Source: an uncultured Candidatus Saccharibacteria bacterium (lineage in GTDB: Bacteria > Patescibacteriota > Doudnabacteria > UBA920). From it: a DNA stretch of 24,000 nucleotides. The DNA is taken from assembly GCA_964650255.1 (NCBI GenBank), contig CAZYQT010000006.1, positions 1 to 24,000 on the forward strand, in the 5' to 3' direction. Both the position numbers and the translations under genes were made by a program. The notes beneath the pieces are model-generated. The model saw nothing but the letters and a program-made list of their open reading frames with translations, did not search any database and was not told where the DNA came from. Positions 1 to 24,000 of this stretch are shown here, piece by piece. How positions within the stretch are numbered: the stretch's first letter is position 1; the number at the start of each line of letters is the position of its first letter.

Positions 1-56
1 CGAGCTACGCTAGTAAACGCACTCACCAGCTAAAGCTGGTGGTTTAACTGGTTAAA

Positions 57-90
57 GAAAAAAGGCCGGGCTATGTGCTCGGCCTTTTTG
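57..90. terminator. Bidirectional intrinsic terminator hairpin, copy 1 of a duplicated element
   Basis: A6-GGCCGGGC-tatgt-GCTCGGCC-T5. The stem is 8 bp with one G.U and is flanked by an A-run and a T-run. A near-identical copy lies at 680-711. Confidence 0.7.
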
Positions 91-113
91 ATTAGTGATT
101 ACTGCCAGTTATA

Positions 114-293
114 TCAGGCAGACTTTTCTAAATGCTTGACTTCTTTAAACACGGTCACAGTTTCAACACGCCGATTTAGTAACATCTCGTCAGCAATTTT
201 GATGGCTTCCTCATCGCTTTTTGCCTCTTTCGTAAATTCTATGCTGTCTTTAATCGTTGATCCTGAAGTTCTGAATAGGTATATTATGTTCAT
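114..293 (-). CDS. Hypothetical small protein, 59 aa (MNIIYLFRTSGSTIKDSIEFTKEAKSDEEAIKIADEMLLNRRVETVTVFKEVKHLEKSA)
   Basis: I translated this by hand because it falls just below the ORF-track cutoff. A strong SD (AAAGGAGAA) lies 4-5 nt before the ATG (complement of 291-293). It follows the 306-611 gene directly and ends just before the terminator at 57-90. Confidence 0.55.
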   Translation of the reverse strand: MNIIYLFRTSGSTIKDSIEFTKEAKSDEEAIKIADEMLLNRRVETVTVFKEVKHLEKSA

Positions 294-305
294 AGGTTTC
301 TCCTT

Positions 306-611
306 TCACTTTTTGATGATTTTCCAATTCGGATATTTGCCCGATAGGCACTCACTCATTAAAGTGATGATACTTGCCAATACGAGATCGAAAGCCATTG
401 TGGTGATTAGCCAAAATGATATGAAGGTGAGTGTGGTCGTATTTGAACCGGATATGGTTTGCCATCCAAGCCACCTAAAGATGTAATGCACTGGCGCTAT
501 CGCCGCTAAGACAGAGACGCAAAATAACATTGGTGAAAGATCTCTGGCCATGTAAAATGCAACCCCCCAGACCTTTTGAAAAAAGTTGATCAATATTTTA
601 AGTCGTTTCAT
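306..611 (-). CDS. Hypothetical small membrane protein, 101 aa
   Basis: The tracked ORF is 306..623. An internal ATG at 611 is preceded by GGGAGGA, so MKRLKILINFF... is the likely start. Two or three hydrophobic helices. No family recognised. Confidence 0.55.
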   Translation of the reverse strand: MKRLKILINFFQKVWGVAFYMARDLSPMLFCVSVLAAIAPVHYIFRWLGWQTISGSNTTTLTFISFWLITTMAFDLVLASIITLMSECLSGKYPNWKIIKK

Positions 612-638
612 AGTTCCTCCCATACAAATCTTGCAGCA

Positions 639-667
639 ATTTTAGATAAATCTGCAAATATTGTAAA
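639..667 (-). promoter_or_regulatory. Sigma70-like promoter for the 611->114 two-gene cassette
   Basis: Minus strand reads TTTACA-17 nt-TAAAAT (plus-strand tgtaaa 662-667 and atttta 639-644). Confidence 0.5.
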
Positions 668-679
668 GACCTCAAAAAA

Positions 680-711
680 GAAAAAGGCCGGGCTATATGC
701 TCGGCCTTTTT
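680..711. terminator. Bidirectional intrinsic terminator hairpin, copy 2
   Basis: A5-GGCCGGGC-tatat-GCTCGGCC-T5. It differs from the 57-90 copy by one loop base and one A in the run. Confidence 0.7.
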
Positions 712-732
712 AGTTATAAAAATAATTTTTAA

Positions 733-1125
733 TCAACGTTTTTTCTTGTTGCCGGTAATTGGCGTATTGCCAATTTGGAAACTCGGCATGGTGGCGGAAG
801 CGACCTCTGCTTGATACCGGGGCAACGCCTCGATCTTTCTAAATAGAGCTTCGACAGCTTGTGGGCCAGAATTTTTTTTGACCCGGCTATCAATGTTTAT
901 GTAGCGAACGAAACGTGCAAGTGTTTCCTTTGTGCGCGTATCTTTTAGATAGTACCTGTCTGTGGATTCTTCTGAATTATCCGAGATCGTCGAAAGGACT
1001 TCGTACCGTCCTTTAAGTTGAGAGAAGCGTTGGGAATCTCCCTTTGTCTCCTCTAACCAAACAATGCTTCCGTTTAATGTCCCAGCCATTAAATCGTTGA
1101 TAATTTTTGTTATATTTCTTTTCAT
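733..1125 (-). CDS. Hypothetical protein, 130 aa
   Basis: The tracked ORF is 733..1137. The ATG at 1125 is preceded by GGAGGA (plus-strand ...tcatctgatcctcc). No family recognised. Confidence 0.6.
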   Translation of the reverse strand: MKRNITKIINDLMAGTLNGSIVWLEETKGDSQRFSQLKGRYEVLSTISDNSEESTDRYYLKDTRTKETLARFVRYINIDSRVKKNSGPQAVEALFRKIEALPRYQAEVASATMPSFQIGNTPITGNKKKR

Positions 1126-1173
1126 CTGATCCTCCAATATTTGAAATTGTTTTTGAACTTGATTTTATTTGCT

Positions 1174-1202
1174 AATATAACACTTATATAGCTTTTTGTC
1201 AA
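1174..1202 (-). promoter_or_regulatory. Sigma70-like promoter for the 1125->733 gene
   Basis: Minus strand reads TTGACA-17 nt-TATATT (plus-strand tgtcaa 1197-1202 and aatata 1174-1179). Confidence 0.55.
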
Positions 1203-1221
1203 GGACAAAATACAAAAACAG

Positions 1222-1230
1222 TGTTATAAT
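1222..1230 (+). promoter_or_regulatory. Extended -10 promoter element upstream of ftsK
   Basis: TGTTATAAT (TGnTATAAT) lies 36 nt upstream of the ATG at 1267. The -35 is weak (AGGACA). Confidence 0.4.
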
Positions 1231-1266
1231 TTATAGTGAAATACTTAAAAATTCCAAAAATACCAC

Positions 1267-3486
1267 ATGGGACGTAAAAAAAAGCGGTCGCGCGATAATG
1301 ACGAGTCCGAATCTTCCATCCTTAAGTCCATCCCGAAACCAAAATTAGATTTAGCTTCTGAAAGCAAACGCGGCATTGCTGTGGTTGTTTTCGTAGTTTT
1401 AGCTGGGATTACAGCTTTGGCCATTCTCGATATTGCCGGTGGCTTGGGCCAATTTTTGAAAAAATTATTTTTTTTGTTGTTCGGAATCATCGCATACTTA
1501 ATGCCATTAGTTTTTTTGCTAATCGCTTATTTGTTGTTTAAGAGTACTCCAGACGAAGAAAACAAACACCCATACTTCCGCACTTACTTGGGAATGTTTT
1601 TAAGTGCTGGGAGCATAGCGGGATTGATCCACTCTTTTTCTATGGATGAACTTAATGGTGCAGTGGCCTTGGCAAATGCTGGTAAAGCAGGCGGCTGGCT
1701 CGGCGCATTATTTGGCGGGCCAATAATTGGGGCCTTTAAATTTTGGGCAGGTGATTTAATTTTAATTGGTATTCTCGTAATTGGAATTGTCATCACTTTG
1801 AATTTGTCGCCAATGCTGTGGTTCAAGAAAAAAGATGAAGAAGCAATACCAGAAACAACAGGGGAGAAAGTGAAAATTAATTCTTTGGCAGAGGCAGTTT
1901 TAGCGGCAGATAATAATACAGATGAAGAAAACGATGAAGAAGAACCAAGGCCAAAATTAACTCCTTCGATTAACTTAACTCCATCTGGCCCAAGCAAAGA
2001 AGATGAAGCGATTTCGAAAATGGAATCAATTATTATTGAAGACCGCCGCGACTGGAAGCTACCACCGTTTGATTTACTTGATGATAATAAAACCGAAGTT
2101 GATTCTGGAAACATTGAAAGTAATGTAACTATCATTCAAAAAACTTTAGCAGACTTTGGTATTGATGTAGAAATGGGAGAAGTGAATGTTGGCCCAACTG
2201 TGACGCAGTACACTCTTCGTCCAGCCACTGGTGTGAAGCTTTCACAAATTGCTGCTTTGCAAAATGATTTGGCGCTCGCGCTCGCTGCACACGCAATTCG
2301 TATGGAGCTACCTATCCCAGGCAAGGCGTTGGTCGGTATTGAAGTGCCAAACAAATCTACCGCGATCGTACGCCTTCGCGAAGTGATGCAAACTTCAGAC
2401 TTTGTGAACAACAAGGGCAAGCTCGCGCTCGCGCTTGGCCGCGATGTTGCTGGTCGCCCAATGATTGCTGACCTTGCCAAAATGCCGCACATGTTAATTG
2501 CTGGTGCTACTGGAACCGGAAAATCTGTGGCCATCAACAGTTTGTTTATTTCTTTGCTTTACCGCAACACTCCACAAGACATTAAGTTTATTGTGGTAGA
2601 CCCGAAGCGCGTGGAGCTTAATATGTACAACGGCATTCCGCATCTTTTGACTCCTGCCATTACTGAATCCGACAAAGCAGTTAATGCACTTAAGTGGGCT
2701 GTGGCGGAAATGGAAAGACGTTACAAGCTACTTGCCGAAGCTGGTAATCGAAACATTGCTGACTACAATGCTGCCACTGAACTGCATTTGCCTTACATTG
2801 TTATTATTGTTGATGAGTTAGCCGACCTTATGGCTGTTGCCCAGCAAGATGTTGAAGCTGCAATTGTGAGGCTGGCGCAAATGGCTCGTGCGGTTGGTAT
2901 TCACCTTATTCTTGCAACCCAGCGCCCAAGCGTGGAAGTTATTACTGGACTTATTAAAGCAAACATTACTTCGCGCGCTGCATTTGCTGTGGCATCGCAA
3001 GTCGACTCTCGTACTATTTTGGATTCATCGGGTGCAGAAAAACTTTTGGGCAATGGAGACATGTTGTTTGTTTCAGCAGAATTTAATAAGCCAAAGCGCG
3101 TACAAGGAGCTTTCGTTGGTGAACAAGAAGTGCGCAAAGTCGTTGACTTCTTTAAGAATCAAGCTGGTGCAGTAATTTACAACGAAGAAGTTACAGAAAA
3201 ACCAAAACGTGGTTTGGGAATTCCAGGTATGGGTGGTGGTGATGGCGGTAGTGATGAAGACGATTTGTTTGATGCAGCCAAGGAAGAAGTGATGCGTGCT
3301 GGAAAAGCTTCTGCTTCTTTGCTCCAGCGTCGCTTGCGTATTGGTTACGCCCGCGCTGCTCGTCTCCTCGACATATTAGAAGACAGGGGAATTATCGGGC
3401 CAGGTGATGGTGCCAAGCCTCGCGAAGTGTACGCCGTGTCCGATGCGGAACGCGCGGAGTATGGCAGCGAGACCGAAGAAGTTTAA
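1267..3486 (+). CDS. ftsK: DNA translocase FtsK/SpoIIIE
   Basis: N-terminal polytopic membrane region and an acidic linker. Motor domain with Walker A GATGTGKS and Walker B IVIIVDELADL. C-terminal gamma winged-helix (SLLQRRLRIGYARAARLLDILE). Confidence 0.95.
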   Translation: MGRKKKRSRDNDESESSILKSIPKPKLDLASESKRGIAVVVFVVLAGITALAILDIAGGLGQFLKKLFFLLFGIIAYLMPLVFLLIAYLLFKSTPDEENKHPYFRTYLGMFLSAGSIAGLIHSFSMDELNGAVALANAGKAGGWLGALFGGPIIGAFKFWAGDLILIGILVIGIVITLNLSPMLWFKKKDEEAIPETTGEKVKINSLAEAVLAADNNTDEENDEEEPRPKLTPSINLTPSGPSKEDEAISKMESIIIEDRRDWKLPPFDLLDDNKTEVDSGNIESNVTIIQKTLADFGIDVEMGEVNVGPTVTQYTLRPATGVKLSQIAALQNDLALALAAHAIRMELPIPGKALVGIEVPNKSTAIVRLREVMQTSDFVNNKGKLALALGRDVAGRPMIADLAKMPHMLIAGATGTGKSVAINSLFISLLYRNTPQDIKFIVVDPKRVELNMYNGIPHLLTPAITESDKAVNALKWAVAEMERRYKLLAEAGNRNIADYNAATELHLPYIVIIVDELADLMAVAQQDVEAAIVRLAQMARAVGIHLILATQRPSVEVITGLIKANITSRAAFAVASQVDSRTILDSSGAEKLLGNGDMLFVSAEFNKPKRVQGAFVGEQEVRKVVDFFKNQAGAVIYNEEVTEKPKRGLGIPGMGGGDGGSDEDDLFDAAKEEVMRAGKASASLLQRRLRIGYARAARLLDILEDRGIIGPGDGAKPREVYAVSDAERAEYGSETEEV

Positions 3487-3496
3487 CTTAAAAAAT

Positions 3497-3520
3497 AAAA
3501 GCGCCGCAAGGCGCTTTTAT
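3497..3520. terminator. Bidirectional intrinsic terminator between convergent ftsK and the trmB-like gene
   Basis: AAAA-GCGCC-gcaa-GGCGC-TTTT. Confidence 0.75.
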
Positions 3521-3525
3521 CTTTA

Positions 3526-4290
3526 TTAAATTTTTTCCCAAAACCCTTTAAACATTTCACGTAAGTTTTTAGCCATGACTGCATCATGCGTTTCTACTAA
3601 ATAGTGTGGATGTTGGTTAGTAACTATAAACAAAACATAATCACCAAGAACTGCATGTGTAGCAGTAAAGTCCACGGATTTATCCCAATACTTCACTTGT
3701 CGATTTTTATTCTTCACAGCATCGGCAATTTCTTTTTCCGAAGGTTTATTGTTTGTAATTAAGCGTGTACCAAAATCCTCTGGAAAAATTTCCCAATGAT
3801 GCTCAACCCAATCTTTATATTCTTGTAATATTGATGCATCTTGAAATCCCCACCAGTTTTTCTCATTAATGTTTTTGGCACTCTCAATCCAAATAGGTAA
3901 TTGCTTAAATAGAAAATCTTTTAATTGTGGCTCATCAATAAAACGAATTTTAGGAACAGAATACTGCTTTGATTTTGGCAAAGCCTGTAATTCCAAGATT
4001 GCCTGCTCAATAGCAGTCTTTTTTTGTTCAAGTTCCTGTTCTTGCGATTTATATAGAGTGCGGAGTTCTTCGGGGGGCGTGGCTGTGTAGTAGGTGGTGG
4101 TGCCGCCCAAGTCCTCTTGGATAATTCCTTTTTTGATAAGCTCCTTAGAAACGCTGTAAACAGTAGTTCTATTGATTTTTGATACTCGGGAAACGTCTGC
4201 AGCTGATAGTTTACCATTCTCTTGAATGCACAAATATACGGCGATTTCCTTATCTGTGAATCCTAATTCTTGCAAATATTCGTTTAGCAT
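3526..4290 (-). CDS. TrmB-family transcriptional regulator
   Basis: The N-terminal winged HTH is typical of TrmB (LGFTDKEIAVYLCIQENGKLSAADVSRVSKINRTTVYSVSKELIKKGII), followed by a coiled-coil linker and a C-terminal effector-like domain. Confidence 0.8.
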   Translation of the reverse strand: MLNEYLQELGFTDKEIAVYLCIQENGKLSAADVSRVSKINRTTVYSVSKELIKKGIIQEDLGGTTTYYTATPPEELRTLYKSQEQELEQKKTAIEQAILELQALPKSKQYSVPKIRFIDEPQLKDFLFKQLPIWIESAKNINEKNWWGFQDASILQEYKDWVEHHWEIFPEDFGTRLITNNKPSEKEIADAVKNKNRQVKYWDKSVDFTATHAVLGDYVLFIVTNQHPHYLVETHDAVMAKNLREMFKGFWEKI

Positions 4291-4296
4291 AGACTA

Positions 4297-4305
4297 ATTA
4301 TAGCA
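4297..4305 (-). promoter_or_regulatory. Extended -10 (TGCTATAAT) placed 6 nt before the trmB-like ATG; candidate leaderless promoter
   Basis: Minus strand reads TGCTATAAT-tagtct-ATG. Confidence 0.5.
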
Positions 4306-4389
4306 TGTTGTTGGAGATAAATCAACATATATTTTATGTTATAAATAAGCCATTTATCTTAAAATAATCTAACATTATTTGGAATACTC

Positions 4390-4418
4390 TTGACAAAATG
4401 TCAAAAACTTGATATACT
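4390..4418 (+). promoter_or_regulatory. Near-consensus sigma70 promoter of the hammerhead-containing operon, with an operator-like palindrome over the -35
   Basis: TTGACA (4390-4395)-17 nt-TATACT (4413-4418). The perfect palindrome TTGACAaaaTGTCAA spans 4390-4404. Confidence 0.7.
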
Positions 4419-4482
4419 GGTCTCAACAAAAATAAATTCTGGTGTAGCGAGCCAAAAATACGCAAAATTTTAGGAGGAAAAA

Positions 4483-4875
4483 ATGGTACCAAGTTTTGAC
4501 AGTAATGGCTTAGCTGATGGCCTTACGGAAATGGATGAGGCGTCCAAAGCTCGATTGGAAGAATGGAAGGAAGCAATTAACAAACTTCCTGATACTGAGG
4601 ACTTTGATACAGACACACTCTCCAATCAAGCTTACATCTTAATACAAGGGGCGCTAGATGTAGGTTTTGATGAACATAGATCCCATGATGTGTTCTATCA
4701 ATTCAATCAAGGTGATCGAGCTCTCTTAACTGAAAGTTGCAATTGCAGTAGCGGTAGTCTGTGCCCGGCTAGACAAGCGAAAGTTAGATTCGATGGAACA
4801 TGGAATGAAGCTTACGCCGAGATGGTCAAGCTTTTGAAAAATAAAGCTAACCAAATTCCACAACCACCTGTGTGA
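4483..4875 (+). CDS. Hypothetical acidic protein, 130 aa (operon ORF1)
   Basis: AGGAGG lies 6 nt upstream of the ATG. No family recognised. Confidence 0.65.
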   Translation: MVPSFDSNGLADGLTEMDEASKARLEEWKEAINKLPDTEDFDTDTLSNQAYILIQGALDVGFDEHRSHDVFYQFNQGDRALLTESCNCSSGSLCPARQAKVRFDGTWNEAYAEMVKLLKNKANQIPQPPV

Positions 4876-4898
4876 AAACAGTTAAATCTTTTAGGTTC

Positions 4899-4971
4899 GA
4901 GAGGTCCTATTAAAACCTCTCACTGTCTCGAAGTGAATACTTCGACTGATGAGCTCAAAAGAGCGAAACAG
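4899..4971 (+). ncRNA. 7-bp hairpin (4899-4921) plus type III hammerhead ribozyme (4923-4971), copy 1
   Basis: CUGUC|UCGAAG-UGAAUA-CUUCGA-CUGAUGA-GCUC-AAAA-GAGC-GAAA-CAG. All invariant core positions are present, with a GUC cleavage triplet. Predicted cleavage falls after C4927. Confidence 0.88.
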
Positions 4972-5045
4972 AAAATCCAGCATGTGACTGGTTCGCGGGC
5001 TGATAAGGATCGCGCGAGACATTAAGCAATAGGAGGAAATTAAAT

Positions 5046-5417
5046 ATGCAAAATTTGTTGACTAACAAATTAGAAGCTGACTTAGCAGCTGTAGTTGCCA
5101 CTGAAGCATTTAATGATGCTGCGCACGCTGCTGAGTGGAAATTTGTTGAGTATGTGAACATTAAACAATTTAATGGTTCCATATCAGCAACTGCTATATA
5201 TTCATCAGATGATGTGATATTAGTATACGCTAATGGCTATGGTGACAAAAACCATTTTGCTCATTCGTTTTTGAGGCACACCTTGGAGAAGGCGGGCTTC
5301 GCGTATGCTGAGATAAATCTATATTTATCAATTCACACTGGATTAAGGCCTTGTTTAGTAATTTCTGATTACGATAAGTCTGTGAGTCCAGCTGAGTATA
5401 TATCTAGCAGGCTTTAA
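5046..5417 (+). CDS. Hypothetical protein, 123 aa (operon ORF2, bracketed by the two ribozymes)
   Basis: AGGAGG at 5031-5036 lies 9 nt upstream of the ATG. No family recognised. Confidence 0.65.
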   Translation: MQNLLTNKLEADLAAVVATEAFNDAAHAAEWKFVEYVNIKQFNGSISATAIYSSDDVILVYANGYGDKNHFAHSFLRHTLEKAGFAYAEINLYLSIHTGLRPCLVISDYDKSVSPAEYISSRL

Positions 5418-5649
5418 TTGCGCTGTTTAAATAAACAGTTCGCAATATCCCAGAGCTTAGTCTGACTGGGGGATATCTAATTTAATGCGCTATGAAAGAC
5501 CGAAAAGCGCGAAGCAGTATGTGACTGTGGACAGTGAATTAGACTAAATATCATGTCGTGAGACAGCAATATTTAGAAATTAATAAGCTCCACGTGATAG
5601 CCGTTTGTCTATCAACCTCCCCGCTCAAGTAGGTTTAAACCTTGAGCAC

Positions 5650-5722
5650 AGGAGATTCTAATAAAATCTCCTTCTGTCTCGAAGTGAATGCTTCGACTGA
5701 TGAGGCCAAAAGGACGAAACAG
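5650..5722 (+). ncRNA. 7-bp hairpin (5650-5672) plus type III hammerhead ribozyme (5674-5722), copy 2
   Basis: CUGUC|UCGAAG-UGAAUG-CUUCGA-CUGAUGA-GGCC-AAAA-GGAC-GAAA-CAG. The core is identical to copy 1. Stem II has one G.A mismatch and one compensated pair. Predicted cleavage falls after C5678. Confidence 0.8.
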
Positions 5723-5755
5723 ACAAATATGATAGTCAATCAATAGGGGGTGTGT

Positions 5756-6163
5756 ATGTTAAAGATTGAAAATGATGAGTTTAAGAACTTTCCTGTTGAT
5801 CAGCAGGTAAATATTATCCATAAAGCAATTATGGCTGATGATGATATAGAATTTTTCTTTTATGAACTGAAATGCGGTGTGGAAGAAAAAAAGTCCATTT
5901 ACAAGGCTCACTGTAAAAATCAAACGAGAGATGGGTCAATAGTTCGAATGTTTGAAGCTATGGATTTAAGTGATGTTGAAAAACAGGAATTAGCAGAGTG
6001 CGCGATTACTGCAATTATCTCAAATAAATTTTTGAGCTCTGCAAGATATAGATATGACATGCTCTCAAAATATCTTAGTTCAGACAAGCAGGCAAAGTTT
6101 TCTGCCGTGCTTGAGGATCGTGAGCATCAATCTTCATTGCGTAAAAGTGTTCTAGGTATATGA
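5756..6163 (+). CDS. Hypothetical protein, 135 aa (operon ORF3)
   Basis: The track starts at GTG 5750. I prefer ATG 5756 because AGGGGG (5745-5750) would then be a properly spaced SD. No family recognised. Confidence 0.6.
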   Translation: MLKIENDEFKNFPVDQQVNIIHKAIMADDDIEFFFYELKCGVEEKKSIYKAHCKNQTRDGSIVRMFEAMDLSDVEKQELAECAITAIISNKFLSSARYRYDMLSKYLSSDKQAKFSAVLEDREHQSSLRKSVLGI

Positions 6164-6184
6164 ACCAAAACACGCATTTATTTT

Positions 6185-6212
6185 GCCGGTTGTTAATTCA
6201 GCCGGCTTTTTT
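6185..6212 (+). terminator. Intrinsic terminator of the three-ORF operon
   Basis: GCCGGUUG-uuaauu-CAGCCGGC (8 bp including one U.G) followed by TTTTTTgTTTT. Confidence 0.7.
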
Positions 6213-6233
6213 GTTTTCCCAGTTTAGTCTGGA

Positions 6234-6324
6234 AAACAGAAGGATATTTGCTAAGCAGGCAGTCACGGTAAGCGCAGCCGCGAAGCGGCGTGAGCACTGT
6301 CTGCGTGCAGATATCCTTCTGTTT
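6234..6324. repeat. Long imperfect GC-rich inverted repeat (extended hairpin), function unknown
   Basis: Perfect 14-bp outer arms: AAACAGAAGGATAT at 6234-6247 and ATATCCTTCTGTTT at 6311-6324. Inner 9-bp stem GCAGGCAGT/ACTGTCTGC. Apical GCCGC-gaa-GCGGC. Confidence 0.6.
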
Positions 6325-6356
6325 CATCAGTCTCAAAATATGCTATGATAAATGAT

Positions 6357-7337
6357 ATGCCAATTGAATTTGAAACAAAAAAACTGTCTATGGAGACCCT
6401 GGGGGAGTACCTGGCTGCTGTGCGCAACGAGCTAGGCCTGACTTTAGAAGAGGTTTCTCAGAAAACCGGGGTTTATGAAAAATTCATCCATTATATAGAG
6501 ACTGGAAAGTACCATTTATTACCTCCTGGGGTGTATGTACTTGGTTTCCTTAAAAAACTGGCAGGAGTTTACAAGATTTCAGCTGATACTCTCCTGGAAC
6601 AATATCGCAAAGAGCTAGGTATAGTAGAGCATGCGGCCTCTGAGCGACTGAGGGCCAAAAAAACTTGGAAAGAGCGTTTTTCCAAAATCACCATAACACC
6701 TAAACTGCTCACTGTTACTGGCGGCGGGGTAGTCGCTGTGGTCGCTTTCTTCTATATAGTGTTCCAAGTGTTCGCTATTAATAAGACTCCTGCTCTTACT
6801 ATAAACGAACCTAAGAATGATGCAGTAATTTCTGGCACATCAGTGAACGTTGCAGGAAAAACTGAGCCAGGCATAGTGGTATCTATAAACGGACAAAATG
6901 TGTTTGTAGATCAATCCGGCGATTTTCATACCACCATTGGTGTAGCTCCTGGACAAAAAGAGTTACGAATTGATGCGTCCAATAAATTCGGCAAGAAAAA
7001 TGAGCAGGTACTAGCCCTGCGCGTTGAAGAAGAGCCGCATGTGGCTGGGGTGGAAACTACGGTGCCATCAGAATTGCAAATGGAAATTAAGTTTACTAAA
7101 GCTACAAAGATTATTGTAAACAAAGACGGTACAGAGCTACCGCTTGAGCAGGTTCCTAAGGGGGCAGTAAAACAGGTTACAGCCCAGGACAAAATTAGTT
7201 TAACTACTTTCGATGCGGGTAACACACAGATAACTTTGAATGGAAAACCTGTTGGTACAATTGGAAAAGTAGGTGAAAAAATTACTATTCCTTTTTCAAA
7301 AGAAGCGGCTTCGCTAATAGAACAGGCATCAGAATAA
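6357..7337 (+). CDS. RodZ-like protein: XRE-type HTH, one transmembrane helix and a RodZ_C/DUF4115-like C-terminal domain
   Basis: HTH LGLTLEEVSQKTGVYEKFIHYIETGK. TM helix GGGVVAVVAFFYIVFQVFAI. The C-terminus (ITLNGKPVGTIGKVGEKITIPF) resembles RodZ_C. I prefer ATG 6357 over 6345 because TGCTATGAT at 6341-6349 looks like the -10. Confidence 0.65.
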   Translation: MPIEFETKKLSMETLGEYLAAVRNELGLTLEEVSQKTGVYEKFIHYIETGKYHLLPPGVYVLGFLKKLAGVYKISADTLLEQYRKELGIVEHAASERLRAKKTWKERFSKITITPKLLTVTGGGVVAVVAFFYIVFQVFAINKTPALTINEPKNDAVISGTSVNVAGKTEPGIVVSINGQNVFVDQSGDFHTTIGVAPGQKELRIDASNKFGKKNEQVLALRVEEEPHVAGVETTVPSELQMEIKFTKATKIIVNKDGTELPLEQVPKGAVKQVTAQDKISLTTFDAGNTQITLNGKPVGTIGKVGEKITIPFSKEAASLIEQASE

Positions 7338-7341
7338 TTTT

Positions 7342-7386
7342 AAAAACTTTAACCAAACTTTAGAAAAGTTTTACATCAGTTTTATC
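7342..7386 (+). promoter_or_regulatory. Conserved 45-nt upstream motif, copy A (upstream of recA)
   Basis: Aligns without gaps to 12122-12166 at 37/45 identity. It contains AAACTTTA repeats and TTTACATCARTTTTATC. Confidence 0.5.
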
Positions 7387-7426
7387 TACTAACAGTTATA
7401 ATTGTTGGGTAATTAAAGAAAAGTAT

Positions 7427-8515
7427 ATGGCAAAAAAAACTAAAGAACCAAAGACCACTGCACCAAAGGCAACTTCCACAGCCGGCAAGTGGGGAGCAGT
7501 GGAAAGCGCAATGGATCAAATTCGCGATAAATTCGGCGATGGTAGCATCATGAAAATTTCCGATACCCAAAAACTGAACGTAGAAGCAATTCCTACTGGC
7601 AGTATTAGTTTGGATATGGCCCTGGGTGTTGGCGGAATTCCTAAGGGGCGCATTGTAGAAGTGTATGGTCCAGAAAGTTCTGGTAAAACAACTTTAACTT
7701 TGCACATGATTGCTGAAGTGCAAAAGAAAGGTGGCTTGGCGGCATTTATTGATGCAGAGCACGCGCTCGACCCTGACTACGCAAAACGTATCGGAGTTAA
7801 TTTAGAAGATTTGTTAATTTCTCAACCAGACAGTGGTGAGCAAGCTTTAGATATTACAGAGACTTTGGTGCGGAGTAATGCGTTAGATTTAATTGTTGTT
7901 GACTCAGTAGCAGCATTAACACCGCGTGCGGAAATTGAAGGTGAAATGGGTGCGTCGCACATGGGGCTTCAAGCAAGACTTATGTCGCAGGCGCTTCGTA
8001 AGTTAACTGGAATTATTTCTAAATCCAACACGACTGTCATTTTCATTAACCAGATTCGTATGAAAATTGGGGTAATGTTTGGTAACCCAGAAACAACTAC
8101 TGGTGGGAATGCTTTGAAGTTCTATGCATCGGTTCGAGTGGAAATTCGCCGCAGCGCGCAAATTAAAAATGGTGATAAAATTATTGGCAACCGTACCAAG
8201 GCCAAGGTGGTGAAGAACAAAGTGGCGCCGCCGTTCAAAGTTGCTGAGTTTGATATTATGTACAACGAAGGTATTTCTTCTGAAGGAGATGTTCTCGACA
8301 CTGGCTTATTGTTTGAAATAATTAAGAAGAACGGTAACTCGTATTCTTACAAAGACATTAAGCTTGGGGTTGGCCGCGAAACAGCGAAAACTTTTCTAAA
8401 AGAAAATAAGGATATCTTTGAGCAAATAGATAAAGATTTGCGTACCCAGCTAGATAGCGGAGCTGGTATTCCTGAAAAGTTGGTAGAAGCTGAAGAAGAA
8501 ATCGACGAAGATTAA
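7427..8515 (+). CDS. recA: Recombinase RecA
   Basis: Full-length RecA with Walker [10 protein letters not shown], the L1/L2 region ([32 protein letters not shown]) and an acidic C-terminal tail. Confidence 0.97.
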
Positions 8516-8526
8516 AAACTATTTTG

Positions 8527-8556
8527 AAAAAGCACCTGTGACTGCAGGTGCTTTTT
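8527..8556 (+). terminator. Intrinsic terminator after recA
   Basis: AAAAA-GCACCTG-tgactg-CAGGTGC-TTTTT. Confidence 0.8.
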
Positions 8557-8572
8557 CATTTATACTATATAT

Positions 8573-10825
8573 ATGCCAAAGAAAGCTGCGGTTAAGACCG
8601 CGCCTAAATCAGAACAACTATATTGCAGTGTGGACCTGGAGTTTACCGGGTTCGATCCGAGCAGAGACCAAATTTTAGAAATTGGATTTGCGTTTTTTAG
8701 GTTGTCCAGCAAAGGATTCGAAGTTGTTGAAGAGTGGTCGCAAGTTTTTAAGCCATCAATAGAAGTTCATCCAAAAATTTTAGGCTTAACTGGTATTACC
8801 CAACAAGAGTTAGATGAAGCTCCTGAGTTCAGCGAATTTCGCGAAGAGTTGCAATCAAAATTAGGCGATGCGATTATAGTCGGCCACAACCCTGTAATGG
8901 ATGTTAAGTTCTTAGAAAGTTATGGGCTCAAGTTATCTGGAAAGATTGTTGACACCCTCGAGTTAGTCCAATTTATTTTGCCAACACACCACAGTTATAA
9001 TCTAGAAAACTTGGTGCATTATTTCGGGATCAAGCATCACAAAGCTCATCGTGCTTTAGGTGATGCTTTGTCGACCATTAAGGTGCTAGAAAATCTAACC
9101 AAAATTTATCAAAATTTTAGTGAGACCCTAAAAGCCGAGTTGCAAGAAGTAACTGACCGAGGAGATTTTTTGTGGACCAAGATTTTAGAAACTGAATTGA
9201 AATCGAAAAAAGCACAAAGTAACGATTCTCTGAAACATGTATTTACTAAAGGAAAAGTTTCCGCGTTAAAGTTAAGTCCAAATTTAATTACTATTGATGC
9301 CTCCCCTGATCATCACGAAGTTCGGGCAGCGGTTGGTTTACAAAAGGAGAACAAGTCATCAGTAATCGCTGTTGCAAATGCAAACACGGTAATGCAATTA
9401 TGGCAGAACGGATTTGCGCATGGTGTGTTTCGCAGCGAAGACACTTTTTCTGAAAGCGCTTTCAAAAAGTTTTTAAAAAGTGCACAGACTAGTGAAGAGT
9501 TAAGATTTTGTCTAAAGATCATTGTGTGGCTACACACCAACTGGCAAACCGAAGCAGTGTTCGATTTGAACATTTCTTTTTTTGGCGGGCAGTTTCGACA
9601 ACATATTGTTGGCGGTAAACCAGTTTTAAGAACTGAACCGGTAATCGCAATTGACTATGTTACTTTAGAATCTTTTGCTGCTCAAAAGAAATCTTCCCCG
9701 ATCGCTAATCGTAATTTGTTAATTTGTGATATTCAGGAATTTGAAAAATACATTAGTACTGGGTTTGGCACACGTTTGGGCTGGGCTAATGTTTTGTATG
9801 CACTCCGTTCAATTTATAACCCAGAAACTGAGTTTGGAAATTTAAAACTGAAAGATGAAATTGTGAATGCGCTCGTGGCAACGGATTTATTTTTTGGATT
9901 AGCCTTTATGCTATTACATCAAGCTTTGCCTCACAGCCAATATGCCACCCTGGGTGAGGTAGAGCTAAACCATGGTCATGTGCACTCTAGGCTAAGACGC
10001 GCAGCCGAAAAACTTAAAGAGAAATTTGATAAGATTCTCAAAAATACAGAATCCCCAGAGTTGGCTAGGGCAAGCAGTTACCTGGAGTCCTTTTTCTATA
10101 GTGATCCAAATCGGGTAAAGTGGATCGATATAGATGAACGCAATTTGTCCTTTCATGATCAACCAATTGATATTGCAGAAGACGTTGCCAAGGTCCTGAA
10201 ATCTTTTACCAGTACTCGCTTTACTGCAATCATGGCAAATGATAAGTTACTTTTTTACCTTATCGATCGTCTCGGTTTGCATACGGAAAGTTCCGAGATA
10301 CTTAGCAATTCATTACCAAATACCTTTATTGTATCGAATGATACCGAGTCTGTTATAAGCAGAGAGTTTTTGTTTAAAGAAGTACAGAGTGCCACCTTAC
10401 CTGCAGTAGTGGTAATGCCAAACTTATCTGAAGTAAAGGAGTTCTACAATAGTTTCTACGATGAAATAAAGAAAGAAGCGGCTTTATTTGCCCAAGGCTA
10501 TTCAGGTGGCGGCAATAAGATGTTTCGCAACTTTAGTATTAACCCAAAAAGCATTCTATTAGTAACTGCTGAGTTTATGGGTAAACAAAATTATATGATT
10601 CCTGCCAAAACAGTTATTTTTGCGGGCTTACCTACAGTAGAACGTAGCCATCCGTATACATCAGCATTAATTTCGTACTGGCAAGGCAAGCACCCGGAAT
10701 TGGAATCATTGCTTTCCTTCTCAAAGATGGCCGCTGCATTAAAAAAGATAAAAGTTTCCGGTAAAGTACGCTTAAAAATATTTTCTAAGGAAAAAGTTTT
10801 GTATTTTGTGGACAAGTCCCGTTGA
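8573..10825 (+). CDS. DnaQ-like DEDDh 3'-5' exonuclease fused to a DinG-like helicase-like region with degenerate motifs
   Basis: The N-terminus carries exonuclease motifs (SVDLEFTG, GHNPVMDVKFL, HRALGDA). The C-terminus (VIFAGLPTVERSHPY) resembles the end of DinG/XPD helicases. I found no Walker A GxxxxGK[ST] in the translation. Confidence 0.6.
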   Translation: MPKKAAVKTAPKSEQLYCSVDLEFTGFDPSRDQILEIGFAFFRLSSKGFEVVEEWSQVFKPSIEVHPKILGLTGITQQELDEAPEFSEFREELQSKLGDAIIVGHNPVMDVKFLESYGLKLSGKIVDTLELVQFILPTHHSYNLENLVHYFGIKHHKAHRALGDALSTIKVLENLTKIYQNFSETLKAELQEVTDRGDFLWTKILETELKSKKAQSNDSLKHVFTKGKVSALKLSPNLITIDASPDHHEVRAAVGLQKENKSSVIAVANANTVMQLWQNGFAHGVFRSEDTFSESAFKKFLKSAQTSEELRFCLKIIVWLHTNWQTEAVFDLNISFFGGQFRQHIVGGKPVLRTEPVIAIDYVTLESFAAQKKSSPIANRNLLICDIQEFEKYISTGFGTRLGWANVLYALRSIYNPETEFGNLKLKDEIVNALVATDLFFGLAFMLLHQALPHSQYATLGEVELNHGHVHSRLRRAAEKLKEKFDKILKNTESPELARASSYLESFFYSDPNRVKWIDIDERNLSFHDQPIDIAEDVAKVLKSFTSTRFTAIMANDKLLFYLIDRLGLHTESSEILSNSLPNTFIVSNDTESVISREFLFKEVQSATLPAVVVMPNLSEVKEFYNSFYDEIKKEAALFAQGYSGGGNKMFRNFSINPKSILLVTAEFMGKQNYMIPAKTVIFAGLPTVERSHPYTSALISYWQGKHPELESLLSFSKMAAALKKIKVSGKVRLKIFSKEKVLYFVDKSR

Positions 10826-10850
10826 CAAGATGAAAAATTTATGATAAGAT
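10822..10850 (+). promoter_or_regulatory. Strong sigma70-like promoter firing into the ORF-free region
   Basis: TTGACA (10822-10827)-17 nt-TAAGAT (10845-10850), with TG at 10842-10843 as an extended -10. It overlaps the stop codon of the upstream gene. Confidence 0.6.
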
Positions 10851-10856
10851 ACCTTT

Positions 10857-11329
10857 GTAGTTAATTAGTACCTTGAAATAAAAACATAAGAAACAAACTG
10901 GACTAAGGAAATCTGCGCTGAAGGCTAGAGACTTCATTGAGCGTAGGCTTCCTTCTTACTTCTCGTCATAGCTTATTCTAATCTAAGCTGATTGAAAAAC
11001 AAAAACAAAATGAAGGTTCTTCTCTTGACTTACAAGAGACAAAAATTTTTCTAAAACAAAAACAAAATAAAAAGAACAAAAAGTTTAGGTCGAGAGACCA
11101 CAAGAGAGGTTTGAAGTGCAGTTTGTAATTTGATTAGAATGCAAACATTTCTTTCAACATCGTGGTTGGAAGAACGCTTAAGGCTGATGAAATGTTAGCT
11201 ACTGTCTAAGGTCTAGGATCTCAAAGGTTGGGATCCTGCAGCTTAGACGGTGACTAGCTCAAAGCTTTGAGTTAGCGACGTCAACAGCTCGTTCATTTAT
11301 AATTTAGGGGCCCGTTGGGGTCGCTTTTT
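10857..11329 (+). ncRNA. Candidate structured noncoding RNA of about 470 nt, or a long structured leader; class unknown
   Basis: No ORF of 60 aa or more on either strand across 10826-11377. A promoter lies upstream and a stem plus U5 (GCGAC...GUCGC-UUUUU, 11275-11329) lies at the 3' end. Several hairpins are present, including a 14-bp interrupted stem (11197-11210 pairing with 11242-11259), AGGAUC/GAUCCU, GGUC-GAGA-GACC and UCUCUUG-acuua-CAAGAGA. The 16-nt sequence AAAACAAAAACAAAAT occurs twice. Confidence 0.45.
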
Positions 11330-11377
11330 GATTTCTGCTATAATCTATTAGTAGAGTAATTAATTTATATAAATTTT

Positions 11378-11683
11378 ATGTTATCTCAAGATTTTATTGA
11401 TGAAATGCGAAACAAGCTTCTTGAAGAAAAAGATCGTCTTACTCATGAGCTGGCAAGTTCACCAGAGCACACAGAACTTGGACGAGAGTATGATGAAAAT
11501 GCACAAGAAGTTGAGCTTGATGATGTAAATGCAAGTTTGCATGAGCGCATTGGCAGTGATCTAGAAAAAATTGAAAAAGCCCTCCAAAAAATTCAGGCAG
11601 GCACATATGGTATCGATGACAACGGTAATGAAATTTCAGAAGAGCGTTTGCGTGCCATCCCATGGGCAGATGTAGCAATTTAG
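11378..11683 (+). CDS. DksA/TraR-family-like protein lacking the zinc-finger cysteines
   Basis: Coiled-coil N-terminus and a C-terminal pattern (IQAGTYGIDDNGNEISEERLRAIPWA) that matches the CxxC...RL.A.P...C layout, but with no Cys. It sits directly upstream of lspA, an arrangement I recall from Gram-positive genomes. Confidence 0.5.
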   Translation: MLSQDFIDEMRNKLLEEKDRLTHELASSPEHTELGREYDENAQEVELDDVNASLHERIGSDLEKIEKALQKIQAGTYGIDDNGNEISEERLRAIPWADVAI

Positions 11684-11689
11684 TTTCGA

Positions 11690-12133
11690 ATGAAAATTCC
11701 AGAAATTCGAAAAGTCTCTTGGTTCGCCGTAGTATTATTTTTTATATTGATCGATCAATTCACTAAGTGGTTAGCTGTCCACTGGAATTGGTCGATTTTT
11801 TTAAACCACCAGTTTGCATTTAGTTTGCCTGTTCCGGGGGTAGTGATGGCAATAATTTATATTTTAGTTTTAGTTGGGATCGCCATATATATTATTTGGA
11901 CCTGGCATCGATTTTCTCGAATGCAGAAATTAGCTTGGGCATTTGTTTGTGCGGGAGGGTTGTCCAATATTGGTGAGAGGATAGTACTGTCTCATGTACG
12001 CGACTTTATTCCTATTGCCAATGGTATGCTCAACGTCGCTGACTTATTTATTATTTTTGGACTGATTCTACTTTTAGTTAGTCAACGATATTCTGACCAC
12101 TCTACCACCACCGACCGATCAGAAAACTTTTAG
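11690..12133 (+). CDS. lspA: Lipoprotein signal peptidase II
   Basis: DQFTKW, GGLSNIGER, VRDFI and LNVADL motifs in a protein with four transmembrane helices. Confidence 0.8.
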   Translation: MKIPEIRKVSWFAVVLFFILIDQFTKWLAVHWNWSIFLNHQFAFSLPVPGVVMAIIYILVLVGIAIYIIWTWHRFSRMQKLAWAFVCAGGLSNIGERIVLSHVRDFIPIANGMLNVADLFIIFGLILLLVSQRYSDHSTTTDRSENF

Positions 12134-12166
12134 TAAACTTTAAAAAAACTTTACATCAATTTTATC
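12122..12166 (+). promoter_or_regulatory. Conserved 45-nt upstream motif, copy B (upstream of comM/yifB)
   Basis: Gap-free 37/45 identity to 7342-7386. It overlaps the last codons of lspA. Confidence 0.5.
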
Positions 12167-12188
12167 GGTAGTTTGTTAGTCTGGTAAT

Positions 12189-13712
12189 ATGCCAGTGCAA
12201 AAAATCATGACTGCCACCTTAGTAGGTATTGACGCAAGCTTAGTAGAAGTCGAAGCCGATGTTAGCAATGGTTTGCCAACTACAATTATGGTTGGTCTGC
12301 CGGGCGCTGCGGTACAGGAAAGTCGAGAACGGGTGCGGTCTGCCATTAAGCACTCTGGATTTCAGTATCCACAAATGCGCGTGTCTTTAAACCTTGCTCC
12401 CGCAAATCTTCCCAAGGGCGGCACTCATTTTGATTTGCCAATTGCTTTAGCAATCCTACTGGCTGCTAAACAAATTAGACCAAAAAACGCCCATTTTTTA
12501 GATAAATCATTATTTATTGGAGAGCTTTCTTTAGACGGCAGCATTAAATCTTGTGCCGGATTATTGGCTATGGTACAGGCGGCCCATCAACAAGGGTTTG
12601 CTGCAGTATTCATACCAAAAACTAGCGCGGGAATGGCTAGCCTAATACAGGGGGTAAAAATATTTGCAGTTGATACGCTCGCAGAATTAGCACGCCTAAT
12701 AGTTAGTGACGATATAGAAAATTATTGCGTGAAAAGGTTGTCAATAAAAAATATTCCGGTGGAAGCTGATAATGACTTTGCGAATATTGCAGGGCAAGAG
12801 CAGGCCAAGCGTGCTTTGGAAATTGTTGCAAGTGGTGGTCATAATATACTGATGACTGGACCACCAGGTAGTGGCAAAACAATGCTGGCAAAAGCGTTGC
12901 CCGGTATTTTGCCTCCACTTGAACTGGAAGAAATTTTAGAGTTAACAAAAATTTATAATAGTGCCGGGAAAATATCTGCTGACGTAATGTTTTCCAGACC
13001 AGTGCGCACACCTCATCATACTAGCTCCAGCGTTGCACTTATTGGCGGTGGTGGAATCCCAAGGCCCGGGGAAGTTACTTTGGCCCACCTTGGAGTTTTA
13101 TTTCTCGATGAGTTCCCAGAATTTTCAAGATCAGTTTTAGAAGTATTACGACAACCATTAGAAGAAAATGTCGTAACCATAACTAGGCTGCGAGACACTT
13201 ACACGTTTCCAGCCAATTTTATTTTTGTTGCTGCACAGAATCCTTGTCCCTGTGGAAATTTTAACCAACATGGACTCGAATGTACCTGCACACCGTATTT
13301 ATTAGAAAAGTACAAAAAGAAAATCTCTGGTCCGCTTCTAGATAGAATTGATTTACATATTAACGTGCCCCGATTGTCTTATCAAAAAATAATGAACACT
13401 AGTTCTGCTGTTGTGCAATCACAAGAAAACTCGAAAGCGATCGCTAAGAGGGTAATGAAGGCTAGGCAAATTCAGACGAAGCGATTTCAAAAACTTAAAA
13501 CTAATCATGAAATGTCTGTGTTAGAGCTAAGAAAGTTTTGCAAGCTTGCGTCTGCAGAAAATCATTTGCTCGAGCAGGCTGCCAGCAAGTATCAATTGTC
13601 TGGTCGAAGTATTCATAGAGTCCTAAAAGTGGCTAGAACCATTGCCGACTTGGCAGAATCGCAAGAAATCAGTATAAAACATTTGGCCGAAGCCCTCCAA
13701 TACCGAGTATAA
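12189..13712 (+). CDS. comM: YifB/ComM family Mg-chelatase-like AAA+ ATPase
   Basis: N-terminal Lon-like domain (VEVEADVSNGLPTTIMVGLP), Walker A GPPGSGKT, Walker B LFLDEFPEF and a C-terminal ChlI-like domain. The start could instead be the ATG at 12207. Confidence 0.9.
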   Translation: MPVQKIMTATLVGIDASLVEVEADVSNGLPTTIMVGLPGAAVQESRERVRSAIKHSGFQYPQMRVSLNLAPANLPKGGTHFDLPIALAILLAAKQIRPKNAHFLDKSLFIGELSLDGSIKSCAGLLAMVQAAHQQGFAAVFIPKTSAGMASLIQGVKIFAVDTLAELARLIVSDDIENYCVKRLSIKNIPVEADNDFANIAGQEQAKRALEIVASGGHNILMTGPPGSGKTMLAKALPGILPPLELEEILELTKIYNSAGKISADVMFSRPVRTPHHTSSSVALIGGGGIPRPGEVTLAHLGVLFLDEFPEFSRSVLEVLRQPLEENVVTITRLRDTYTFPANFIFVAAQNPCPCGNFNQHGLECTCTPYLLEKYKKKISGPLLDRIDLHINVPRLSYQKIMNTSSAVVQSQENSKAIAKRVMKARQIQTKRFQKLKTNHEMSVLELRKFCKLASAENHLLEQAASKYQLSGRSIHRVLKVARTIADLAESQEISIKHLAEALQYRV

Positions 13713-13716
13713 TTTG

Positions 13717-13725
13717 TGTTATAAT
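13717..13725 (+). promoter_or_regulatory. Extended -10 (TGTTATAAT) placed 6 nt before the galU ATG; candidate leaderless promoter
   Basis: TGTTATAAT-acgcct-ATG(13732). It overlaps the 3' end of comM. Confidence 0.5.
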
Positions 13726-13731
13726 ACGCCT

Positions 13732-14604
13732 ATGCAACAAAAGATTAGAAAAGCTGTTATTCCAGCCGCAGGTTTTGGAACTCGTTTCCTCCCGGCAACG
13801 AAAGCCATGCCGAAAGAAATGCTCCCTATTGTAGATAAGCCTATCATCCAATATGTAGTGGAAGAGGCTGTGGCCGCAGGGATTGAAGATATTATCATTG
13901 TTACTGGATGGCACAAACGCACCATTGAAGACCATTTTGACTTCCCATTTGAGTTAGAAAAGCGCCTTGAGGAAGCAGGTAAGCATGAGCAGGCAGAAGA
14001 AGTCCGCAAAATCGCAGATTTAGCTAATTTTATATATGTCCGCCAAAAAGGCACTTATGGCAACGGTACTCCAGTGCTCAACGCCCGCCATGTGGTAGGA
14101 AACGAGCCATTTGCAGTGCTTTGGGGTGATGAATTCATTTATTCTAACCCTCCTAGACTGAAGCAAATGATGGACGTTTGGGAAAAATACGGAGTTCCAA
14201 ATATTTCCGCTGTCCGCGTACCAGAAGAATCTGTGAATCGCTATGGAATTGCCGATGTAAGTGATGTTGAGCCAGGAATTTTTAAGATTAATAATATAGT
14301 AGAAAAGCCAGAGGTTGGATCGGCCCCCTCAAATTTAGCCACCCATGGCGCATACATTTTGCCTCCACGAATTTTTGAACTTTTGGCTGAGGCAACTCCA
14401 GGCAAGGGCGGCGAGATTTGGCTTCCGGAAGCAGTTGATAAACTCTCTAAAGAACAAGATGTTTACGCGGTAGAAATTCAGAATGGTCGTTACTACGACA
14501 CAGGTAATAAACTTGAGTACCTAAAGGCTGTTGTAGAGTTTGGTCTCAAGCATGATGATTTAAAAAGTGAATTCTCTGAATTTTTAAAAAACGTTACGAA
14601 ATAA
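13732..14604 (+). CDS. galU: UTP--glucose-1-phosphate uridylyltransferase
   Basis: The KAVIPAAGFGTRFLPATKAMPKEMLP signature and GalU-like length. The tracked TTG start at 13714 would lie inside the -10 box, so I prefer ATG 13732. Confidence 0.9.
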   Translation: MQQKIRKAVIPAAGFGTRFLPATKAMPKEMLPIVDKPIIQYVVEEAVAAGIEDIIIVTGWHKRTIEDHFDFPFELEKRLEEAGKHEQAEEVRKIADLANFIYVRQKGTYGNGTPVLNARHVVGNEPFAVLWGDEFIYSNPPRLKQMMDVWEKYGVPNISAVRVPEESVNRYGIADVSDVEPGIFKINNIVEKPEVGSAPSNLATHGAYILPPRIFELLAEATPGKGGEIWLPEAVDKLSKEQDVYAVEIQNGRYYDTGNKLEYLKAVVEFGLKHDDLKSEFSEFLKNVTK

Positions 14605-14632
14605 AATCCGAAAATTTAAATTTAAAACAAAA

Positions 14633-15952
14633 ATGAAAAAAATATTCCAACGATTTAGCTCTTCTTTGCTCATAATCGCGTTAATTGCGCTGCCGCTTTT
14701 ATCTATTGGCTGTGGTTGTGATCCGGCAAAAGATCCCGAATGTCGCAAACCAGGACCTGTAACTTTAAAAATTTGGAAGCCTTTTGTAGATACAGATAAA
14801 ATGCAAAGTATTATTTCTGCGTATCAATCAAAACATAGTAATGTTACTATCGAGTACACTAAAAAAAATATTGAAAACTACGAAGAGGATTTGGCGGATG
14901 CCCTAGCAGCAGAAGAGGGCCCTGATATTTACTCAATTAATAATACCTGGGTGCCACGGTATATGAACAAGATTGTCCCTGCCCCGGAAAAAGTGTTTAC
15001 AGTTAAAGAGTATAAAGACACTTTTGTGGATGCAATGGTTACTGACTTAATACGTGACGATAAAATTTATGGAACAGCTATGTGGGTGGATTCATTGGGG
15101 CTGTACTACAACAAGGACTTGATGGGTACCGCCGGTATTGCAACGCCGCCAAAAACATGGGCTGAACTTGCAGATGATACTCGTCGGATAGTGCGCCAAG
15201 ATGCTGACGGCTATTTTAGTCGTAGCGGACCAGCCATTGGCACTAACAAAAACGTGAATCGAGGCGTTGATGTTATTTATCTGTTAATGCTTCAAGCGGG
15301 AGCAGTCCCTTGGGCATCTGATGGGAGCGCCCCTACATTTGCCAATAACGTTACTCGCGGCGGGAACTCTACTAATCCTGGGCAAGAAGCCGTCTCATTT
15401 TATACTTCCTTTTCCGATCCTAATAGCGCTAATTATAGTTGGAATGAAGAAAGTGATTATTCTATTGATGCATTTGCTAATGGTCGCGCTGCGTTTTTGT
15501 ATGGGTATTCTTATACCCGAAGCATTATAGATAGCAAAGCCCCAAATCTTAATTATGATGTAGCCCCGGTGCCGCAAAATAATTTGGTAAATCCTACTGT
15601 TAACTATTCAAATTATTTTGCCGAGGTGGTAAGTAAGCAAAGTAAGCAACAAGCTTGGGCCTGGGACTTTTTAAAGTTTGCGACCAGTAAAGCCTCTTTG
15701 GATGGTTACTATAAAACTGATAAAGAGCCATCCTCGCGTCGCGATCTTATTGAGCTACAAACCAGTGACCCAGACATTGGGGTATTCGCACATGCCAACT
15801 TAACAGGCAAAACTTTCTATAAGGGTAATGAAGGGAAATTCGATGCAATTATTGGCGATATGATTGATGATATTGTTCTACGTGGCCAGGCCGTAGATCA
15901 GGCATTGAACCGGGCTCAGTCGCAAGCTCAGACTTTATCGTTAACCAGGTAG
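14633..15952 (+). CDS. Extracellular solute-binding protein (ABC transporter family-1 type), probable lipoprotein
   Basis: Signal peptide ending LLSIGC|GC. The sequence and length are typical of sugar-type SBPs. No permease or ATPase gene is adjacent. Confidence 0.7.
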   Translation: MKKIFQRFSSSLLIIALIALPLLSIGCGCDPAKDPECRKPGPVTLKIWKPFVDTDKMQSIISAYQSKHSNVTIEYTKKNIENYEEDLADALAAEEGPDIYSINNTWVPRYMNKIVPAPEKVFTVKEYKDTFVDAMVTDLIRDDKIYGTAMWVDSLGLYYNKDLMGTAGIATPPKTWAELADDTRRIVRQDADGYFSRSGPAIGTNKNVNRGVDVIYLLMLQAGAVPWASDGSAPTFANNVTRGGNSTNPGQEAVSFYTSFSDPNSANYSWNEESDYSIDAFANGRAAFLYGYSYTRSIIDSKAPNLNYDVAPVPQNNLVNPTVNYSNYFAEVVSKQSKQQAWAWDFLKFATSKASLDGYYKTDKEPSSRRDLIELQTSDPDIGVFAHANLTGKTFYKGNEGKFDAIIGDMIDDIVLRGQAVDQALNRAQSQAQTLSLTR

Positions 15953-15966
15953 AAGAAAATAGCAAT

Positions 15967-16827
15967 ATGAATTTTATCAAAAAATTATCATCAGCAGTTT
16001 TATTGGCAGCAGCTGCTTTGGTGTTGATCGCGCCTAGCTTTTTGTTAACTCCACGGACTGTCCAGGCTGAATCTTGTAGCCCATTATTTTTAGTGCGACC
16101 TTCTCAGAATCAAGCTGGCTCCGACGGCGTGATTGTTAAACCAGCAGACGCTAAGAAAGTTTATTTAGATGTAAAATTTAGTCTTAACGGCCCGAGCACA
16201 TGTCAAGGACCAGCATACGTTGTGGCCAAGTGGAACAATGCAAAAACTACAATCACAAATAATGTAGACAAAGTTTTTAATTACACCAGCGTCCCCGCAA
16301 GAGAAGGCGTGTATAGAATTGAACTACAGATTCCGAATAGTGGTTTCGGTAAAGAGGTTACTGTAACTGTTGCCGATGACGTTCTTCATCCGCCAGCCGG
16401 TGGGATTGGGACTGAGAATGGAAGTCACGTGCAGCCAACTGACAAGCCAACGAATGGTAGCAAGGGCGGGTTTGTACCTTGTGGCAATACTGCAGATAAT
16501 CCTTGCCAAATTGGTCATCTATTTTCCGCATTTATTGTAATCATCAATTATCTAATGGCCATGGCAGGGTTTGTGGCAGTACTAGCAATTATTTTTGCCG
16601 GGTTTATGATGATCTATTCTCAAGGACAAGAGAAGCTTAAAGAAGCCAAGGGCCGTTTTACAGGAGCAATCTTTGGGTTGGTGTTAGTGGCGGCGGCATT
16701 TGTCTTGATTAACTCTCTTTTCGCTGGCAGCTTGAGTATTGGTGTAAAAGATGGCGGTAAAATTTTATCAGACCCTCTCGAGTATATTAATACGAGAAGT
16801 AGTACTACTAATTCAAATACAAGATAA
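15967..16827 (+). CDS. Pilin-like paralog P1: signal peptide, beta-rich N-terminal domain and C-terminal VirB2/TrbC-like two-helix module
   Basis: Signal peptide ...TVQA|E. The C-terminus reads IINYLMAMAGFVAVLAIIFAGFMMIYSQGQEKLKEAKGRFTGAIFGLVLVAAAFVLI. Confidence 0.75.
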   Translation: MNFIKKLSSAVLLAAAALVLIAPSFLLTPRTVQAESCSPLFLVRPSQNQAGSDGVIVKPADAKKVYLDVKFSLNGPSTCQGPAYVVAKWNNAKTTITNNVDKVFNYTSVPAREGVYRIELQIPNSGFGKEVTVTVADDVLHPPAGGIGTENGSHVQPTDKPTNGSKGGFVPCGNTADNPCQIGHLFSAFIVIINYLMAMAGFVAVLAIIFAGFMMIYSQGQEKLKEAKGRFTGAIFGLVLVAAAFVLINSLFAGSLSIGVKDGGKILSDPLEYINTRSSTTNSNTR

Positions 16828-16832
16828 TACCT

Positions 16833-17231
16833 ATGAAGCATTTACTAGCGCTGAATAATAATTCCGGCGGCATCAAAATAAATAGCAACACCGGCAATAA
16901 TTCAAATCAGACTGGTTCTGGTTCGGGCACTGGTACTGGTGGTAATGCCAATAATTTTACTTTGGTTAAACCGGGTAAGATTACTGATGTTTTCAATGGC
17001 AAGTCTTTGCTTCAAATTGGAACTATGTTCATCAATTTTCTTTTGGCCATGATTGTAATTGCTGCAGTGGTGGTAATTGTTATTGCCGGATTCAAGATGG
17101 TTTTAGGTGGTGCCAACGAATCGCAAATCGCCAAGCAAAAAAAAGCCATTGTCTATGCCATTGCTGGTTTGGTGGTAGCGTTTATGTCGTTTGCCATTGT
17201 CCAAATTGTTCAAAACTTTATTCAGAAATAA
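16833..17231 (+). CDS. Pilin-like paralog P2: N/G/S/T-rich N-terminus with no obvious signal peptide
   Basis: The C-terminus reads FINFLLAMIVIAAVVVIVIAGFKMVLGGANESQIAKQKKAIVYAIAGLVVAFMSFAIVQIV. Confidence 0.7.
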   Translation: MKHLLALNNNSGGIKINSNTGNNSNQTGSGSGTGTGGNANNFTLVKPGKITDVFNGKSLLQIGTMFINFLLAMIVIAAVVVIVIAGFKMVLGGANESQIAKQKKAIVYAIAGLVVAFMSFAIVQIVQNFIQK

Positions 17232-17232
17232 A

Positions 17233-18153
17233 ATGCGAAAAACTGTGCAAAATTTGAAACTATTTTTTTACAGGCTGGGGCTAACTATTTTTGTCGCGTT
17301 CTTATTGATGGGGAGTAGTTCTACAACTGCCCATGCTCAAGCCAGCGCTACAGCCACAGACGGACGATGTGTAACAATCAAAGTATTTCTAATTAATTCA
17401 GCGGCCAACACCCCAGCCAATATAACCAGAATTAAAATTTCTGATGCTGGTAAATACGCTCTTCAGGTTGATATCAAAACTAATTTCGGCTGTACAGTTA
17501 ATGGAAAGTACACGTTAAAAGGTCAAACTTATGAGAATCAAAATGGTACCAATACTACCCCGCAAGAAACTTTTTATTTTGCTAACAGGCAGCCTGTCAC
17601 AACAAATGATTTTGCAAAGCGAACGGATGCCTTTGGCAGGCCAGCACATCCTTATTCGTATGTATATACTCTAGATTATGATAGCGACGATCTTTCCACT
17701 AATCTTTCCGCTCATATTACAATTACTTTTACGGACGACAAGGGTAATTCAGGTTCAACCCCAGGAAGCGGCGGTGGCAGTGGTAGCGGCAGCGGTACGG
17801 GCAGTAACAGTAATGTTCCTCCAAACAACAGTGTTCCGAATGAAGATATAAAAACTGATACAGATTTTACTTTAGTTAACTTAGATGATCCAATTGGCAC
17901 TTTTGATAATTTACTAAATTTCGGCTCAGTTCCGGAAGCAATTGTTAGCCTCATCAGGATATTGTTTATATTAATTGGTATTTCCGCAGTGATAGTCATA
18001 ATTATTGCTGGGTTCCGAATGGTTGTAGACAGCGGAAATGAGACGCAAATGAAGAAAGCCAAGGAAGCAATTACGTGGTCAATCGTTGGTCTAATAGTTT
18101 CTATTTTAGCGTTTAGTATTGTGGCAATTATTCAAAGAATTATTCAAGGTTAA
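17233..18153 (+). CDS. Pilin-like paralog P3: signal peptide, beta-rich domain, Gly/Ser linker and pilin module
   Basis: The ATG at 17233 sits 1 nt after the P2 stop codon, so the tracked upstream extension is an artifact. Signal peptide ...TAHA|QA. The C-terminus reads LIRILFILIGISAVIVIIIAGFRMVVDSGNETQMKKAKEAITWSIVGLIVSILAFSIV. Confidence 0.75.
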   Translation: MRKTVQNLKLFFYRLGLTIFVAFLLMGSSSTTAHAQASATATDGRCVTIKVFLINSAANTPANITRIKISDAGKYALQVDIKTNFGCTVNGKYTLKGQTYENQNGTNTTPQETFYFANRQPVTTNDFAKRTDAFGRPAHPYSYVYTLDYDSDDLSTNLSAHITITFTDDKGNSGSTPGSGGGSGSGSGTGSNSNVPPNNSVPNEDIKTDTDFTLVNLDDPIGTFDNLLNFGSVPEAIVSLIRILFILIGISAVIVIIIAGFRMVVDSGNETQMKKAKEAITWSIVGLIVSILAFSIVAIIQRIIQG

Positions 18154-18154
18154 A

Positions 18155-18595
18155 ATGATGATAAAATTTTCTAAATTTATTTGTGCAGTAGCAACGGCTT
18201 TGGCGTTGCTTGTTCCCCAAATTGCTTTAGCTGCAAACAATAACAATGGTAGTGCTAATGGCTCCGCTGGTAAGACAGACACCTGCGCGACTCTTAAGCA
18301 ACAGTTTGATAATGCCAATGGCTCCAATGTGATTGCTAATATTCCCCAGTACTGCCGCATAGAATTTGTTTATCAAAAATTTATTAATACTGCTCTGTAT
18401 TTCATTGGTATTGTGGCAGTAATTGCCGTAATATACGGCGGTTATTTGTACATGACGGCTGGTGGCAACGCAGCCCAAGTTAAAAAGGGCCGGTCGGTAT
18501 TGACTTGGGCAATAATTGGCTTAGTAGTAGTGCTGGCGGCTGCTGTAATTGTGAATGTGGTGGTGAACTTGCTTGTTGAAAACAAATTTGTATAA
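18155..18595 (+). CDS. Pilin-like paralog P4 (short form)
   Basis: The ATG at 18155 sits 1 nt after the P3 stop codon. Signal peptide ...QIALA|A. Module: FINTALYFIGIVAVIAVIYGGYLYMTAGGNAAQVKKGRSVLTWAIIGLVVVLAAAVIV. Confidence 0.75.
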   Translation: MMIKFSKFICAVATALALLVPQIALAANNNNGSANGSAGKTDTCATLKQQFDNANGSNVIANIPQYCRIEFVYQKFINTALYFIGIVAVIAVIYGGYLYMTAGGNAAQVKKGRSVLTWAIIGLVVVLAAAVIVNVVVNLLVENKFV

Positions 18596-18667
18596 TCCGC
18601 AAGTTTTCAGTAAAATATAGATACGTTACATATCATATAAATCCACACTTGAAAGGTGGTGAAAACA

Positions 18668-19105
18668 TTGAAACAAACCTTAAAAAAACTTAATTGGTTG
18701 AACGTTGCACTATTTGTAATAGTAACTGTAGTATCAATCGCTCCAGTTCTAGCTACTGCTGCGGCTCCCCGCTTAGCAGACGCTCAACTCATCAACCAAT
18801 TCGTTAATAACTGTCCTGCTGATACTGGAGTGCGTTGTTCCGAAGGGAGCATTGCTTCTATTTTCCGCTTGATCATCAACTGGGCGTTGGCAATTGCCTT
18901 TATCGCTGCTGTAATTATGCTTATCTATGGTGGTTTCCGTTACATCACTTCTGCTGGTAACTCTGACCAGGCTACTACAGGTAAGACTGCAATCGTGAAT
19001 GCTTTGATTGGTATAGTTATTATCGTTCTATCATACATTATTGTTCAGATCGTTTACCGCTTCGTTGCTGGTAATGGCACTGGCGGAGTTCTCGGCGGAC
19101 CGTAA
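18668..19105 (+). CDS. Pilin-like paralog P5 (short form), probable TTG start
   Basis: TTG 18668 lies 8 nt after AAAGGTGG and aligns with the TTG start of P6 (MKQTLKKLNW vs MKLENKKFNW). Module: IINWALAIAFIAAVIMLIYGGFRYITSAGNSDQATTGKTAIVNALIGIVIIVLSYIIVQIVY. Confidence 0.75.
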   Translation: MKQTLKKLNWLNVALFVIVTVVSIAPVLATAAAPRLADAQLINQFVNNCPADTGVRCSEGSIASIFRLIINWALAIAFIAAVIMLIYGGFRYITSAGNSDQATTGKTAIVNALIGIVIIVLSYIIVQIVYRFVAGNGTGGVLGGP

Positions 19106-19119
19106 TTAAAAACAAGAAT

Positions 19120-19521
19120 TTGAAATTAGAAAACAAAAAATTTAATTGGACTAGTGTTGCATCAATGTTGGTGGCTTTAGCGATAGTTTTGGCCCCAGCG
19201 GTGTTGCCTCATGTTGCAATGGCTCAGCAAGGAATAGGGCAAATGCCTTGTCCTCGCGACCTGGGATATTTGTGTACTGATGGCAGCGTTGCCTCTATAT
19301 TTAGATTAATTCTAAACTGGGCAATGACTATTGCTTTCCTTGCAGCAGTTATCTATTTAATCTACGGTGGATTTCAATACATCTCTTCCGCAGGTAATAC
19401 AGATAAAGCAACCAAGGGACGCGCAACAATTGTGAATGCCATTATTGGCATAGTAATAATTGTCTTGTCATATACTATAGTTCAAATTGTGTACAACTTT
19501 GTTGTCAGCCCTACTCGGTAG
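19120..19521 (+). CDS. Pilin-like paralog P6 (short form), TTG start
   Basis: Closest paralog of P5. Module: ILNWAMTIAFLAAVIYLIYGGFQYISSAGNTDKATKGRATIVNAIIGIVIIVLSYTIVQIVY. Confidence 0.75.
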   Translation: MKLENKKFNWTSVASMLVALAIVLAPAVLPHVAMAQQGIGQMPCPRDLGYLCTDGSVASIFRLILNWAMTIAFLAAVIYLIYGGFQYISSAGNTDKATKGRATIVNAIIGIVIIVLSYTIVQIVYNFVVSPTR

Positions 19522-19610
19522 GTGACATAGAAATGGTTTTCCCGCACTCGCTGCGGGATAGCTCCGGGAATAAAATTTAATATTTTACTTCCGGAATTAT
19601 TAAAACAATT

Positions 19611-20027
19611 ATGACAAAAAAAATCTTTTTACCATTAGTCGCTACAATGATCTTCGTTACTTCGATTTTCATGGGTCCGACTTTGGCTGTATCGCAAGTA
19701 CACGCGCAGAGCACAACTAACACTGGCGACAAAGTCCAGGATGGACTAACTGATATTGGCGCAGCTTATCCTGCCGGCGCAAAGCAAGAGCGCAATTTAA
19801 AAGACGTTATTCGCAAAGTTATTAACTGGGCGTTGTATTTCGCTGCTATCATTGCCGTTATCTTTATAATCATTGGTGGATTTATGTACATAACTTCTGC
19901 TGGTGATCCTGGTAAAGCAACTAAAGGCCGCACTACATTGGTTAATGCTTTAATTGGTTTAACAATTATCGTACTATCTTACTTGATTGTTCAGATTGTT
20001 TACAACTTCCTGATCAACCGAACATAA
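19611..20027 (+). CDS. Pilin-like paralog P7 (short form)
   Basis: Signal peptide ...QVHA|Q. Module: VINWALYFAAIIAVIFIIIGGFMYITSAGDPGKATKGRTTLVNALIGLTIIVLSYLIVQIVY. Confidence 0.78.
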   Translation: MTKKIFLPLVATMIFVTSIFMGPTLAVSQVHAQSTTNTGDKVQDGLTDIGAAYPAGAKQERNLKDVIRKVINWALYFAAIIAVIFIIIGGFMYITSAGDPGKATKGRTTLVNALIGLTIIVLSYLIVQIVYNFLINRT

Positions 20028-20042
20028 TTCTAGTCATTTAAC

Positions 20043-20867
20043 GTGAAAATTTCGCAAAAATTTTTGAATAAATTTTCCATGGCCATGCTACTGCTATTGA
20101 GCATGGCTTTTTTGGGTGTTGGTTTTGTATTTAAAGCCCATCCAGCTGAGGCAGCAACGATTGATGTGTGTATCAATCGTAGCAATGGCAATCTAGATTA
20201 CCCAACTAATAATCAGTGTCCAACAAATTTTGAATTAGCTACTGGAATCTCCACTCAGTATGGCGGTGTTTGCATTGCTCAAGAAGAAGATACAGGGCGT
20301 TTCGGAATAGTTTATCCTACTGGCGAATATGAATTGGATAGAAACGGTAAAACTTGTGTCTTAAGTTCAGACCACGCAACCCCAATTGGTGATTTTGTAA
20401 GATTGAGAACAACTGGAACCGGTGGTGGTAGTGGGGACCCTGTTGATCCAGGTGGTAGTGGTTCAGGGCCAGGTTCTGGTTCCGGCAGTGGAAGCGGTTC
20501 AGGCTCAGGGTCTGGATCGGGATCATCGACAACAAGTAATGCTGCCTGCGATCCACCACAAGAAGGCTTCCATAAGGTTGGGCCACTTTGTGTTCCCAAT
20601 AGCCCATTCACTAACAAAGATGCTCCGATTAACTCTCCAACAGCAGCTGGGCTTGCCGTAAAGATCATCAAAATAGCATTGTATTTTGCAGGCATAGTGG
20701 CAGTAATTATGATGATTATTGGTGGTTATCAGGTCATGACTGCTGGCGCGAATGCAACCCAAGCCACTGATGGTCGCAAAACCCTTACCAATGCTATTAT
20801 TGGCTTAGTCATAGTGATTTTGTCGTACATTGTCATCCAGGCTATTACTAATTACCTCACTAAATAA
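20043..20867 (+). CDS. Pilin-like paralog P8: signal peptide, Cys-containing N-terminal domain, long Gly/Ser linker and pilin module
   Basis: GTG start; an internal ATG start is possible. Signal peptide ...PAEA|A. Linker: (GS)n. Module: IIKIALYFAGIVAVIMMIIGGYQVMTAGANATQATDGRKTLTNAIIGLVIVILSYIVIQAI. Confidence 0.75.
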   Translation: MKISQKFLNKFSMAMLLLLSMAFLGVGFVFKAHPAEAATIDVCINRSNGNLDYPTNNQCPTNFELATGISTQYGGVCIAQEEDTGRFGIVYPTGEYELDRNGKTCVLSSDHATPIGDFVRLRTTGTGGGSGDPVDPGGSGSGPGSGSGSGSGSGSGSGSGSSTTSNAACDPPQEGFHKVGPLCVPNSPFTNKDAPINSPTAAGLAVKIIKIALYFAGIVAVIMMIIGGYQVMTAGANATQATDGRKTLTNAIIGLVIVILSYIVIQAITNYLTK

Positions 20868-20913
20868 CCCAAGTTTAGGGCTTTGCAAACCCATTTATAT
20901 ATCGTATAATAAG

Positions 20914-20944
20914 TAACCAGAGCACATCGCCTGGTTATTTTCTT
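20914..20944 (+). terminator. Hairpin plus U-run after the pilin array, directly abutting tRNA-Leu
   Basis: TAACCAG-agcacatcgc-CTGGTTA-TTTTCTT. Confidence 0.55.
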
Positions 20945-21031
20945 GCCGGAGTGGCGAAATTGGCAGACGCACCAGCCTTAGGAGCTGGCGGGGGCAACCC
21001 TGTGGAGGTTCAAGTCCTCTCTCCGGCACCA
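20945..21031 (+). tRNA. tRNA-Leu, anticodon UAG, class II with long variable arm and encoded CCA
   Basis: Acceptor GCCGGAG/CTCCGGC. Anticodon stem CCAGC/GCTGG with loop CTTAGGA. Variable arm of about 15 nt. T arm GGAGG-TTCAAGT-CCTCT. Discriminator A followed by CCA. Confidence 0.92.
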
Positions 21032-21052
21032 TCAATATTATTAAATTTTTTT

Positions 21053-22930
21053 ATGGGTAAAATTATTAAAAATATCATCTTAATCCTGATTGGATTTTTG
21101 ATTATCTCTGTGGTGATTGCCGCCTTTACCACTCACAAAGAAACCAAGGTAGTAGCGTTGTCCGAAGTTGGGCAAATGATTAAAGATGATAAAGTTGAGA
21201 CTTTAGAAGTTAGCTCCTCGGAATTAGAAGTTAAACTTAAGGGTGATAATACAAAACAAAAAGCCAACCTTGGTTTGAATACAGACATCCCGAAGTATTT
21301 TGTAGACAGTGGTGTGCCAGCAGACAAATTGGCGAATGTAAAAATTGAATTTAAAACTCCAAGTGCTGCTAGCGAAGTTGCTGGCGCGATTTTGCCATTC
21401 TTAATTCCGTTCGTGTTAATTGCTTTGTTCATTTATTTCCTAATGCGCCAAGTGCAGGGTTCAAACAATCGCGCTTTAACTTTTGGACAGAGTTCAGTGA
21501 AGTTATCTGATGAGCAAAAGAACAAAGTGCGTTTTGCAGATGTAGCTGGTGCGAAAGAGGCAAAAGAAGAGTTGTCCGAAATTGTGCAGTTCTTAAAATT
21601 TCCACAAAAGTTTTTAGCGTTAGGTGCAAAAATCCCTAAAGGTGTTTTGTTGCTTGGTTCTCCGGGTGTTGGTAAGACTATGTTGGCTCGTGCAGTTGCC
21701 GGGGAAGCGAACGTACCGTTCTTCCATATTAGTGGTTCTGAGTTCGTAGAAATGTTTGTCGGTGTTGGTGCATCTCGTGTGCGTGATTTATTTAAGAAAG
21801 CAAAGCGCAATGCTCCTTGTATTGTGTTCATCGATGAAATTGATGCTGTTGGTCGCCAGCGGGGAGCAGGGCTCGGCGGTGGTCATGATGAACGCGAACA
21901 AACCTTGAACCAAATCTTAGTTGAGATGGATGGTTTTGAAACAGACACAAATGTAATCGTAGTAGCAGCGACCAACCGTCCAGATGTTTTGGATCCTGCG
22001 CTTCTTCGTCCCGGCCGGTTTGATCGTCAGGTCATTTTGGATTTACCAGACATTAATGACCGAGAAGCGATTTTGCAAATCCACAGTAAAAACAAACCGT
22101 TTGGCACTGGCGTAAATCTTCGCAAGATTGCTGAACGCACCCCTGGATTTTCAGGAGCCGATTTAGCTAACTTAGTTAATGAAGCGGCGATTTTGGCGGC
22201 TCGTACAGATAAAAAAGTTATAGATAACGAGGATTTAAAGGAAGCGATTGAAAAGATTGTTGTGGGTCCATCTCGCAAAAGCCACCTAATGTCTGATTAT
22301 GAAAAGAAGGTAACAGCTTACCACGAAGGTGGTCATGCCTTGGTGGGGGCGGTGTTGCCAGAAGCTGACCCTGTCCATAAAGTGACTATTCTTTCACGTG
22401 GTCGTGCTCTTGGATATACTTTAAAGTTGCCGGTTGAAGACAAGCACATGCATACCAAACAAAGTTTCTTGGATGAAATTGCATCCGCCATGGGTGGGTA
22501 TGCAGCAGAAAAATTGGTGTTTGGTGAATTAACCACGGGCGCCTCTAATGACCTGGAAAAGGCAACGAAATCTGCTCGACGATTGGTAACCCAGTTTGGT
22601 ATGAGTGATGTTATGGGCCCTGTTGTGTTGGGCGATCGCCACGAAAATGTTTTTCTGGGACGTGATCTTGGCGAACAAAGAAATTACAGTGAAGCTACTG
22701 CTCAACAAATTGATGCCGAGGTGCGCCGAATTTTAGTTGATGCAGAAGAGCGAGCCACTCAAATTATGACTCAGCACCGTGCCTATTTAGATATCATCGC
22801 AGATCGGTTGGTGAAAGAAGAAACTTTGGAACAGGAGGCCTTCACGGAAATAGTTAAGGATATTATCCCTCCAGATAAAAAGATGGTTCCTGAATTCAAG
22901 AATACTGACTTAGATAACGAAGTGGAGTAG
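21053..22930 (+). CDS. ftsH: ATP-dependent zinc metalloprotease FtsH
   Basis: N-terminal transmembrane helices, Walker A GSPGVGKT, Walker [10 protein letters not shown] and the HEGGHA zinc site. The tracked start at 20951 overlaps the tRNA, so ATG 21053 (MGKIIKNI...) is the real start. Confidence 0.95.
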
Positions 22931-22942
22931 TTCGCAGTAAAC

Positions 22943-23827
22943 TTGCCGGCAGTGCAAAATAAAAATATTTTCCGCCATGCATACGTCTTGACCTTAAAAA
23001 ACCCTTTGCTGTGGTTATTTGGTCTGGTACTGTTTGGCGGATTTAATTTATACTTAGTTAATTTTTTTGCCCTTCTGCCGGATAAATACAACTGGTCATC
23101 AATTTCATTTTGGTATATCTTTGCGCAGATCTCAGATGACGCCGGAATATTTTTACTGATTTCGATTATAGCATTTCTACTTTTGAATTTAGTAAAAGTA
23201 AACTTTATTGTTGCTGCGCACAATTTGATTCACACGACCAGTGAAGATAAGTGTCAGTTGTGCCATCATCGGAAAAATCTAGATTCTCCCCAATCGCGGT
23301 TGTATGCTGTCTGGTGGGGAAGGATATTGTTGGCAAGTTTGTACACAGTTTTTTTAACAATGATATTTTCAGTCCCGAGTAATATTTTTGCAGTTCATAA
23401 TTCCTATACGAATGTGGCCGCAATGATTTTAAATTTGTTTGCTTTGATTATAGTTGTCGCAGCCATTGGTACTTGGAATGCTTTTACAGGCTACTTTATT
23501 GTTTGGTACGGATTAGGCTTCCGAGCGGCCGCGCAAGCCGCAGCCAGTTTAATAGTTACAAGGTTTAAGAAAATTTTGGAATTTGTGGTGGTTTTATCAA
23601 TTATTTATACTATTTCAGTTGTAATCGGAAATGCCTTTATCCACGCATGGCAACATGGTGTTCCAGGTCTAGAGCAGGGTGGTGCGCGCGTTATATTCCT
23701 GTTGATGTTTGTGCTTTGGCTAGCTGTAAATAATACTTATTTTAATTTGGCTTTCTTATTGTTTTTCGACAGCACAGTTACAGCTATTCCAGCCGAGAAA
23801 CCAGAAGCCTTGCCACAGGCACAATAA
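22943..23827 (+). CDS. Hypothetical polytopic membrane protein, about 294 aa
   Basis: Long ORF with at least 6 hydrophobic helices. The start is uncertain (TTG 22943 or GTG 22952). No family recognised. Confidence 0.55.
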   Translation: MPAVQNKNIFRHAYVLTLKNPLLWLFGLVLFGGFNLYLVNFFALLPDKYNWSSISFWYIFAQISDDAGIFLLISIIAFLLLNLVKVNFIVAAHNLIHTTSEDKCQLCHHRKNLDSPQSRLYAVWWGRILLASLYTVFLTMIFSVPSNIFAVHNSYTNVAAMILNLFALIIVVAAIGTWNAFTGYFIVWYGLGFRAAAQAAASLIVTRFKKILEFVVVLSIIYTISVVIGNAFIHAWQHGVPGLEQGGARVIFLLMFVLWLAVNNTYFNLAFLLFFDSTVTAIPAEKPEALPQAQ

Positions 23828-23880
23828 AACTTTATTTTTTCTTTATCTGTTCTCGAGGTGGGTTGTTGCATAATTAGAAT

Positions 23881-24000
23881 ATGCAATCGAAATGGTCTCA
23901 TCTGAAGGCAAAAGCTATTGGTTTACGAAGGAAAGGAAATTCACTAACACAAATTAGTGCTGACTTAGGTATCCCAAAGCCCACTTTAAGTGGCTGGTTC
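23881..24000 (+). CDS. Partial ORF (first 40 codons) with an N-terminal HTH-like segment; runs off the window
   Basis: MQSKWSHLKAKAIGLRRKGNSLTQISADLGIPKPTLSGWF is open to the window edge. CATAAT-tagaat-ATG lies just upstream. The HTH pattern resembles resolvase/transposase-type or homing-endonuclease-associated N-termini, but too little sequence is present to decide. Confidence 0.4.
   Translation, partial: MQSKWSHLKAKAIGLRRKGNSLTQISADLGIPKPTLSGWF

Follow-up and report, generated by a model that had tools for sequence, protein, structure and literature searches.

The locus described here raises the question of why self-cleaving ribozymes should be placed between the genes of a small operon whose proteins resemble no characterised family, in the midst of core chromosomal genes. 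The bacterium in which it is found belongs to the CPR/Patescibacteria, whose members combine very small genomes and a paucity of regulators with numerous genes of unknown function. Within the DNA analysed (a stretch of 24,000 nucleotides, referred to below as the window), three co-oriented ORFs encoding proteins of 130, 123 and 135 aa are each preceded by a Shine-Dalgarno sequence (AGGAGG at 4472 for ORF1 and at 5031 for ORF2; AGGGGG at 5745 for ORF3). They lie between a near-consensus promoter at 4390..4418 on the + strand (TTGACA-17-TATACT with an extended-10 TG, 11/12 matches in a consensus scan) and an intrinsic terminator at 6185..6216 on the same strand, consisting of the hairpin GCCGGTTGTTAATTCAGCCGGC (6185-6206) and a T run, so that all elements of the operon proposed in the first-pass annotation are present. 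The codon-usage log-odds of the ORFs are above zero in the annotated frame alone (0.19, 0.29 and 0.26 for ORF1, ORF2 and ORF3), the value for host genes by the same measure being 0.33 +/- 0.14, and both the GC content and the codon usage of the locus are host-like. Its neighbours are genes of the core chromosome (viz. FtsK, RodZ, RecA, an exonuclease, LspA and FtsH), and it occupies a fixed syntenic place between ftsK/trmB and rodZ/recA. There is no integrase among the annotated genes and no reverse transcriptase or ligase gene in the window, no matches to PHROGs or (by tblastn and blastn) to GenBank phages were obtained, and the prophage neighbourhood that characterises the arrays of Perreault et al. 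(2011) is not seen. An accessory or phage-like character had earlier been suggested for this region; its neighbourhood is not phage-like, as FtsK, RodZ, RecA and FtsH belong to it. We regard the locus as most likely an operon of accessory character that is specific to its lineage and resides in the core chromosome of its host, a Saccharibacteria-like (CPR) bacterium.

Each of the two intercistronic gaps contains one type III hammerhead, whose catalytic core is complete. Hammerhead 1 (4923..4971, + strand) is matched by the Rfam model RF00008 at 4920-4974 (40.2 bits, E 9.6e-07), with cleavage predicted after C4927, and hammerhead 2 (5674..5722, + strand) is matched at 5671-5725 (36.5 bits, E 1.1e-05), with cleavage predicted after C5678. 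Both scores are under the Rfam gathering threshold of 48.5 bits, mainly because stem III is just 4 bp in these copies; a copy in the relative L002 (8036-8090) passes the threshold with 49.0 bits, and our custom model R1 gives 72.8 bits for hammerhead 1 and 69.8 bits for hammerhead 2. Both copies share the CUGAUGA...GAAA... core and the cleavage triplet GUC, and the core motif CTGANGAG-N10-CGAAAC is found twice in the window and in none of 100 shuffles. Hammerhead 2 has one G.A mismatch, which affects the second pair of its 4-bp stem II and is not core-adjacent, and owing to this mismatch it may be slow. The full hammerhead fold, which MFE folding commonly misses, was not reproduced by this method. 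As in the type III hammerheads of RF00008, the conserved core is complete, and of the three stems only stem III is open, I and II each ending in a loop; however, the subtype present here is distinguished by a stem III of 4-5 bp that is abutted by a hairpin lying directly on its 5' side, which is absent from the Rfam model. The first of these clamp hairpins (4899..4921, + strand; GAGAGGU-9 nt loop-ACCUCUC) ends 1 nt before stem III and the second (5650..5672, + strand; AGGAGAUU-7 nt loop-AAUCUCCU) abuts hammerhead 2, and they differ from each other by compensatory changes. Of 66 distinct copies, 29 have a hairpin with 9 bp or more whose end lies 0-3 nt ahead of stem III, as against 33 of 599 random windows. 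No other ribozyme class was detected in the operon with Rfam at E up to 10. A third hammerhead considered at 6234-6324 was rejected, this region being a long inverted repeat in which neither strand has a CUGAUGA/GAAA core in the register required. The 3' arm of this repeat resembles a hammerhead 5' flank, a homologous hairpin of different sequence precedes rodZ in L002, and a 62-aa ORF over the repeat has a negative codon score.

The ribozymes are conserved in both sequence and structure. For the analysis of covariation, 42 distinct relatives were used, which were found by a pattern leaving the stem positions free. Across these relatives, 99.7% of the cells in stems I and II pair and 175 double-sided changes are seen, distributed over 9 of the 14 pairs, a level that was reached by 0 of 500 shuffles. 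Stem III covaries as well (CUGU/ACAG, CCGU/ACGG and CUAU/AUAG, the last two from L078 and L079). Based on the intact cores, the RF00008 matches and this covariation, the first-pass assignment of a hammerhead to each of the two gaps is well founded. When 185,579 species genomes were searched with a pattern for this hammerhead subtype, 22 contigs were identified, 17 from named Patescibacteria/CPR lineages and 5 unclassified; one match, L024, carries the label of a Nanosynbacter MAG. The same subtype is also present in 46 IMG/VR viral contigs. These hammerheads are in sense orientation and are located between ORFs of the same strand, with the end of the upstream ORF at most 120 nt from the hammerhead in 36 of 50 cases and the start of the downstream ORF at most 150 nt from it in 38 of 49. 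The number of copies in relatives is 1-4 overall, with arrays of 2-4 in other CPR operons and a single hammerhead in the related operon of L158 and in the operons of L078, L079 and L012; in some relatives the cleavage triplet is GUU. All syntenic relatives that were examined (L001, L002/L003, L029, L158, L078 and L079) have kept a hammerhead, and since some gaps in L001 and L158 are without one, not all junctions require the ribozyme. Our search of the literature found no work linking hammerheads with Patescibacteria, CPR, Saccharibacteria or TrmB.

Comparison with the syntenic Saccharibacteria loci shows that the promoter, hammerheads, leaders and terminator are kept and that the ORFs differ. 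The promoter block is found in L001, L002, L029 and L158, and the terminator in L001, L002 and L158. These loci are mosaic, as is seen when the window is aligned with L001: the promoter, the segment comprising ORF1, hammerhead 1 and the leader, the spacer and the terminator are 74-86% identical, whereas ORF2 and ORF3 are replaced. The leader that follows hammerhead 1 (4972..5045, + strand), which contains the hairpin CCAG-CAUGUGA-CUGG and the Shine-Dalgarno sequence of ORF2, is 86% identical to positions 3202-3265 of L001 despite the different ORF that follows. The 3' UTR of ORF2 consists of a structured spacer (5440..5650, + strand) in which a long-range pairing (GGGGA/UCCCC) closes about five helices; it is 83% identical to L001 3634-3834, and of the 46 pairs predicted by RNAalifold, 6 show compensatory changes. 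This spacer has no match in Rfam at E up to 10, and no copies of it were found beyond the window strain and L001. In L079, one and the same leader of about 90 nt stands before the first ORF and again before the ORF that follows the hammerhead, and the 22 cassettes present across 8 related loci have just 3 shared families. Conservation of the ribozymes with the ORFs in related loci, on which the first-pass annotation had made its proposal depend, is therefore seen in part: they are kept with the framework (the regulator, promoter, leaders and terminator) but not with particular ORFs.

The failure of the first-pass annotation to place the three proteins in any known family agrees with our searches, as ORF1-3 gave nothing significant in profile searches of Pfam, PHROGs, PADLOC and NCBIfam or against PDB sequences, and among the defence-system models of PADLOC-DB they had no match, the regulator showing weak HTH-level matches only. 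ORF1 (4483..4875, + strand) is a member of a small unannotated family with 3 proteins among 5.8e9 and 10 cluster representatives among 1.84e9, which conserves W28, LP, H68, CxC...CPA, GTWxE(I/V)Y and a C-terminal IP; its distant homologues L159 and L160 have no hammerhead nearby. An AF2 model of ORF1 from 10 sequences (pLDDT 76; that from 3 sequences, with pLDDT 48.6, was unusable) has an alpha/beta/alpha arrangement, and Foldseek found no match for it below E 0.07 in PDB and BFVD. Residues H68, C86, C88 and C94 of ORF1 make up a predicted His/Cys cluster. A weak resemblance of ORF1 to the small immunity protein TriTu (probability 0.57) is not evidence of such an identity. ORF2 (5046..5417, + strand) is an orphan, for which an identical protein of the same strain is the only one found among 5.8e9, and L001 has no counterpart of it between the conserved flanks; a match to a VapD fusion (E 0.5) is noise, the aligned region including a GB1 tag. 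ORF3 (5756..6163, + strand) is likewise an orphan, the sole protein found being a 96% identical strain variant from L077, whose six changes are all nonsynonymous, five of them to T, and clustered near a contig end, where an assembly error is possible.

The divergent regulator noted in the first pass is encoded at 3526..4290 on the - strand and is a winged-HTH protein of 254 aa of the TrmB family (Pfam PF01978, E 9.9e-15, residues 6-74); beyond about residue 100, where regulators of this family would carry a sugar-binding effector domain, no Pfam or NCBIfam domain was detected. Its gene has a promoter-like site at 4297..4325 on the - strand (TTGATT-17-TATAAT with TG, 10/12 matches in a consensus scan). 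The -35 of the operon promoter is contained within a perfect palindrome, TTGACAAAATGTCAA (4390-4404), which is a candidate for the TrmB operator, and this palindromic -35 region is conserved among relatives. The TrmB-type regulator probably represses the operon via this palindrome, given its overlap with the -35. The regulator and the hammerhead operon are linked: orthologues of 66-80% identity occupy the corresponding place in L002, L029 and L012, and of 25 loci with the hammerhead operon 15 have a TrmB-family gene next to it, the usual arrangement in the CPR. This link is not obligatory, because no hammerhead lies near the majority of the TrmB relatives with 40-46% identity, and no other ribozyme class was found beside those that lack hammerheads.

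Our answer to the question posed above, which we hold with somewhat more confidence than doubt, is that the ribozymes cut an accessory transcript under TrmB control into individual mRNAs of one gene each. Transcription from the strong promoter at 4390-4418 would produce a polycistronic RNA, in which both type III hammerheads would fold during synthesis and cut after C4927 and C5678, giving three single-gene mRNAs. The upstream products would end in a stable hairpin and then CUGUC with a 2',3'-cyclic phosphate, an end expected to be resistant to 3' exonucleases, and the 5'-OH with which the downstream products begin would lie within the folded ribozyme, ahead of the conserved leader and Shine-Dalgarno sequence. 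As the stem III of 4-5 bp would be propped by the abutting hairpin, quick separation of the products is expected. Each cistron would in this manner be insulated from its neighbours, akin to engineered ribozyme insulators, and different ORFs could be swapped in while the promoter, ribozymes, leaders and terminator stay as a fixed framework.

However, the same cleavage could have a different consequence, as a 5'-OH end can provoke decay rather than protect; in Bacillus, RNase J1 degrades the product of the glmS ribozyme. If this precedent applies, then the hammerheads would mainly down-tune the distal genes by sending the ORF2 and ORF3 mRNAs to 5'-to-3' decay, with ORF1 the strongest and the ratio either fixed or dependent on conditions or Mg2+. 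The arrangement of the locus is identical under this explanation, and the suboptimal stem II of hammerhead 2 together with the GUU triplets of relatives suggest tuned, non-maximal rates. Nevertheless, the 5' end after cleavage is at once base-paired in stem I and the conserved leader comes next, and the identity of the L079 leader with that on a primary 5' UTR suggests a design for expression and not for decay, due to which we regard down-tuning as rather unlikely. A further reading takes the locus for a relic, in which the hammerheads are decaying remains of an inserted phage or mobile element, no longer of importance for the host, the small ORFs being junk or spurious. The occurrence of the subtype in viral contigs, the absence of homologues for ORF2 and ORF3 and the exclusively nonsynonymous differences of the L077 variant are in its favour, but it is made very improbable by the intact cores and covarying stems across many CPR lineages, the fixed syntenic position with no integrase among the annotated genes, the host-like composition and the lack of PHROG or GenBank phage matches.

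The hammerheads of the window also lie within 75-nt direct repeats, 83% identical and 751 nt apart, and the unit between them is, like viroid/retrozyme-type elements, flanked by direct hammerhead repeats. The RNA between the cleavage sites (4928-5678, 751 nt, containing ORF2 and the spacer) could in principle be excised and circularised, e.g. by RtcB, as a stable or mobile ORF-bearing RNA, and its joined ends would rebuild a complete hammerhead. Although this possibility was raised by Perreault et al., they sought circular and spliced products and found none (PMC3088659). Further, the boundaries of the swap between the window and L001 follow the ORF (5038-5448) and not the cleavage sites, which speaks against the unit between the hammerheads being mobile; the window holds no gene for a reverse transcriptase or ligase; and the operons of L158, L078, L079 and L012 have a single hammerhead. 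Excision of a circle is thus very improbable.

In RiboJ-type insulators, a self-cleaving hammerhead placed before the RBS ensures that the 5' end of the mRNA is defined regardless of the upstream sequence. In contrast to these parts, the ribozymes described here are natural, tandem and intercistronic, and their hairpin precedes the ribozyme and forms part of the 3' end of the mRNA before it. Clustered hammerheads flanking genes are already known from prophages, where Perreault et al. (2011, PLoS Comput Biol) described them in tandem within polycistronic RNAs of roughly 2 kb, showed in vitro cleavage for three arrays and suggested that long transcripts are processed into gene-length mRNAs (PMC3088659). 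As in those arrays, at least two same-strand hammerheads flank single genes or short blocks, and gene identities vary by locus. However, the present locus is in the core chromosome, in a housekeeping region with no integrase or phage genes, it has its own divergent TrmB-type regulator and genes that vary between species, all of its hammerhead copies are of one type III subtype (with the 4-5 bp stem III and abutting 5' hairpin), and exchange affects its ORFs but spares the non-coding leaders and spacers, which are conserved. In operons with selective RNA processing and stabilisation (e.g. the cellulosome operon of Clostridium, PMC4423207), intercistronic processing and 3' stem-loops set the relative stability of the cistrons; there the cleavage is carried out by protein RNases, whereas here it would be autocatalytic.

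A bolder extension of the processing model, which we put forward as speculative and doubtful, is that the modules of hammerhead, leader and hairpin form a natural plug-and-play expression platform of the CPR, in which RNA-level insulators also act as homology arms for exchanging orphan ORF cassettes at a TrmB-controlled hotspot, and that the spacer of about 210 nt at 5440-5650 may in addition be a new class of functional RNA. Because new ribozyme classes have previously turned up next to hammerheads, this spacer is possibly another self-cleaving ribozyme.

For the biology of the CPR, this locus points to what may be a recurring organisation of accessory genes, in which a strong regulated promoter is combined with standardised single-gene messages cut by ribozymes and with rapid turnover of genes between species. 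If cleavage is confirmed, then the biology of bacterial hammerheads would be extended from prophages to the regulation of host chromosomal genes, and the operon would represent a natural counterpart of the synthetic ribozyme insulators. Its fast-evolving orphan proteins and one structured RNA would then also be flagged for functional study in cultivable Saccharibacteria.

The transcription unit is compact (4390-6216, plus strand). It begins with a near-consensus promoter (4390-4418, plus strand; TTGACA-17-TATACT with an extended -10 TG) and ends with an intrinsic terminator (6185-6206, plus strand, followed by a T run), which are the top-ranking sites of their types in the region. Between these sites are found, on the plus strand, ORF1 (4483-4875; 130 aa), ORF2 (5046-5417; 123 aa) and ORF3 (5756-6163; 135 aa), all of which have a Shine-Dalgarno sequence 6-9 nt upstream. 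Codon-usage log-odds, with the long genes of the window as training set, are 0.19, 0.29 and 0.26 for the three ORFs, respectively (host genes, 0.33 +/- 0.14), and exceed zero in the annotated frame only. The enclosure of three ORFs with Shine-Dalgarno sequences by one promoter and one terminator, as described in the first-pass annotation, is confirmed. The GC content of the operon is like that of the surrounding chromosome; a 62-aa ORF at 6160-6348 has a negative codon-usage score in its own frame.

The hammerhead reported for each intercistronic gap is likewise present, with a complete catalytic core in both cases. The Rfam type III model matches 4920-4974 between ORF1 and ORF2 (40.2 bits, E 9.6e-07) and 5671-5725 between ORF2 and ORF3 (36.5 bits, E 1.1e-05), both scores being below the curated threshold of 48.5 bits, mostly because stem III is only 4 bp long. 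The layout of both copies is CUGU-C, stem I of 6 bp with loop UGAAUR, CUGAUGA, stem II of 4 bp with loop AAAA, and GAA-ACAG, with one G.A mispair in stem II of hammerhead 2, and cleavage is predicted after C4927 and C5678, respectively. The window contains two instances of the core motif, versus none in 100 shuffles, and covariance model R1 recovered from the 24-kb window the two known hammerheads and no others. Both copies lie within a 75-nt direct repeat (83% identical, spacing 751 nt), which also includes a hairpin directly 5' of stem III (arms GAGAGGU/ACCUCUC at copy 1 and AGGAGAUU/AAUCUCCU at copy 2).

When a DNA pattern in which the core, stem III and some of the loop sequence were fixed, with the stem I and II positions left free, was searched against one genome per species (185,579 species), 22 contigs were found. 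Seventeen are labelled Patescibacteria/CPR (viz. Saccharibacteria, Paceibacteria, Nomura-, Taylor- and Wolfebacteria, Parcubacteria and Nanosynbacter), five are unclassified 'bacterium' MAGs, and none of the 22 bears the label of another phylum; the same pattern has 46 matches in IMG/VR viral contigs. In 42 distinct copies, 99.7% of the cells at the free positions of stems I and II are paired, and these stems show 175 double-sided changes, a level reached by 0 of 500 shuffles. Covariation in stem III appears with a relaxed pattern (CCGU/ACGG in locus L078, CUAU/AUAG in L079). A 5' hairpin with a stem of 9 bp or more that stops 0-3 nt short of stem III is present in 29 of 66 distinct copies, compared with only 33 of 599 windows drawn at random from these loci; viral copies also carry it, and it is a general trait of this hammerhead subtype. 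Extra copies were detected by model R1 in several loci (four in L009, three each in L015 and L021, two each in L010, L011, L020 and L023). The hammerheads are located on the sense strand between co-oriented ORFs. In 36 of 50 cases the upstream ORF ends no more than 120 nt away, and in 38 of 49 the downstream ORF starts no more than 150 nt away, counts that depend on crude ORF calls. In many CPR copies from outside Saccharibacteria (L010, L011, L017, L021, L023, L026 and L028), GUUCUUU follows GAAACAG by 1-6 nt. It can pair, G.U pairs included, with loop II and the 3' half of stem II (AAAGAGC or AAAGGAC), and such a pairing could be an alternative in competition with folding of the ribozyme; the window copies do not have it after GAAACAG. 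In viral contigs of about 50-65 kb (L046, L033, L063, L035, L044 and L061), the hammerhead and hairpin architecture is the same as in the CPR copies. Here the gene that usually ends 25-55 nt before the hammerhead encodes a conserved protein (300-340 aa; motifs GYHSKPSP ... EFRIPSR), and the one representative searched matched no Pfam family.

Among 5.8 billion proteins, ORF1 has only two non-identical homologues, and both of their contigs share the gene order of the window (FtsK, TrmB on the minus strand, the operon on the plus strand, RodZ and RecA) and bear the same hammerhead type; in L002, three gaps hold one apiece, and one of these hammerheads scores 49.0 bits. Four blocks of the window align with the related locus L001 at 74-86% identity, viz. 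the promoter (4390-4438), ORF1 with hammerhead 1 and the leader (4465-5037), a spacer (5449-5647) and the terminator (6179-6221). However, L001 lacks counterparts of ORF2 and ORF3 and has unrelated ORFs of 114 and 51 aa in those slots. As the flanks are so similar that point mutation cannot explain the lost homology, ORF2 and ORF3 must have been replaced. The swap boundaries lie close around ORF2 (5038 to 5448), off the ribozyme cleavage sites, and ORF2 and ORF3 are orphans, as their homologues among the 5.8 billion proteins are same-strain copies only. In eight related Saccharibacteria loci there are 22 such exchangeable ORFs, or cassettes, with only three shared families (four members of the ORF1 family, two of a receiver-domain-like protein and two of a 156/166-aa protein). 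The same non-coding modules also precede different ORFs. Leaders following the hammerhead are of one type in the window and L001 and of another in L002, L029 and L158, and in L079 (reverse strand) the same leader hairpin module of about 90 nt is found at about 4395-4500 and 5040-5140, ahead of the Shine-Dalgarno sites of two ORFs: the first, which follows the promoter, and the second, which follows the hammerhead. L078 has a module related to it. The single hammerhead of L158 does not neighbour the ORF1 homologue, and L159 and L160, where ORF1 homologues (30% identity) lie by the S10 operon, have no hammerhead. The hammerhead is conserved with the locus, independent of any single ORF. Of the expectation that ribozymes and ORFs are conserved together, the part that stands is the retention of hammerheads at syntenic loci, but their partner ORFs differ.

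Several other features of these loci were also noted. The stand-alone receiver-domain-like cassette (MKILVIED...; weak PF00072 matches) recurs across hammerhead operons of different CPR lineages (L002 8682-9122, L029 6863-7342, L017 and L019). A strain variant, L077, differs at positions 51-200 (window 5775-5924) by six substitutions, all nonsynonymous and five of them to T, which are confined to the first 170 nt of ORF3, with one difference in the rest of the 1.7-kb contig; this pattern could reflect positive selection or an assembly artefact. The non-coding spacer of about 210 nt between ORF2 and hammerhead 2 (5440-5650) is 83% identical to L001 3634-3834 despite different upstream genes. 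Its fold has about five helices and at least six compensatory pairs, including a long-range closing helix GGGGA/UCCCC and an inner hairpin GUC-GUGA-GAC. The spacer matches nothing in Rfam and is a candidate for a new structured RNA, in an operon rich in ribozymes. One hairpin motif, CAG-YAUGUGA-CUG, is found both past hammerhead 1 (4978-4990) and within this spacer (5515-5527), and L001 has it twice at the corresponding positions (0.05 occurrences per window are expected by chance). An inverted repeat at 6234-6324, between the operon terminator and rodZ (18 nt, 94% complementary, 55-nt loop), has a 3' arm, AUAUCCUUCUGUUUC, similar to the 5' flank of hammerhead 2; it is not a hammerhead. A comparable long hairpin of different sequence, read by eye, occupies the corresponding position in L002 (about 9215-9330).

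The proteins remain outside known families, as the first-pass annotation held. ORF1-3 match neither defence-system models nor GenBank phages, and no member of the ORF1 family (about 130 aa; 10 cluster representatives among 1.84 billion) has a Pfam domain. Conserved in this family are W28, LP, H68, CxC...CPA, GTWxE(I/V)Y and a C-terminal IP, of which the His and Cys residues suggest a putative metal site. The AF2 model of ORF1 (10-sequence alignment; pLDDT 76, pTM 0.74) consists of a helix, a 4-5-stranded sheet and a C-terminal helix, and a fold search with it found no significant structural neighbour (best E 0.37 in PDB and 0.076 in BFVD). The window is ordinary chromosome, encoding FtsK, RodZ, RecA, a DEDDh exonuclease, LspA, a ComM-like ATPase, a nucleotidyl transferase, a solute-binding protein, a tRNA and FtsH. 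The phage-like character earlier ascribed to the locus is not seen in its setting or its proteins, but the hammerhead subtype itself is shared with viral contigs. Elsewhere in the window (15967-20867) are eight tandem T4SS-pilin-like paralogues, at least two of which have matches to PF18895, a pilin family of type IV secretion systems.

The proposed divergent regulator is a TrmB-family winged-HTH gene (3526-4290, minus strand; PF01978, E 1e-14) with its own promoter-like site (4325-4297, minus strand), and it is 80% identical to that of L012 and 73% to that of L029, both MAGs labelled Candidatus Saccharibacteria, so that the source of the window is most likely a member of Saccharibacteria (TM7). 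The operon -35 sits in a perfect palindrome, TTGACAAAATGTCAA, which is kept together with the promoter in L001, L002, L029 and L158 and fits a candidate operator. Based on BLAST clustering of ORFs, a TrmB-family gene adjoins the hammerhead operon in 15 of 25 loci, in most cases divergently and at a distance of 0.4-1.6 kb from the first ribozyme; several of the other loci are truncated there by the end of the contig. The link is weaker in the reverse test, in which 16 of 80 metagenomic loci with TrmB relatives have hammerheads. Where the relative is full-length and its flank long enough, hammerheads are confined to the two closest (72-74% identity; L078 and L079), and the relatives at 40-46% identity have neither a hammerhead nor another Rfam ribozyme beside them. 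Thus, CPR hammerhead operons are usually adjoined by TrmB, but most TrmB genes are without a hammerhead operon. Two Saccharibacteria loci, L024 (a Nanosynbacter MAG; hammerhead 2326-2374) and L030 (hammerhead 3495-3543), have a divergent gene for a wHTH-NUDIX protein at the TrmB position. In L024, a 372-aa gene whose product has a uridine-kinase/PRK domain starts 21 nt past the hammerhead, and in L009 a PRK-family kinase is likewise downstream of a hammerhead.

The best-supported reading is that a TrmB-controlled tricistronic RNA would cleave itself co-transcriptionally into three mRNAs with defined ends; tandem hammerheads of other bacteria cleave in vitro (PMC3088659). The upstream product would end in a 3' hairpin and a cyclic phosphate, and the downstream product would open with a 5'-OH and the folded ribozyme, after which come a standard leader and the Shine-Dalgarno sequence. 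In the rival readings, cleavage would lead to decay of the distal cistrons, the 751-nt unit would be excised and circularised, or the hammerheads would be relic elements. If the RNA is instead processed into three mRNAs, the cistrons would be insulated from one another and the ORFs could be exchanged.

Multiple hammerheads around variable genes in polycistronic prophage transcripts were described in 2011 (PMC3088659), and therefore the arrangement as such is of a known kind. The present locus resembles those arrays in having multiple hammerheads around the variable genes of one polycistronic transcript, but it differs from them in its non-prophage chromosomal setting. Our literature search, which covered one paper library, found no paper tying hammerheads to CPR, Saccharibacteria or TrmB. 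What appears to be new is the CPR lineage, to which all lineage-named cellular-genome matches belong, the chromosomal location outside prophage with a frequent TrmB neighbour, the 5' clamp hairpin together with a minimal stem III, and the architecture of a conserved framework with swapped ORFs, beside which the structured spacer of about 210 nt provides a further lead.

Follow-up and report, generated by a model that had tools for sequence, protein, structure and literature searches.

Two type III hammerhead ribozymes at the locus studied here each carry a hairpin directly on their 5' side, which raises the question of what such a hairpin contributes to a self-cleaving RNA. The window, that is, the whole stretch of 24,000 nt that was analysed, looks by its gene content like a Saccharibacteria-type (candidate phyla radiation) chromosome and holds genes for FtsK, a TrmB-like regulator, a RodZ-like protein, RecA (7427-8515), a DEDDh exonuclease and several T4SS-pilin-like proteins, together with a tRNA whose anticodon was read as UAG, hence Leu. 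The hairpin-ribozyme units sit between three small open reading frames on the forward strand, ORF A (4483-4875, 130 aa), ORF B (5046-5417, 123 aa) and ORF C (5750-6163, 137 aa), the last of which is the cistron downstream of the second hammerhead. All three are bracketed by a promoter-like site on the same strand (4390-4418; TTGACA, 17-nt spacer, TG, TATACT; 11/12 consensus matches) and by an intrinsic-terminator-like hairpin with a T-run (6185-6216, forward strand), which would end a three-cistron transcript. By its match to the consensus, the promoter-like site could drive a transcript with both units; the total number of promoter-like sites in the consensus scan equalled the shuffle expectation. 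A similar hairpin-plus-T-run, read from the sequence, follows the corresponding ORF in the related locus L211. The flanking small ORFs of the window and of related loci gave no match in PHROGs, Pfam, NCBIfam or PADLOC, and region 4400-6200 gave none by BLAST against cultured-phage genomes. Searching for related loci with RecA (7427-8515) as the query returned only generic RecA neighbourhoods without synteny.

Hammerhead 1 (4923-4971, forward strand) matches Rfam RF00008 with 40.2 bits (E = 7.5e-07) and consists of a 4-bp stem III (CUGU 4923-4926 with ACAG 4968-4971), a predicted cleavage site after C4927, stem I (4928-4945, loop GAAU), the core CUGAUGA (4946-4952), stem II (4953-4964, loop AAAA) and GAA (4965-4967). 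Hammerhead 2 (5674-5722, forward strand; 36.5 bits, E = 8.4e-06) is predicted to be cleaved after C5678. Both copies read CUGUC...CUGAUGA...GAAACAG and contain C3-U4-G5-A6-N7-G8-A9, G12-A13-A14, A15.1-U16.1 and an NUH cleavage triplet, which is GUC in each case; in the Rfam alignment, stem III is the open one and loops cap stems I and II. The default Rfam scan missed both, as their scores lie under the RF00008 gathering score of 48.5 bits. A short stem III of 4 bp costs score, and the E-values still indicate that both are true RF00008 matches. We infer from these features that the two ribozymes cleave themselves in vivo. Stem II of hammerhead 2 (GGCC/GGAC, 5704-5715) has a G.A mismatch at 10.2/11.2 where relatives have GUCC/GGAC; this copy looks chimeric, with a stem I of the copy-1 type and a stem II of the type found in an uncultured-bacterium contig (L202), and it may be the weaker ribozyme. 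The exact window ribozyme sequence was absent from the viral contigs searched. A mini-hairpin with the arms CTGT and ACAG around GTGAAA (4868-4881) overlaps the ORF A stop codon; it shares the CUGU/ACAG arms with stem III of the ribozyme and could compete with the formation of that stem.

The two accessory hairpins each comprise a perfect 7-bp stem and a 9-nt loop. Hairpin 1 (4899-4921, forward strand) reads GAGAGGT-CCTATTAAA-ACCTCTC, with arms at 4899-4905 and 4915-4921 and the loop at 4906-4914, and hairpin 2 (5650-5672, forward strand) reads AGGAGAT-TCTAATAAA-ATCTCCT, with arms at 5650-5656 and 5666-5672, the loop at 5657-5665 and a possible eighth pair, U5657-A5665. An earlier interpretation made from the letters of the window (below, the sequence-only reading) had given exactly these sequences and positions, as a check on the window sequence confirmed, and its claim of three compensatory changes between the copies is likewise borne out: when aligned in register, pairs 1, 2 and 6 differ (G-C to A-U, A-U to G-C and G-C to A-U), and none is broken. 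It had further placed each hairpin exactly 1 nt before a 4-bp stem III. That is correct for copy 1, in which the unpaired A4922 lies between hairpin and stem III and faces A4972 as a mismatch, but it need not be for copy 2, in which U5673 can pair with A5723 as read from the sequence. If this pair forms, stem III has 5 bp and hairpin 2 abuts it directly, leaving copy 1 as the only one with a true 1-nt gap. Predicted folding energies are -8.3 and -8.0 kcal/mol for hairpins 1 and 2, corresponding to z-scores of -3.1 and -2.7 against shuffled sequences. In the whole 24 kb, perfect 7-bp hairpins (loops of 3-12 nt) end at only 52 distinct 3' positions. The probability that one of them ends 0-3 nt 5' of a given point is thus about 0.9% per site, and that of finding this at both sites about 7.5e-05; because such hairpins are this rare, a chance origin of both is unlikely.

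Several familiar identities were considered for these hairpins and rejected. They are followed by A or U and CUGUCUCG rather than by the U-tract expected of intrinsic (Rho-independent) terminators, and the terminator scan made no call at 4899-4921 or 5650-5672. RNase III sites of the phage T7 type have about 20 bp, compared with 7 bp in the window stems and 6-19 bp in phage versions. A sigma-70-type promoter using TATTAA or TAATAA in the loop as its -10 element was rejected too, as no promoter-like site on the forward strand overlaps either hairpin. A further perfect 7-bp hairpin (5623-5647, forward strand; GCTCAAG-tagGTTTAAACc-CTTGAGC) lies 2 nt before hairpin 2, and the 230-nt non-coding stretch 5418-5649 has a predicted strong fold of -62 kcal/mol.

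Relatives of the unit were sought in genomes and metagenomes with a pattern in which the ribozyme loops and core were fixed and the stems left free. A Candidatus Saccharibacteria genome (L205) has a ribozyme identical to hammerhead 1 and a TrmB gene syntenic with the window, and L211 has syntenic RodZ-like and RecA genes. In both, the stem is the same as in window hairpin 1, the loops differ (CUUGAUAAA and CCUUUUAAA), and a U precedes the ribozyme. The uncultured-bacterium contigs L202, L203 and L210 carry the 7-bp hairpins GCUAGUG/CGCUAGC, GUCAUAG/CUAUGAC and GGGUGAU/AUCACCC, respectively, with A/U-rich loops of 6-8 nt and the same single A as spacer. Across the seven close units, double changes are found at 7/7 hairpin pairs and 49/49 cells are paired, in an alignment that took the ribozyme as its anchor, filled the loops with N and had its register chosen by hand, and that consequently leans toward pairing; it replaced an unguided MAFFT alignment, in which the divergent hairpins were misaligned.

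The arrangement is general and extends beyond the window locus, and the hairpin is positionally coupled to the type III ribozyme. A search of viral contigs for CUGUC...CUGAUGA...GAAACAG yielded 120 loci, most of them with a strong upstream hairpin on inspection. For counting, a set of 75 non-redundant type III hammerheads was assembled from the viral loci, the close relatives in bacterial genomes and metagenomes, and the window, and a hairpin was scored when a single hairpin of <=-8 kcal/mol ended within 3 nt of CUGUC; this measure replaced a whole-window minimum-energy fold, which was too loose, with a background of 35%. An adjacent upstream hairpin was found in 60/75 cases (80%), compared to 13.6% of positions drawn at random from these loci (Fisher p = 9e-31) and 4.1% of mirror positions 3' of the ribozyme (p = 3e-23). 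The sequence-only reading, made on the window, could not have known of this generality. The accessory hairpins have a median energy of -13.8 kcal/mol and a GC content of 0.56, against 0.40 for the loci; 40/60 are closed by tetraloops, and phage stems comprise 6-19 bp, mostly 7-13. Compared to the phage versions, the window hairpins are weak, with about -8 kcal/mol, 7 bp and 9-nt A/U-rich loops. In 54/60 units, an upstream ORF ends shortly before the hairpin (median distance 8 nt), and the ribozyme is separated from the next ATG by a median of 25 nt.

With a covariance model trained on the seven close units, 171 matches were obtained in 95 DNA stretches, often 3-5 per phage contig. In a model-guided alignment of 142 distinct hairpin-hammerhead units, 94.1% of the hairpin cells are paired, a value inflated by the fitting to the model's structure, compared to 33-50% when the partners are slid; the test by energy and position given above is independent of any alignment. 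All 7 hairpin pairs covary in these 142 units, and stems I and II, which are 99.6% and 91.4% paired in the same alignment, covary as well. Selection on the structure of the accessory hairpin, which that reading had suggested from two copies, is thus strongly supported by sequence comparison, both in the seven relatives and in the wider set. G.U pairs make up about 10% of the hairpin cells, and G shows a strong preference for the 5' arm, with G-C outnumbering C-G at every pair (e.g. 59 to 8 and 70 to 7), which argues for a structure at the RNA level on the ribozyme strand. The 5' arms are often Shine-Dalgarno-like and the 3' arms CCUCC-like.

Type I hammerheads from the same phage loci allow a comparison between topologies. 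Among 29 such ribozymes, which were obtained by a structural pattern search and are only in part confirmed by Rfam, an adjacent upstream hairpin was found in 10%, that is, at background level (13.6%). Their closed stem III has a median energy of -12.9 kcal/mol and ends 1 nt before the cut. The upstream products of both types would accordingly end in a strong hairpin of similar median energy (-12.9 versus -13.8 kcal/mol), since type I has its closed stem III and type III the accessory hairpin. The two differ in that the type I hairpin is stem III itself, with a tail of 1 nt, whereas in type III a separate hairpin stands beside a short open stem III and the predicted tail from hairpin to new 3' end is 5-8 nt. 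A separate hairpin thus appears, as judged from these sequences, only where the topology of the ribozyme provides no 3' hairpin itself.

On balance, we consider it probable, if by no great measure, that hairpin and type III hammerhead together form an intercistronic unit whose self-cleavage leaves the upstream RNA with a protective 3' hairpin. A transcript at the window locus would probably start near 4390, end at the terminator at about 6185-6216, and cut itself after C4927 and after C5678. Because stem III comprises just 4-5 bp, the upstream piece would fall away, and its new 3' end would bear a 2',3'-cyclic phosphate 6 nt past the hairpin. There, the hairpin would act in the manner of a terminator hairpin, leaving a single-stranded tail too short for 3'-to-5' exonucleases to engage, while the downstream piece would carry a 5'-OH at its start, with stems I and II coming immediately after it. 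Type III is the one topology whose upstream product would otherwise be without a hairpin, and the accessory hairpin would supply it. The stop codon of ORF A lies 23 nt 5' of hairpin 1, and the ORF A mRNA would therefore end in this hairpin after cleavage; ORF B is contained in the 751-nt segment 4928-5678 between the cleavage sites. The 3' ends of the three predicted products would be formed by hairpin 1, hairpin 2 and the terminator hairpin, respectively. Since the hairpin abuts stem III, it would very probably also stack on this weak helix and aid its formation before cleavage, which is likely to be a second role. Stem III has to be short for the product to come free, and a helix of that length would profit from stacking.

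The sequence-only reading had offered stacking on stem III, protection of the 3' end and protein binding as functions, and protection fits the data best: the hairpin is restricted to the 5' side and absent before type I, and where it is not adjacent, a hairpin-plus-T-run terminator is often found instead. A hairpin on the 3' side would stack equally well and is yet found in only 4%, and the upstream products of type I already end in a strong stem III hairpin. Of the 15 type III cases lacking an adjacent hairpin, 7 have a hairpin of <=-9 kcal/mol at a distance of 4-12 nt upstream, followed by a T-run in 3 of them; 4 of the 15 have no upstream ORF. The unit moreover fills the gap between cistrons, as the median distances to stop codon and ATG demonstrate, which likewise favours protection as the main role. 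A single example also fits a role at 3' ends. At L205 7771-7840, a homologous hairpin with no ribozyme after it lies in the 3' UTR of a gene and reads GAGAAAU-CCUAUCAAA-AUCUCUU, in which one position is an A.C mismatch and another a G.U pair; it is preceded by ctaggttc and followed by a hairpin-plus-T-run terminator. The stem of this terminator (GCTCAAG...CCTTGGGC) resembles the arms of the window hairpin at 5623-5647, which has no T-run. In L211, unlike at this site, an intact hairpin and hammerhead come after the end of the homologous gene. Against protection, it may be held that the abutting geometry is predicted equally by stacking, that the weak hairpins of the window would be poorer blocks to exonucleases than the phage versions, and that downstream hairpins could be scarce for another reason, namely that the next ribosome-binding site must remain accessible.

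The most serious alternative, which we regard as possible but rather unlikely, is that the hairpin is mainly a structural clamp. By stacking end-to-end on an open stem III of 4-5 bp, itself stacked on stem II, it would stabilise or nucleate the active fold during transcription, and any effect on RNA stability would be incidental. The geometry agrees with this role, as it does with the stacking proposed by the sequence-only reading: the offset between the hairpin end and the end of the extended stem III peaks at 0 and -1, and stem III rarely exceeds 4-6 bp (extension 0-2 in 65/75). Adjacent hairpins are in addition missing next to the two longest stems III of the set (extension 4 and 5) and from type I hammerheads, in which stem III is long and closed. 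The rarity of hairpins on the 3' side, at which stacking would be just as effective, speaks against a clamp as the main role, and so does the open stem I of type I (5-8 bp), which is without one. A median of -13.8 kcal/mol together with the GC enrichment is also far stronger than a stacking platform needs, and the seven hairpins at a distance of 4-12 nt are too distant to stack. Protection of the upstream message, with stacking as a second role, is the reading we retain.

It is improbable that the hairpin acts as a general folding insulator, locking the upstream sequence or shielding the ribozyme from terminating ribosomes. The genes that precede the unit are indeed many and unrelated, their stop codons lying only 4-14 nt from the hairpin, and in the predicted folds of window constructs hairpin and ribozyme form separately. 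Type I hammerheads, however, reside in the same phages, where they meet equally variable upstream sequences and the same ribosomes, and have the hairpin at no more than the background frequency.

A recognition site for a protein or ribonuclease, in the 9-nt loop or in the Shine-Dalgarno-like 5' arm (GAGAGG, AGGAGA), is less probable again. The length of 9 nt, U3 and the final AAA are kept in the five close relatives (CCUAUUAAA, UCUAAUAAA, CUUGAUAAA, CCUUUUAAA and CCUAUCAAA), the 5' arms are G-rich, and the homologous hairpin of L205 persists without a ribozyme. But U3 and the final AAA are also all that is invariant, 5/9 loop positions varying among these five, and stem sequences change freely. 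The loops of distant relatives are unrelated, A/U-rich and of 6-8 nt, and the majority of the phage versions have tetraloops, so that of the loop pattern YCUAWUAAA, which the sequence-only reading had taken to be conserved, there remains the length, and that in close relatives; the protein-binding role proposed alongside it loses its footing, as loops are not conserved past these. Nor was a conserved neighbouring gene for an RNA-binding protein seen; the flanking ORFs have no family match.

That the hairpin is a transcriptional pause site or a weakened terminator, with the ribozyme trimming read-through transcripts, appears very unlikely. The hairpins do resemble terminator stems in being GC-rich and closed by tetraloops, and several loci have a true hairpin-plus-T-run terminator just before the ribozyme; what follows the hairpin, though, is by construction CUGUC and not a U-run, and neither window hairpin was called in the terminator scan. 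An inverted repeat acting at the level of DNA, as an operator or a recombination site, suggested by the perfect repeat in DNA and the nearby TrmB-like regulator gene, or a product of chance can be practically dismissed, as the half-sites differ between copies and across relatives with pairing kept, the G.U cells would amount to A.C mismatches in the opposite strand or a DNA cruciform, and both sites would arise by chance at the probability calculated above.

Protection of the upstream message by a hairpin next to the processing site has parallels elsewhere. The early genes of phage T7 are separated by intercistronic RNase III sites, at which the polycistronic transcript is cut in such a way that a stabilising 3' hairpin is left on the upstream message; this processing requires a protein enzyme of the host, together with a stem of about 20 bp that contains an internal loop. 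In the unit described here, the RNA is instead predicted to cut itself beside a hairpin of 7-13 bp and to produce 2',3'-cyclic phosphate and 5'-OH ends. Intrinsic terminators in their capacity as 3' stabilisers similarly present a GC-enriched stem-loop a few nucleotides from the 3' end and shortly after the stop codon, whereas the unit has no U-tract and its 3' end would be formed by cleavage and not by polymerase release. By analogy, T7 RNase III sites and message-stabilising terminator hairpins would be the closest functional counterparts. RiboJ, a synthetic ribozyme insulator, has an extra hairpin downstream of the ribozyme that exposes the ribosome-binding site; the accessory hairpin is located upstream, and both leave a defined structured end. 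Cas6/Csy4 repeat hairpins also combine cleavage beside a hairpin with the separation of cistrons and a defined structured end, but the cut depends there on a protein, Csy4, with a specific hairpin as its recognition site (PMC4604432).

With respect to known hammerheads, the window units agree with Rfam RF00008 in CUGAUGA, GAAA, the GUC triplet, closed stems I and II and the open stem III, and differ from it in that the Rfam model describes no hairpin 5' of stem III and scores the window ribozymes below gathering. Hammerheads flanking single genes have been described in prophages, and processing of long transcripts has been proposed for them (Perreault et al. 2011, PMC3088659); the two copies of the window flank a single gene in the same way. 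That study mentions neither an upstream hairpin nor a terminator (PMC3088659). In the hammerhead literature searched, which comprised the main survey, reviews, and discovery and methods papers, with subscription journals outside its scope, we found no description of the upstream hairpin. Thus, the core ribozyme is known, and the extended type III unit with a 5' accessory hairpin appears to be new. It might further be hypothesized, with confidence somewhat short of an even bet, that this unit represents a widespread composite element which provides many phages and Saccharibacteria-like bacteria with gene punctuation free of host enzymes and with upstream messages capped by a 3' hairpin.

If this is true, the accessory hairpin would be a missing clue to the role of bacterial and phage hammerheads, of which thousands are known and whose role is largely elusive according to a review from 2019 (PMC6765202). 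A conserved hairpin tied to the side of the ribozyme on which the cut falls is concrete structural evidence on that role, and it points to stable separate messages made in a controlled way, not to RNA destruction. The hairpin is also of practical value. Including it in search models recovers phage hammerheads that fall under the Rfam threshold: at Rfam gathering thresholds, only 2 ribozymes were reported in 15 multi-hammerhead phage loci (141 kb), compared to the 171 matches in 95 stretches obtained with the covariance model. The natural hairpin-hammerhead unit might in addition serve as a ready design for separating cistrons in synthetic operons.

The search also yielded a number of observations on the loci themselves. 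Several viral contigs (L049, L034, L058, L068, L117, L098 and others) have 3-6 hammerhead units at distances of 0.5-2 kb on one strand, and type I and type III are mixed in some of them, e.g. L098. A search of the multi-hammerhead phage loci for other ribozyme classes returned hammerheads only. In the cultured Pseudomonas phage DL54 (Bruynoghevirus; NC_028919.1, approximately 44,920-45,030; L212 640-750), 2 nt separate the hairpin AAAGGGG...CCCCTTT from a type III hammerhead that has GUA at its cleavage site. Bruynoghevirus relatives of DL54 carry the unit as well, and 65 related Pseudomonas phage records match. The annotated start codon of DL54 gp71 begins at the last bases of the ribozyme, leaving no room for a Shine-Dalgarno sequence.

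In the window, the 751-nt RNA 4928-5678 would have a 5'-OH and a 2',3'-cyclic phosphate at its ends. As RtcB-type ligases can join such ends, a circular RNA from this segment is conceivable; circular products were sought in other loci by Perreault et al. 2011, and none were found (PMC3088659).

Further features accompany the units in the bacterial loci. A gene for a TrmB-like winged-helix regulator is found in the window (3526-4290, reverse strand), in L205 (5882-6664), twice in L210 (3584-4327 and 6646-7410), and in L202 and L203. In every Saccharibacteria-like locus examined, on both occasions in L210, it is divergent from the small-ORF operon that holds the units. The small, variable, unannotatable ORFs differ between Saccharibacteria-like genomes, and the RNA unit is 85-96% identical. 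A second conserved hairpin is located about 30-60 nt upstream of the hammerhead in L202 (two copies), L203, L208 and L210. Its stem covaries (AGGACA/UGUCCU versus AGACAA/UUGUCU), and its 14-nt loop, GCCUAAUCGUAAAA or GCCUAUUCGUAAAA, recalls the window loops CCUAUUAAA and UCUAAUAAA. Finally, a near-identical 25-nt hairpin, AAGGCCGGGCTAT(G/A)TGCTCGGCCTT, occurs at 62-86 and 684-708 of the window, in copies 622 nt apart, and weak sub-threshold Rfam matches to small RNAs lie around 606-746.

Follow-up and report, generated by a model that had tools for sequence, protein, structure and literature searches.

Clusters of hammerhead ribozymes that flank single small genes, most of them uncharacterised, have been described in prophage regions; these ribozymes cleave in vitro and in E. 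coli, and a part in the processing of polycistronic RNA has been proposed for them (PMC3088659; PMC6155905; PMC6765202). The clusters reported by Perreault et al. (2011) include the ardA triple of Agrobacterium tumefaciens and others in Azorhizobium caulinodans and Clostridium scindens (PMC3088659). For hammerheads of bacteria and phages, the biological role continues to be called largely elusive (PMC6765202).

Here we analyse a locus in a 24-kb stretch of DNA (the window), which is part of a Candidatus Saccharibacteria chromosome. As in the clusters of 2011, several same-strand hammerheads flank single small genes: two copies, HH1 and HH2, bracket ORF2, and arrays in related contigs hold two to three copies each. 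With one predicted promoter, three small genes, two ribozymes and one predicted terminator, the locus is a compact natural test case. An earlier note on the same DNA had described HH1. Its interpretation is incomplete rather than wrong, since a second copy, the upstream hairpin and a large phage-associated family were missing from it.

Sequence and predicted fold of HH1 and HH2

HH1 is a type III hammerhead ribozyme at 4923-4971(+), where the base-by-base reading given in the earlier note matches the letters of the window exactly (by direct reading, CUGUC UCGAAG UGAAUA CUUCGA CUGAUGA GCUC AAAA GAGC GAAA CAG). It lies between two ORFs, at 4483-4875 upstream and at 5046-5417 downstream, as had been claimed. 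The sequence also bears out the three helices that had been assigned: stem I of 6 bp with a hexaloop, stem II of 4 bp that opens with G10.1-C11.1 and carries the loop AAAA, and an open stem III of 4 bp that includes A15.1-U16.1. Core positions C3-A9, G12-A14 and C17 are all present, and the core columns align to the Rfam model RF00008 (Hammerhead_3) and to two covariance models, R1 and R2, of which R2 was built from IMG/VR phage sequences only. The type III topology is supported by the order of the segments and by the covariance-model alignments, with stems I and II closed by loops and stem III open and holding both ends of the motif. The cleavage triplet is GUC, so that the predicted cut falls, where the earlier note had put it, between C4927 and U4928.

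A match to the Rfam type III model, which had been named as a check, was obtained in part. RF00008 aligns to HH1 over its full length with all core positions, but the score of 40.2 bits (E 1.1e-5 for the whole window, 1.4e-7 for 301 nt) is below the curated gathering threshold of 48.5 bits, and the sole match reported by a default Rfam scan of the window was a tRNA. The low scores of HH1 and HH2 with this model can be ascribed to the 4-bp stem III and to loops unlike the model consensus. With R2, HH1 scores 68.4 bits (E 6e-18). The pattern CTGTC-N14-24-CTGATGAG-N8-16-CGAAACAG has two matches in the window, where 100 shuffles predict 0.00, and the minimum-free-energy fold of 4895-4980 contains the upstream hairpin together with stems I and II (z -3.6). 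We conclude from its sequence that HH1 is a hammerhead of the self-cleaving type, with a motif beyond chance, and it would be expected to cleave itself. It is a compact, consensus ribozyme without an extra domain.

The second type III hammerhead, HH2, is found at 5674-5722(+) by Rfam, motif and covariance models, with a predicted cut between C5678 and U5679. It scores 36.5 bits with RF00008 in a permissive scan and 63.4 bits with R2 (E 2e-16). Direct reading finds CUGAUGA, GAAA and GUC/U intact in both copies, and stem III (CUGUC/GAAACAG) and stem I are identical between them. HH1 and HH2 each belong to one unit of a direct repeat of 75 nt (4901-4975 and 5652-5726) that takes in hairpin and ribozyme; the two units share 83% identity and are spaced 751 nt apart. 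Stem II of HH2 differs from that of HH1 by a compensatory change from U-A to C-G and by a G.A mismatch at 10.2/11.2, which HH2 alone carries among 57 aligned sequences (55 phage sequences from the matches listed and the two window copies). Nearest-neighbour prediction places the hammerhead fold of HH2 about 4 kcal/mol above the minimum free energy and yields a competing fold. Because of the mismatch and the competing fold HH2 is perhaps the weaker ribozyme, and the second cut may be slow or absent. Both HH2 and the hairpins next to the two copies were absent from the earlier note.

Folding predicts that hairpin 1 (4899..4921, +) has a stem of 7 bp (GAGAGGU/ACCUCUC) and a 9-nt loop and ends 1 nt before CUGUC. 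Hairpin 2 (5650..5672, +) has a stem of 8 bp (AGGAGAUU/AAUCUCCU) and a 7-nt loop, and also ends 1 nt before CUGUC. The stem letters differ between the two hairpins and the pairing is kept; in alignments, hairpin 1 and its ribozyme are conserved in three related contigs (L137, L140 and L142). Two short stretches of the long spacer ahead of hairpin 2 (5418..5649, +), AAAAGCGCGAAGCAG and CAGTATGTGACTG, resemble HH1 and its leader in colinear order, with a local alignment p of about 0.03-0.06. A third, decayed ribozyme-plus-leader unit was considered there and is kept only as tentative, the similarities being short and the covariance model finding nothing. No other ribozyme class was found by Rfam in the window (E up to 10) or in the related loci (E up to 0.01).

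A phage-associated family and its upstream hairpin

More than 120 IMG/VR viral contigs carry a module that consists of a hairpin and a 49-nt ribozyme between co-directional small genes. Among 130 listed IMG/VR pattern matches, 73 are exactly 49 nt, with the architecture of the window copies, and from the matches listed model R1 retrieves 178 copies in 100 phage loci. The multi-copy loci that were checked (e.g. L031, L088, L095) have all their copies on one strand, with up to seven per locus. HH1 and HH2 both show the features that define the module, namely a 49-nt ribozyme, a stable hairpin 0-2 nt upstream and co-directional genes. Because the phage-only model R2 gives them 68.4 and 63.4 bits, respectively, HH1 and HH2 are, on sequence grounds, clear members of this phage-associated family. 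A search of viral contigs for a near-identical copy returned none with the stem I of HH1, and a BLAST search for a cultured-phage example of the type III module turned up nothing beyond one hammerhead of type I, from Cellulophaga phage phi18:3.

To assess covariation, 55 unique phage 49-mers from the matches listed were aligned with HH1 and HH2. Standard pairs occupy 99.7% of the pair cells in this alignment, compared with 36-51% in slid controls, and double (compensatory) changes are seen in 238 cells against 64 ± 10 after shuffling; none of 500 shuffles reaches the observed values. The comparative data thus strongly support the predicted hammerhead fold. Loop 1 is conserved as U-G-(U/A)-G-U-(G/A) and loop 2 as AAAA or GAAA among the 55 listed phage sequences, and this conservation across the family suggests a tertiary contact between the two loops. 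Loop 1 of the window copies is UGAAUA or UGAAUG, and an A at the fourth position is rare (one of the 55 listed phage sequences). In neighbouring phage copies stem III stays at 4 bp and covaries between CUG/CAG, CCG/CGG and UUG/CAA; GUC, GUA and GUU all occur there as cleavage triplets. Among the copies from contigs of the candidate phyla radiation, to which Saccharibacteria belong, 99.1% of pair cells are standard and ten pairs have changed on both sides. Only one of the 13 hammerhead matches in related contigs reaches the RF00008 threshold (L140:7036-7090, 49.0 bits), and the 48.5-bit cutoff appears too strict for the subfamily with a short stem III. Routine annotation misses the family because its scores fall below this threshold.

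The layout of the phage loci, scored on the matches listed with crude ORF calls (50 aa or longer), is regular. The ribozyme is intergenic and co-directional with its neighbours in 103 of 107 cases, the upstream stop codon lies a median of 33 nt before CUGUC, and the next start follows a median of 24 nt after the ribozyme. Flanking ORFs in the same listed set are small (median about 110 aa) and mostly lack a PHROG function, a few being anti-restriction, HNH or ATPase genes. The 40 nt upstream of the ribozyme fold with -8 kcal/mol or better in 82% of 106 phage contexts among the matches listed; mean values are -13.7 kcal/mol upstream, -5.0 for random 40-mers of the same loci and -2.7 downstream (Wilcoxon p 2e-17). 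In 73 of 87 listed phage cases the hairpin ends 0-2 nt from CUGUC. Where a co-directional ORF ends within 100 nt, the hairpin is present in 72 of 87 listed cases; where none does, the figure is just 5 of 17 (Fisher p 2.7e-5). Since the presence of the hairpin tracks an upstream co-directional ORF, these results suggest that it works for the gene ahead of it, by capping the 3' end of the upstream product, and is not needed for folding of the ribozyme. The stabilising role given here to terminal hairpins draws on this correlation and on general knowledge of bacterial mRNA decay.

The predicted operon, its chromosomal locus and related arrays

HH1 and HH2 would divide a promoter-to-terminator unit at 4390-6216 into pieces that carry ORF1, ORF2 and ORF3, the two boundaries of the unit being consensus matches only. 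The predicted promoter (4390..4418, +) is sigma-70-like, with TTGACA-17-TATACT and a TG extension (11/12 in a consensus scan); it is the best site within 3400-7500, a region where such sites are no commoner than in shuffles. The predicted intrinsic terminator (6185..6216, +) has an 8-bp GC-rich stem and a T run and would end the operon; an equivalent terminator is present behind the last cassette in L137. Divergent from the operon is a gene for a TrmB-family winged-helix regulator (3526..4290, -; Pfam PF01978 TrmB, E 9.9e-15), whose product presumably regulates it.

ORF1 (4483..4875, +; 130 aa) is preceded by a strong Shine-Dalgarno sequence, AGGAGG. It has no match in Pfam, PHROGs or PADLOC and has two homologues, at 62-70% identity, in two other Saccharibacteria contigs, L140 and L142, each of them followed by a hammerhead. 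Between HH1 and ORF2 lies a leader with a Shine-Dalgarno sequence (4972..5045, +). Alignment shows that this leader is conserved in L142; the ORFs downstream of it are not homologous. A riboswitch-like structured leader was considered here and rejected, as the predicted structure of 4972-5045 is not significant (z -0.4). ORF2 (5046..5417, +; 123 aa), which is bracketed by HH1 and HH2, is an orphan: it matched only itself among 5.8 billion proteins, and a search of 1.84 billion representatives added nothing but a weak repeat-like match (P0005). Its single-sequence AlphaFold2 model has a pLDDT of 69, and a fold search of this model against the PDB gave no match with E below 0.04. The sole match of ORF3 (5756..6163, +; 135 aa) is a 96%-identical variant from the same locus.

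The window otherwise holds genes for FtsK, a RodZ-like protein, RecA, an exonuclease-helicase, LspA, ComM, FtsH and tRNA-Leu, along with three proteins that have a type IV secretion pilin-like domain. Searches of its 24 kb gave no matches to phage genes, integrases or PHROGs. Searching with the RodZ-like protein identified six Candidatus Saccharibacteria/Patescibacteria genomes (71-78% identity). In all six, ftsK-rodZ-recA-dinG is contiguous and free of hammerheads. Three of these genomes have a gap of about 100-180 nt between ftsK and rodZ, and two have one of 700-800 nt; in L132 the gap is occupied by a NUDIX gene, a homologue of TrmB (84% identity) and a gene of 374 aa. Because ftsK-rodZ-recA-dinG is ribozyme-free in these six relatives and the content of the gap is variable, we conclude that 3487-6344 is an insertion specific to this lineage, at a variable hotspot; the TrmB-like regulator is encoded on its minus strand, the ribozyme operon on its plus strand. 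A foreign origin by composition was also considered and dropped, the G+C content of the island (0.35-0.42) not being distinct from that of its surroundings.

A metagenome scan for the stem I of HH1 returned six contigs. One of them, L137, is syntenic (dinG-recA-rodZ), and its hairpin and ribozyme are 96% identical to the HH1 module over 81 nt, compared with about 71% DNA identity between the RecA-RodZ stretches; behind its ribozyme come another ORF, of 145 aa, and a terminator. L140 and L142 have a hammerhead at the same junction after the ORF1 homologue, with compensatory changes in stems I and II. These ribozymes have a GUU triplet, and in one of them U7 is replaced by A. The gene order in L140 is ftsK, NUDIX, TrmB (minus strand), four small ORFs, rodZ and recA, and ribozymes occupy all three junctions that separate the four small ORFs. 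In L136 and L138, arrays of three and two ribozymes, respectively, lie behind a co-directional gene of the TrmB family. Each of the five loci whose flanks are long enough (the window, L140, L142, L136 and L138) therefore has a TrmB-family gene beside its ribozyme array, and the small ORFs of these five ribozyme-punctuated arrays are not conserved.

Proposed transcript processing, its alternatives and comparison with known systems

Hammerhead cleavage chemistry and the protection of RNA by terminal stem-loops are established knowledge. With these in mind, we consider it probable that HH1 and HH2 together process a polycistronic mRNA into hairpin-capped monocistronic mRNAs. A single transcript carrying ORF1, ORF2 and ORF3 would start near 4390-4418 and run to the terminator at 6185-6216. 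The ribozymes would fold during transcription, stems I and II docking through their loops and the 4-bp stem III forming with the CUGUC behind the hairpin, and would cut after C17, at 4927/4928 in HH1 and at 5678/5679 in HH2. The short stem III should then fall apart to give three monocistronic mRNAs. Each upstream product would end in a stable hairpin and a tail of 6-7 nt that carries a 2',3'-cyclic phosphate, and this hairpin would replace a terminator hairpin and should guard against 3' exonucleases; the last cistron, ORF3, would have the terminator hairpin at its 3' end. Downstream products would begin with a 5'-OH flush with the stem I hairpin, which should protect the 5' end, and would keep a defined leader ahead of the ribosome-binding site, stripped of upstream context. 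Overall, neighbouring accessory genes would become independent of one another in mRNA stability and in translation, and processing could either equalise the mRNA stability of the three cistrons or set it individually. Co-transcription and effects on mRNA stability at this locus are what we infer from the arrangement. RNase J1 degrades the 5'-OH product of glmS in Firmicutes, and for this reason the downstream mRNA could be either stabilised or destabilised.

Several other readings of the same features can be weighed against linear processing. One is that the modules are mainly joints at which cassettes are exchanged by homologous recombination among phages and Saccharibacteria, with cleavage secondary or a leftover from the donor. 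It would account for a near-identical ribozyme, 1 nt from HH1, being flanked by different genes in three genomes (ORF1 and ORF2 in the window, 106-aa and 84-aa ORFs in L140, a 145-aa ORF downstream in L137), and it would suit the variable ftsK-rodZ hotspot, the 83% identity of the two window modules over 75 nt and the possible decayed unit at 5418-5649. However, compensatory changes that keep three helices and an invariant core would be needless at pure recombination sites, and no recombinase gene is nearby, so we regard this reading as unlikely. Cassette exchange and RNA processing are not mutually exclusive. Marginally less likely is a circular product, in which HH1 and HH2 release the 751-nt segment 4928-5678, with ORF2 and its Shine-Dalgarno sequence, for ligation into a translatable circular RNA. 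The 3' CUGUC would pair with the 5' GAAACAG to re-form a hammerhead, and the ribozyme itself or an RtcB-type ligase would join the ends. Such a chimeric ribozyme would be fully paired, stem I and stem III being identical in both copies; the stem III of the family is short and varies little, pairs of type III hammerheads in plant retrozymes generate circular RNAs (PMC4918200), and the idea was raised by Perreault et al. for the bacterial clusters. A search by the same authors for circular or spliced products was negative (PMC3088659). A ribozyme at every junction (up to seven per operon) and a hairpin that tracks the upstream ORF point instead to linear processing, the window has no reverse transcriptase or ligase gene, and HH2 may be weak.

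The G.A mismatch of HH2, which destabilises stem II and is unlike the family, and its competing fold would also fit a role of the ribozymes as conditional switches. Expression of ORF2 and ORF3 would then be tuned by a metabolite, an ion or a protein such as the TrmB-like regulator or the product of a cassette, any of which would act by controlling cleavage. The conserved leader after HH1 and the regulated cleavage that Perreault et al. suggested for slow phage variants (PMC3088659) agree with this; yet HH1 is consensus and compact with no extra domain, the leader has no significant predicted structure and Rfam gives no match to a ligand-binding family, which makes a switch very unlikely. A reading of the motifs as dead remnants of a decayed prophage that no longer serve any purpose is harder still to accept and in our view extremely improbable. 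The island is lineage-specific, relatives of ORF2 and ORF3 are limited to near-identical copies of the locus and HH2 has its mismatch, but the core is intact in both copies, ribozyme and hairpin are far better conserved across genomes than the neighbouring coding DNA and show compensatory substitutions, ORF1 is kept at 62-70% identity, and there are no phage genes nearby. Finally, the modules may mark the boundaries of cassettes that phages and the ultra-small Saccharibacteria exchange, with the pair releasing, and perhaps circularising, a single-gene RNA such as 4928-5678, so that each module would be both an mRNA-processing site and a joint of a ribozyme-delimited array under a dedicated TrmB-family regulator. 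We offer this combined model as speculation and regard it as unlikely.

Processing into hairpin-capped monocistronic mRNAs thus remains our preferred reading, and the findings overturn no current view. HH1 is a good but fairly ordinary example of a family that is very common in phages, and the abutting hairpin, in tracking the upstream gene, points to both products being hairpin-capped. Compared with the IMG/VR module, the window copies have the same length (49 nt), the same stems of 6, 4 and 4 bp with the CUGUC/GAAACAG stem III, the same loop types (a UGNGUR hexaloop and an AAAA/GAAA tetraloop), and the same abutting hairpin in the order stop-hairpin-ribozyme-start. They differ in the spacing from ribozyme to start, which is 74 and 33 nt here against a median of 24 among the matches listed, and in the host replicon, a bacterial chromosome here and viral contigs in IMG/VR. 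With RF00008, HH1 and HH2 share an identical core and topology, and the model aligns to them over its full length; its members are viroid, satellite and plant type III hammerheads, and the context here is intergenic within an mRNA rather than a circular RNA replicon.

The synthetic insulators of the RiboJ type combine the sTRSV hammerhead with a hairpin ahead of the ribosome-binding site; they strip upstream RNA context and give the downstream gene a fixed 5' end. As in RiboJ, HH1 and HH2 are type III hammerheads placed just before a ribosome-binding site, but the hairpin is downstream of the ribozyme in RiboJ and upstream of it here, where it apparently serves the preceding gene. Retrozymes resemble HH1 and HH2 in that type III hammerheads in direct repeats bracket several hundred nucleotides (PMC4918200, PMC7761336). 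They are non-coding, with LTR-like repeats and target-site duplications, and circularise (PMC4918200, PMC7761336), whereas the segment bracketed here is an ordinary mRNA cistron within an operon; no LTR-like repeats were found in the window beyond the 75-nt module.

Clustered hammerheads beside small ORFs were described in 2011, and the present locus is therefore not the first of its type. An anti-restriction gene adjoins hammerheads both in those clusters and in the listed phage set. The abutting upstream hairpin is not mentioned by Perreault et al. (2011) (PMC3088659), and our literature search found no paper that pairs hammerheads with Saccharibacteria or Patescibacteria. The prophage or integrase location of the 2011 clusters is not seen here, although the island is an insertion: the locus lies on a Saccharibacteria chromosome, with no integrase or phage genes nearby and with a TrmB-like regulator adjacent. 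What the present analysis adds to those clusters is modest, and consists of the chromosomal Saccharibacteria context without phage genes, the association with TrmB, an Rfam cutoff that nearly all of the subfamily, both window copies included, fails to reach, and the hairpin-ribozyme composite that tracks the upstream gene. The family occurs in Saccharibacteria chromosomes, at the variable ftsK-rodZ hotspot and beside a TrmB-like regulator.

Leaders and a spacer in the cassette array

The cassettes, the small ORFs of the ribozyme-punctuated array, appear to reuse not only ribozymes but also leaders. The leader that separates the first hammerhead (HH1, 4923-4971) from ORF2, at window positions 4972-5045, is kept in a related contig carrying the hairpin, the ribozyme and an ORF1 homologue (L142, 3202-3275), where it again comprises CCAGYATGTGACTGG and GGGCTGATAAGGATCG followed by AGGAGG; the ORFs that lie downstream of it in the window and in L142 are non-homologous. 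No significant fold was predicted for 4972-5045. Similarly, the 5' leader of ORF1 (4427-4486; GCGAGCCAAAAATACGCAAAATTTTAGGAGGA) is found again in L137, another related contig with hairpin and ribozyme, at 4112-4175, where it lies 3' of the ribozyme and 5' of an unrelated 145-aa ORF.

An unusually long spacer (5418-5649) precedes hairpin 2, which abuts the second hammerhead. Short stretches of it resemble, in colinear order, the 3' part of HH1 and the HH1 leader (AAAAGCGCGAAGCAG; CAGTATGTGACTG at 5515-5527). These similarities are statistically weak (p ~0.03-0.06), and the spacer may be a decayed cassette.

Proteins of the window and of a related array

ORF2 (5046-5417) has a sole non-self match in 1.84 billion representatives, a protein of 2191 aa (P0005). 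The match covers residues 7-55 of ORF2 in six stretches, at E 8.7e-8 and 25% identity, and suggests that the N-terminal motif of ORF2 is repeat-like. In the related array of L140, the final cassette (7682-8122) begins with MKILVIEDNP, read by eye; this N-terminus looks like that of a receiver domain, raising the possibility that some cassettes encode signalling proteins. Further along the window, three paralogous proteins (15967-16827, 17191-18153 and 20043-20867) carry PF18895, a type IV secretion pilin-like domain, at the C-terminus. Proteins with this domain are common in candidate-phyla-radiation genomes.

A long hairpin upstream of rodZ

Between the operon terminator (6185-6216) and the rodZ start at 6345 lies a near-perfect hairpin of ~100 nt on the plus strand (6225-6335; MFE -57.5 kcal/mol, z -9.2). 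Hairpins of the same architecture precede rodZ in three related loci (L130, L132 and L133); the inner motif ..GCCTAAGCAGGCAG..CTGCCTGCGTGCA.. is common to them and the outer stems differ. The hairpin may be a conserved leader or a small RNA. The 62-aa 'ORF4' (6160-6348) probably does not represent a gene; it overlaps this hairpin as well as the terminator.

Hammerheads in phages

In many marine viral contigs (L003, L006, L026, L031, L039, L057, L105, L107, L113 and L118) a conserved protein of ~305-335 aa, with pairwise identities of 40-74%, is encoded directly 5' of the hairpin and ribozyme, its ORF ending ~35 nt 5' of the ribozyme; the L003 representative had no PHROG match.

An unannotated type I hammerhead is present on the minus strand of Cellulophaga phage phi18:3 (L144 5990-6045, NC_021794.1 ~21,910-21,965), reading GAUUAA-CUGAAGAG-UCC AGAA GGA-CGAAAC-AAGG..CCUU-GUC-UUAAUC. 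It was not reported by Rfam at E-values up to 0.01. The genes around it form an array of very small hypothetical ORFs, and ardA lies ~900 nt downstream of the hammerhead.

Within the viral hairpin-plus-hammerhead family, one subgroup has an additional stem III base (CUGAUA...GAAAUCAG), and some members combine U at both 10.1 and 11.1 (CUGAUGA-U...U-GAAA) with a GUA triplet. Such variants, exemplified by L031:8492-8540, L088:7644-7692, L095:4177-4225 and L055:5942-5992, depart from the usual G10.1-C11.1 rule.

Follow-up and report, generated by a model that had tools for sequence, protein, structure and literature searches.

The window, by which we mean the whole stretch of 24,000 nucleotides analyzed here, carries an operon of three small genes separated by two predicted self-cleaving hammerhead motifs (Table 1). 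One promoter-like and one terminator-like site enclose the order ORF1-HH1-ORF2-HH2-ORF3, from about 4390 to 6216, and both are judged from sequence features: the former is the likely start of a tricistronic transcript, and the hairpin of the latter is the likely operon end. Syntenic operons were found in two related species (L246 and L247). In both, a TrmB-like gene likewise adjoins a variable small-gene operon, a TTGACA...TATACT/TACAAT motif stands by eye at the equivalent place, and the operon is closed by a near-identical terminator. The neighbors in the window are FtsK, the TrmB-like regulator, a RodZ-like protein, RecA, a DEDDh exonuclease, ComM, and FtsH. A Pfam and ORF survey of the window returned no transposase, integrase, or reverse transcriptase nearby, and blastn with positions 4300 to 6300 found nothing among 50,697 phage records.

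Table 1. Features of the hammerhead operon and their positions in the window
Feature	Position	Strand	Basis or remarks
TrmB-like winged-helix regulator gene, divergent	3526..4290	-	Pfam PF01978 TrmB, E = 9.9e-15
Promoter-like site	4390..4418	+	TTGACA-17-TATACT plus TG extension; 11/12 consensus matches
ORF1, 130 aa	4483..4875	+	13 homologues, E down to 4.9e-53
Hairpin 1, 7 bp, GAGAGGU/ACCUCUC	4899..4921	+	MFE fold; stops 1 nt short of HH1 stem III
Hammerhead 1 (HH1), type III	4923..4971	+	Cleavage predicted after C4927; direct reading, Rfam, and covariance model
RNA that double cleavage would free, 751 nt	4928..5678	+	Inferred; coordinates by direct reading
ORF2, 123 aa, orphan	5046..5417	+	Shine-Dalgarno AGGAGG upstream at 5031-5036
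Conserved structured 3'-UTR element	5447..5650	+	Local alignment and comparison with L246
Hairpin 2, 8 bp, AGGAGAUU/AAUCUCCU	5650..5672	+	MFE fold; stops 1 nt short of HH2 stem III
Hammerhead 2 (HH2), type III	5674..5722	+	Layout as HH1; cleavage predicted after C5678
ORF3, 135 aa, orphan	5756..6163	+	GGGGG Shine-Dalgarno-like run just upstream
Intrinsic-terminator-like hairpin	6185..6216	+	GCCGGTTG...CAGCCGGC, then T-run; motif scan

By sequence comparison, the three ORFs are mutually unrelated, and none of them matched Pfam, NCBIfam, PADLOC, or PHROGs. Alignment placed ORF1 in a small conserved family of ~130-aa proteins with the pattern CxC...CPA...GTWxE; the loci of its more distant homologues, which adjoin rpsJ, hold no hammerhead. 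A search of 5.8 billion clustered proteins with ORF2 returned ORF2 itself alone. Its single-sequence AlphaFold model has an alpha/beta fold (pLDDT of 69, pTM of 0.62), for which Foldseek against the PDB gave nothing at an E value of ≤0.001 (TM of about 0.3). The homologue search with ORF3 found only a 96%-identical variant. The contigs that bear ORF2 (L001 to L004) run collinear to the window, and their ends lie elsewhere than at the cleavage sites; we considered the contig ends of L002 to L004 as an RNA-derived signal and rejected them because none coincides with a cleavage site.

The initial annotation had placed two hammerheads on the same strand, and this was borne out by direct reading, by matches to Rfam RF00008 (Hammerhead_3), and by a covariance model of the family. 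HH1 reads CUGUC/UCGAAG-UGAAUA-CUUCGA-CUGAUGA-GCUC-AAAA-GAGC-GAAA-CAG (the slash marks the predicted cut), with a stem III of CUGU and ACAG, a 6-bp stem I, and a 4-bp stem II. In both copies, three helices surround the core, two of them (stems I and II) capped by loops and the third (stem III) open, and the catalytic core CUGAUGA ... GAAA and the A-U pair that closes stem III are intact. Both thus carry the conserved core residues of hammerheads, C3-U4-G5-A6-N7-G8-A9 and G12-A13-A14, with the A15.1-U16.1 pair. The cleavage triplet, GUC in each case and thus of the NUH type, lies 5' of stem I at 4925 to 4927 in HH1 and at 5676 to 5678 in HH2. With RF00008, whose full model (1 to 54) is covered by the alignment, HH1 scored 40.2 bits and HH2 scored 36.5 bits (E = 1.1e-5 and 1.3e-4, respectively, for the whole window), and neither reached the gathering score of 48.5 bits. 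The Rfam detection thus depended on an E-value threshold, the window yielding just one tRNA at the gathering threshold, and default thresholds or routine annotation would therefore overlook both copies.

Two matches to the core pattern CTGATGA-N6-30-GAAAC lie in the window, where 0.10 would be expected, and none of 100 shuffles reached two. A custom covariance model, whose seed of 127 relatives includes HH1 and HH2, scored them at 75.0 and 68.3 bits, respectively, and detected no further hammerhead in the window. Stem II of HH2 contains one G.A mismatch, and of the 127 aligned copies no other is mismatched at that pair. An alternative MFE fold of HH2 lies 2.6 kcal/mol below the hammerhead fold. 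Because of this mismatch and this competing fold, HH2 may cut slowly. Taken together, these results confirm both elements as genuine self-cleaving hammerhead motifs by sequence, cleavage itself being predicted.

With the covariance model, we recovered at least 221 copies, spread over 118 loci; 72% are labeled Patescibacteria, and viral contigs, in which this architecture is plentiful, contain more. That model replaced a regex hammerhead scanner, which had found 182 copies rather than 221. Over the 14 pairs of the 127 aligned copies, 99.5% of 1,778 pair cells are standard pairs, and 521 cells are changed on both sides, a level reached in 0 of 500 shuffles; stems I and II covary strongly across the family. 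In its members, stem I is compact (6 bp) and capped by a 6-nt UGUGUA-like loop, and stem II has 3 to 4 bp and an RAAA loop. The window's own exact stem I and core recurred in the metagenome scan in one unrelated contig only. Copies lie at medians of 84 nt past a same-strand ORF stop and 51 nt ahead of the next start; the ORFs downstream are short and functionally unrelated, the neighboring genes are mostly ORFans, and arrays reach up to ten ORFans separated by hammerheads. Neighboring copies are on the same strand in 99 of 103 pairs, with a spacing of 271 to 4,605 nt (median, 664 nt), and hammerhead number and spacing vary widely among loci. In 62 of the 118 sampled loci there is a single copy per slice, although both this count and the invariance of stem III are partly the product of sampling, which used a pattern fixing CUGUC/ACAG and fixed 8-kb slices. 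Stem III directly adjoins a hairpin in 76% of family copies versus 26% of controls, and copies of one locus often have identical stems (e.g., in L036, L016, L018, and L047). A GTTCTTT motif, absent from the window copies, was rejected as a promoter -35 box or a ribozyme partner, there being by eye no -10 and no convincing pairing. Among the papers listed by our searches, none links hammerheads to Patescibacteria lineages; the strong enrichment under that label, the hairpin abutting stem III, and the ORFan arrays may be new at the family level.

In the window, C4927 and C5678 are the H17 residues of the GUC triplets, so double cleavage would free the segment between them. The initial annotation had predicted these two cuts and a 751-nt RNA carrying ORF2, and the prediction is sound. 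Equally sound, from established hammerhead chemistry, are the 5'-OH and 2',3'-cyclic phosphate that it had assigned to the segment; hammerhead cleavage leaves such ends, and they suit ligation by RtcB or by a hammerhead. The parts that it had listed are all in the segment: the HH1 body, the Shine-Dalgarno site, ORF2, structured 3' sequence (a region of 261 nt), and hairpin 2. The segment also has a two-hairpin leader and would end in UCUGUC>p. Its MFE is -226.6 kcal/mol (z = -6.3 versus 20 shuffles). In that fold, ACAGA pairs with the 3' UCUGU, so that stem III can re-form across the segment ends; the hybrid helix is 6 bp long, compared with 4 bp in HH1 and 5 bp in HH2.

The HH1 and HH2 modules share 83% identity across a stretch of 75 nt, between unrelated flanking genes, and direct reading shows three compensatory pair changes between their hairpins. 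L246 and L247 have one hammerhead each, and both keep hairpin 1. The hairpin-HH1-leader region is 90% identical to that of L246, where the fold is kept because the substitutions in stems I and II are compensatory. HH2 is absent from L246, and an unrelated 114-aa ORF occupies the ORF2 slot there; in the syntenic L247 locus, the same module lies between different genes. The 3'-UTR element downstream of ORF2 looks like the HH1 module plus leader in decayed form, its catalytic core being destroyed: local alignment of 5461 to 5583 with 4918 to 5043 scored 46, against 26.2 ± 4.8 (maximum, 41) for shuffles. By eye, this element is largely identical to its counterpart in L246 although the upstream ORFs are unrelated, and the consensus fold of these two sequences contains six compensatory pairs. 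It had no match in Rfam. Searched against viral contigs, the window-specific hairpin sequence and the 3'-UTR hairpin sequence gave 0 matches.

We consider it probable that double self-cleavage would turn a tricistronic RNA into three linear, separately stabilized mRNAs and not into a circle. ORF1, ORF2, and ORF3 would be transcribed on one RNA of about 1.8 kb, running from the promoter-like to the terminator-like site, and HH1 and HH2 would fold during transcription and cut themselves at the predicted positions. Each upstream product would then end in a hairpin of 7 to 8 bp followed by N-CUGUC with its 2',3'-cyclic phosphate, hairpin 1 forming the 3'-terminal stem-loop of the ORF1 RNA and hairpin 2 that of the 751-nt ORF2 RNA, the middle product. 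A 3' end of this kind should slow down 3'-exonucleases. Each downstream product would start with a 5'-OH, its first nucleotides paired in stem I of a compact ribozyme body, and would therefore be expected to be a poor substrate for 5'-end-dependent RNases. In bacteria that contain RNase J, a 5'-OH can mark an RNA for decay, for which glmS is the precedent, so the downstream cistrons could also be destabilized. The outcome would be three monocistronic mRNAs whose stability and translation are independent of their neighbors, a natural form of punctuation or insulation. What the sequences show are the motifs, their covarying fold, the adjoining hairpins, operon boundaries marked by consensus motifs, and an HH1 module kept in related species; cleavage in vivo, stabilizing roles for the end structures, and a benefit to the cell are what we infer.

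An engineered parallel is found in RiboJ-type synthetic insulators, which consist of the sTRSV hammerhead and a hairpin located downstream of the ribozyme that exposes the ribosome binding site. As in RiboJ, a hammerhead ahead of a cistron would strip the upstream context and leave a structured 5'-OH leader, and the module includes an extra hairpin. Here, however, the conserved hairpin precedes the ribozyme and would remain with the upstream RNA as part of its 3' end, and the system is natural rather than engineered. The initial annotation had given the uncoupling of the three cistrons as its more modest alternative; this is better supported than a circle and matches the 2011 proposal for clustered hammerheads (PMC3088659).

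Circularization of the segment, as in retrozymes and viroids, was the initial annotation's main suggestion, and we regard it as very unlikely. The 3' CUGUC>p would re-pair with the 5' ACAG and be sealed by reversal of the ribozyme or by an RtcB-type ligase; a resulting stable, exonuclease-resistant circular ORF2 mRNA or mobile RNA intermediate is just as improbable. Type III topology does set both ends in one helix, which is where the MFE fold of the segment closes, the hybrid stem III is longer than that of HH1 or HH2, the ends have the right chemistry for either ligation, and same-strand pairs with one-gene spacing are common in the family. However, the hybrid helix of 41 tandem pairs averages 4.78 bp, versus 4.89 bp for their own stems and 4.56 bp for random partners, so the junction helix is at the random level and carries no signal of selection. 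The single hammerheads of L246 and L247 imply that the two-cut unit is not conserved, as paired hammerheads in retrozymes would be in related genomes, and the 62 single-copy loci, a count partly set by the 8-kb slices, point the same way; comparative support for the circle is thus lacking. A hairpin abutting each cleavage site suits a linear 3' end, and a stem III of 4 to 6 bp favors product release. The segment resembles retrozymes and viroid-like RNAs in having a type III hammerhead at either border, both on the same strand, a length of several hundred nucleotides, and ends that meet in stem III, but those elements have long direct terminal repeats around a noncoding, highly self-paired, multicopy unit, whereas here only 75 nt are shared and the unit, which is unique, codes for a protein and has a Shine-Dalgarno site. 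Neither the window nor the searched collections yielded a second copy of the unit. The suggested check for an RtcB gene, made within the window, returned no RtcB-sized ORF and no Pfam match. Perreault et al. considered circles for clustered bacterial hammerheads and sought circular or spliced products of tandem copies, and none were found (PMC3088659). In a wider version, hairpin-hammerhead modules would mark off single-gene RNA cassettes that can be exchanged in CPR bacteria and their phages, with doubly cut units like this one circularized by the ribozyme or RtcB into translatable or mobile circles. We think this scarcely probable; if true, it would explain the arrays of unrelated ORFans between near-identical modules and the swapping, among related species, of the ORF that a conserved leader precedes and a conserved 3' UTR follows.

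Two other readings bear on whether cleavage occurs or matters. The hairpin-hammerhead-leader module could be a selfish or relic repeat that spreads or is homogenized in genomes and phages, with turnover of cassettes and with cleavage tolerated or incidental. The similarity of the two modules between unrelated genes, the decayed third copy in the ORF2 3' UTR, the module between different genes in L247, the identical stems within loci, the wealth of viral contigs with the same architecture, and the neighboring genes, which are mostly ORFans, are consistent with this. Against it, compensatory substitutions keep stems I and II paired in the orthologues and in the 127 copies, which argues for selection on the active fold, though possibly for the element itself; mobility genes were not found nearby, and the window-specific hairpin and 3'-UTR sequences were not found in viral contigs. 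On balance, we consider a selfish repeat unlikely. That one or both motifs are inactive look-alikes, HH2 being the likelier, so that there is at most one cut and no 751-nt species, seems to us quite improbable. The scores below the Rfam gathering threshold, the mismatch and competing fold of HH2, and the complete lack of HH2 in the L246 orthologue would fit such a loss. However, neither copy lacks an invariant core position, the GUC triplet, or any of the three stems, HH2 scores 68.3 bits with the family model, natural hammerheads with a far shorter stem II are active (PMC3088659), and stem I should form first during transcription.

Clustered hammerheads that flank single genes in bacteria and prophages were described in 2011, together with the proposal that they process polycistronic RNAs into single-gene mRNAs (PMC3088659). 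Such tandem arrays cleave in vitro, and one array expressed in E. coli cleaves in vivo (PMC3088659; review, PMC6765202). The arrangement is therefore already known from bacteria and phages, and this locus is no new kind of element. As in the clusters of Perreault et al., several same-strand hammerheads occur in one polycistronic unit, each flanking one or a few genes of variable identity, and the family-wide pattern agrees. In contrast to those clusters, in which a prophage or integrase neighborhood is frequent but not obligatory, the window copies lie in a housekeeping chromosomal setting (FtsK, RodZ-like protein, and RecA). The bacterium looks like a member of the ultra-small CPR/Patescibacteria, a lineage not yet available in 2011, and both copies have a hairpin abutting stem III, which PMC3088659 does not mention (the word "terminator" is absent from it). 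The RF00008 hammerheads of viroids, satellites, plants, and animals have the same core, NUH triplet, and type III topology; the window copies differ from them in scoring below the gathering threshold, in their very short stem III (4 to 5 bp), and in being DNA encoded in a bacterial operon rather than carried by a replicating RNA. The biological role of bacterial hammerheads is still an open question (review, PMC6765202). For that question, this locus offers a clean comparative setting, a housekeeping, nonprophage operon with conserved boundaries in which an orthologous hammerhead module is kept by compensatory changes while its neighbor genes are swapped between species.

Direct reading of positions 4500 to 6200 gave two plus-strand copies of a type III hammerhead, HH1 and HH2, which flank the small gene ORF2. 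The H17 residues of their GUC triplets are C4927 (HH1) and C5678 (HH2), and therefore the cleavage sites proposed in the initial annotation, and the 751-nt product (4928 to 5678) that double cleavage would free, were placed correctly. The bare hammerhead core pattern occurred twice in the window, against 0.10 expected by chance. At Rfam gathering thresholds, the tRNA was the sole match in the window and neither hammerhead was recovered; with E-value thresholds, RF00008 (Hammerhead_3) aligned end to end with HH1 at 40.2 bits (E = 1.1e-5) and with HH2 at 36.5 bits (E = 1.3e-4; whole window, both strands), both below its gathering score of 48.5. Neither RF00008 nor the family covariance model described below found further copies in the window. 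Judged by sequence, the motifs have all the sequence and structure features of a type III hammerhead except the Rfam gathering score, and catalysis is predicted.

Features of the window (a slash marks the predicted cleavage site)
Feature	Position	Strand	Remarks
FtsK	1267-3486		
TrmB-like regulator	3526-4290	-	divergent
Promoter-like site	4390-4418		TTGACA-17-TATACT with TG
ORF1	4483-4875	+	small family of ~130-aa proteins
Hairpin 1	4899-4921		7 bp; ends 1 nt before CUGU of HH1
HH1	4923-4971	+	CUGUC/UCGAAG-UGAAUA-CUUCGA-CUGAUGA-GCUC-AAAA-GAGC-GAAA-CAG
ORF2	5046-5417	+	orphan
ORF2 3' UTR element	5447-5650		~200 nt
Hairpin 2	5650-5672		8 bp; ends 1 nt before CUGU of HH2
HH2	5674-5722	+	CUGUC/UCGAAG-UGAAUG-CUUCGA-CUGAUGA-GGCC-AAAA-GGAC-GAAA-CAG
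ORF3	5756-6163	+	orphan
Terminator-like hairpin and T-run	6185-6216		
RodZ-like protein	6345-7337		
RecA	7427-8515		
DEDDh exonuclease, LspA, ComM-like ATPase, sugar-binding protein			listed after RecA
Five T4SS-pilin paralogues	15967-20867		
tRNA and FtsH			listed after the T4SS-pilin paralogues

Each ribozyme, together with the hairpin immediately upstream, lies within a direct repeat of 75 nt (83% identical), and the two hairpins differ by three compensatory pair changes. Across the family, a hairpin of at least 5 bp ending 0 to 4 nt before stem III accompanied 76% of copies versus 26% of control positions, and the 45 nt upstream of copies were more stable than controls (-13.1 versus -8.6 kcal/mol, p = 8e-21). 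Once the transcript is cut, the upstream RNA would carry this hairpin at its 3' terminus; in the uncut transcript, the hairpin could stack on stem III, which is very short.

The DNA of the window is bacterial and chromosomal rather than phage-derived, and the stretch from 4300 to 6300 had no blastn match among 50,697 phage records. Because a strong promoter-like site precedes ORF1, a terminator-like site follows ORF3, and the plus strand between the three genes is without another of either kind, ORF1, ORF2, and ORF3 appear to form a single tricistronic unit whose two intergenic gaps each contain a hammerhead. Their proteins are mutually unrelated and had no family match in Pfam, NCBIfam, PADLOC, or PHROG; homologue searches left ORF2 and ORF3 as orphans. 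ORF2 has a predicted alpha/beta fold of moderate confidence (pLDDT 69, pTM 0.62) with no fold match in the PDB. Members of the ORF1 family (the window, L246, L247, L248, L249, and L251) conserve W28, CxC...CPA, and GTWxE motifs; close relatives carry the gene in the TrmB-RodZ slot, more distant ones beside rpsJ (S10). Giant beta-propeller/TIG proteins also gave weak matches to ORF1, in their repeat regions. A 62-aa ORF (6160 to 6348) extends over the operon terminator and is unlikely to be a gene. The mechanically called FtsH ORF (20951 to 22930) begins within the tRNA (20945 to 21028), so the true FtsH start must be downstream. The pilin array comprises at least five paralogous ORFs, every one of which ends in a T4SS_pilin domain (PF18895), and fits a Patescibacteria-type genome.

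ORF1 homologues led to syntenic operons in two related species, L246 (homologue 70% identical) and L247 (42%). The order in L246 is TrmB (minus strand), a 73-aa ORF, the ORF1 homologue, the hairpin and its hammerhead, an ORF of 114 aa, a conserved 3' UTR, an ORF of 51 aa, and the terminator seen in the window; no second hammerhead lies between the conserved 3' UTR and the 51-aa ORF. Between the stop codon of ORF1 and the start that follows, L246 and the window are 90% identical, and the differences are compensatory and cluster in stems I and II, which suggests either that the stems evolve fast or that another copy has taken over this site. The L246 hammerhead (3150 to 3204) reads CUGAAGA in the core, with A at position 7 (N7), and is cut at a GUU triplet by prediction, two variations that hammerheads tolerate; its flanks are almost identical to those of HH1. 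The L246 ORF past the hammerhead (3273 to 3617) is unrelated to ORF2 (E = 4.2); the leader before the middle ORF and the ~200-nt region after it are conserved despite this. In the two species, unrelated ORFs of similar size occupy the slot between a conserved leader, including the Shine-Dalgarno sequence, and a conserved 3' UTR, so that the gene is swapped and its untranslated flanks are kept. The wider TrmB-to-RodZ slot holds a different small-gene set in each of the three species.

L247 keeps the entire neighborhood (FtsK...TrmB(-)...RodZ-RecA-DEDDh) and has one hammerhead module, between 110-aa and 86-aa ORFs, whose position relative to the ORF1 homologue differs. The single modules of L246 and L247 indicate that what is maintained is the module, not a pair of hammerheads bracketing the middle gene. 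More distant ORF1 homologue loci, beside rpsJ, had no hammerhead.

By eye, the ORF2 3' UTR element is largely identical to L246 3633 to 3850. Its two-sequence consensus fold has 6 compensatory pairs, and it had no Rfam family match. It aligns with the HH1 module plus leader (score 46 versus 26 +/- 5 for shuffles) with the catalytic core destroyed, and could be either an unknown RNA or the relic of a ribozyme module that now serves as a structured 3' UTR.

The pattern CTGTC-N16-22-CTGATGAG-N8-14-CGAAACAG, scanned against a single genome for each GTDB species, matched at least 119 loci; the pattern scans cover the matches listed, which are not random samples. Among the 119 listed, 86 had Patescibacteria/CPR record titles (Saccharibacteria, Paceibacterota, Parcubacteria, Kaiser-, Taylor-, Nomura-, and Vogelbacteria, and others), 17 were unlabelled "bacterium," and 16 belonged to other phyla. 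In an alignment of 127 distinct copies, HH1 and HH2 among them, standard pairs filled 99.5% of 1778 pair cells, 521 cells were changed on both sides, and no shuffled or slid control came near this pairing, which supports the predicted hammerhead fold. Stem III invariance in this alignment follows from the pattern used for the search; 72% of copies had a fifth pair in this stem. The covariance model built from it found at least 221 copies in 118 loci, of which 56 had two or more copies; neighboring copies shared a strand in 99 of 103 pairs and lay 271 to 4605 nt apart (median 664 nt; all among the matches listed), so the window's 751 nt is typical. Relative to ORFs on their own strand, copies lie a median 84 nt past a stop and 51 nt ahead of the next start. 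The ORFs that follow are short (~110 aa), and 147 of them compared with Pfam showed no recurrent family (at most 2 members each).

The densest array seen, at locus L016 (1 to 8000 of the locus; contig CAXXBX010000061.1, labelled Dehalococcoidia), packs ten hammerheads of one strand into 8 kb; a small ORF comes after each, and 0 of these 10 ORFs had a Pfam hit. IMG/VR viral contigs gave at least 120 matches of like architecture (hairpin plus type III hammerhead), many with a similar GGTAGTGTCTTCAAAGACACTATCC-like upstream hairpin and AAACATTAATTTAAAT-like downstream sequence in place of GTTCTTT. In the genome-derived loci L005 to L123, GTTCTTT(R)AA followed the hammerhead ACAG within the next 4 to 8 nt in 29% of copies versus 0.7% of background windows (e.g., L105 5479 to 5495, L082, and L028), and TCTTT in 45% versus 4.4%. 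The motif was absent after HH1 and HH2, occurred in 5 of the 120 viral copies listed, and revealed neither a pairing partner nor promoter logic. Many CPR hammerheads (L050, L029, L040, L027, L093, L111, and L066) have near-perfect long hairpins with 15- to 25-bp arms, 20 to 100 nt past the hammerhead, after the motif and before the next gene.

The window arrangement belongs to the clustered bacterial and phage hammerheads described in 2011 and differs in its housekeeping context, CPR-like host, and obligatory upstream hairpin. Literature searches of incomplete coverage that joined hammerhead or ribozyme with Patescibacteria, Saccharibacteria, or candidate phyla radiation gave nothing relevant, and among the papers listed for Parcubacteria-type names none contained "hammerhead"; the enrichment in CPR may thus be new to the literature.

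The initial annotation read the tandem hammerheads as a possible source of a circular or separately stabilized ORF2 RNA. The predicted excised unit holds up, and uncoupling of the cistrons is the better-supported reading; a functional circle is very improbable, all comparative tests run being neutral or negative. Circularization is physically possible, since the minimum free energy fold of 4928 to 5678 (-226.6 kcal/mol, z = -6.3) pairs ACAGA (41 to 45) with the 3' UCUGU, the hybrid stem III has 6 bp, and the ends are chemically compatible with RtcB. However, neither L246 nor L247 keeps the hammerhead pair, single-copy loci are common in the family, and hybrid junction helices in 41 tandem pairs averaged 4.78 bp (own stems, 4.89; random partners, 4.56). 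The repeat is only 75 nt, the unit codes for a protein and is unique, the hairpin beside the cut fits a linear 3' end, RtcB is absent from the window, and Perreault et al. failed to detect circular or spliced products (PMC3088659). Nor does the unit show those hallmarks of retrozymes and viroid-like circles that were tested. That the modules are selfish or relic repeats is unlikely, if less so: they are nearly identical between unrelated genes, abundant in viral contigs, and joined by the decayed third copy in the ORF2 3' UTR, but compensatory changes show selection on the active fold.

Operon punctuation by hammerhead self-cleavage is the best-supported model and probably the right one. The same processing role has been proposed, and never proven, for clustered bacterial hammerheads (PMC3088659; PMC6765202). 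Co-transcriptional self-cleavage would turn the 1.8-kb transcript into three linear mRNAs. Upstream products would end in hairpin-N-CUGUC>p, and downstream products would begin with a 5'-OH, where stem I of the folded ribozyme pairs the first six nucleotides. A weak point is HH2, with a stem II mismatch and a hammerhead fold predicted at -18.9 kcal/mol versus -21.5 for a competing fold (HH1, -23.4 versus -25.0). In bacterial mRNA decay, PNPase and RNase II/R are impeded by 3' stem-loops, and RNases that depend on the 5' end act poorly on ends that are paired or not monophosphorylated. Because such ends resist RNases, the hairpin-hammerhead module should provide every cistron with a defined leader and a stability independent of its neighbors, an effect much like that of synthetic ribozyme insulators.

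Follow-up and report, generated by a model that had tools for sequence, protein, structure and literature searches.

Clustered hammerhead ribozymes that flank variable genes in bacteria and prophages are the closest described relatives of the elements analyzed here. All of them cleaved in vitro, in A. tumefaciens also in vivo (PMC3088659), and bacterial arrays yielded neither circular nor spliced products (Perreault et al. 2011, PMC3088659). Close to the A. tumefaciens cluster, a MarR/TrmB-type regulator is encoded (Perreault et al. 2011, PMC3088659). Processing of polycistronic RNA has been proposed for such clusters (PMC3088659, PMC6155905, PMC6765202), and according to the 2017 review by de la Pena the ribozymes flank 'small and non-conserved proteins' (PMC6155905). 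The literature acknowledges that the purpose served by hammerheads in bacteria is still open (PMC6155905, PMC6765202), and that of the arrays was not established by the earlier authors (PMC3088659, PMC6155905, PMC6765202).

In this study, we analyzed a stretch of 24,000 nt from an uncultured Candidatus Saccharibacteria bacterium (GCA_964650255.1 CAZYQT010000006.1:1-24000), which as a whole is called the window in the following. It carries two compact type III hammerheads, named HHR1 and HHR2, in an operon-like unit with three small open reading frames (ORFs). The motif and the operon arrangement are of already known kinds. Apparently unreported are the concentration of this hammerhead type in Patescibacteria (CPR), the attached 5′ hairpin, the conserved stem III, and the link with a TrmB-like regulator; a search of the open-access literature returned no paper linking hammerheads with CPR.

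Materials and methods

For the survey of related ribozymes, a search pattern was applied to GTDB species genomes and to IMG/VR; it constrained no positions other than those of the core, of stem III, and of the base pairs next to the core. A covariance model, called R1 in the following, was built from 108 distinct 49-nt members of the family.

Results

Organization of the locus

The unit has the order promoter, ORF1, hairpin with HHR1, ORF2, hairpin with HHR2, ORF3, and terminator, and is divergent from the gene of a TrmB-like regulator. Its features are as follows, with + and − denoting the strand:

3526–4290 (−): TrmB-like winged-helix regulator, 254 aa (Pfam PF01978 TrmB, E = 9.9e-15)
4390–4418 (+): promoter-like TTGACA-17-TATACT with upstream TG, 11 of 12 consensus matches, putative function
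4483–4875 (+): ORF1, 130 aa, with AGGAGG Shine-Dalgarno sequence
4899–4921 (+): 7-bp hairpin GAGAGGU/ACCUCUC with 9-nt loop, ending 1 nt before HHR1
4923–4971 (+): type III hammerhead copy 1 (HHR1), 40.2 bits with RF00008 and 76.8 bits with R1, predicted cleavage at 4927/4928
5046–5417 (+): ORF2, 123 aa, orphan, with AGGAGG Shine-Dalgarno sequence
5650–5672 (+): 7-bp hairpin AGGAGAU/AUCUCCU with 9-nt loop, directly adjoining the 5-bp HHR2 stem III
5674–5722 (+): type III hammerhead copy 2 (HHR2), 36.5 bits with RF00008 and 70.2 bits with R1, predicted cleavage at 5678/5679
5756–6163 (+): ORF3, 135 aa, near-orphan, acidic, all-helical in the predicted model
6185–6215 (+): terminator-like hairpin with T-run, closing the operon

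Both ribozymes are located on the same strand within this one promoter-to-terminator unit, in which they flank genes, and a signal scan found no further + strand signals between the promoter-like and the terminator-like site. The two predicted cleavage sites are separated by 751 nt. Between the ORF2 stop codon and HHR2 lies a gap of 256 nt, including a spacer of 232 nt (5418–5649) before the hairpin. This spacer holds several strong inverted repeats, e.g. at 5445–5478 (GATATCCCAG..CTGGGGGATATC), and contains 6 of the 17 differences to the closely related strain L191.

The promoter is conserved in the loci L005, L006, L099, and L034, and an element homologous to the terminator-like hairpin follows the last cassette in L006. 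Within the conserved promoter region (4387–4420, TATTGACAAAAAGTCAAAAA..GATATACT), a TTGAC-N5-GTCAA palindrome overlaps the −35 hexamer, and a second palindrome, ATGTTG..CAACAT, is located beside the start of the TrmB-like gene; both are candidate operators.

No match was obtained for the three ORFs in Pfam, PHROG, NCBIfam, and PADLOC. They were also considered as paralogues, which was rejected given the lack of mutual similarity. ORF1 has homologues with 70% and 62% identity in syntenic loci and a conserved C-x-C-x5-C motif, and its predicted model is poor (pLDDT 49). A search of 5.8 billion sequences and an exhaustive HMMER run retrieved no match to ORF2 other than itself. For ORF3, which is preceded by a purine-rich GGGGG Shine-Dalgarno-like sequence, a single relative with 96% identity was found, and its AF2 model (pLDDT 81; the other four models 47–59) gave no PDB or BFVD match with an E-value below 0.1. 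ORF2 and ORF3 are treated as putative genes only, because they are orphans. In comparison to a 99.6% identical contig (L008), 6 of 7 differences cluster within 150 nt of ORF3 (5775–5924); all six alter an amino acid and five are changes to T. This cluster could be a recombination tract or reflect targeted diversification.

Identity of the second hammerhead

HHR2 comprises 49 nt and reads CUGUC/UCGAAG(UGAAUG)CUUCGA-CUGAUGA-GGCC(AAAA)GGAC-GAAA-CAG, with the slash at the predicted cleavage site and the loops in parentheses. Its core is complete, with C3–A9 being CUGAUGA at 5697–5703 and G12–A14 being GAA at 5716–5718. The cleavage triplet is G5676-U5677-C5678 (GUC) with C17 at position 5678, A15.1 (5719) pairs with U16.1 (5677), and the G10.1–C11.1 pair is formed by G5704 and C5715. 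Stem I comprises 6 bp, and stem III comprises 4 bp that U5673–A5723 can extend to 5 bp. Stem II is formed by three of four possible pairs, namely G5704–C5715, followed by the unpaired G5705·A5714 and then by two C–G pairs. The loop positions that are invariant across the family are intact in HHR2, as are stems I and III and every catalytic nucleotide.

The Rfam model RF00008 matches HHR2 with 36.5 bits (E = 1.3e-4) and HHR1 with 40.2 bits (E = 1.1e-5), both under the gathering score of 48.5 bits because the copies are very compact in loop 2, loop 1, and stem III. Relatives above this score exist, namely one copy in L006 with 49.0 bits and six others with 48.8–52.9 bits. The family model R1, which has both HHR1 and HHR2 among its 108 training sequences, gives HHR2 70.2 bits (E about 1e-17), and apart from the two copies no site in the window exceeds about 12 bits. 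The pattern CTGATGA-N(6-30)-CGAAA occurs three times in the window compared to 0.11 expected occurrences; the third core-like match at 17919–17957 (−) was dismissed as a chance match, being without stems I and III and scoring only 8.4 bits with R1.

As judged from its sequence, HHR2 truly belongs to a family of compact (49-nt) type III hammerheads. Rfam, R1, and the 108-member alignment thus bear out the sequence-only reading in its description of HHR2, its type III identity, and a core as in copy 1. The same reading had placed the start of ORF3 34 nt downstream, which agrees with the ATG at 5756 and the ribozyme end at 5722, and had described two changes in stem II relative to copy 1. These are literally correct: pair 10.3–11.3 changes from U-A in HHR1 to C-G in HHR2 and is compensated, while pair 10.2–11.2 changes from C-G to G·A and is not. 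Stem III is identical in both copies. The 49-mer of HHR1 is also present in identical form in a Saccharibacteria MAG locus (L099) with different flanks, where it adjoins a TrmB-like gene 73% identical to that of the window. By these matches, a Saccharibacteria origin of the window would be the most likely one.

The hammerhead family

The survey pattern was found in 117 genome stretches from GTDB species genomes and in 59 IMG/VR viral contigs. By record label, at least 81 of the 117 genome stretches are from Patescibacteria (CPR):

Saccharibacteria: 37
Other named Patescibacteria lineages: 44
Unclassified 'bacterium': 20
Other labels: 16, at least two of these contigs being also among the IMG/VR viral set (L044/L185 and L089/L144), as suggested by identical lengths and coordinates

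By this survey, compact hammerheads preceded by the 5′ hairpin are concentrated in Patescibacteria and are also found in phage contigs.

Among the 108 distinct 49-nt members, standard pairs occupy 99.7% of the pair cells, compared to 81.2% in shuffled controls and 27–45% when the partners were slid against each other. Covariation with changes on both sides is seen at all eight stem pairs that the search pattern did not constrain. A U at L1.1 and an A at L2.4 are present in 108 of 108 members, neither being imposed by the pattern; both are kept in the two window copies and are no more than suggestive of a tertiary contact between loop 1 and loop 2, as would be needed for cleavage at physiological Mg2+. 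Position 17 is C in 81 and U in 27 members.

With R1, 173 matches were found in 100 loci and 36 more in 22 further loci, with arrays of up to 6–8 ribozymes. In 46 of 47 multi-ribozyme loci all copies are on the same strand, the median spacing of the ribozymes in arrays being 678 nt, and the copies combine different types of stems I and II. Array members outside the search pattern have the stem III sequence CUGU/ACAG in 36 of 50 cases. Neighboring ORFs, as called by a crude procedure, have median lengths of 119–140 aa and share the orientation of the ribozyme in about 70% of cases, and the ribozymes sit at a median of about 50–74 nt before the next start. A Pfam family was assigned to few of 139 downstream ORFs. 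Ribozyme-proximal ORFs in related loci include two TROVE/Ro60-like proteins with a vWA domain, three methyltransferases, and one PemK/MazF toxin. Ro60 systems are associated with RtcB, and the ends that hammerhead cleavage generates are precisely those ligated by RtcB.

A further motif, GTTC[AT]TT followed by an A-run, is located 1–11 nt past the ribozyme in 61 of 188 ribozymes (loci L009–L125) compared to 0.5% of control positions; neither window copy has it, nor do most of the listed viral copies. A role of GUUC[AU]UU as an anti-stem-II switch was considered, as it can pair with AAAGGAC/AAAGAGC, and was rejected because the distribution of stem II types is the same with and without the motif.

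Hairpins upstream of the ribozymes and other flanking elements

The two window hairpins differ from each other in three of seven pairs on both sides, i.e. by compensatory changes. A perfect hairpin of at least 5 bp ending 0–3 nt before stem III precedes 76% of the family members compared to 28% of random positions. Intrinsic termination by the 5′ hairpin was ruled out, as no U-tract follows it. In the family, the hairpin arms are often Shine-Dalgarno-like on the 5′ side (GGAG/GAGG) and anti-Shine-Dalgarno-like on the 3′ side (CCUC/CUCC) and the 3′ half of the loop is A-rich; such arms and an A-rich loop half occur together in 36 of 186 members and in 0.8% of the controls.

Between the operon terminator and the rodZ-like start, a long GC-rich hairpin (6233–6325, +) is located inside the segment 6205–6345 (MFE −59 kcal/mol, z = −6.4). 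L006 has a long inverted repeat of different sequence as a counterpart at about 10905–11015, and the element is missing in L126, where the surrounding block is missing. Many family members elsewhere have long hairpins, not ORFs, 3′ of the ribozyme. One arm of this long hairpin at 6233–6325 is formed by the sequence GACUGAUGAAACAGAAGG at 6311–6330 on the − strand, a hammerhead core without stem II (R1 12.1 bits, E = 0.19), which may be a ribozyme relic or a coincidence.

Chromosomal setting

The genes of the window encode FtsK, the TrmB-like regulator (−), a RodZ-like protein, RecA, a DEDDh exonuclease, a ComM-like ATPase, a run of T4SS-pilin proteins, tRNA-Leu, and FtsH. No phage structural, integrase, terminase, or recombinase genes were found in the 24 kb with Pfam and PHROGs. 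A phage or plasmid origin of the window was rejected, since megablast against phages matched only recA (75%) and the Pfam and PHROGs assignments are those of chromosomal genes. The pilin run consists of nine consecutive ORFs (15967–20867), each with a T4SS-pilin domain (PF18895). The tRNA-Leu gene (anticodon UAG, long variable arm) is located at 20945–21031 and is overlapped by the mechanically called FtsH ORF (20951–22930); therefore, the true FtsH start lies further downstream.

Contigs of related species with ORF1 homologues are syntenic, with the TrmB-like gene, small ORFs, RodZ, and RecA. Hammerheads are present in their corresponding intergenic gaps, one in L005 and three in L006. In a comparison of the window with L005 and L006, the cassette content varies, but ORF1 and the ribozymes are retained. 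In L126 and L127, 73 nt separate FtsK (82% identical) from the following RodZ (70–71% identical), and this junction (3928–4000 in L126) has no regulator, no small ORFs, and no hammerhead. Because FtsK stands directly beside RodZ there, the block at about 3490–6340 is, by this comparison, a lineage-specific accessory island. The empty site was obtained by a RodZ-based search of metagenome contigs, which gave three loci, none of them with a hammerhead.

Of the 117 genome loci, 27 have a homologue of the TrmB-like gene next to the hammerhead array, compared to none of the 59 viral loci. Loci with such a gene beside the array include L034, L099, L114, L118, L046, L098, L026, L119, L117, and L010; the gene is divergent in the Saccharibacteria loci checked and located upstream in the same direction in several others (e.g. 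L098, L026, L119, L117, L010).

The mismatch in stem II

Pair 10.2–11.2 is C-G in 50 of the 108 members, U-A in 50, G-C in four, A-U in three, and G·A in HHR2, which is thus the sole member unpaired at this site. A non-canonical pair in stems I or II occurs in five of 108 members, and three of the other four have it at loop-closing positions; HHR2 is the only one with an internal stem II mismatch.

In strain L191, which is 99.2% identical over 2,209 nt, position 5705 is a T, giving a U-A pair and a GUCC/GGAC stem II, and this is the sole difference to the window inside the hairpin and HHR2. The same GUCC/GGAC stem II is present in L005 and in one L006 copy and is one of the two dominant stem II types of the family; HHR1 has GCUC/GAGC. 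G5705 is shared by the independent same-species assemblies L188, L189 (the same contig as L001), L190, L192, L193, and L003. Since L191 has U at this position and GUCC/GGAC recurs in L005 and L006, the mismatch goes back to a recent U-to-G substitution and not to a divergence in two steps from the GCUC/GAGC of HHR1. By this comparison of alleles, the mismatch of HHR2 is a young variant of a GUCC/GGAC stem II and no conserved design.

Nearest-neighbor calculations give a ribozyme-fold energy of −6.2 kcal/mol for HHR2 compared to −11.3 kcal/mol for HHR1, the mismatch costing about 5 kcal/mol, and an exchange G10.2U in HHR2 brings the predicted energy back to −11.3 kcal/mol. Because of this predicted cost, it is plausible that HHR2 is cleaved more slowly or less completely; compared to HHR1 and to the U-carrying sister allele this is probably the case, and HHR2 in the window strain is probably a weakened, yet not dead, ribozyme.

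Discussion

On balance, we consider it reasonably probable that the operon mRNA processes itself into three independently decaying and independently translated cistrons, with HHR2 being weakened by the recent U10.2-to-G substitution. In the polycistronic RNA, each ribozyme would fold during transcription and cut 3′ of C17 (4927/4928 and 5678/5679), which would separate the three cistrons of the tricistronic RNA. The upstream products would end with the 7-bp hairpin followed by a 6–7-nt tail with a 2′,3′-cyclic phosphate, and the downstream products would begin with a 5′-OH nucleotide already paired (U1.1–A2.1) in stem I of the compact ribozyme. The resulting cistron mRNAs would decay and be translated independently, like a natural 'ribozyme insulator'. 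This presupposes catalysis in vivo and a continuous transcript, both of which we infer. Terminal stem-loops matter in bacterial mRNA decay, and given a hairpin at the new 3′ ends and a paired 5′ nucleotide, general knowledge of mRNA decay suggests that the cistrons would be stabilized independently. If so, ribozyme punctuation would be a general route of operon mRNA processing in genome-reduced bacteria. Counting against the self-processing reading are the scores of both window copies under the Rfam gathering score (36.5 and 40.2 vs 48.5 bits), the orphan status of ORF2 and ORF3, and a co-orientation with the neighbors of only about 70%, as determined by crude ORF analysis.

Also counting against it is the minimum free energy structure of HHR2 alone in the nearest-neighbor model, which is a non-ribozyme misfold with GCUUC of stem I paired to GAGGC; because of this misfold, HHR2 could be largely inactive. 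With an isolated G10.1–C11.1 pair and the misfold, copy 2 would then be an inactive or decaying ribozyme, leaving ORF2 and ORF3 on one RNA in the window strain. The internal stem II mismatch is unique (1 of 108), the predicted energy of the isolated stem II hairpin changes from −3.8 to −0.5 kcal/mol, and in a variant this young selection may not yet have purged the defect. We nevertheless regard an inactive copy 2 as unlikely, since its catalytic nucleotides, stems I and III, and invariant loop positions are all intact, since stem I would form before the competing segment is transcribed, and since the G allele is present in all near-identical assemblies spanning position 5705, which stem from several sequencing runs. 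Moreover, hammerheads are generally known to tolerate a shortened stem II as long as G10.1–C11.1 is kept, as was reportedly found by Tuschl and Eckstein in 1993 and by Long and Uhlenbeck in 1994. The sequence-only reading had named a decaying duplicate as the alternative to an active copy 2; on the grounds of these intact elements it is not favored here.

Cleavage could also lower expression, if the 5′-OH product were open to a 5′ exonuclease, so that distal cistrons would be reduced or read-through RNA cleared. The cleavage chemistry is established to be the same as that of the glmS ribozyme, for which Collins and co-workers in 2007 reportedly described, with RNase J1, that 5′-OH products can be destabilized and not protected, a point which likewise counts against an insulator role; furthermore, the position of the ribozymes in 5′ UTRs, at a median of about 50–74 nt before the next start, fits a lowering of expression. 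We consider this rather unlikely on indirect grounds: the first nucleotide of the 3′ product would be paired (U1.1–A2.1), leaving no single-stranded 5′ end, and the enriched 5′ hairpin makes sense as a protective 3′ end.

The sequence-only reading had proposed that the two ribozymes differ in cleavage rate and that the mismatch could thereby set different processing efficiencies at the two junctions. The first part is plausible in view of the predicted stability loss of about 5 kcal/mol. The second part, a tuned mismatch providing lower processing at the ORF2/ORF3 than at the ORF1/ORF2 junction, would make use of the predicted stability difference between HHR1 and HHR2 and be in line with proposals in reviews of differential stability or translation of ribozyme-processed transcripts (PMC6765202). 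A maintained function of this kind is unsupported and quite unlikely, because the mismatch is not conserved, the 99.2% identical L191 carrying the canonical U-A and 107 of 108 members being paired at this site, and no sign of selection for G·A was found.

A main action of the ribozyme repeats in DNA, as boundaries of exchangeable cassettes with RNA cleavage as ancestral phage-derived baggage, would agree with the block of TrmB-like gene and operon missing in L126 and L127, with differing cassettes next to persistent ORF1 and ribozymes in the window, L005, and L006, with the HHR1-identical 49-mer in other flanks in L099, with the mixed stem I and II types, and with the same ribozyme type in 59 viral contigs, but is very unlikely, because compensatory covariation and an invariant core in 108 members argue for selection on RNA structure, not only on a DNA repeat, and the window yielded neither an integrase nor a recombinase.

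Beyond the favored self-processing into three cistrons, the near-invariant stem III (CUGU/ACAG) might be kept because the 3′ CUGUC>p of an excised cassette RNA could pair with ACAG at its own 5′ end or that of another cassette, rebuild the hammerhead, and be ligated by the ribozyme or by RtcB, which would generate circular or recombined translatable mini-mRNAs in Patescibacteria, with cassette arrays under the control of a regulator as their source. We regard this as highly improbable; if true, it would represent a bacterial, protein-coding counterpart of retrozymes.

The locus provides a natural test bed. It is a three-gene operon, located in the chromosome and linked to a regulator, in which one of two near-identical ribozymes has a natural single-nucleotide mutation in stem II, with a 'repaired' allele in a sister strain.

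Comparison with known systems

With RF00008 (clan CL00010), HHR2 has in common the 11-nt core, the GUC triplet, the A15.1–U16.1 and G10.1–C11.1 pairs, and the arrangement of loop-capped stems I and II with an open stem III. In contrast to the longer loop 2 of the RF00008 consensus, the window copies have a loop 2 of 4 nt (RAAA), and the family to which they belong has a 6-nt loop 1 (UGUGUA-like) and a stem III of 4–5 bp; HHR2 adds the G·A at 10.2–11.2.

The window array resembles the clusters of the type described by Perreault et al. in that several ribozymes on the same strand are part of one transcription unit and flank small, non-conserved ORFs. Those clusters are prophage-associated, whereas the window array is located in a chromosomal island between ftsK and rodZ-recA. 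Unlike them, the window family is concentrated in Patescibacteria and usually has an extra hairpin directly 5′ of stem III.

Retrozymes and viroid-like RNAs share with the window the direct repeats of type III hammerheads bracketing a unit of about 0.7 kb, here 751 nt, and the identical stem III of both window copies would likewise let the ends of an excised RNA rebuild the ribozyme. However, retrozymes and viroid-like RNAs are eukaryotic or subviral, non-coding, and proven to circularize, whereas the 751-nt unit of the window carries a Shine-Dalgarno sequence and a 123-codon ORF in a bacterial operon.

As is predicted for the window ribozymes, the glmS ribozyme cleaves in cis within a bacterial 5′ UTR and gives rise to an mRNA with a 5′-OH. 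It is metabolite-dependent and destabilizes its own mRNA, whereas the window ribozymes have no evident ligand pocket or switch. RiboJ is an engineered insulator, and it is such an uncoupling of a cistron from its upstream sequence, as brought about by insulators, that the two hammerheads of the window would provide in a natural operon.

Follow-up and report, generated by a model that had tools for sequence, protein, structure and literature searches.

Patescibacteria carry tandem arrays of 2-11 divergent VirB2-like pilins (McLean 2018/2020; Wang 2023; Quinonero-Coronel 2025). Arrays of 2-11 pilins have been published for 383 assemblies, and pilins do not lie near virB4 in 813 of 1,948 assemblies, a separation that the 2025 survey notes for many. 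In Southlakia epibionticum ML1, an essential pilin series is located within a T4SS cluster (SEML1_0006-0019). Nanosynbacter lyticus TM7x encodes a set termed a 'Sec-secreted array', whose genes earlier papers treated as putative effectors. One assembly of the GTDB class Doudnabacteria is VirB4-positive in the published Table S1. According to the literature, no pilus made of proteins of the Pfam family PF18895 (T4SS_pilin) has been observed in any organism.

Here, we analyze an array of this type in a 24,000-nucleotide stretch of DNA (henceforth termed the window). The host belongs to the Patescibacteria: its FtsH is 78-88% identical to FtsH from MAGs labelled Patescibacteria or Saccharibacteria and 70-77% identical to FtsH from many Ca. 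Doudnabacteria MAGs.

Eight genes with a C-terminal two-helix module

The ORF list and PF18895 matches confirm the observation of an earlier note that eight tandem paralogs (ORF1-ORF8) occupy positions 15967-20867 on the forward strand, every one with a C-terminal two-helix module. Following the definition of Quinonero-Coronel 2025 and Wang 2023 (two or more pilin genes that stand side by side or have one gene between them, with low mutual identity), these eight adjacent genes constitute a pilin array. Packing is tight, with gaps of 1-89 nt on one strand, and resembles an operon. Gene calls recorded on identical contigs assign 286, 132, 306, 146, 149, 118, 138 and 262 aa to paralogs 1-8. Identity among the paralogs is 24-76% in the module and 3-40% in the N-terminal region; apart from the ORF5/ORF6 pair (76%), the modules are 24-59% identical to each other.

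All eight modules, of about 70-75 aa, could be aligned, and in the alignment one A, one V and two G columns are invariant. PF18895 matches each of the eight genes at the module position (E 1.8e-5 to 2.5e-11), which, as judged from profile scores, is far above chance. The gathering score of 26.6 bits is reached by six genes (29.7-43.9 bits); ORF1 (25.1 bits, E 1.8e-5) and ORF8 (25.7 bits) fall within 1.5 bits of it, and their orthologs clear the cut-off, e.g., L005 with 37.5 bits. Among long proteins from related arrays, PF18895 matches 90 of 90, 18 of which also match TrbC at E<=0.001. The eight genes are thus shown here to be paralogs of the Patescibacteria 'T4SS pilin' family, which the earlier note had named and which proved to be real. 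Its statement that all eight end in the same module needs correcting for ORF1, in which the module precedes a conserved 32-aa tail.

AlphaFold (AF2) models of ORF7 and ORF8 and the alignments place two hydrophobic helices at the C-terminus. The short polar loop that connects them contains 2-4 K+R per paralog, exceeding its D+E (0-3). A signal peptide is present in seven of the eight paralogs, the exception being ORF2. The exported parts of paralogs 1-8 contain 4, 0, 2, 2, 2, 2, 0 and 6 cysteines, always an even number, and the modules none. A Cys-x7-22-Cys loop directly before helix 1 is common to five paralogs. Together, these features show a hairpin fold with exported, cysteine-paired heads. 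The N-terminal regions, said earlier to differ entirely, are not all unrelated: ORF5 and ORF6 are recent duplicates, and five paralogs share the cysteine loop.

The individual genes vary mainly in what precedes the module. Paralog 1 (15967..16827, 286 aa; module HMM match) starts with a signal peptide, a beta-rich head of about 110 aa and a low-complexity linker, followed by a GGFVPCGNxAxNPCQIGH disulfide-loop motif, the module (aa 184-254, nt 16516-16728) and its tail; four cysteines lie in the exported part. Its orthologs (L003-L010) have modules 68-79% identical, with the head absent or non-homologous. Paralog 2 (16833..17231, 132 aa; 29.7 bits) has a G/S/N/T-rich N-tail before the module (aa 57-132, nt 17001-17228). 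Orthologs in L003, L004, L006 and L008 likewise have no signal peptide, that in L057 has one, and those in L010 and L009 carry long heads. Paralog 3 (17233..18153, 306 aa as recorded, longest ORF from 17191; 34.5 bits) comprises a signal peptide, a two-Cys beta-rich head, a GS linker and the module (nt 17926-18147). An identical protein is on record (P0295), and its orthologs are 61-73% identical in the module and 21-34% in the head. Paralog 4 (18155..18595, 146 aa as called, longest ORF from 18119; 35.9 bits) consists of a signal peptide, a short head with a Cys pair and the module (nt 18356-18577).

Paralog 5 (18656..19105, 149 aa; 39.8 bits), with a signal peptide, a CPADTGVRC loop and the module (nt 18845-19069), is the most conserved short pilin; its orthologs are 80-92% identical in the module and 57-70% in the N-region. 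Paralog 6 spans 19120..19521 if translated from a TTG (133 aa; called as 118 aa from 19165) and scores 41.7 bits. Its N-region is 40% and its module 76% identical to that of paralog 5, and both paralogs correspond to one gene, at position -3, in the closest relatives, whose arrays have 7 genes. By these identities and positions, paralog 6 is a lineage-specific tandem duplicate of paralog 5. Paralog 7 (19611..20027, 138 aa; 43.9 bits) has a signal peptide, a head of about 30 aa without cysteine and the module (nt 19794-20015). Nearly all of its 117 homologs found match PF18895, and its AF2 model is a hairpin of helices 63-94 and 100-136 with pLDDT above 90. Paralog 8 (20043..20867, 274 aa from a GTG; called as 262 aa from 20079) contains a signal peptide, a four-Cys beta head (aa 39-120), a disordered GS linker (aa 127-166), a conserved C..GFHKVGPLCVPNSPF beta-hairpin and the module (nt 20646-20861). 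C43, C59, C77, C105 and C183 are invariant in the ortholog alignment; in the AF2 model, the head reaches a pLDDT of about 95, and helices 201-236 and 238-273 reach 66-82 per 10-residue block.

Signal peptides and small size would also suit secreted effectors or small membrane-active toxins of holin or bacteriocin type, in keeping with the early labels of the TM7x array, which earlier papers treated as effectors. We regard this as highly improbable: with two conserved hydrophobic helices, each about 30 residues long, the proteins would stay in the membrane of the producer, they share homology with pilin-like families, and no immunity, lysis or phage genes were found near the array.

An ordered array with exchangeable heads

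An orphan ABC-type solute-binding lipoprotein gene (14633..15952, forward strand; SBP_bac_1 and SBP_bac_8 matches) ends 14 nt upstream of paralog 1. In 19 of 19 relatives checked, its counterpart (47-78% identity) likewise immediately precedes the array, which makes it a conserved positional neighbor. Downstream on the same strand, a tRNA-Leu (20945..21031; ARAGORN; Rfam RF00005, 55.9 bits) marks the 3' boundary of the array, followed by FtsH (21053..22930; Peptidase_M41, AAA and FtsH_ext matches). FtsH is the conserved downstream anchor, with 5-8 pilin-module genes just upstream in about 50 of 80 FtsH-anchored loci. Apart from the SBP and FtsH genes, the remaining window ORFs encode FtsK, TrmB, a RodZ-like protein, RecA, a DEDDh exonuclease, LspA, a ComM-like protein, an NTP-transferase and an uncharacterized multi-TM protein. 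The FtsK at 1267-3486 has 4TM, alpha and gamma domains, which mark it as a genuine FtsK and not a coupling protein. Annotation of the window ORFs beside the array turned up no T4SS machinery, as the earlier note had stated for the surroundings of the array, and in about 50 related genomes no T4SS ATPase or channel gene was found closer than 10 kb to the equivalent array.

The order SBP gene, array, tRNA-Leu and FtsH extends across the Doudnabacteria-like clade, and positional orthologs within the array are kept in relatives with FtsH 64-88% identical. The array is an old, ordered paralog set. Ortholog modules are 47-92% identical, versus 24-59% among the window paralogs. This greater likeness of orthologs than paralogs, together with the preserved order, suggests that the paralogs have non-redundant roles. 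The heads behave differently: they turn over fast, with 7-70% identity between orthologs, and undergo swapping; some relatives have peptidoglycan-binding domains instead. The closest relatives variously retain the ORF1 head, lack it or carry a non-homologous one, and positional orthologs of paralog 8 in L033, L025, L023, L040 and L047 carry PG_binding_1 heads in its place, which points to the heads as binding modules. The variable repertoire suggested earlier is thus indeed variable, chiefly in its heads, but it is not free-running.

This pattern bears on the idea, offered in a 2025 paper (Quinonero-Coronel 2025), of interchangeable major pilins of which one or few are used at a time, for evading phage or host defences or matching different hosts, modeled on the VirB2 paralogs of Bartonella and Anaplasma. 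Such a cassette would fit the low module identity among paralogs, the rapid evolution of heads and the lineage-specific ORF5/ORF6 duplication. Since a deep clade has retained both the gene order and the one-to-one positional orthologs, however, the copies are not freely turning over. The operon-like packing also speaks against it, searches for invertible elements and long inverted repeats gave nothing convincing, and promoter-like sites were no more frequent than in shuffled controls. We consider the cassette improbable.

A proposed model for envelope assembly

We favor, with moderate confidence, the explanation that the array encodes PF18895 pilins assembled by a T4SS into an envelope structure for host contact. 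Most products would be exported by Sec, N-terminus first, and would lodge in the cytoplasmic membrane, folded into a helix-loop-helix hairpin whose basic loop faces the cytoplasm. As both hairpin ends would lie outside, the head, of 30-200 aa, disulfide-bonded and in many cases tethered by a Gly/Ser-rich linker, would be exposed there. VirB2 and the essential pilin series of Southlakia epibionticum suggest by analogy that a T4SS of the VirB4/VirB6 type, encoded at another place in the genome, may then draw hairpins from this membrane pool and build them into a pilus-like or channel-lining envelope structure that serves contact with a host bacterium. The bulk of this structure may consist of paralogs 5, 6 and 7, which are short and well conserved, and the long paralogs 1, 3 and 8 may act as minor or adaptor subunits that use their interchangeable heads to bind the cell wall or host surface. 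We infer polymerization, T4SS dependence, division of labor among paralogs and the host-contact role. Counting against the pilin reading are the absence of T4SS genes around the array here and in relatives, the missing signal peptide of ORF2, the sub-threshold similarity to VirB2, the generic outcome of the PDB structure comparison, the lack of any reported PF18895 pilus and the expected crowding of a VirB2-type lattice by globular heads.

Some of the same observations could be explained by membrane-anchored display proteins, in which the module is only an anchor, perhaps one that oligomerizes in the membrane, for variable surface ectodomains such as adhesins and cell-wall binders, with neither pilus nor T4SS involved. 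The array never adjoins T4SS genes in the clade, no PF18895 filament has been reported, and the heads are globular, flexibly tethered and in some cases PG_binding_1 domains; if present on every subunit, a 15-20 kDa globular head would be expected to crowd a VirB2-type helical lattice. Yet the module is conserved beyond the needs of an anchor (80-92% in ORF5 orthologs versus 81-85% in FtsH), and the short paralogs offer hardly any head for display. Elsewhere, moreover, genes of this family lie within T4SS clusters and are essential along with them, and homology connects the module to pilin-like families of conjugation. Display alone therefore strikes us as possible but unlikely.

Comparison with known systems

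The layout of two helices and a loop had been likened to VirB2/TrbC. Like A. tumefaciens VirB2 and RP4 TrbC, the window proteins combine a signal peptide, two hydrophobic helices, a short basic loop and small-residue helix-packing motifs, and they show weak in-register sequence similarity to these pilins. The profile searches proposed earlier, which returned PF18895 for all eight genes, gave sub-threshold matches to TrbC/VirB2 (PF04956, cut-off 27.9 bits): ORF7 was best with 24.8 bits (E 2.6e-5), four paralogs scored 15-19.5 bits, and three had no match. When eight MPF_T VirB2/TrbC proteins, taken from annotated virB operons, were compared by hhalign, the ORF7 family aligned in register over helix 1 only (probability 43%, E 2.4e-4) and the eight window modules over the whole hairpin (E 0.0058, probability 6%). 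Foldseek against the PDB retrieved only generic hairpins; the single conjugative pilin among the matches listed, archaeal 8dfu (ORF8 model), ranked 37th with E 8, and a profile search of PDB sequences found nothing. Together with the confident AlphaFold hairpin, the consistent though sub-threshold profile matches support a VirB2-like layout. In contrast to canonical VirB2, the window proteins have additional N-terminal heads and linkers and come from a monoderm-like organism, and in contrast to the VirB2/TrbC plasmid loci compared, their array has no adjacent virB1, virB3 or virB4.

The module is also related to NCBIfam NF045849 (the Mbov_0395 family of pilin-like conjugal transfer proteins from Mycoplasma ICEs) and, more weakly, to NF045890 (pLS20_p028). 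All eight window proteins and 62 of 62 ORF7-family members match NF045849 over nearly the full 80-residue model (best E 1.4e-17 in the family). The window proteins score 19.3-38.1 bits, ORF7 highest, below the 40-bit equivalog cut-off; on the matches across the family, the module is clearly homologous to NF045849, yet no equivalog. Because these matches are nearly full-length, monoderm conjugation systems, from whose class the Patescibacteria T4SS derives, contain relatives of the hairpin. In the favored reading, the ORF products are small bitopic-hairpin proteins akin to VirB2/TrbC pilins as well as to the pilin-like proteins of such systems. Whereas the Mycoplasma protein is encoded by a single small gene on a mobile element, the window holds a chromosomal array with heads. 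Tandem amplification and divergence, read as surface-contact variation, is shared with the VirB2 expansions of Bartonella and Anaplasma; those, however, are canonical diderm VirB2 within virB operons of intracellular pathogens, and the window array is stable in gene order and orthology over long evolutionary distances.

The closest counterparts are the Patescibacteria arrays, with which it shares PF18895, tandem same-strand paralogs with signal peptides (2-11, about 25% mutual identity) and small-genome hosts. On one Saccharibacteria contig, PF18895 genes adjoin VirB4-like, TraC-like and PrgI genes, which ties the family to T4SS in this group, and the matches listed in a VirB4 homolog search were filled by Saccharibacteria sequences. 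Unlike the Southlakia and TM7x arrays, the window array lies outside any T4SS cluster, in a housekeeping block conserved across the Doudnabacteria-like clade, and, in a further difference from those arrays, three of its members bear heads of 100-200 aa. The earlier reading as a T4SS-pilin-like surface repertoire is supported as largely right and was already published, as was the proposed role of such arrays as surface filaments or adhesins of epibionts. The window array is a typical fresh example of these described arrays and no new kind of system; what is added here is its age and order, its conserved position, the ORF5/ORF6 duplication, the swapping of heads and the kinship to NF045849.

The eight-gene array and its surroundings

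Eight consecutive ORFs (ORF1-ORF8) occupy 15967-20867 on the + strand with intergenic gaps of 1-89 nt; gene calls on identical metagenome contigs give proteins of 286, 132, 306, 146, 149, 118, 138 and 262 aa, and pilin genes identical to those of the window are present in wastewater metagenomes. Alignments bore out an earlier description of eight tandem paralogs with a shared C-terminal module and yielded a consensus near the one first proposed: a block of ca. 70-75 aa in which four positions (A, V, G, G) never vary, preceded directly before helix 1 by a short Cys-Cys loop in five of the eight paralogs. The module had also been said to end every gene, which does not hold for ORF1, where 32 conserved residues follow it. 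The upstream regions, described as unrelated, generally do not align with one another; the exception is the pair ORF5 and ORF6, with 40% identical N-terminal regions and 76% identical modules.

Other products of the window are FtsK, TrmB, a RodZ-like protein, RecA, a DEDDh exonuclease, LspA, a ComM-like Mg-chelatase ATPase, a nucleotidyl transferase, an orphan solute-binding lipoprotein (SBP), tRNA-Leu, FtsH and a multi-TM protein. As previously noted, secretion machinery is absent nearby, with no VirB4, VirB6 or VirD4 in the window; FtsK was rejected as a candidate coupling protein, being a genuine FtsK. The SBP (14633-15952) is of the ABC type with an LSIGC lipobox and lacks a neighbouring permease or ATPase gene; its own gene stops 14 nt ahead of ORF1. 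Since this gene (47-78% identical) lies immediately 5' of the array in 19 of 19 relatives checked, it may be transcribed together with the pilin genes. Promoter- and terminator-like sites at the array were no more frequent than in shuffled controls.

The longest FtsH ORF (GTG at 20951) overlaps tRNA-Leu (20945-21031), and translation of FtsH most likely begins at the ATG at 21053. Downstream of FtsH, the 294-aa multi-TM protein (22943-23827) has no Pfam match and keeps its synteny in close relatives at 26-44% identity. Pfam matches were likewise absent for three small ORFs (130, 123 and 137 aa) in 4483-6163 and for the remaining ca. 580 residues of a 750-aa protein (8573-10825), whose DEDDh (RNase T/Pol III epsilon-like) exonuclease domain is restricted to the first 172 residues. 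A phage origin of the array was rejected after a PHROG search gave no meaningful match.

Family membership and predicted topology of the hairpin

The family tie suggested in the earlier note was recovered by profile searches. PF18895 (T4SS_pilin) matches the module in all eight proteins, exceeding the gathering score in six and missing it by 1.5 bits in ORF1 and 0.9 bits in ORF8, and by sequence we assign ORF1-ORF8 to this family. With PF04956 (TrbC/VirB2), five of the eight give sub-threshold matches, the best of them at 24.8 bits and E 2.6e-5. NCBIfam NF045849, the model for the Mycoplasma ICE 'Mbov_0395 family pilin-like conjugal transfer protein', is matched by all eight array proteins, each below its 40-bit cut-off, and by 62 of 62 members of the ORF7-family alignment (A3; best E 1.4e-17), four of which match the pLS20_p028 model. 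The module is clearly homologous to 'pilin-like' proteins of monoderm conjugation.

For comparison with classical VirB2, we aligned eight annotated VirB2/TrbC genes from MPF_T plasmids, each located between virB1 and virB3. Against this set, hhalign placed helix 1 of the ORF7 family in register (E 2.4e-4, probability 43%) and aligned the entire hairpin of the eight window modules alone (E 0.0058), which suggests a weak but consistent kinship. A PDB sequence search with the module alone returned zero matches, and those obtained with the full-length alignment were discarded as merely Gly/Ser linkers of fusion constructs.

The AlphaFold2 model of ORF7, built with 62 homologs, starts with a signal-peptide helix, continues into a head of ca. 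40 residues that is poorly defined, and ends in a hairpin with helices at 63-94 and 100-136 (pLDDT above 90). That of ORF8, built with 43 orthologs, begins with a beta-rich head predicted with confidence (residues 39-120, pLDDT about 95); a disordered Gly/Ser linker (residues 127-166) leads to a small beta-hairpin, which lies at the conserved GFHKVGPLCVPNSPF motif, and then to the two helices. Foldseek searches of the PDB with both models retrieved generic helical hairpins only, and the ORF8 beta head had no match. The archaeal conjugative pilin 8dfu, at rank 37 with E 8, was discounted as evidence.

Seven of the eight proteins carry a signal peptide, ORF2 being the exception. Cysteines are confined to the mature N-terminal parts at even counts throughout (4, 0, 2, 2, 2, 2, 0 and 6 in ORF1-ORF8), and the inter-helix loop contains 2-4 K+R per paralog, exceeding D+E (0-3). 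Based on these features, an N-out, loop-in, C-out topology with the heads outside fits the sequences; membrane-stored VirB2/TraA is likewise oriented N-out, loop-in, C-out. The two conserved membrane helices speak against the array products being secreted effectors or toxins, a reading to which we attach hardly any probability.

Positional orthology and exchange of heads

An HMM of the eight modules was run on 80 FtsH-anchored loci. About 50 of them carry 5-8 module genes that directly precede FtsH and share its strand, and in these array-bearing loci FtsH is 64% or more identical to that of the window; the HMM found no module genes in the Moranbacteria-like loci of the set. The window FtsH is 78-88% identical to that of MAGs filed as Patescibacteria or 'Saccharibacteria' and 70-77% identical to that of many Candidatus Doudnabacteria MAGs. 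We therefore place the window in a Patescibacteria genome that is probably related to Doudnabacteria. The synteny block u101-LspA-ComM-NTP-transferase-SBP-[array]-FtsH, in which u101 is a gene handle, is kept in 19 of 19 relatives checked.

Best-hit mapping of the window genes is collinear with the arrays of the six closest relatives, which have seven genes each; apart from ORF5 and ORF6, every window gene matches the gene of its own rank. ORF5 and ORF6 (18656-19521) both correspond to one single gene in these arrays, which indicates a lineage-specific tandem duplication. The ORF5 module has remained close to the ortholog (80-92% identical), and that of ORF6 has diverged (71-77%). Modules of positional orthologs share 47-92% identity, compared with 24-59% among window paralogs (ORF5/6 excepted), and ortholog N-terminal regions are 7-70% identical where FtsH reaches 80-85%. 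These values indicate that the paralogs are old and each retained, with divergence concentrated in the exported heads. The array might alternatively act as an antigenic-variation cassette, yet stable gene order and orthology, operon-like packing and the absence of switch elements make this very unlikely: among phase-variation signals, the array contains only short and imperfect inverted repeats.

Individual heads vary at fixed positions. Located between the signal peptide and a conserved GGFVPCGNxAxNPCQIGHLF motif, the ORF1 head of the window is beta-rich; that of relative locus L004 is helical and charged, that of L010 is Cys-rich, and four other close relatives have none. The window's ORF1 head shows no significant similarity to the ORF3 head (E 0.2). 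ORF2 (16833-17231) has no signal peptide and starts with a polar N/T/G/S-rich tail, as do the orthologs of four close relatives. A normal signal peptide is present in the L057 ortholog, and the L010 and L009 orthologs carry long heads. At the ORF8 position, PG_binding_1 heads replace the 4-Cys beta head of the window in five more distant relatives (L033:7910-8734, L025:8292-9086, L023:8688-9482, L040:8356-9249 and L047:8181-9416); these orthologs keep the C..PLCVP(N/D)SP(F/Y) motif and the hairpin, and the gene adjoins FtsH. Among 90 long array proteins, PG_binding_1 occurs in six (E 1.6e-17), PG_binding_3 in one and an FN3-like domain in one, the remaining heads being without a Pfam domain. 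For the ORF8 head itself (20148-20417), a 4-Cys beta domain predicted with confidence, only six relatives could be detected in a set of 1.84 billion representative proteins. Its weak, in-register similarity to GBS_Bsp-like wall-protein repeats of the 1160-aa protein P0301 (pairwise E 1e-4 with single sequences) was unsupported by the ortholog profile (hhalign E 0.53) and serves as a lead only.

The locus offers a clean comparative data set, a clade-wide ordered eight-gene array with slow hairpins and fast-swapping heads, and this pattern suggests which parts face outside and which subunits are structural. The main rival to a pilin function is that the hairpin is a mere membrane anchor for displayed ectodomains, which we regard as rather unlikely.

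Proposed role and relation to known pilin arrays

Patescibacteria are attached to other bacteria. We consider it fairly probable that the VirB2-like hairpin subunits, together with a T4SS encoded elsewhere, form a host-contact structure. In this reading, the best supported of those considered, the membrane would hold a store of subunits whose heads face outward, and the T4SS would build from them an envelope-spanning or extracellular structure, with the conserved short subunits as main building blocks and the head-bearing ones as adaptors. The interpretation given in the earlier note is supported; polymerisation of the pilins and their T4SS dependence are what we infer.

PF18895 genes do occur beside T4SS genes in a separate Saccharibacteria locus, L087 (CAVHLO010000001.1, 330172-350591), where four lie divergent from a cluster encoding a VirB4-like ATPase, a TraC-like protein, PrgI, an unannotated 1134-aa protein and a GDSL-lipase-like 610-aa protein; one more PF18895 gene sits 1.5 kb away, past an HSP20 gene. 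A phmmer search with these T4SS proteins found no homolog among all ORFs of the FtsH-anchored loci, and in a close relative the downstream 10 kb encode RNase III, SMC and S16. With a Saccharibacteria VirB4 as query, the 120 matches listed were all from Saccharibacteria and over 90% identical. It is unlikely, in our estimate, that the FtsH-linked array is a fixed, differentiated VirB2-like set that builds a 'decorated' envelope filament or conduit, or one that operates without any T4SS. Short paralogs would then form the shaft and long paralogs would provide interchangeable, disulfide-stabilised heads that, including peptidoglycan-binding domains, grip the wall of the host or of the cell itself, a design perhaps inherited from monoderm conjugation systems and not borrowed from diderm VirB2. 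We know of no conjugative pilus with such a head-on-hairpin modular design, which this reading, if true, would represent. Indirect evidence for a T4SS in this clade is limited to one GTDB-class Doudnabacteria assembly, scored as VirB4-positive in a published survey (PMC12102498).

That 2025 survey states that MPF_FATA systems of monoderms are without VirB2 homologs (PMC12102498); given the NF045849 and pLS20_p028 matches, the origin of Patescibacteria pilins is perhaps worth another look. Judging by the Mycoplasma ICE relationship, the hairpin seems to have kin among monoderm conjugation systems, which is relevant to the source of these pilins. Positional orthology, head swapping including peptidoglycan-binding domains, the conserved SBP-array-FtsH locus and homology to the Mycoplasma ICE pilin-like family are new here but incremental, useful and unsurprising to a specialist.

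Arrays of 4-6 small signal-peptide proteins akin to VirB2 were described in Saccharibacteria (McLean et al., bioRxiv 10.1101/258137), and in S. epibionticum a series of predicted pilins lies inside an essential T4SS cluster (Wang et al. 2023, PMC10633639). T4SS and pilin series are essential to epibiotic growth in this sole species tested. Using PF18895 and PF04956 as profiles, Quinonero-Coronel et al. 2025 (PMC12102498) found VirB2-like pilins in 1,948 assemblies, in 1,135 of these near virB4; in 383 assemblies the pilin genes formed arrays, 441 in all and 2-11 genes long, with a mean identity of 25%. Such arrays have been flagged as a possible first pilus of a monoderm T4SS (2025 review, PMC12857230). 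Compared with the published Patescibacteria arrays, that of the window is alike in size, divergence, taxon and distance from virB4, and it adds no new kind of system.
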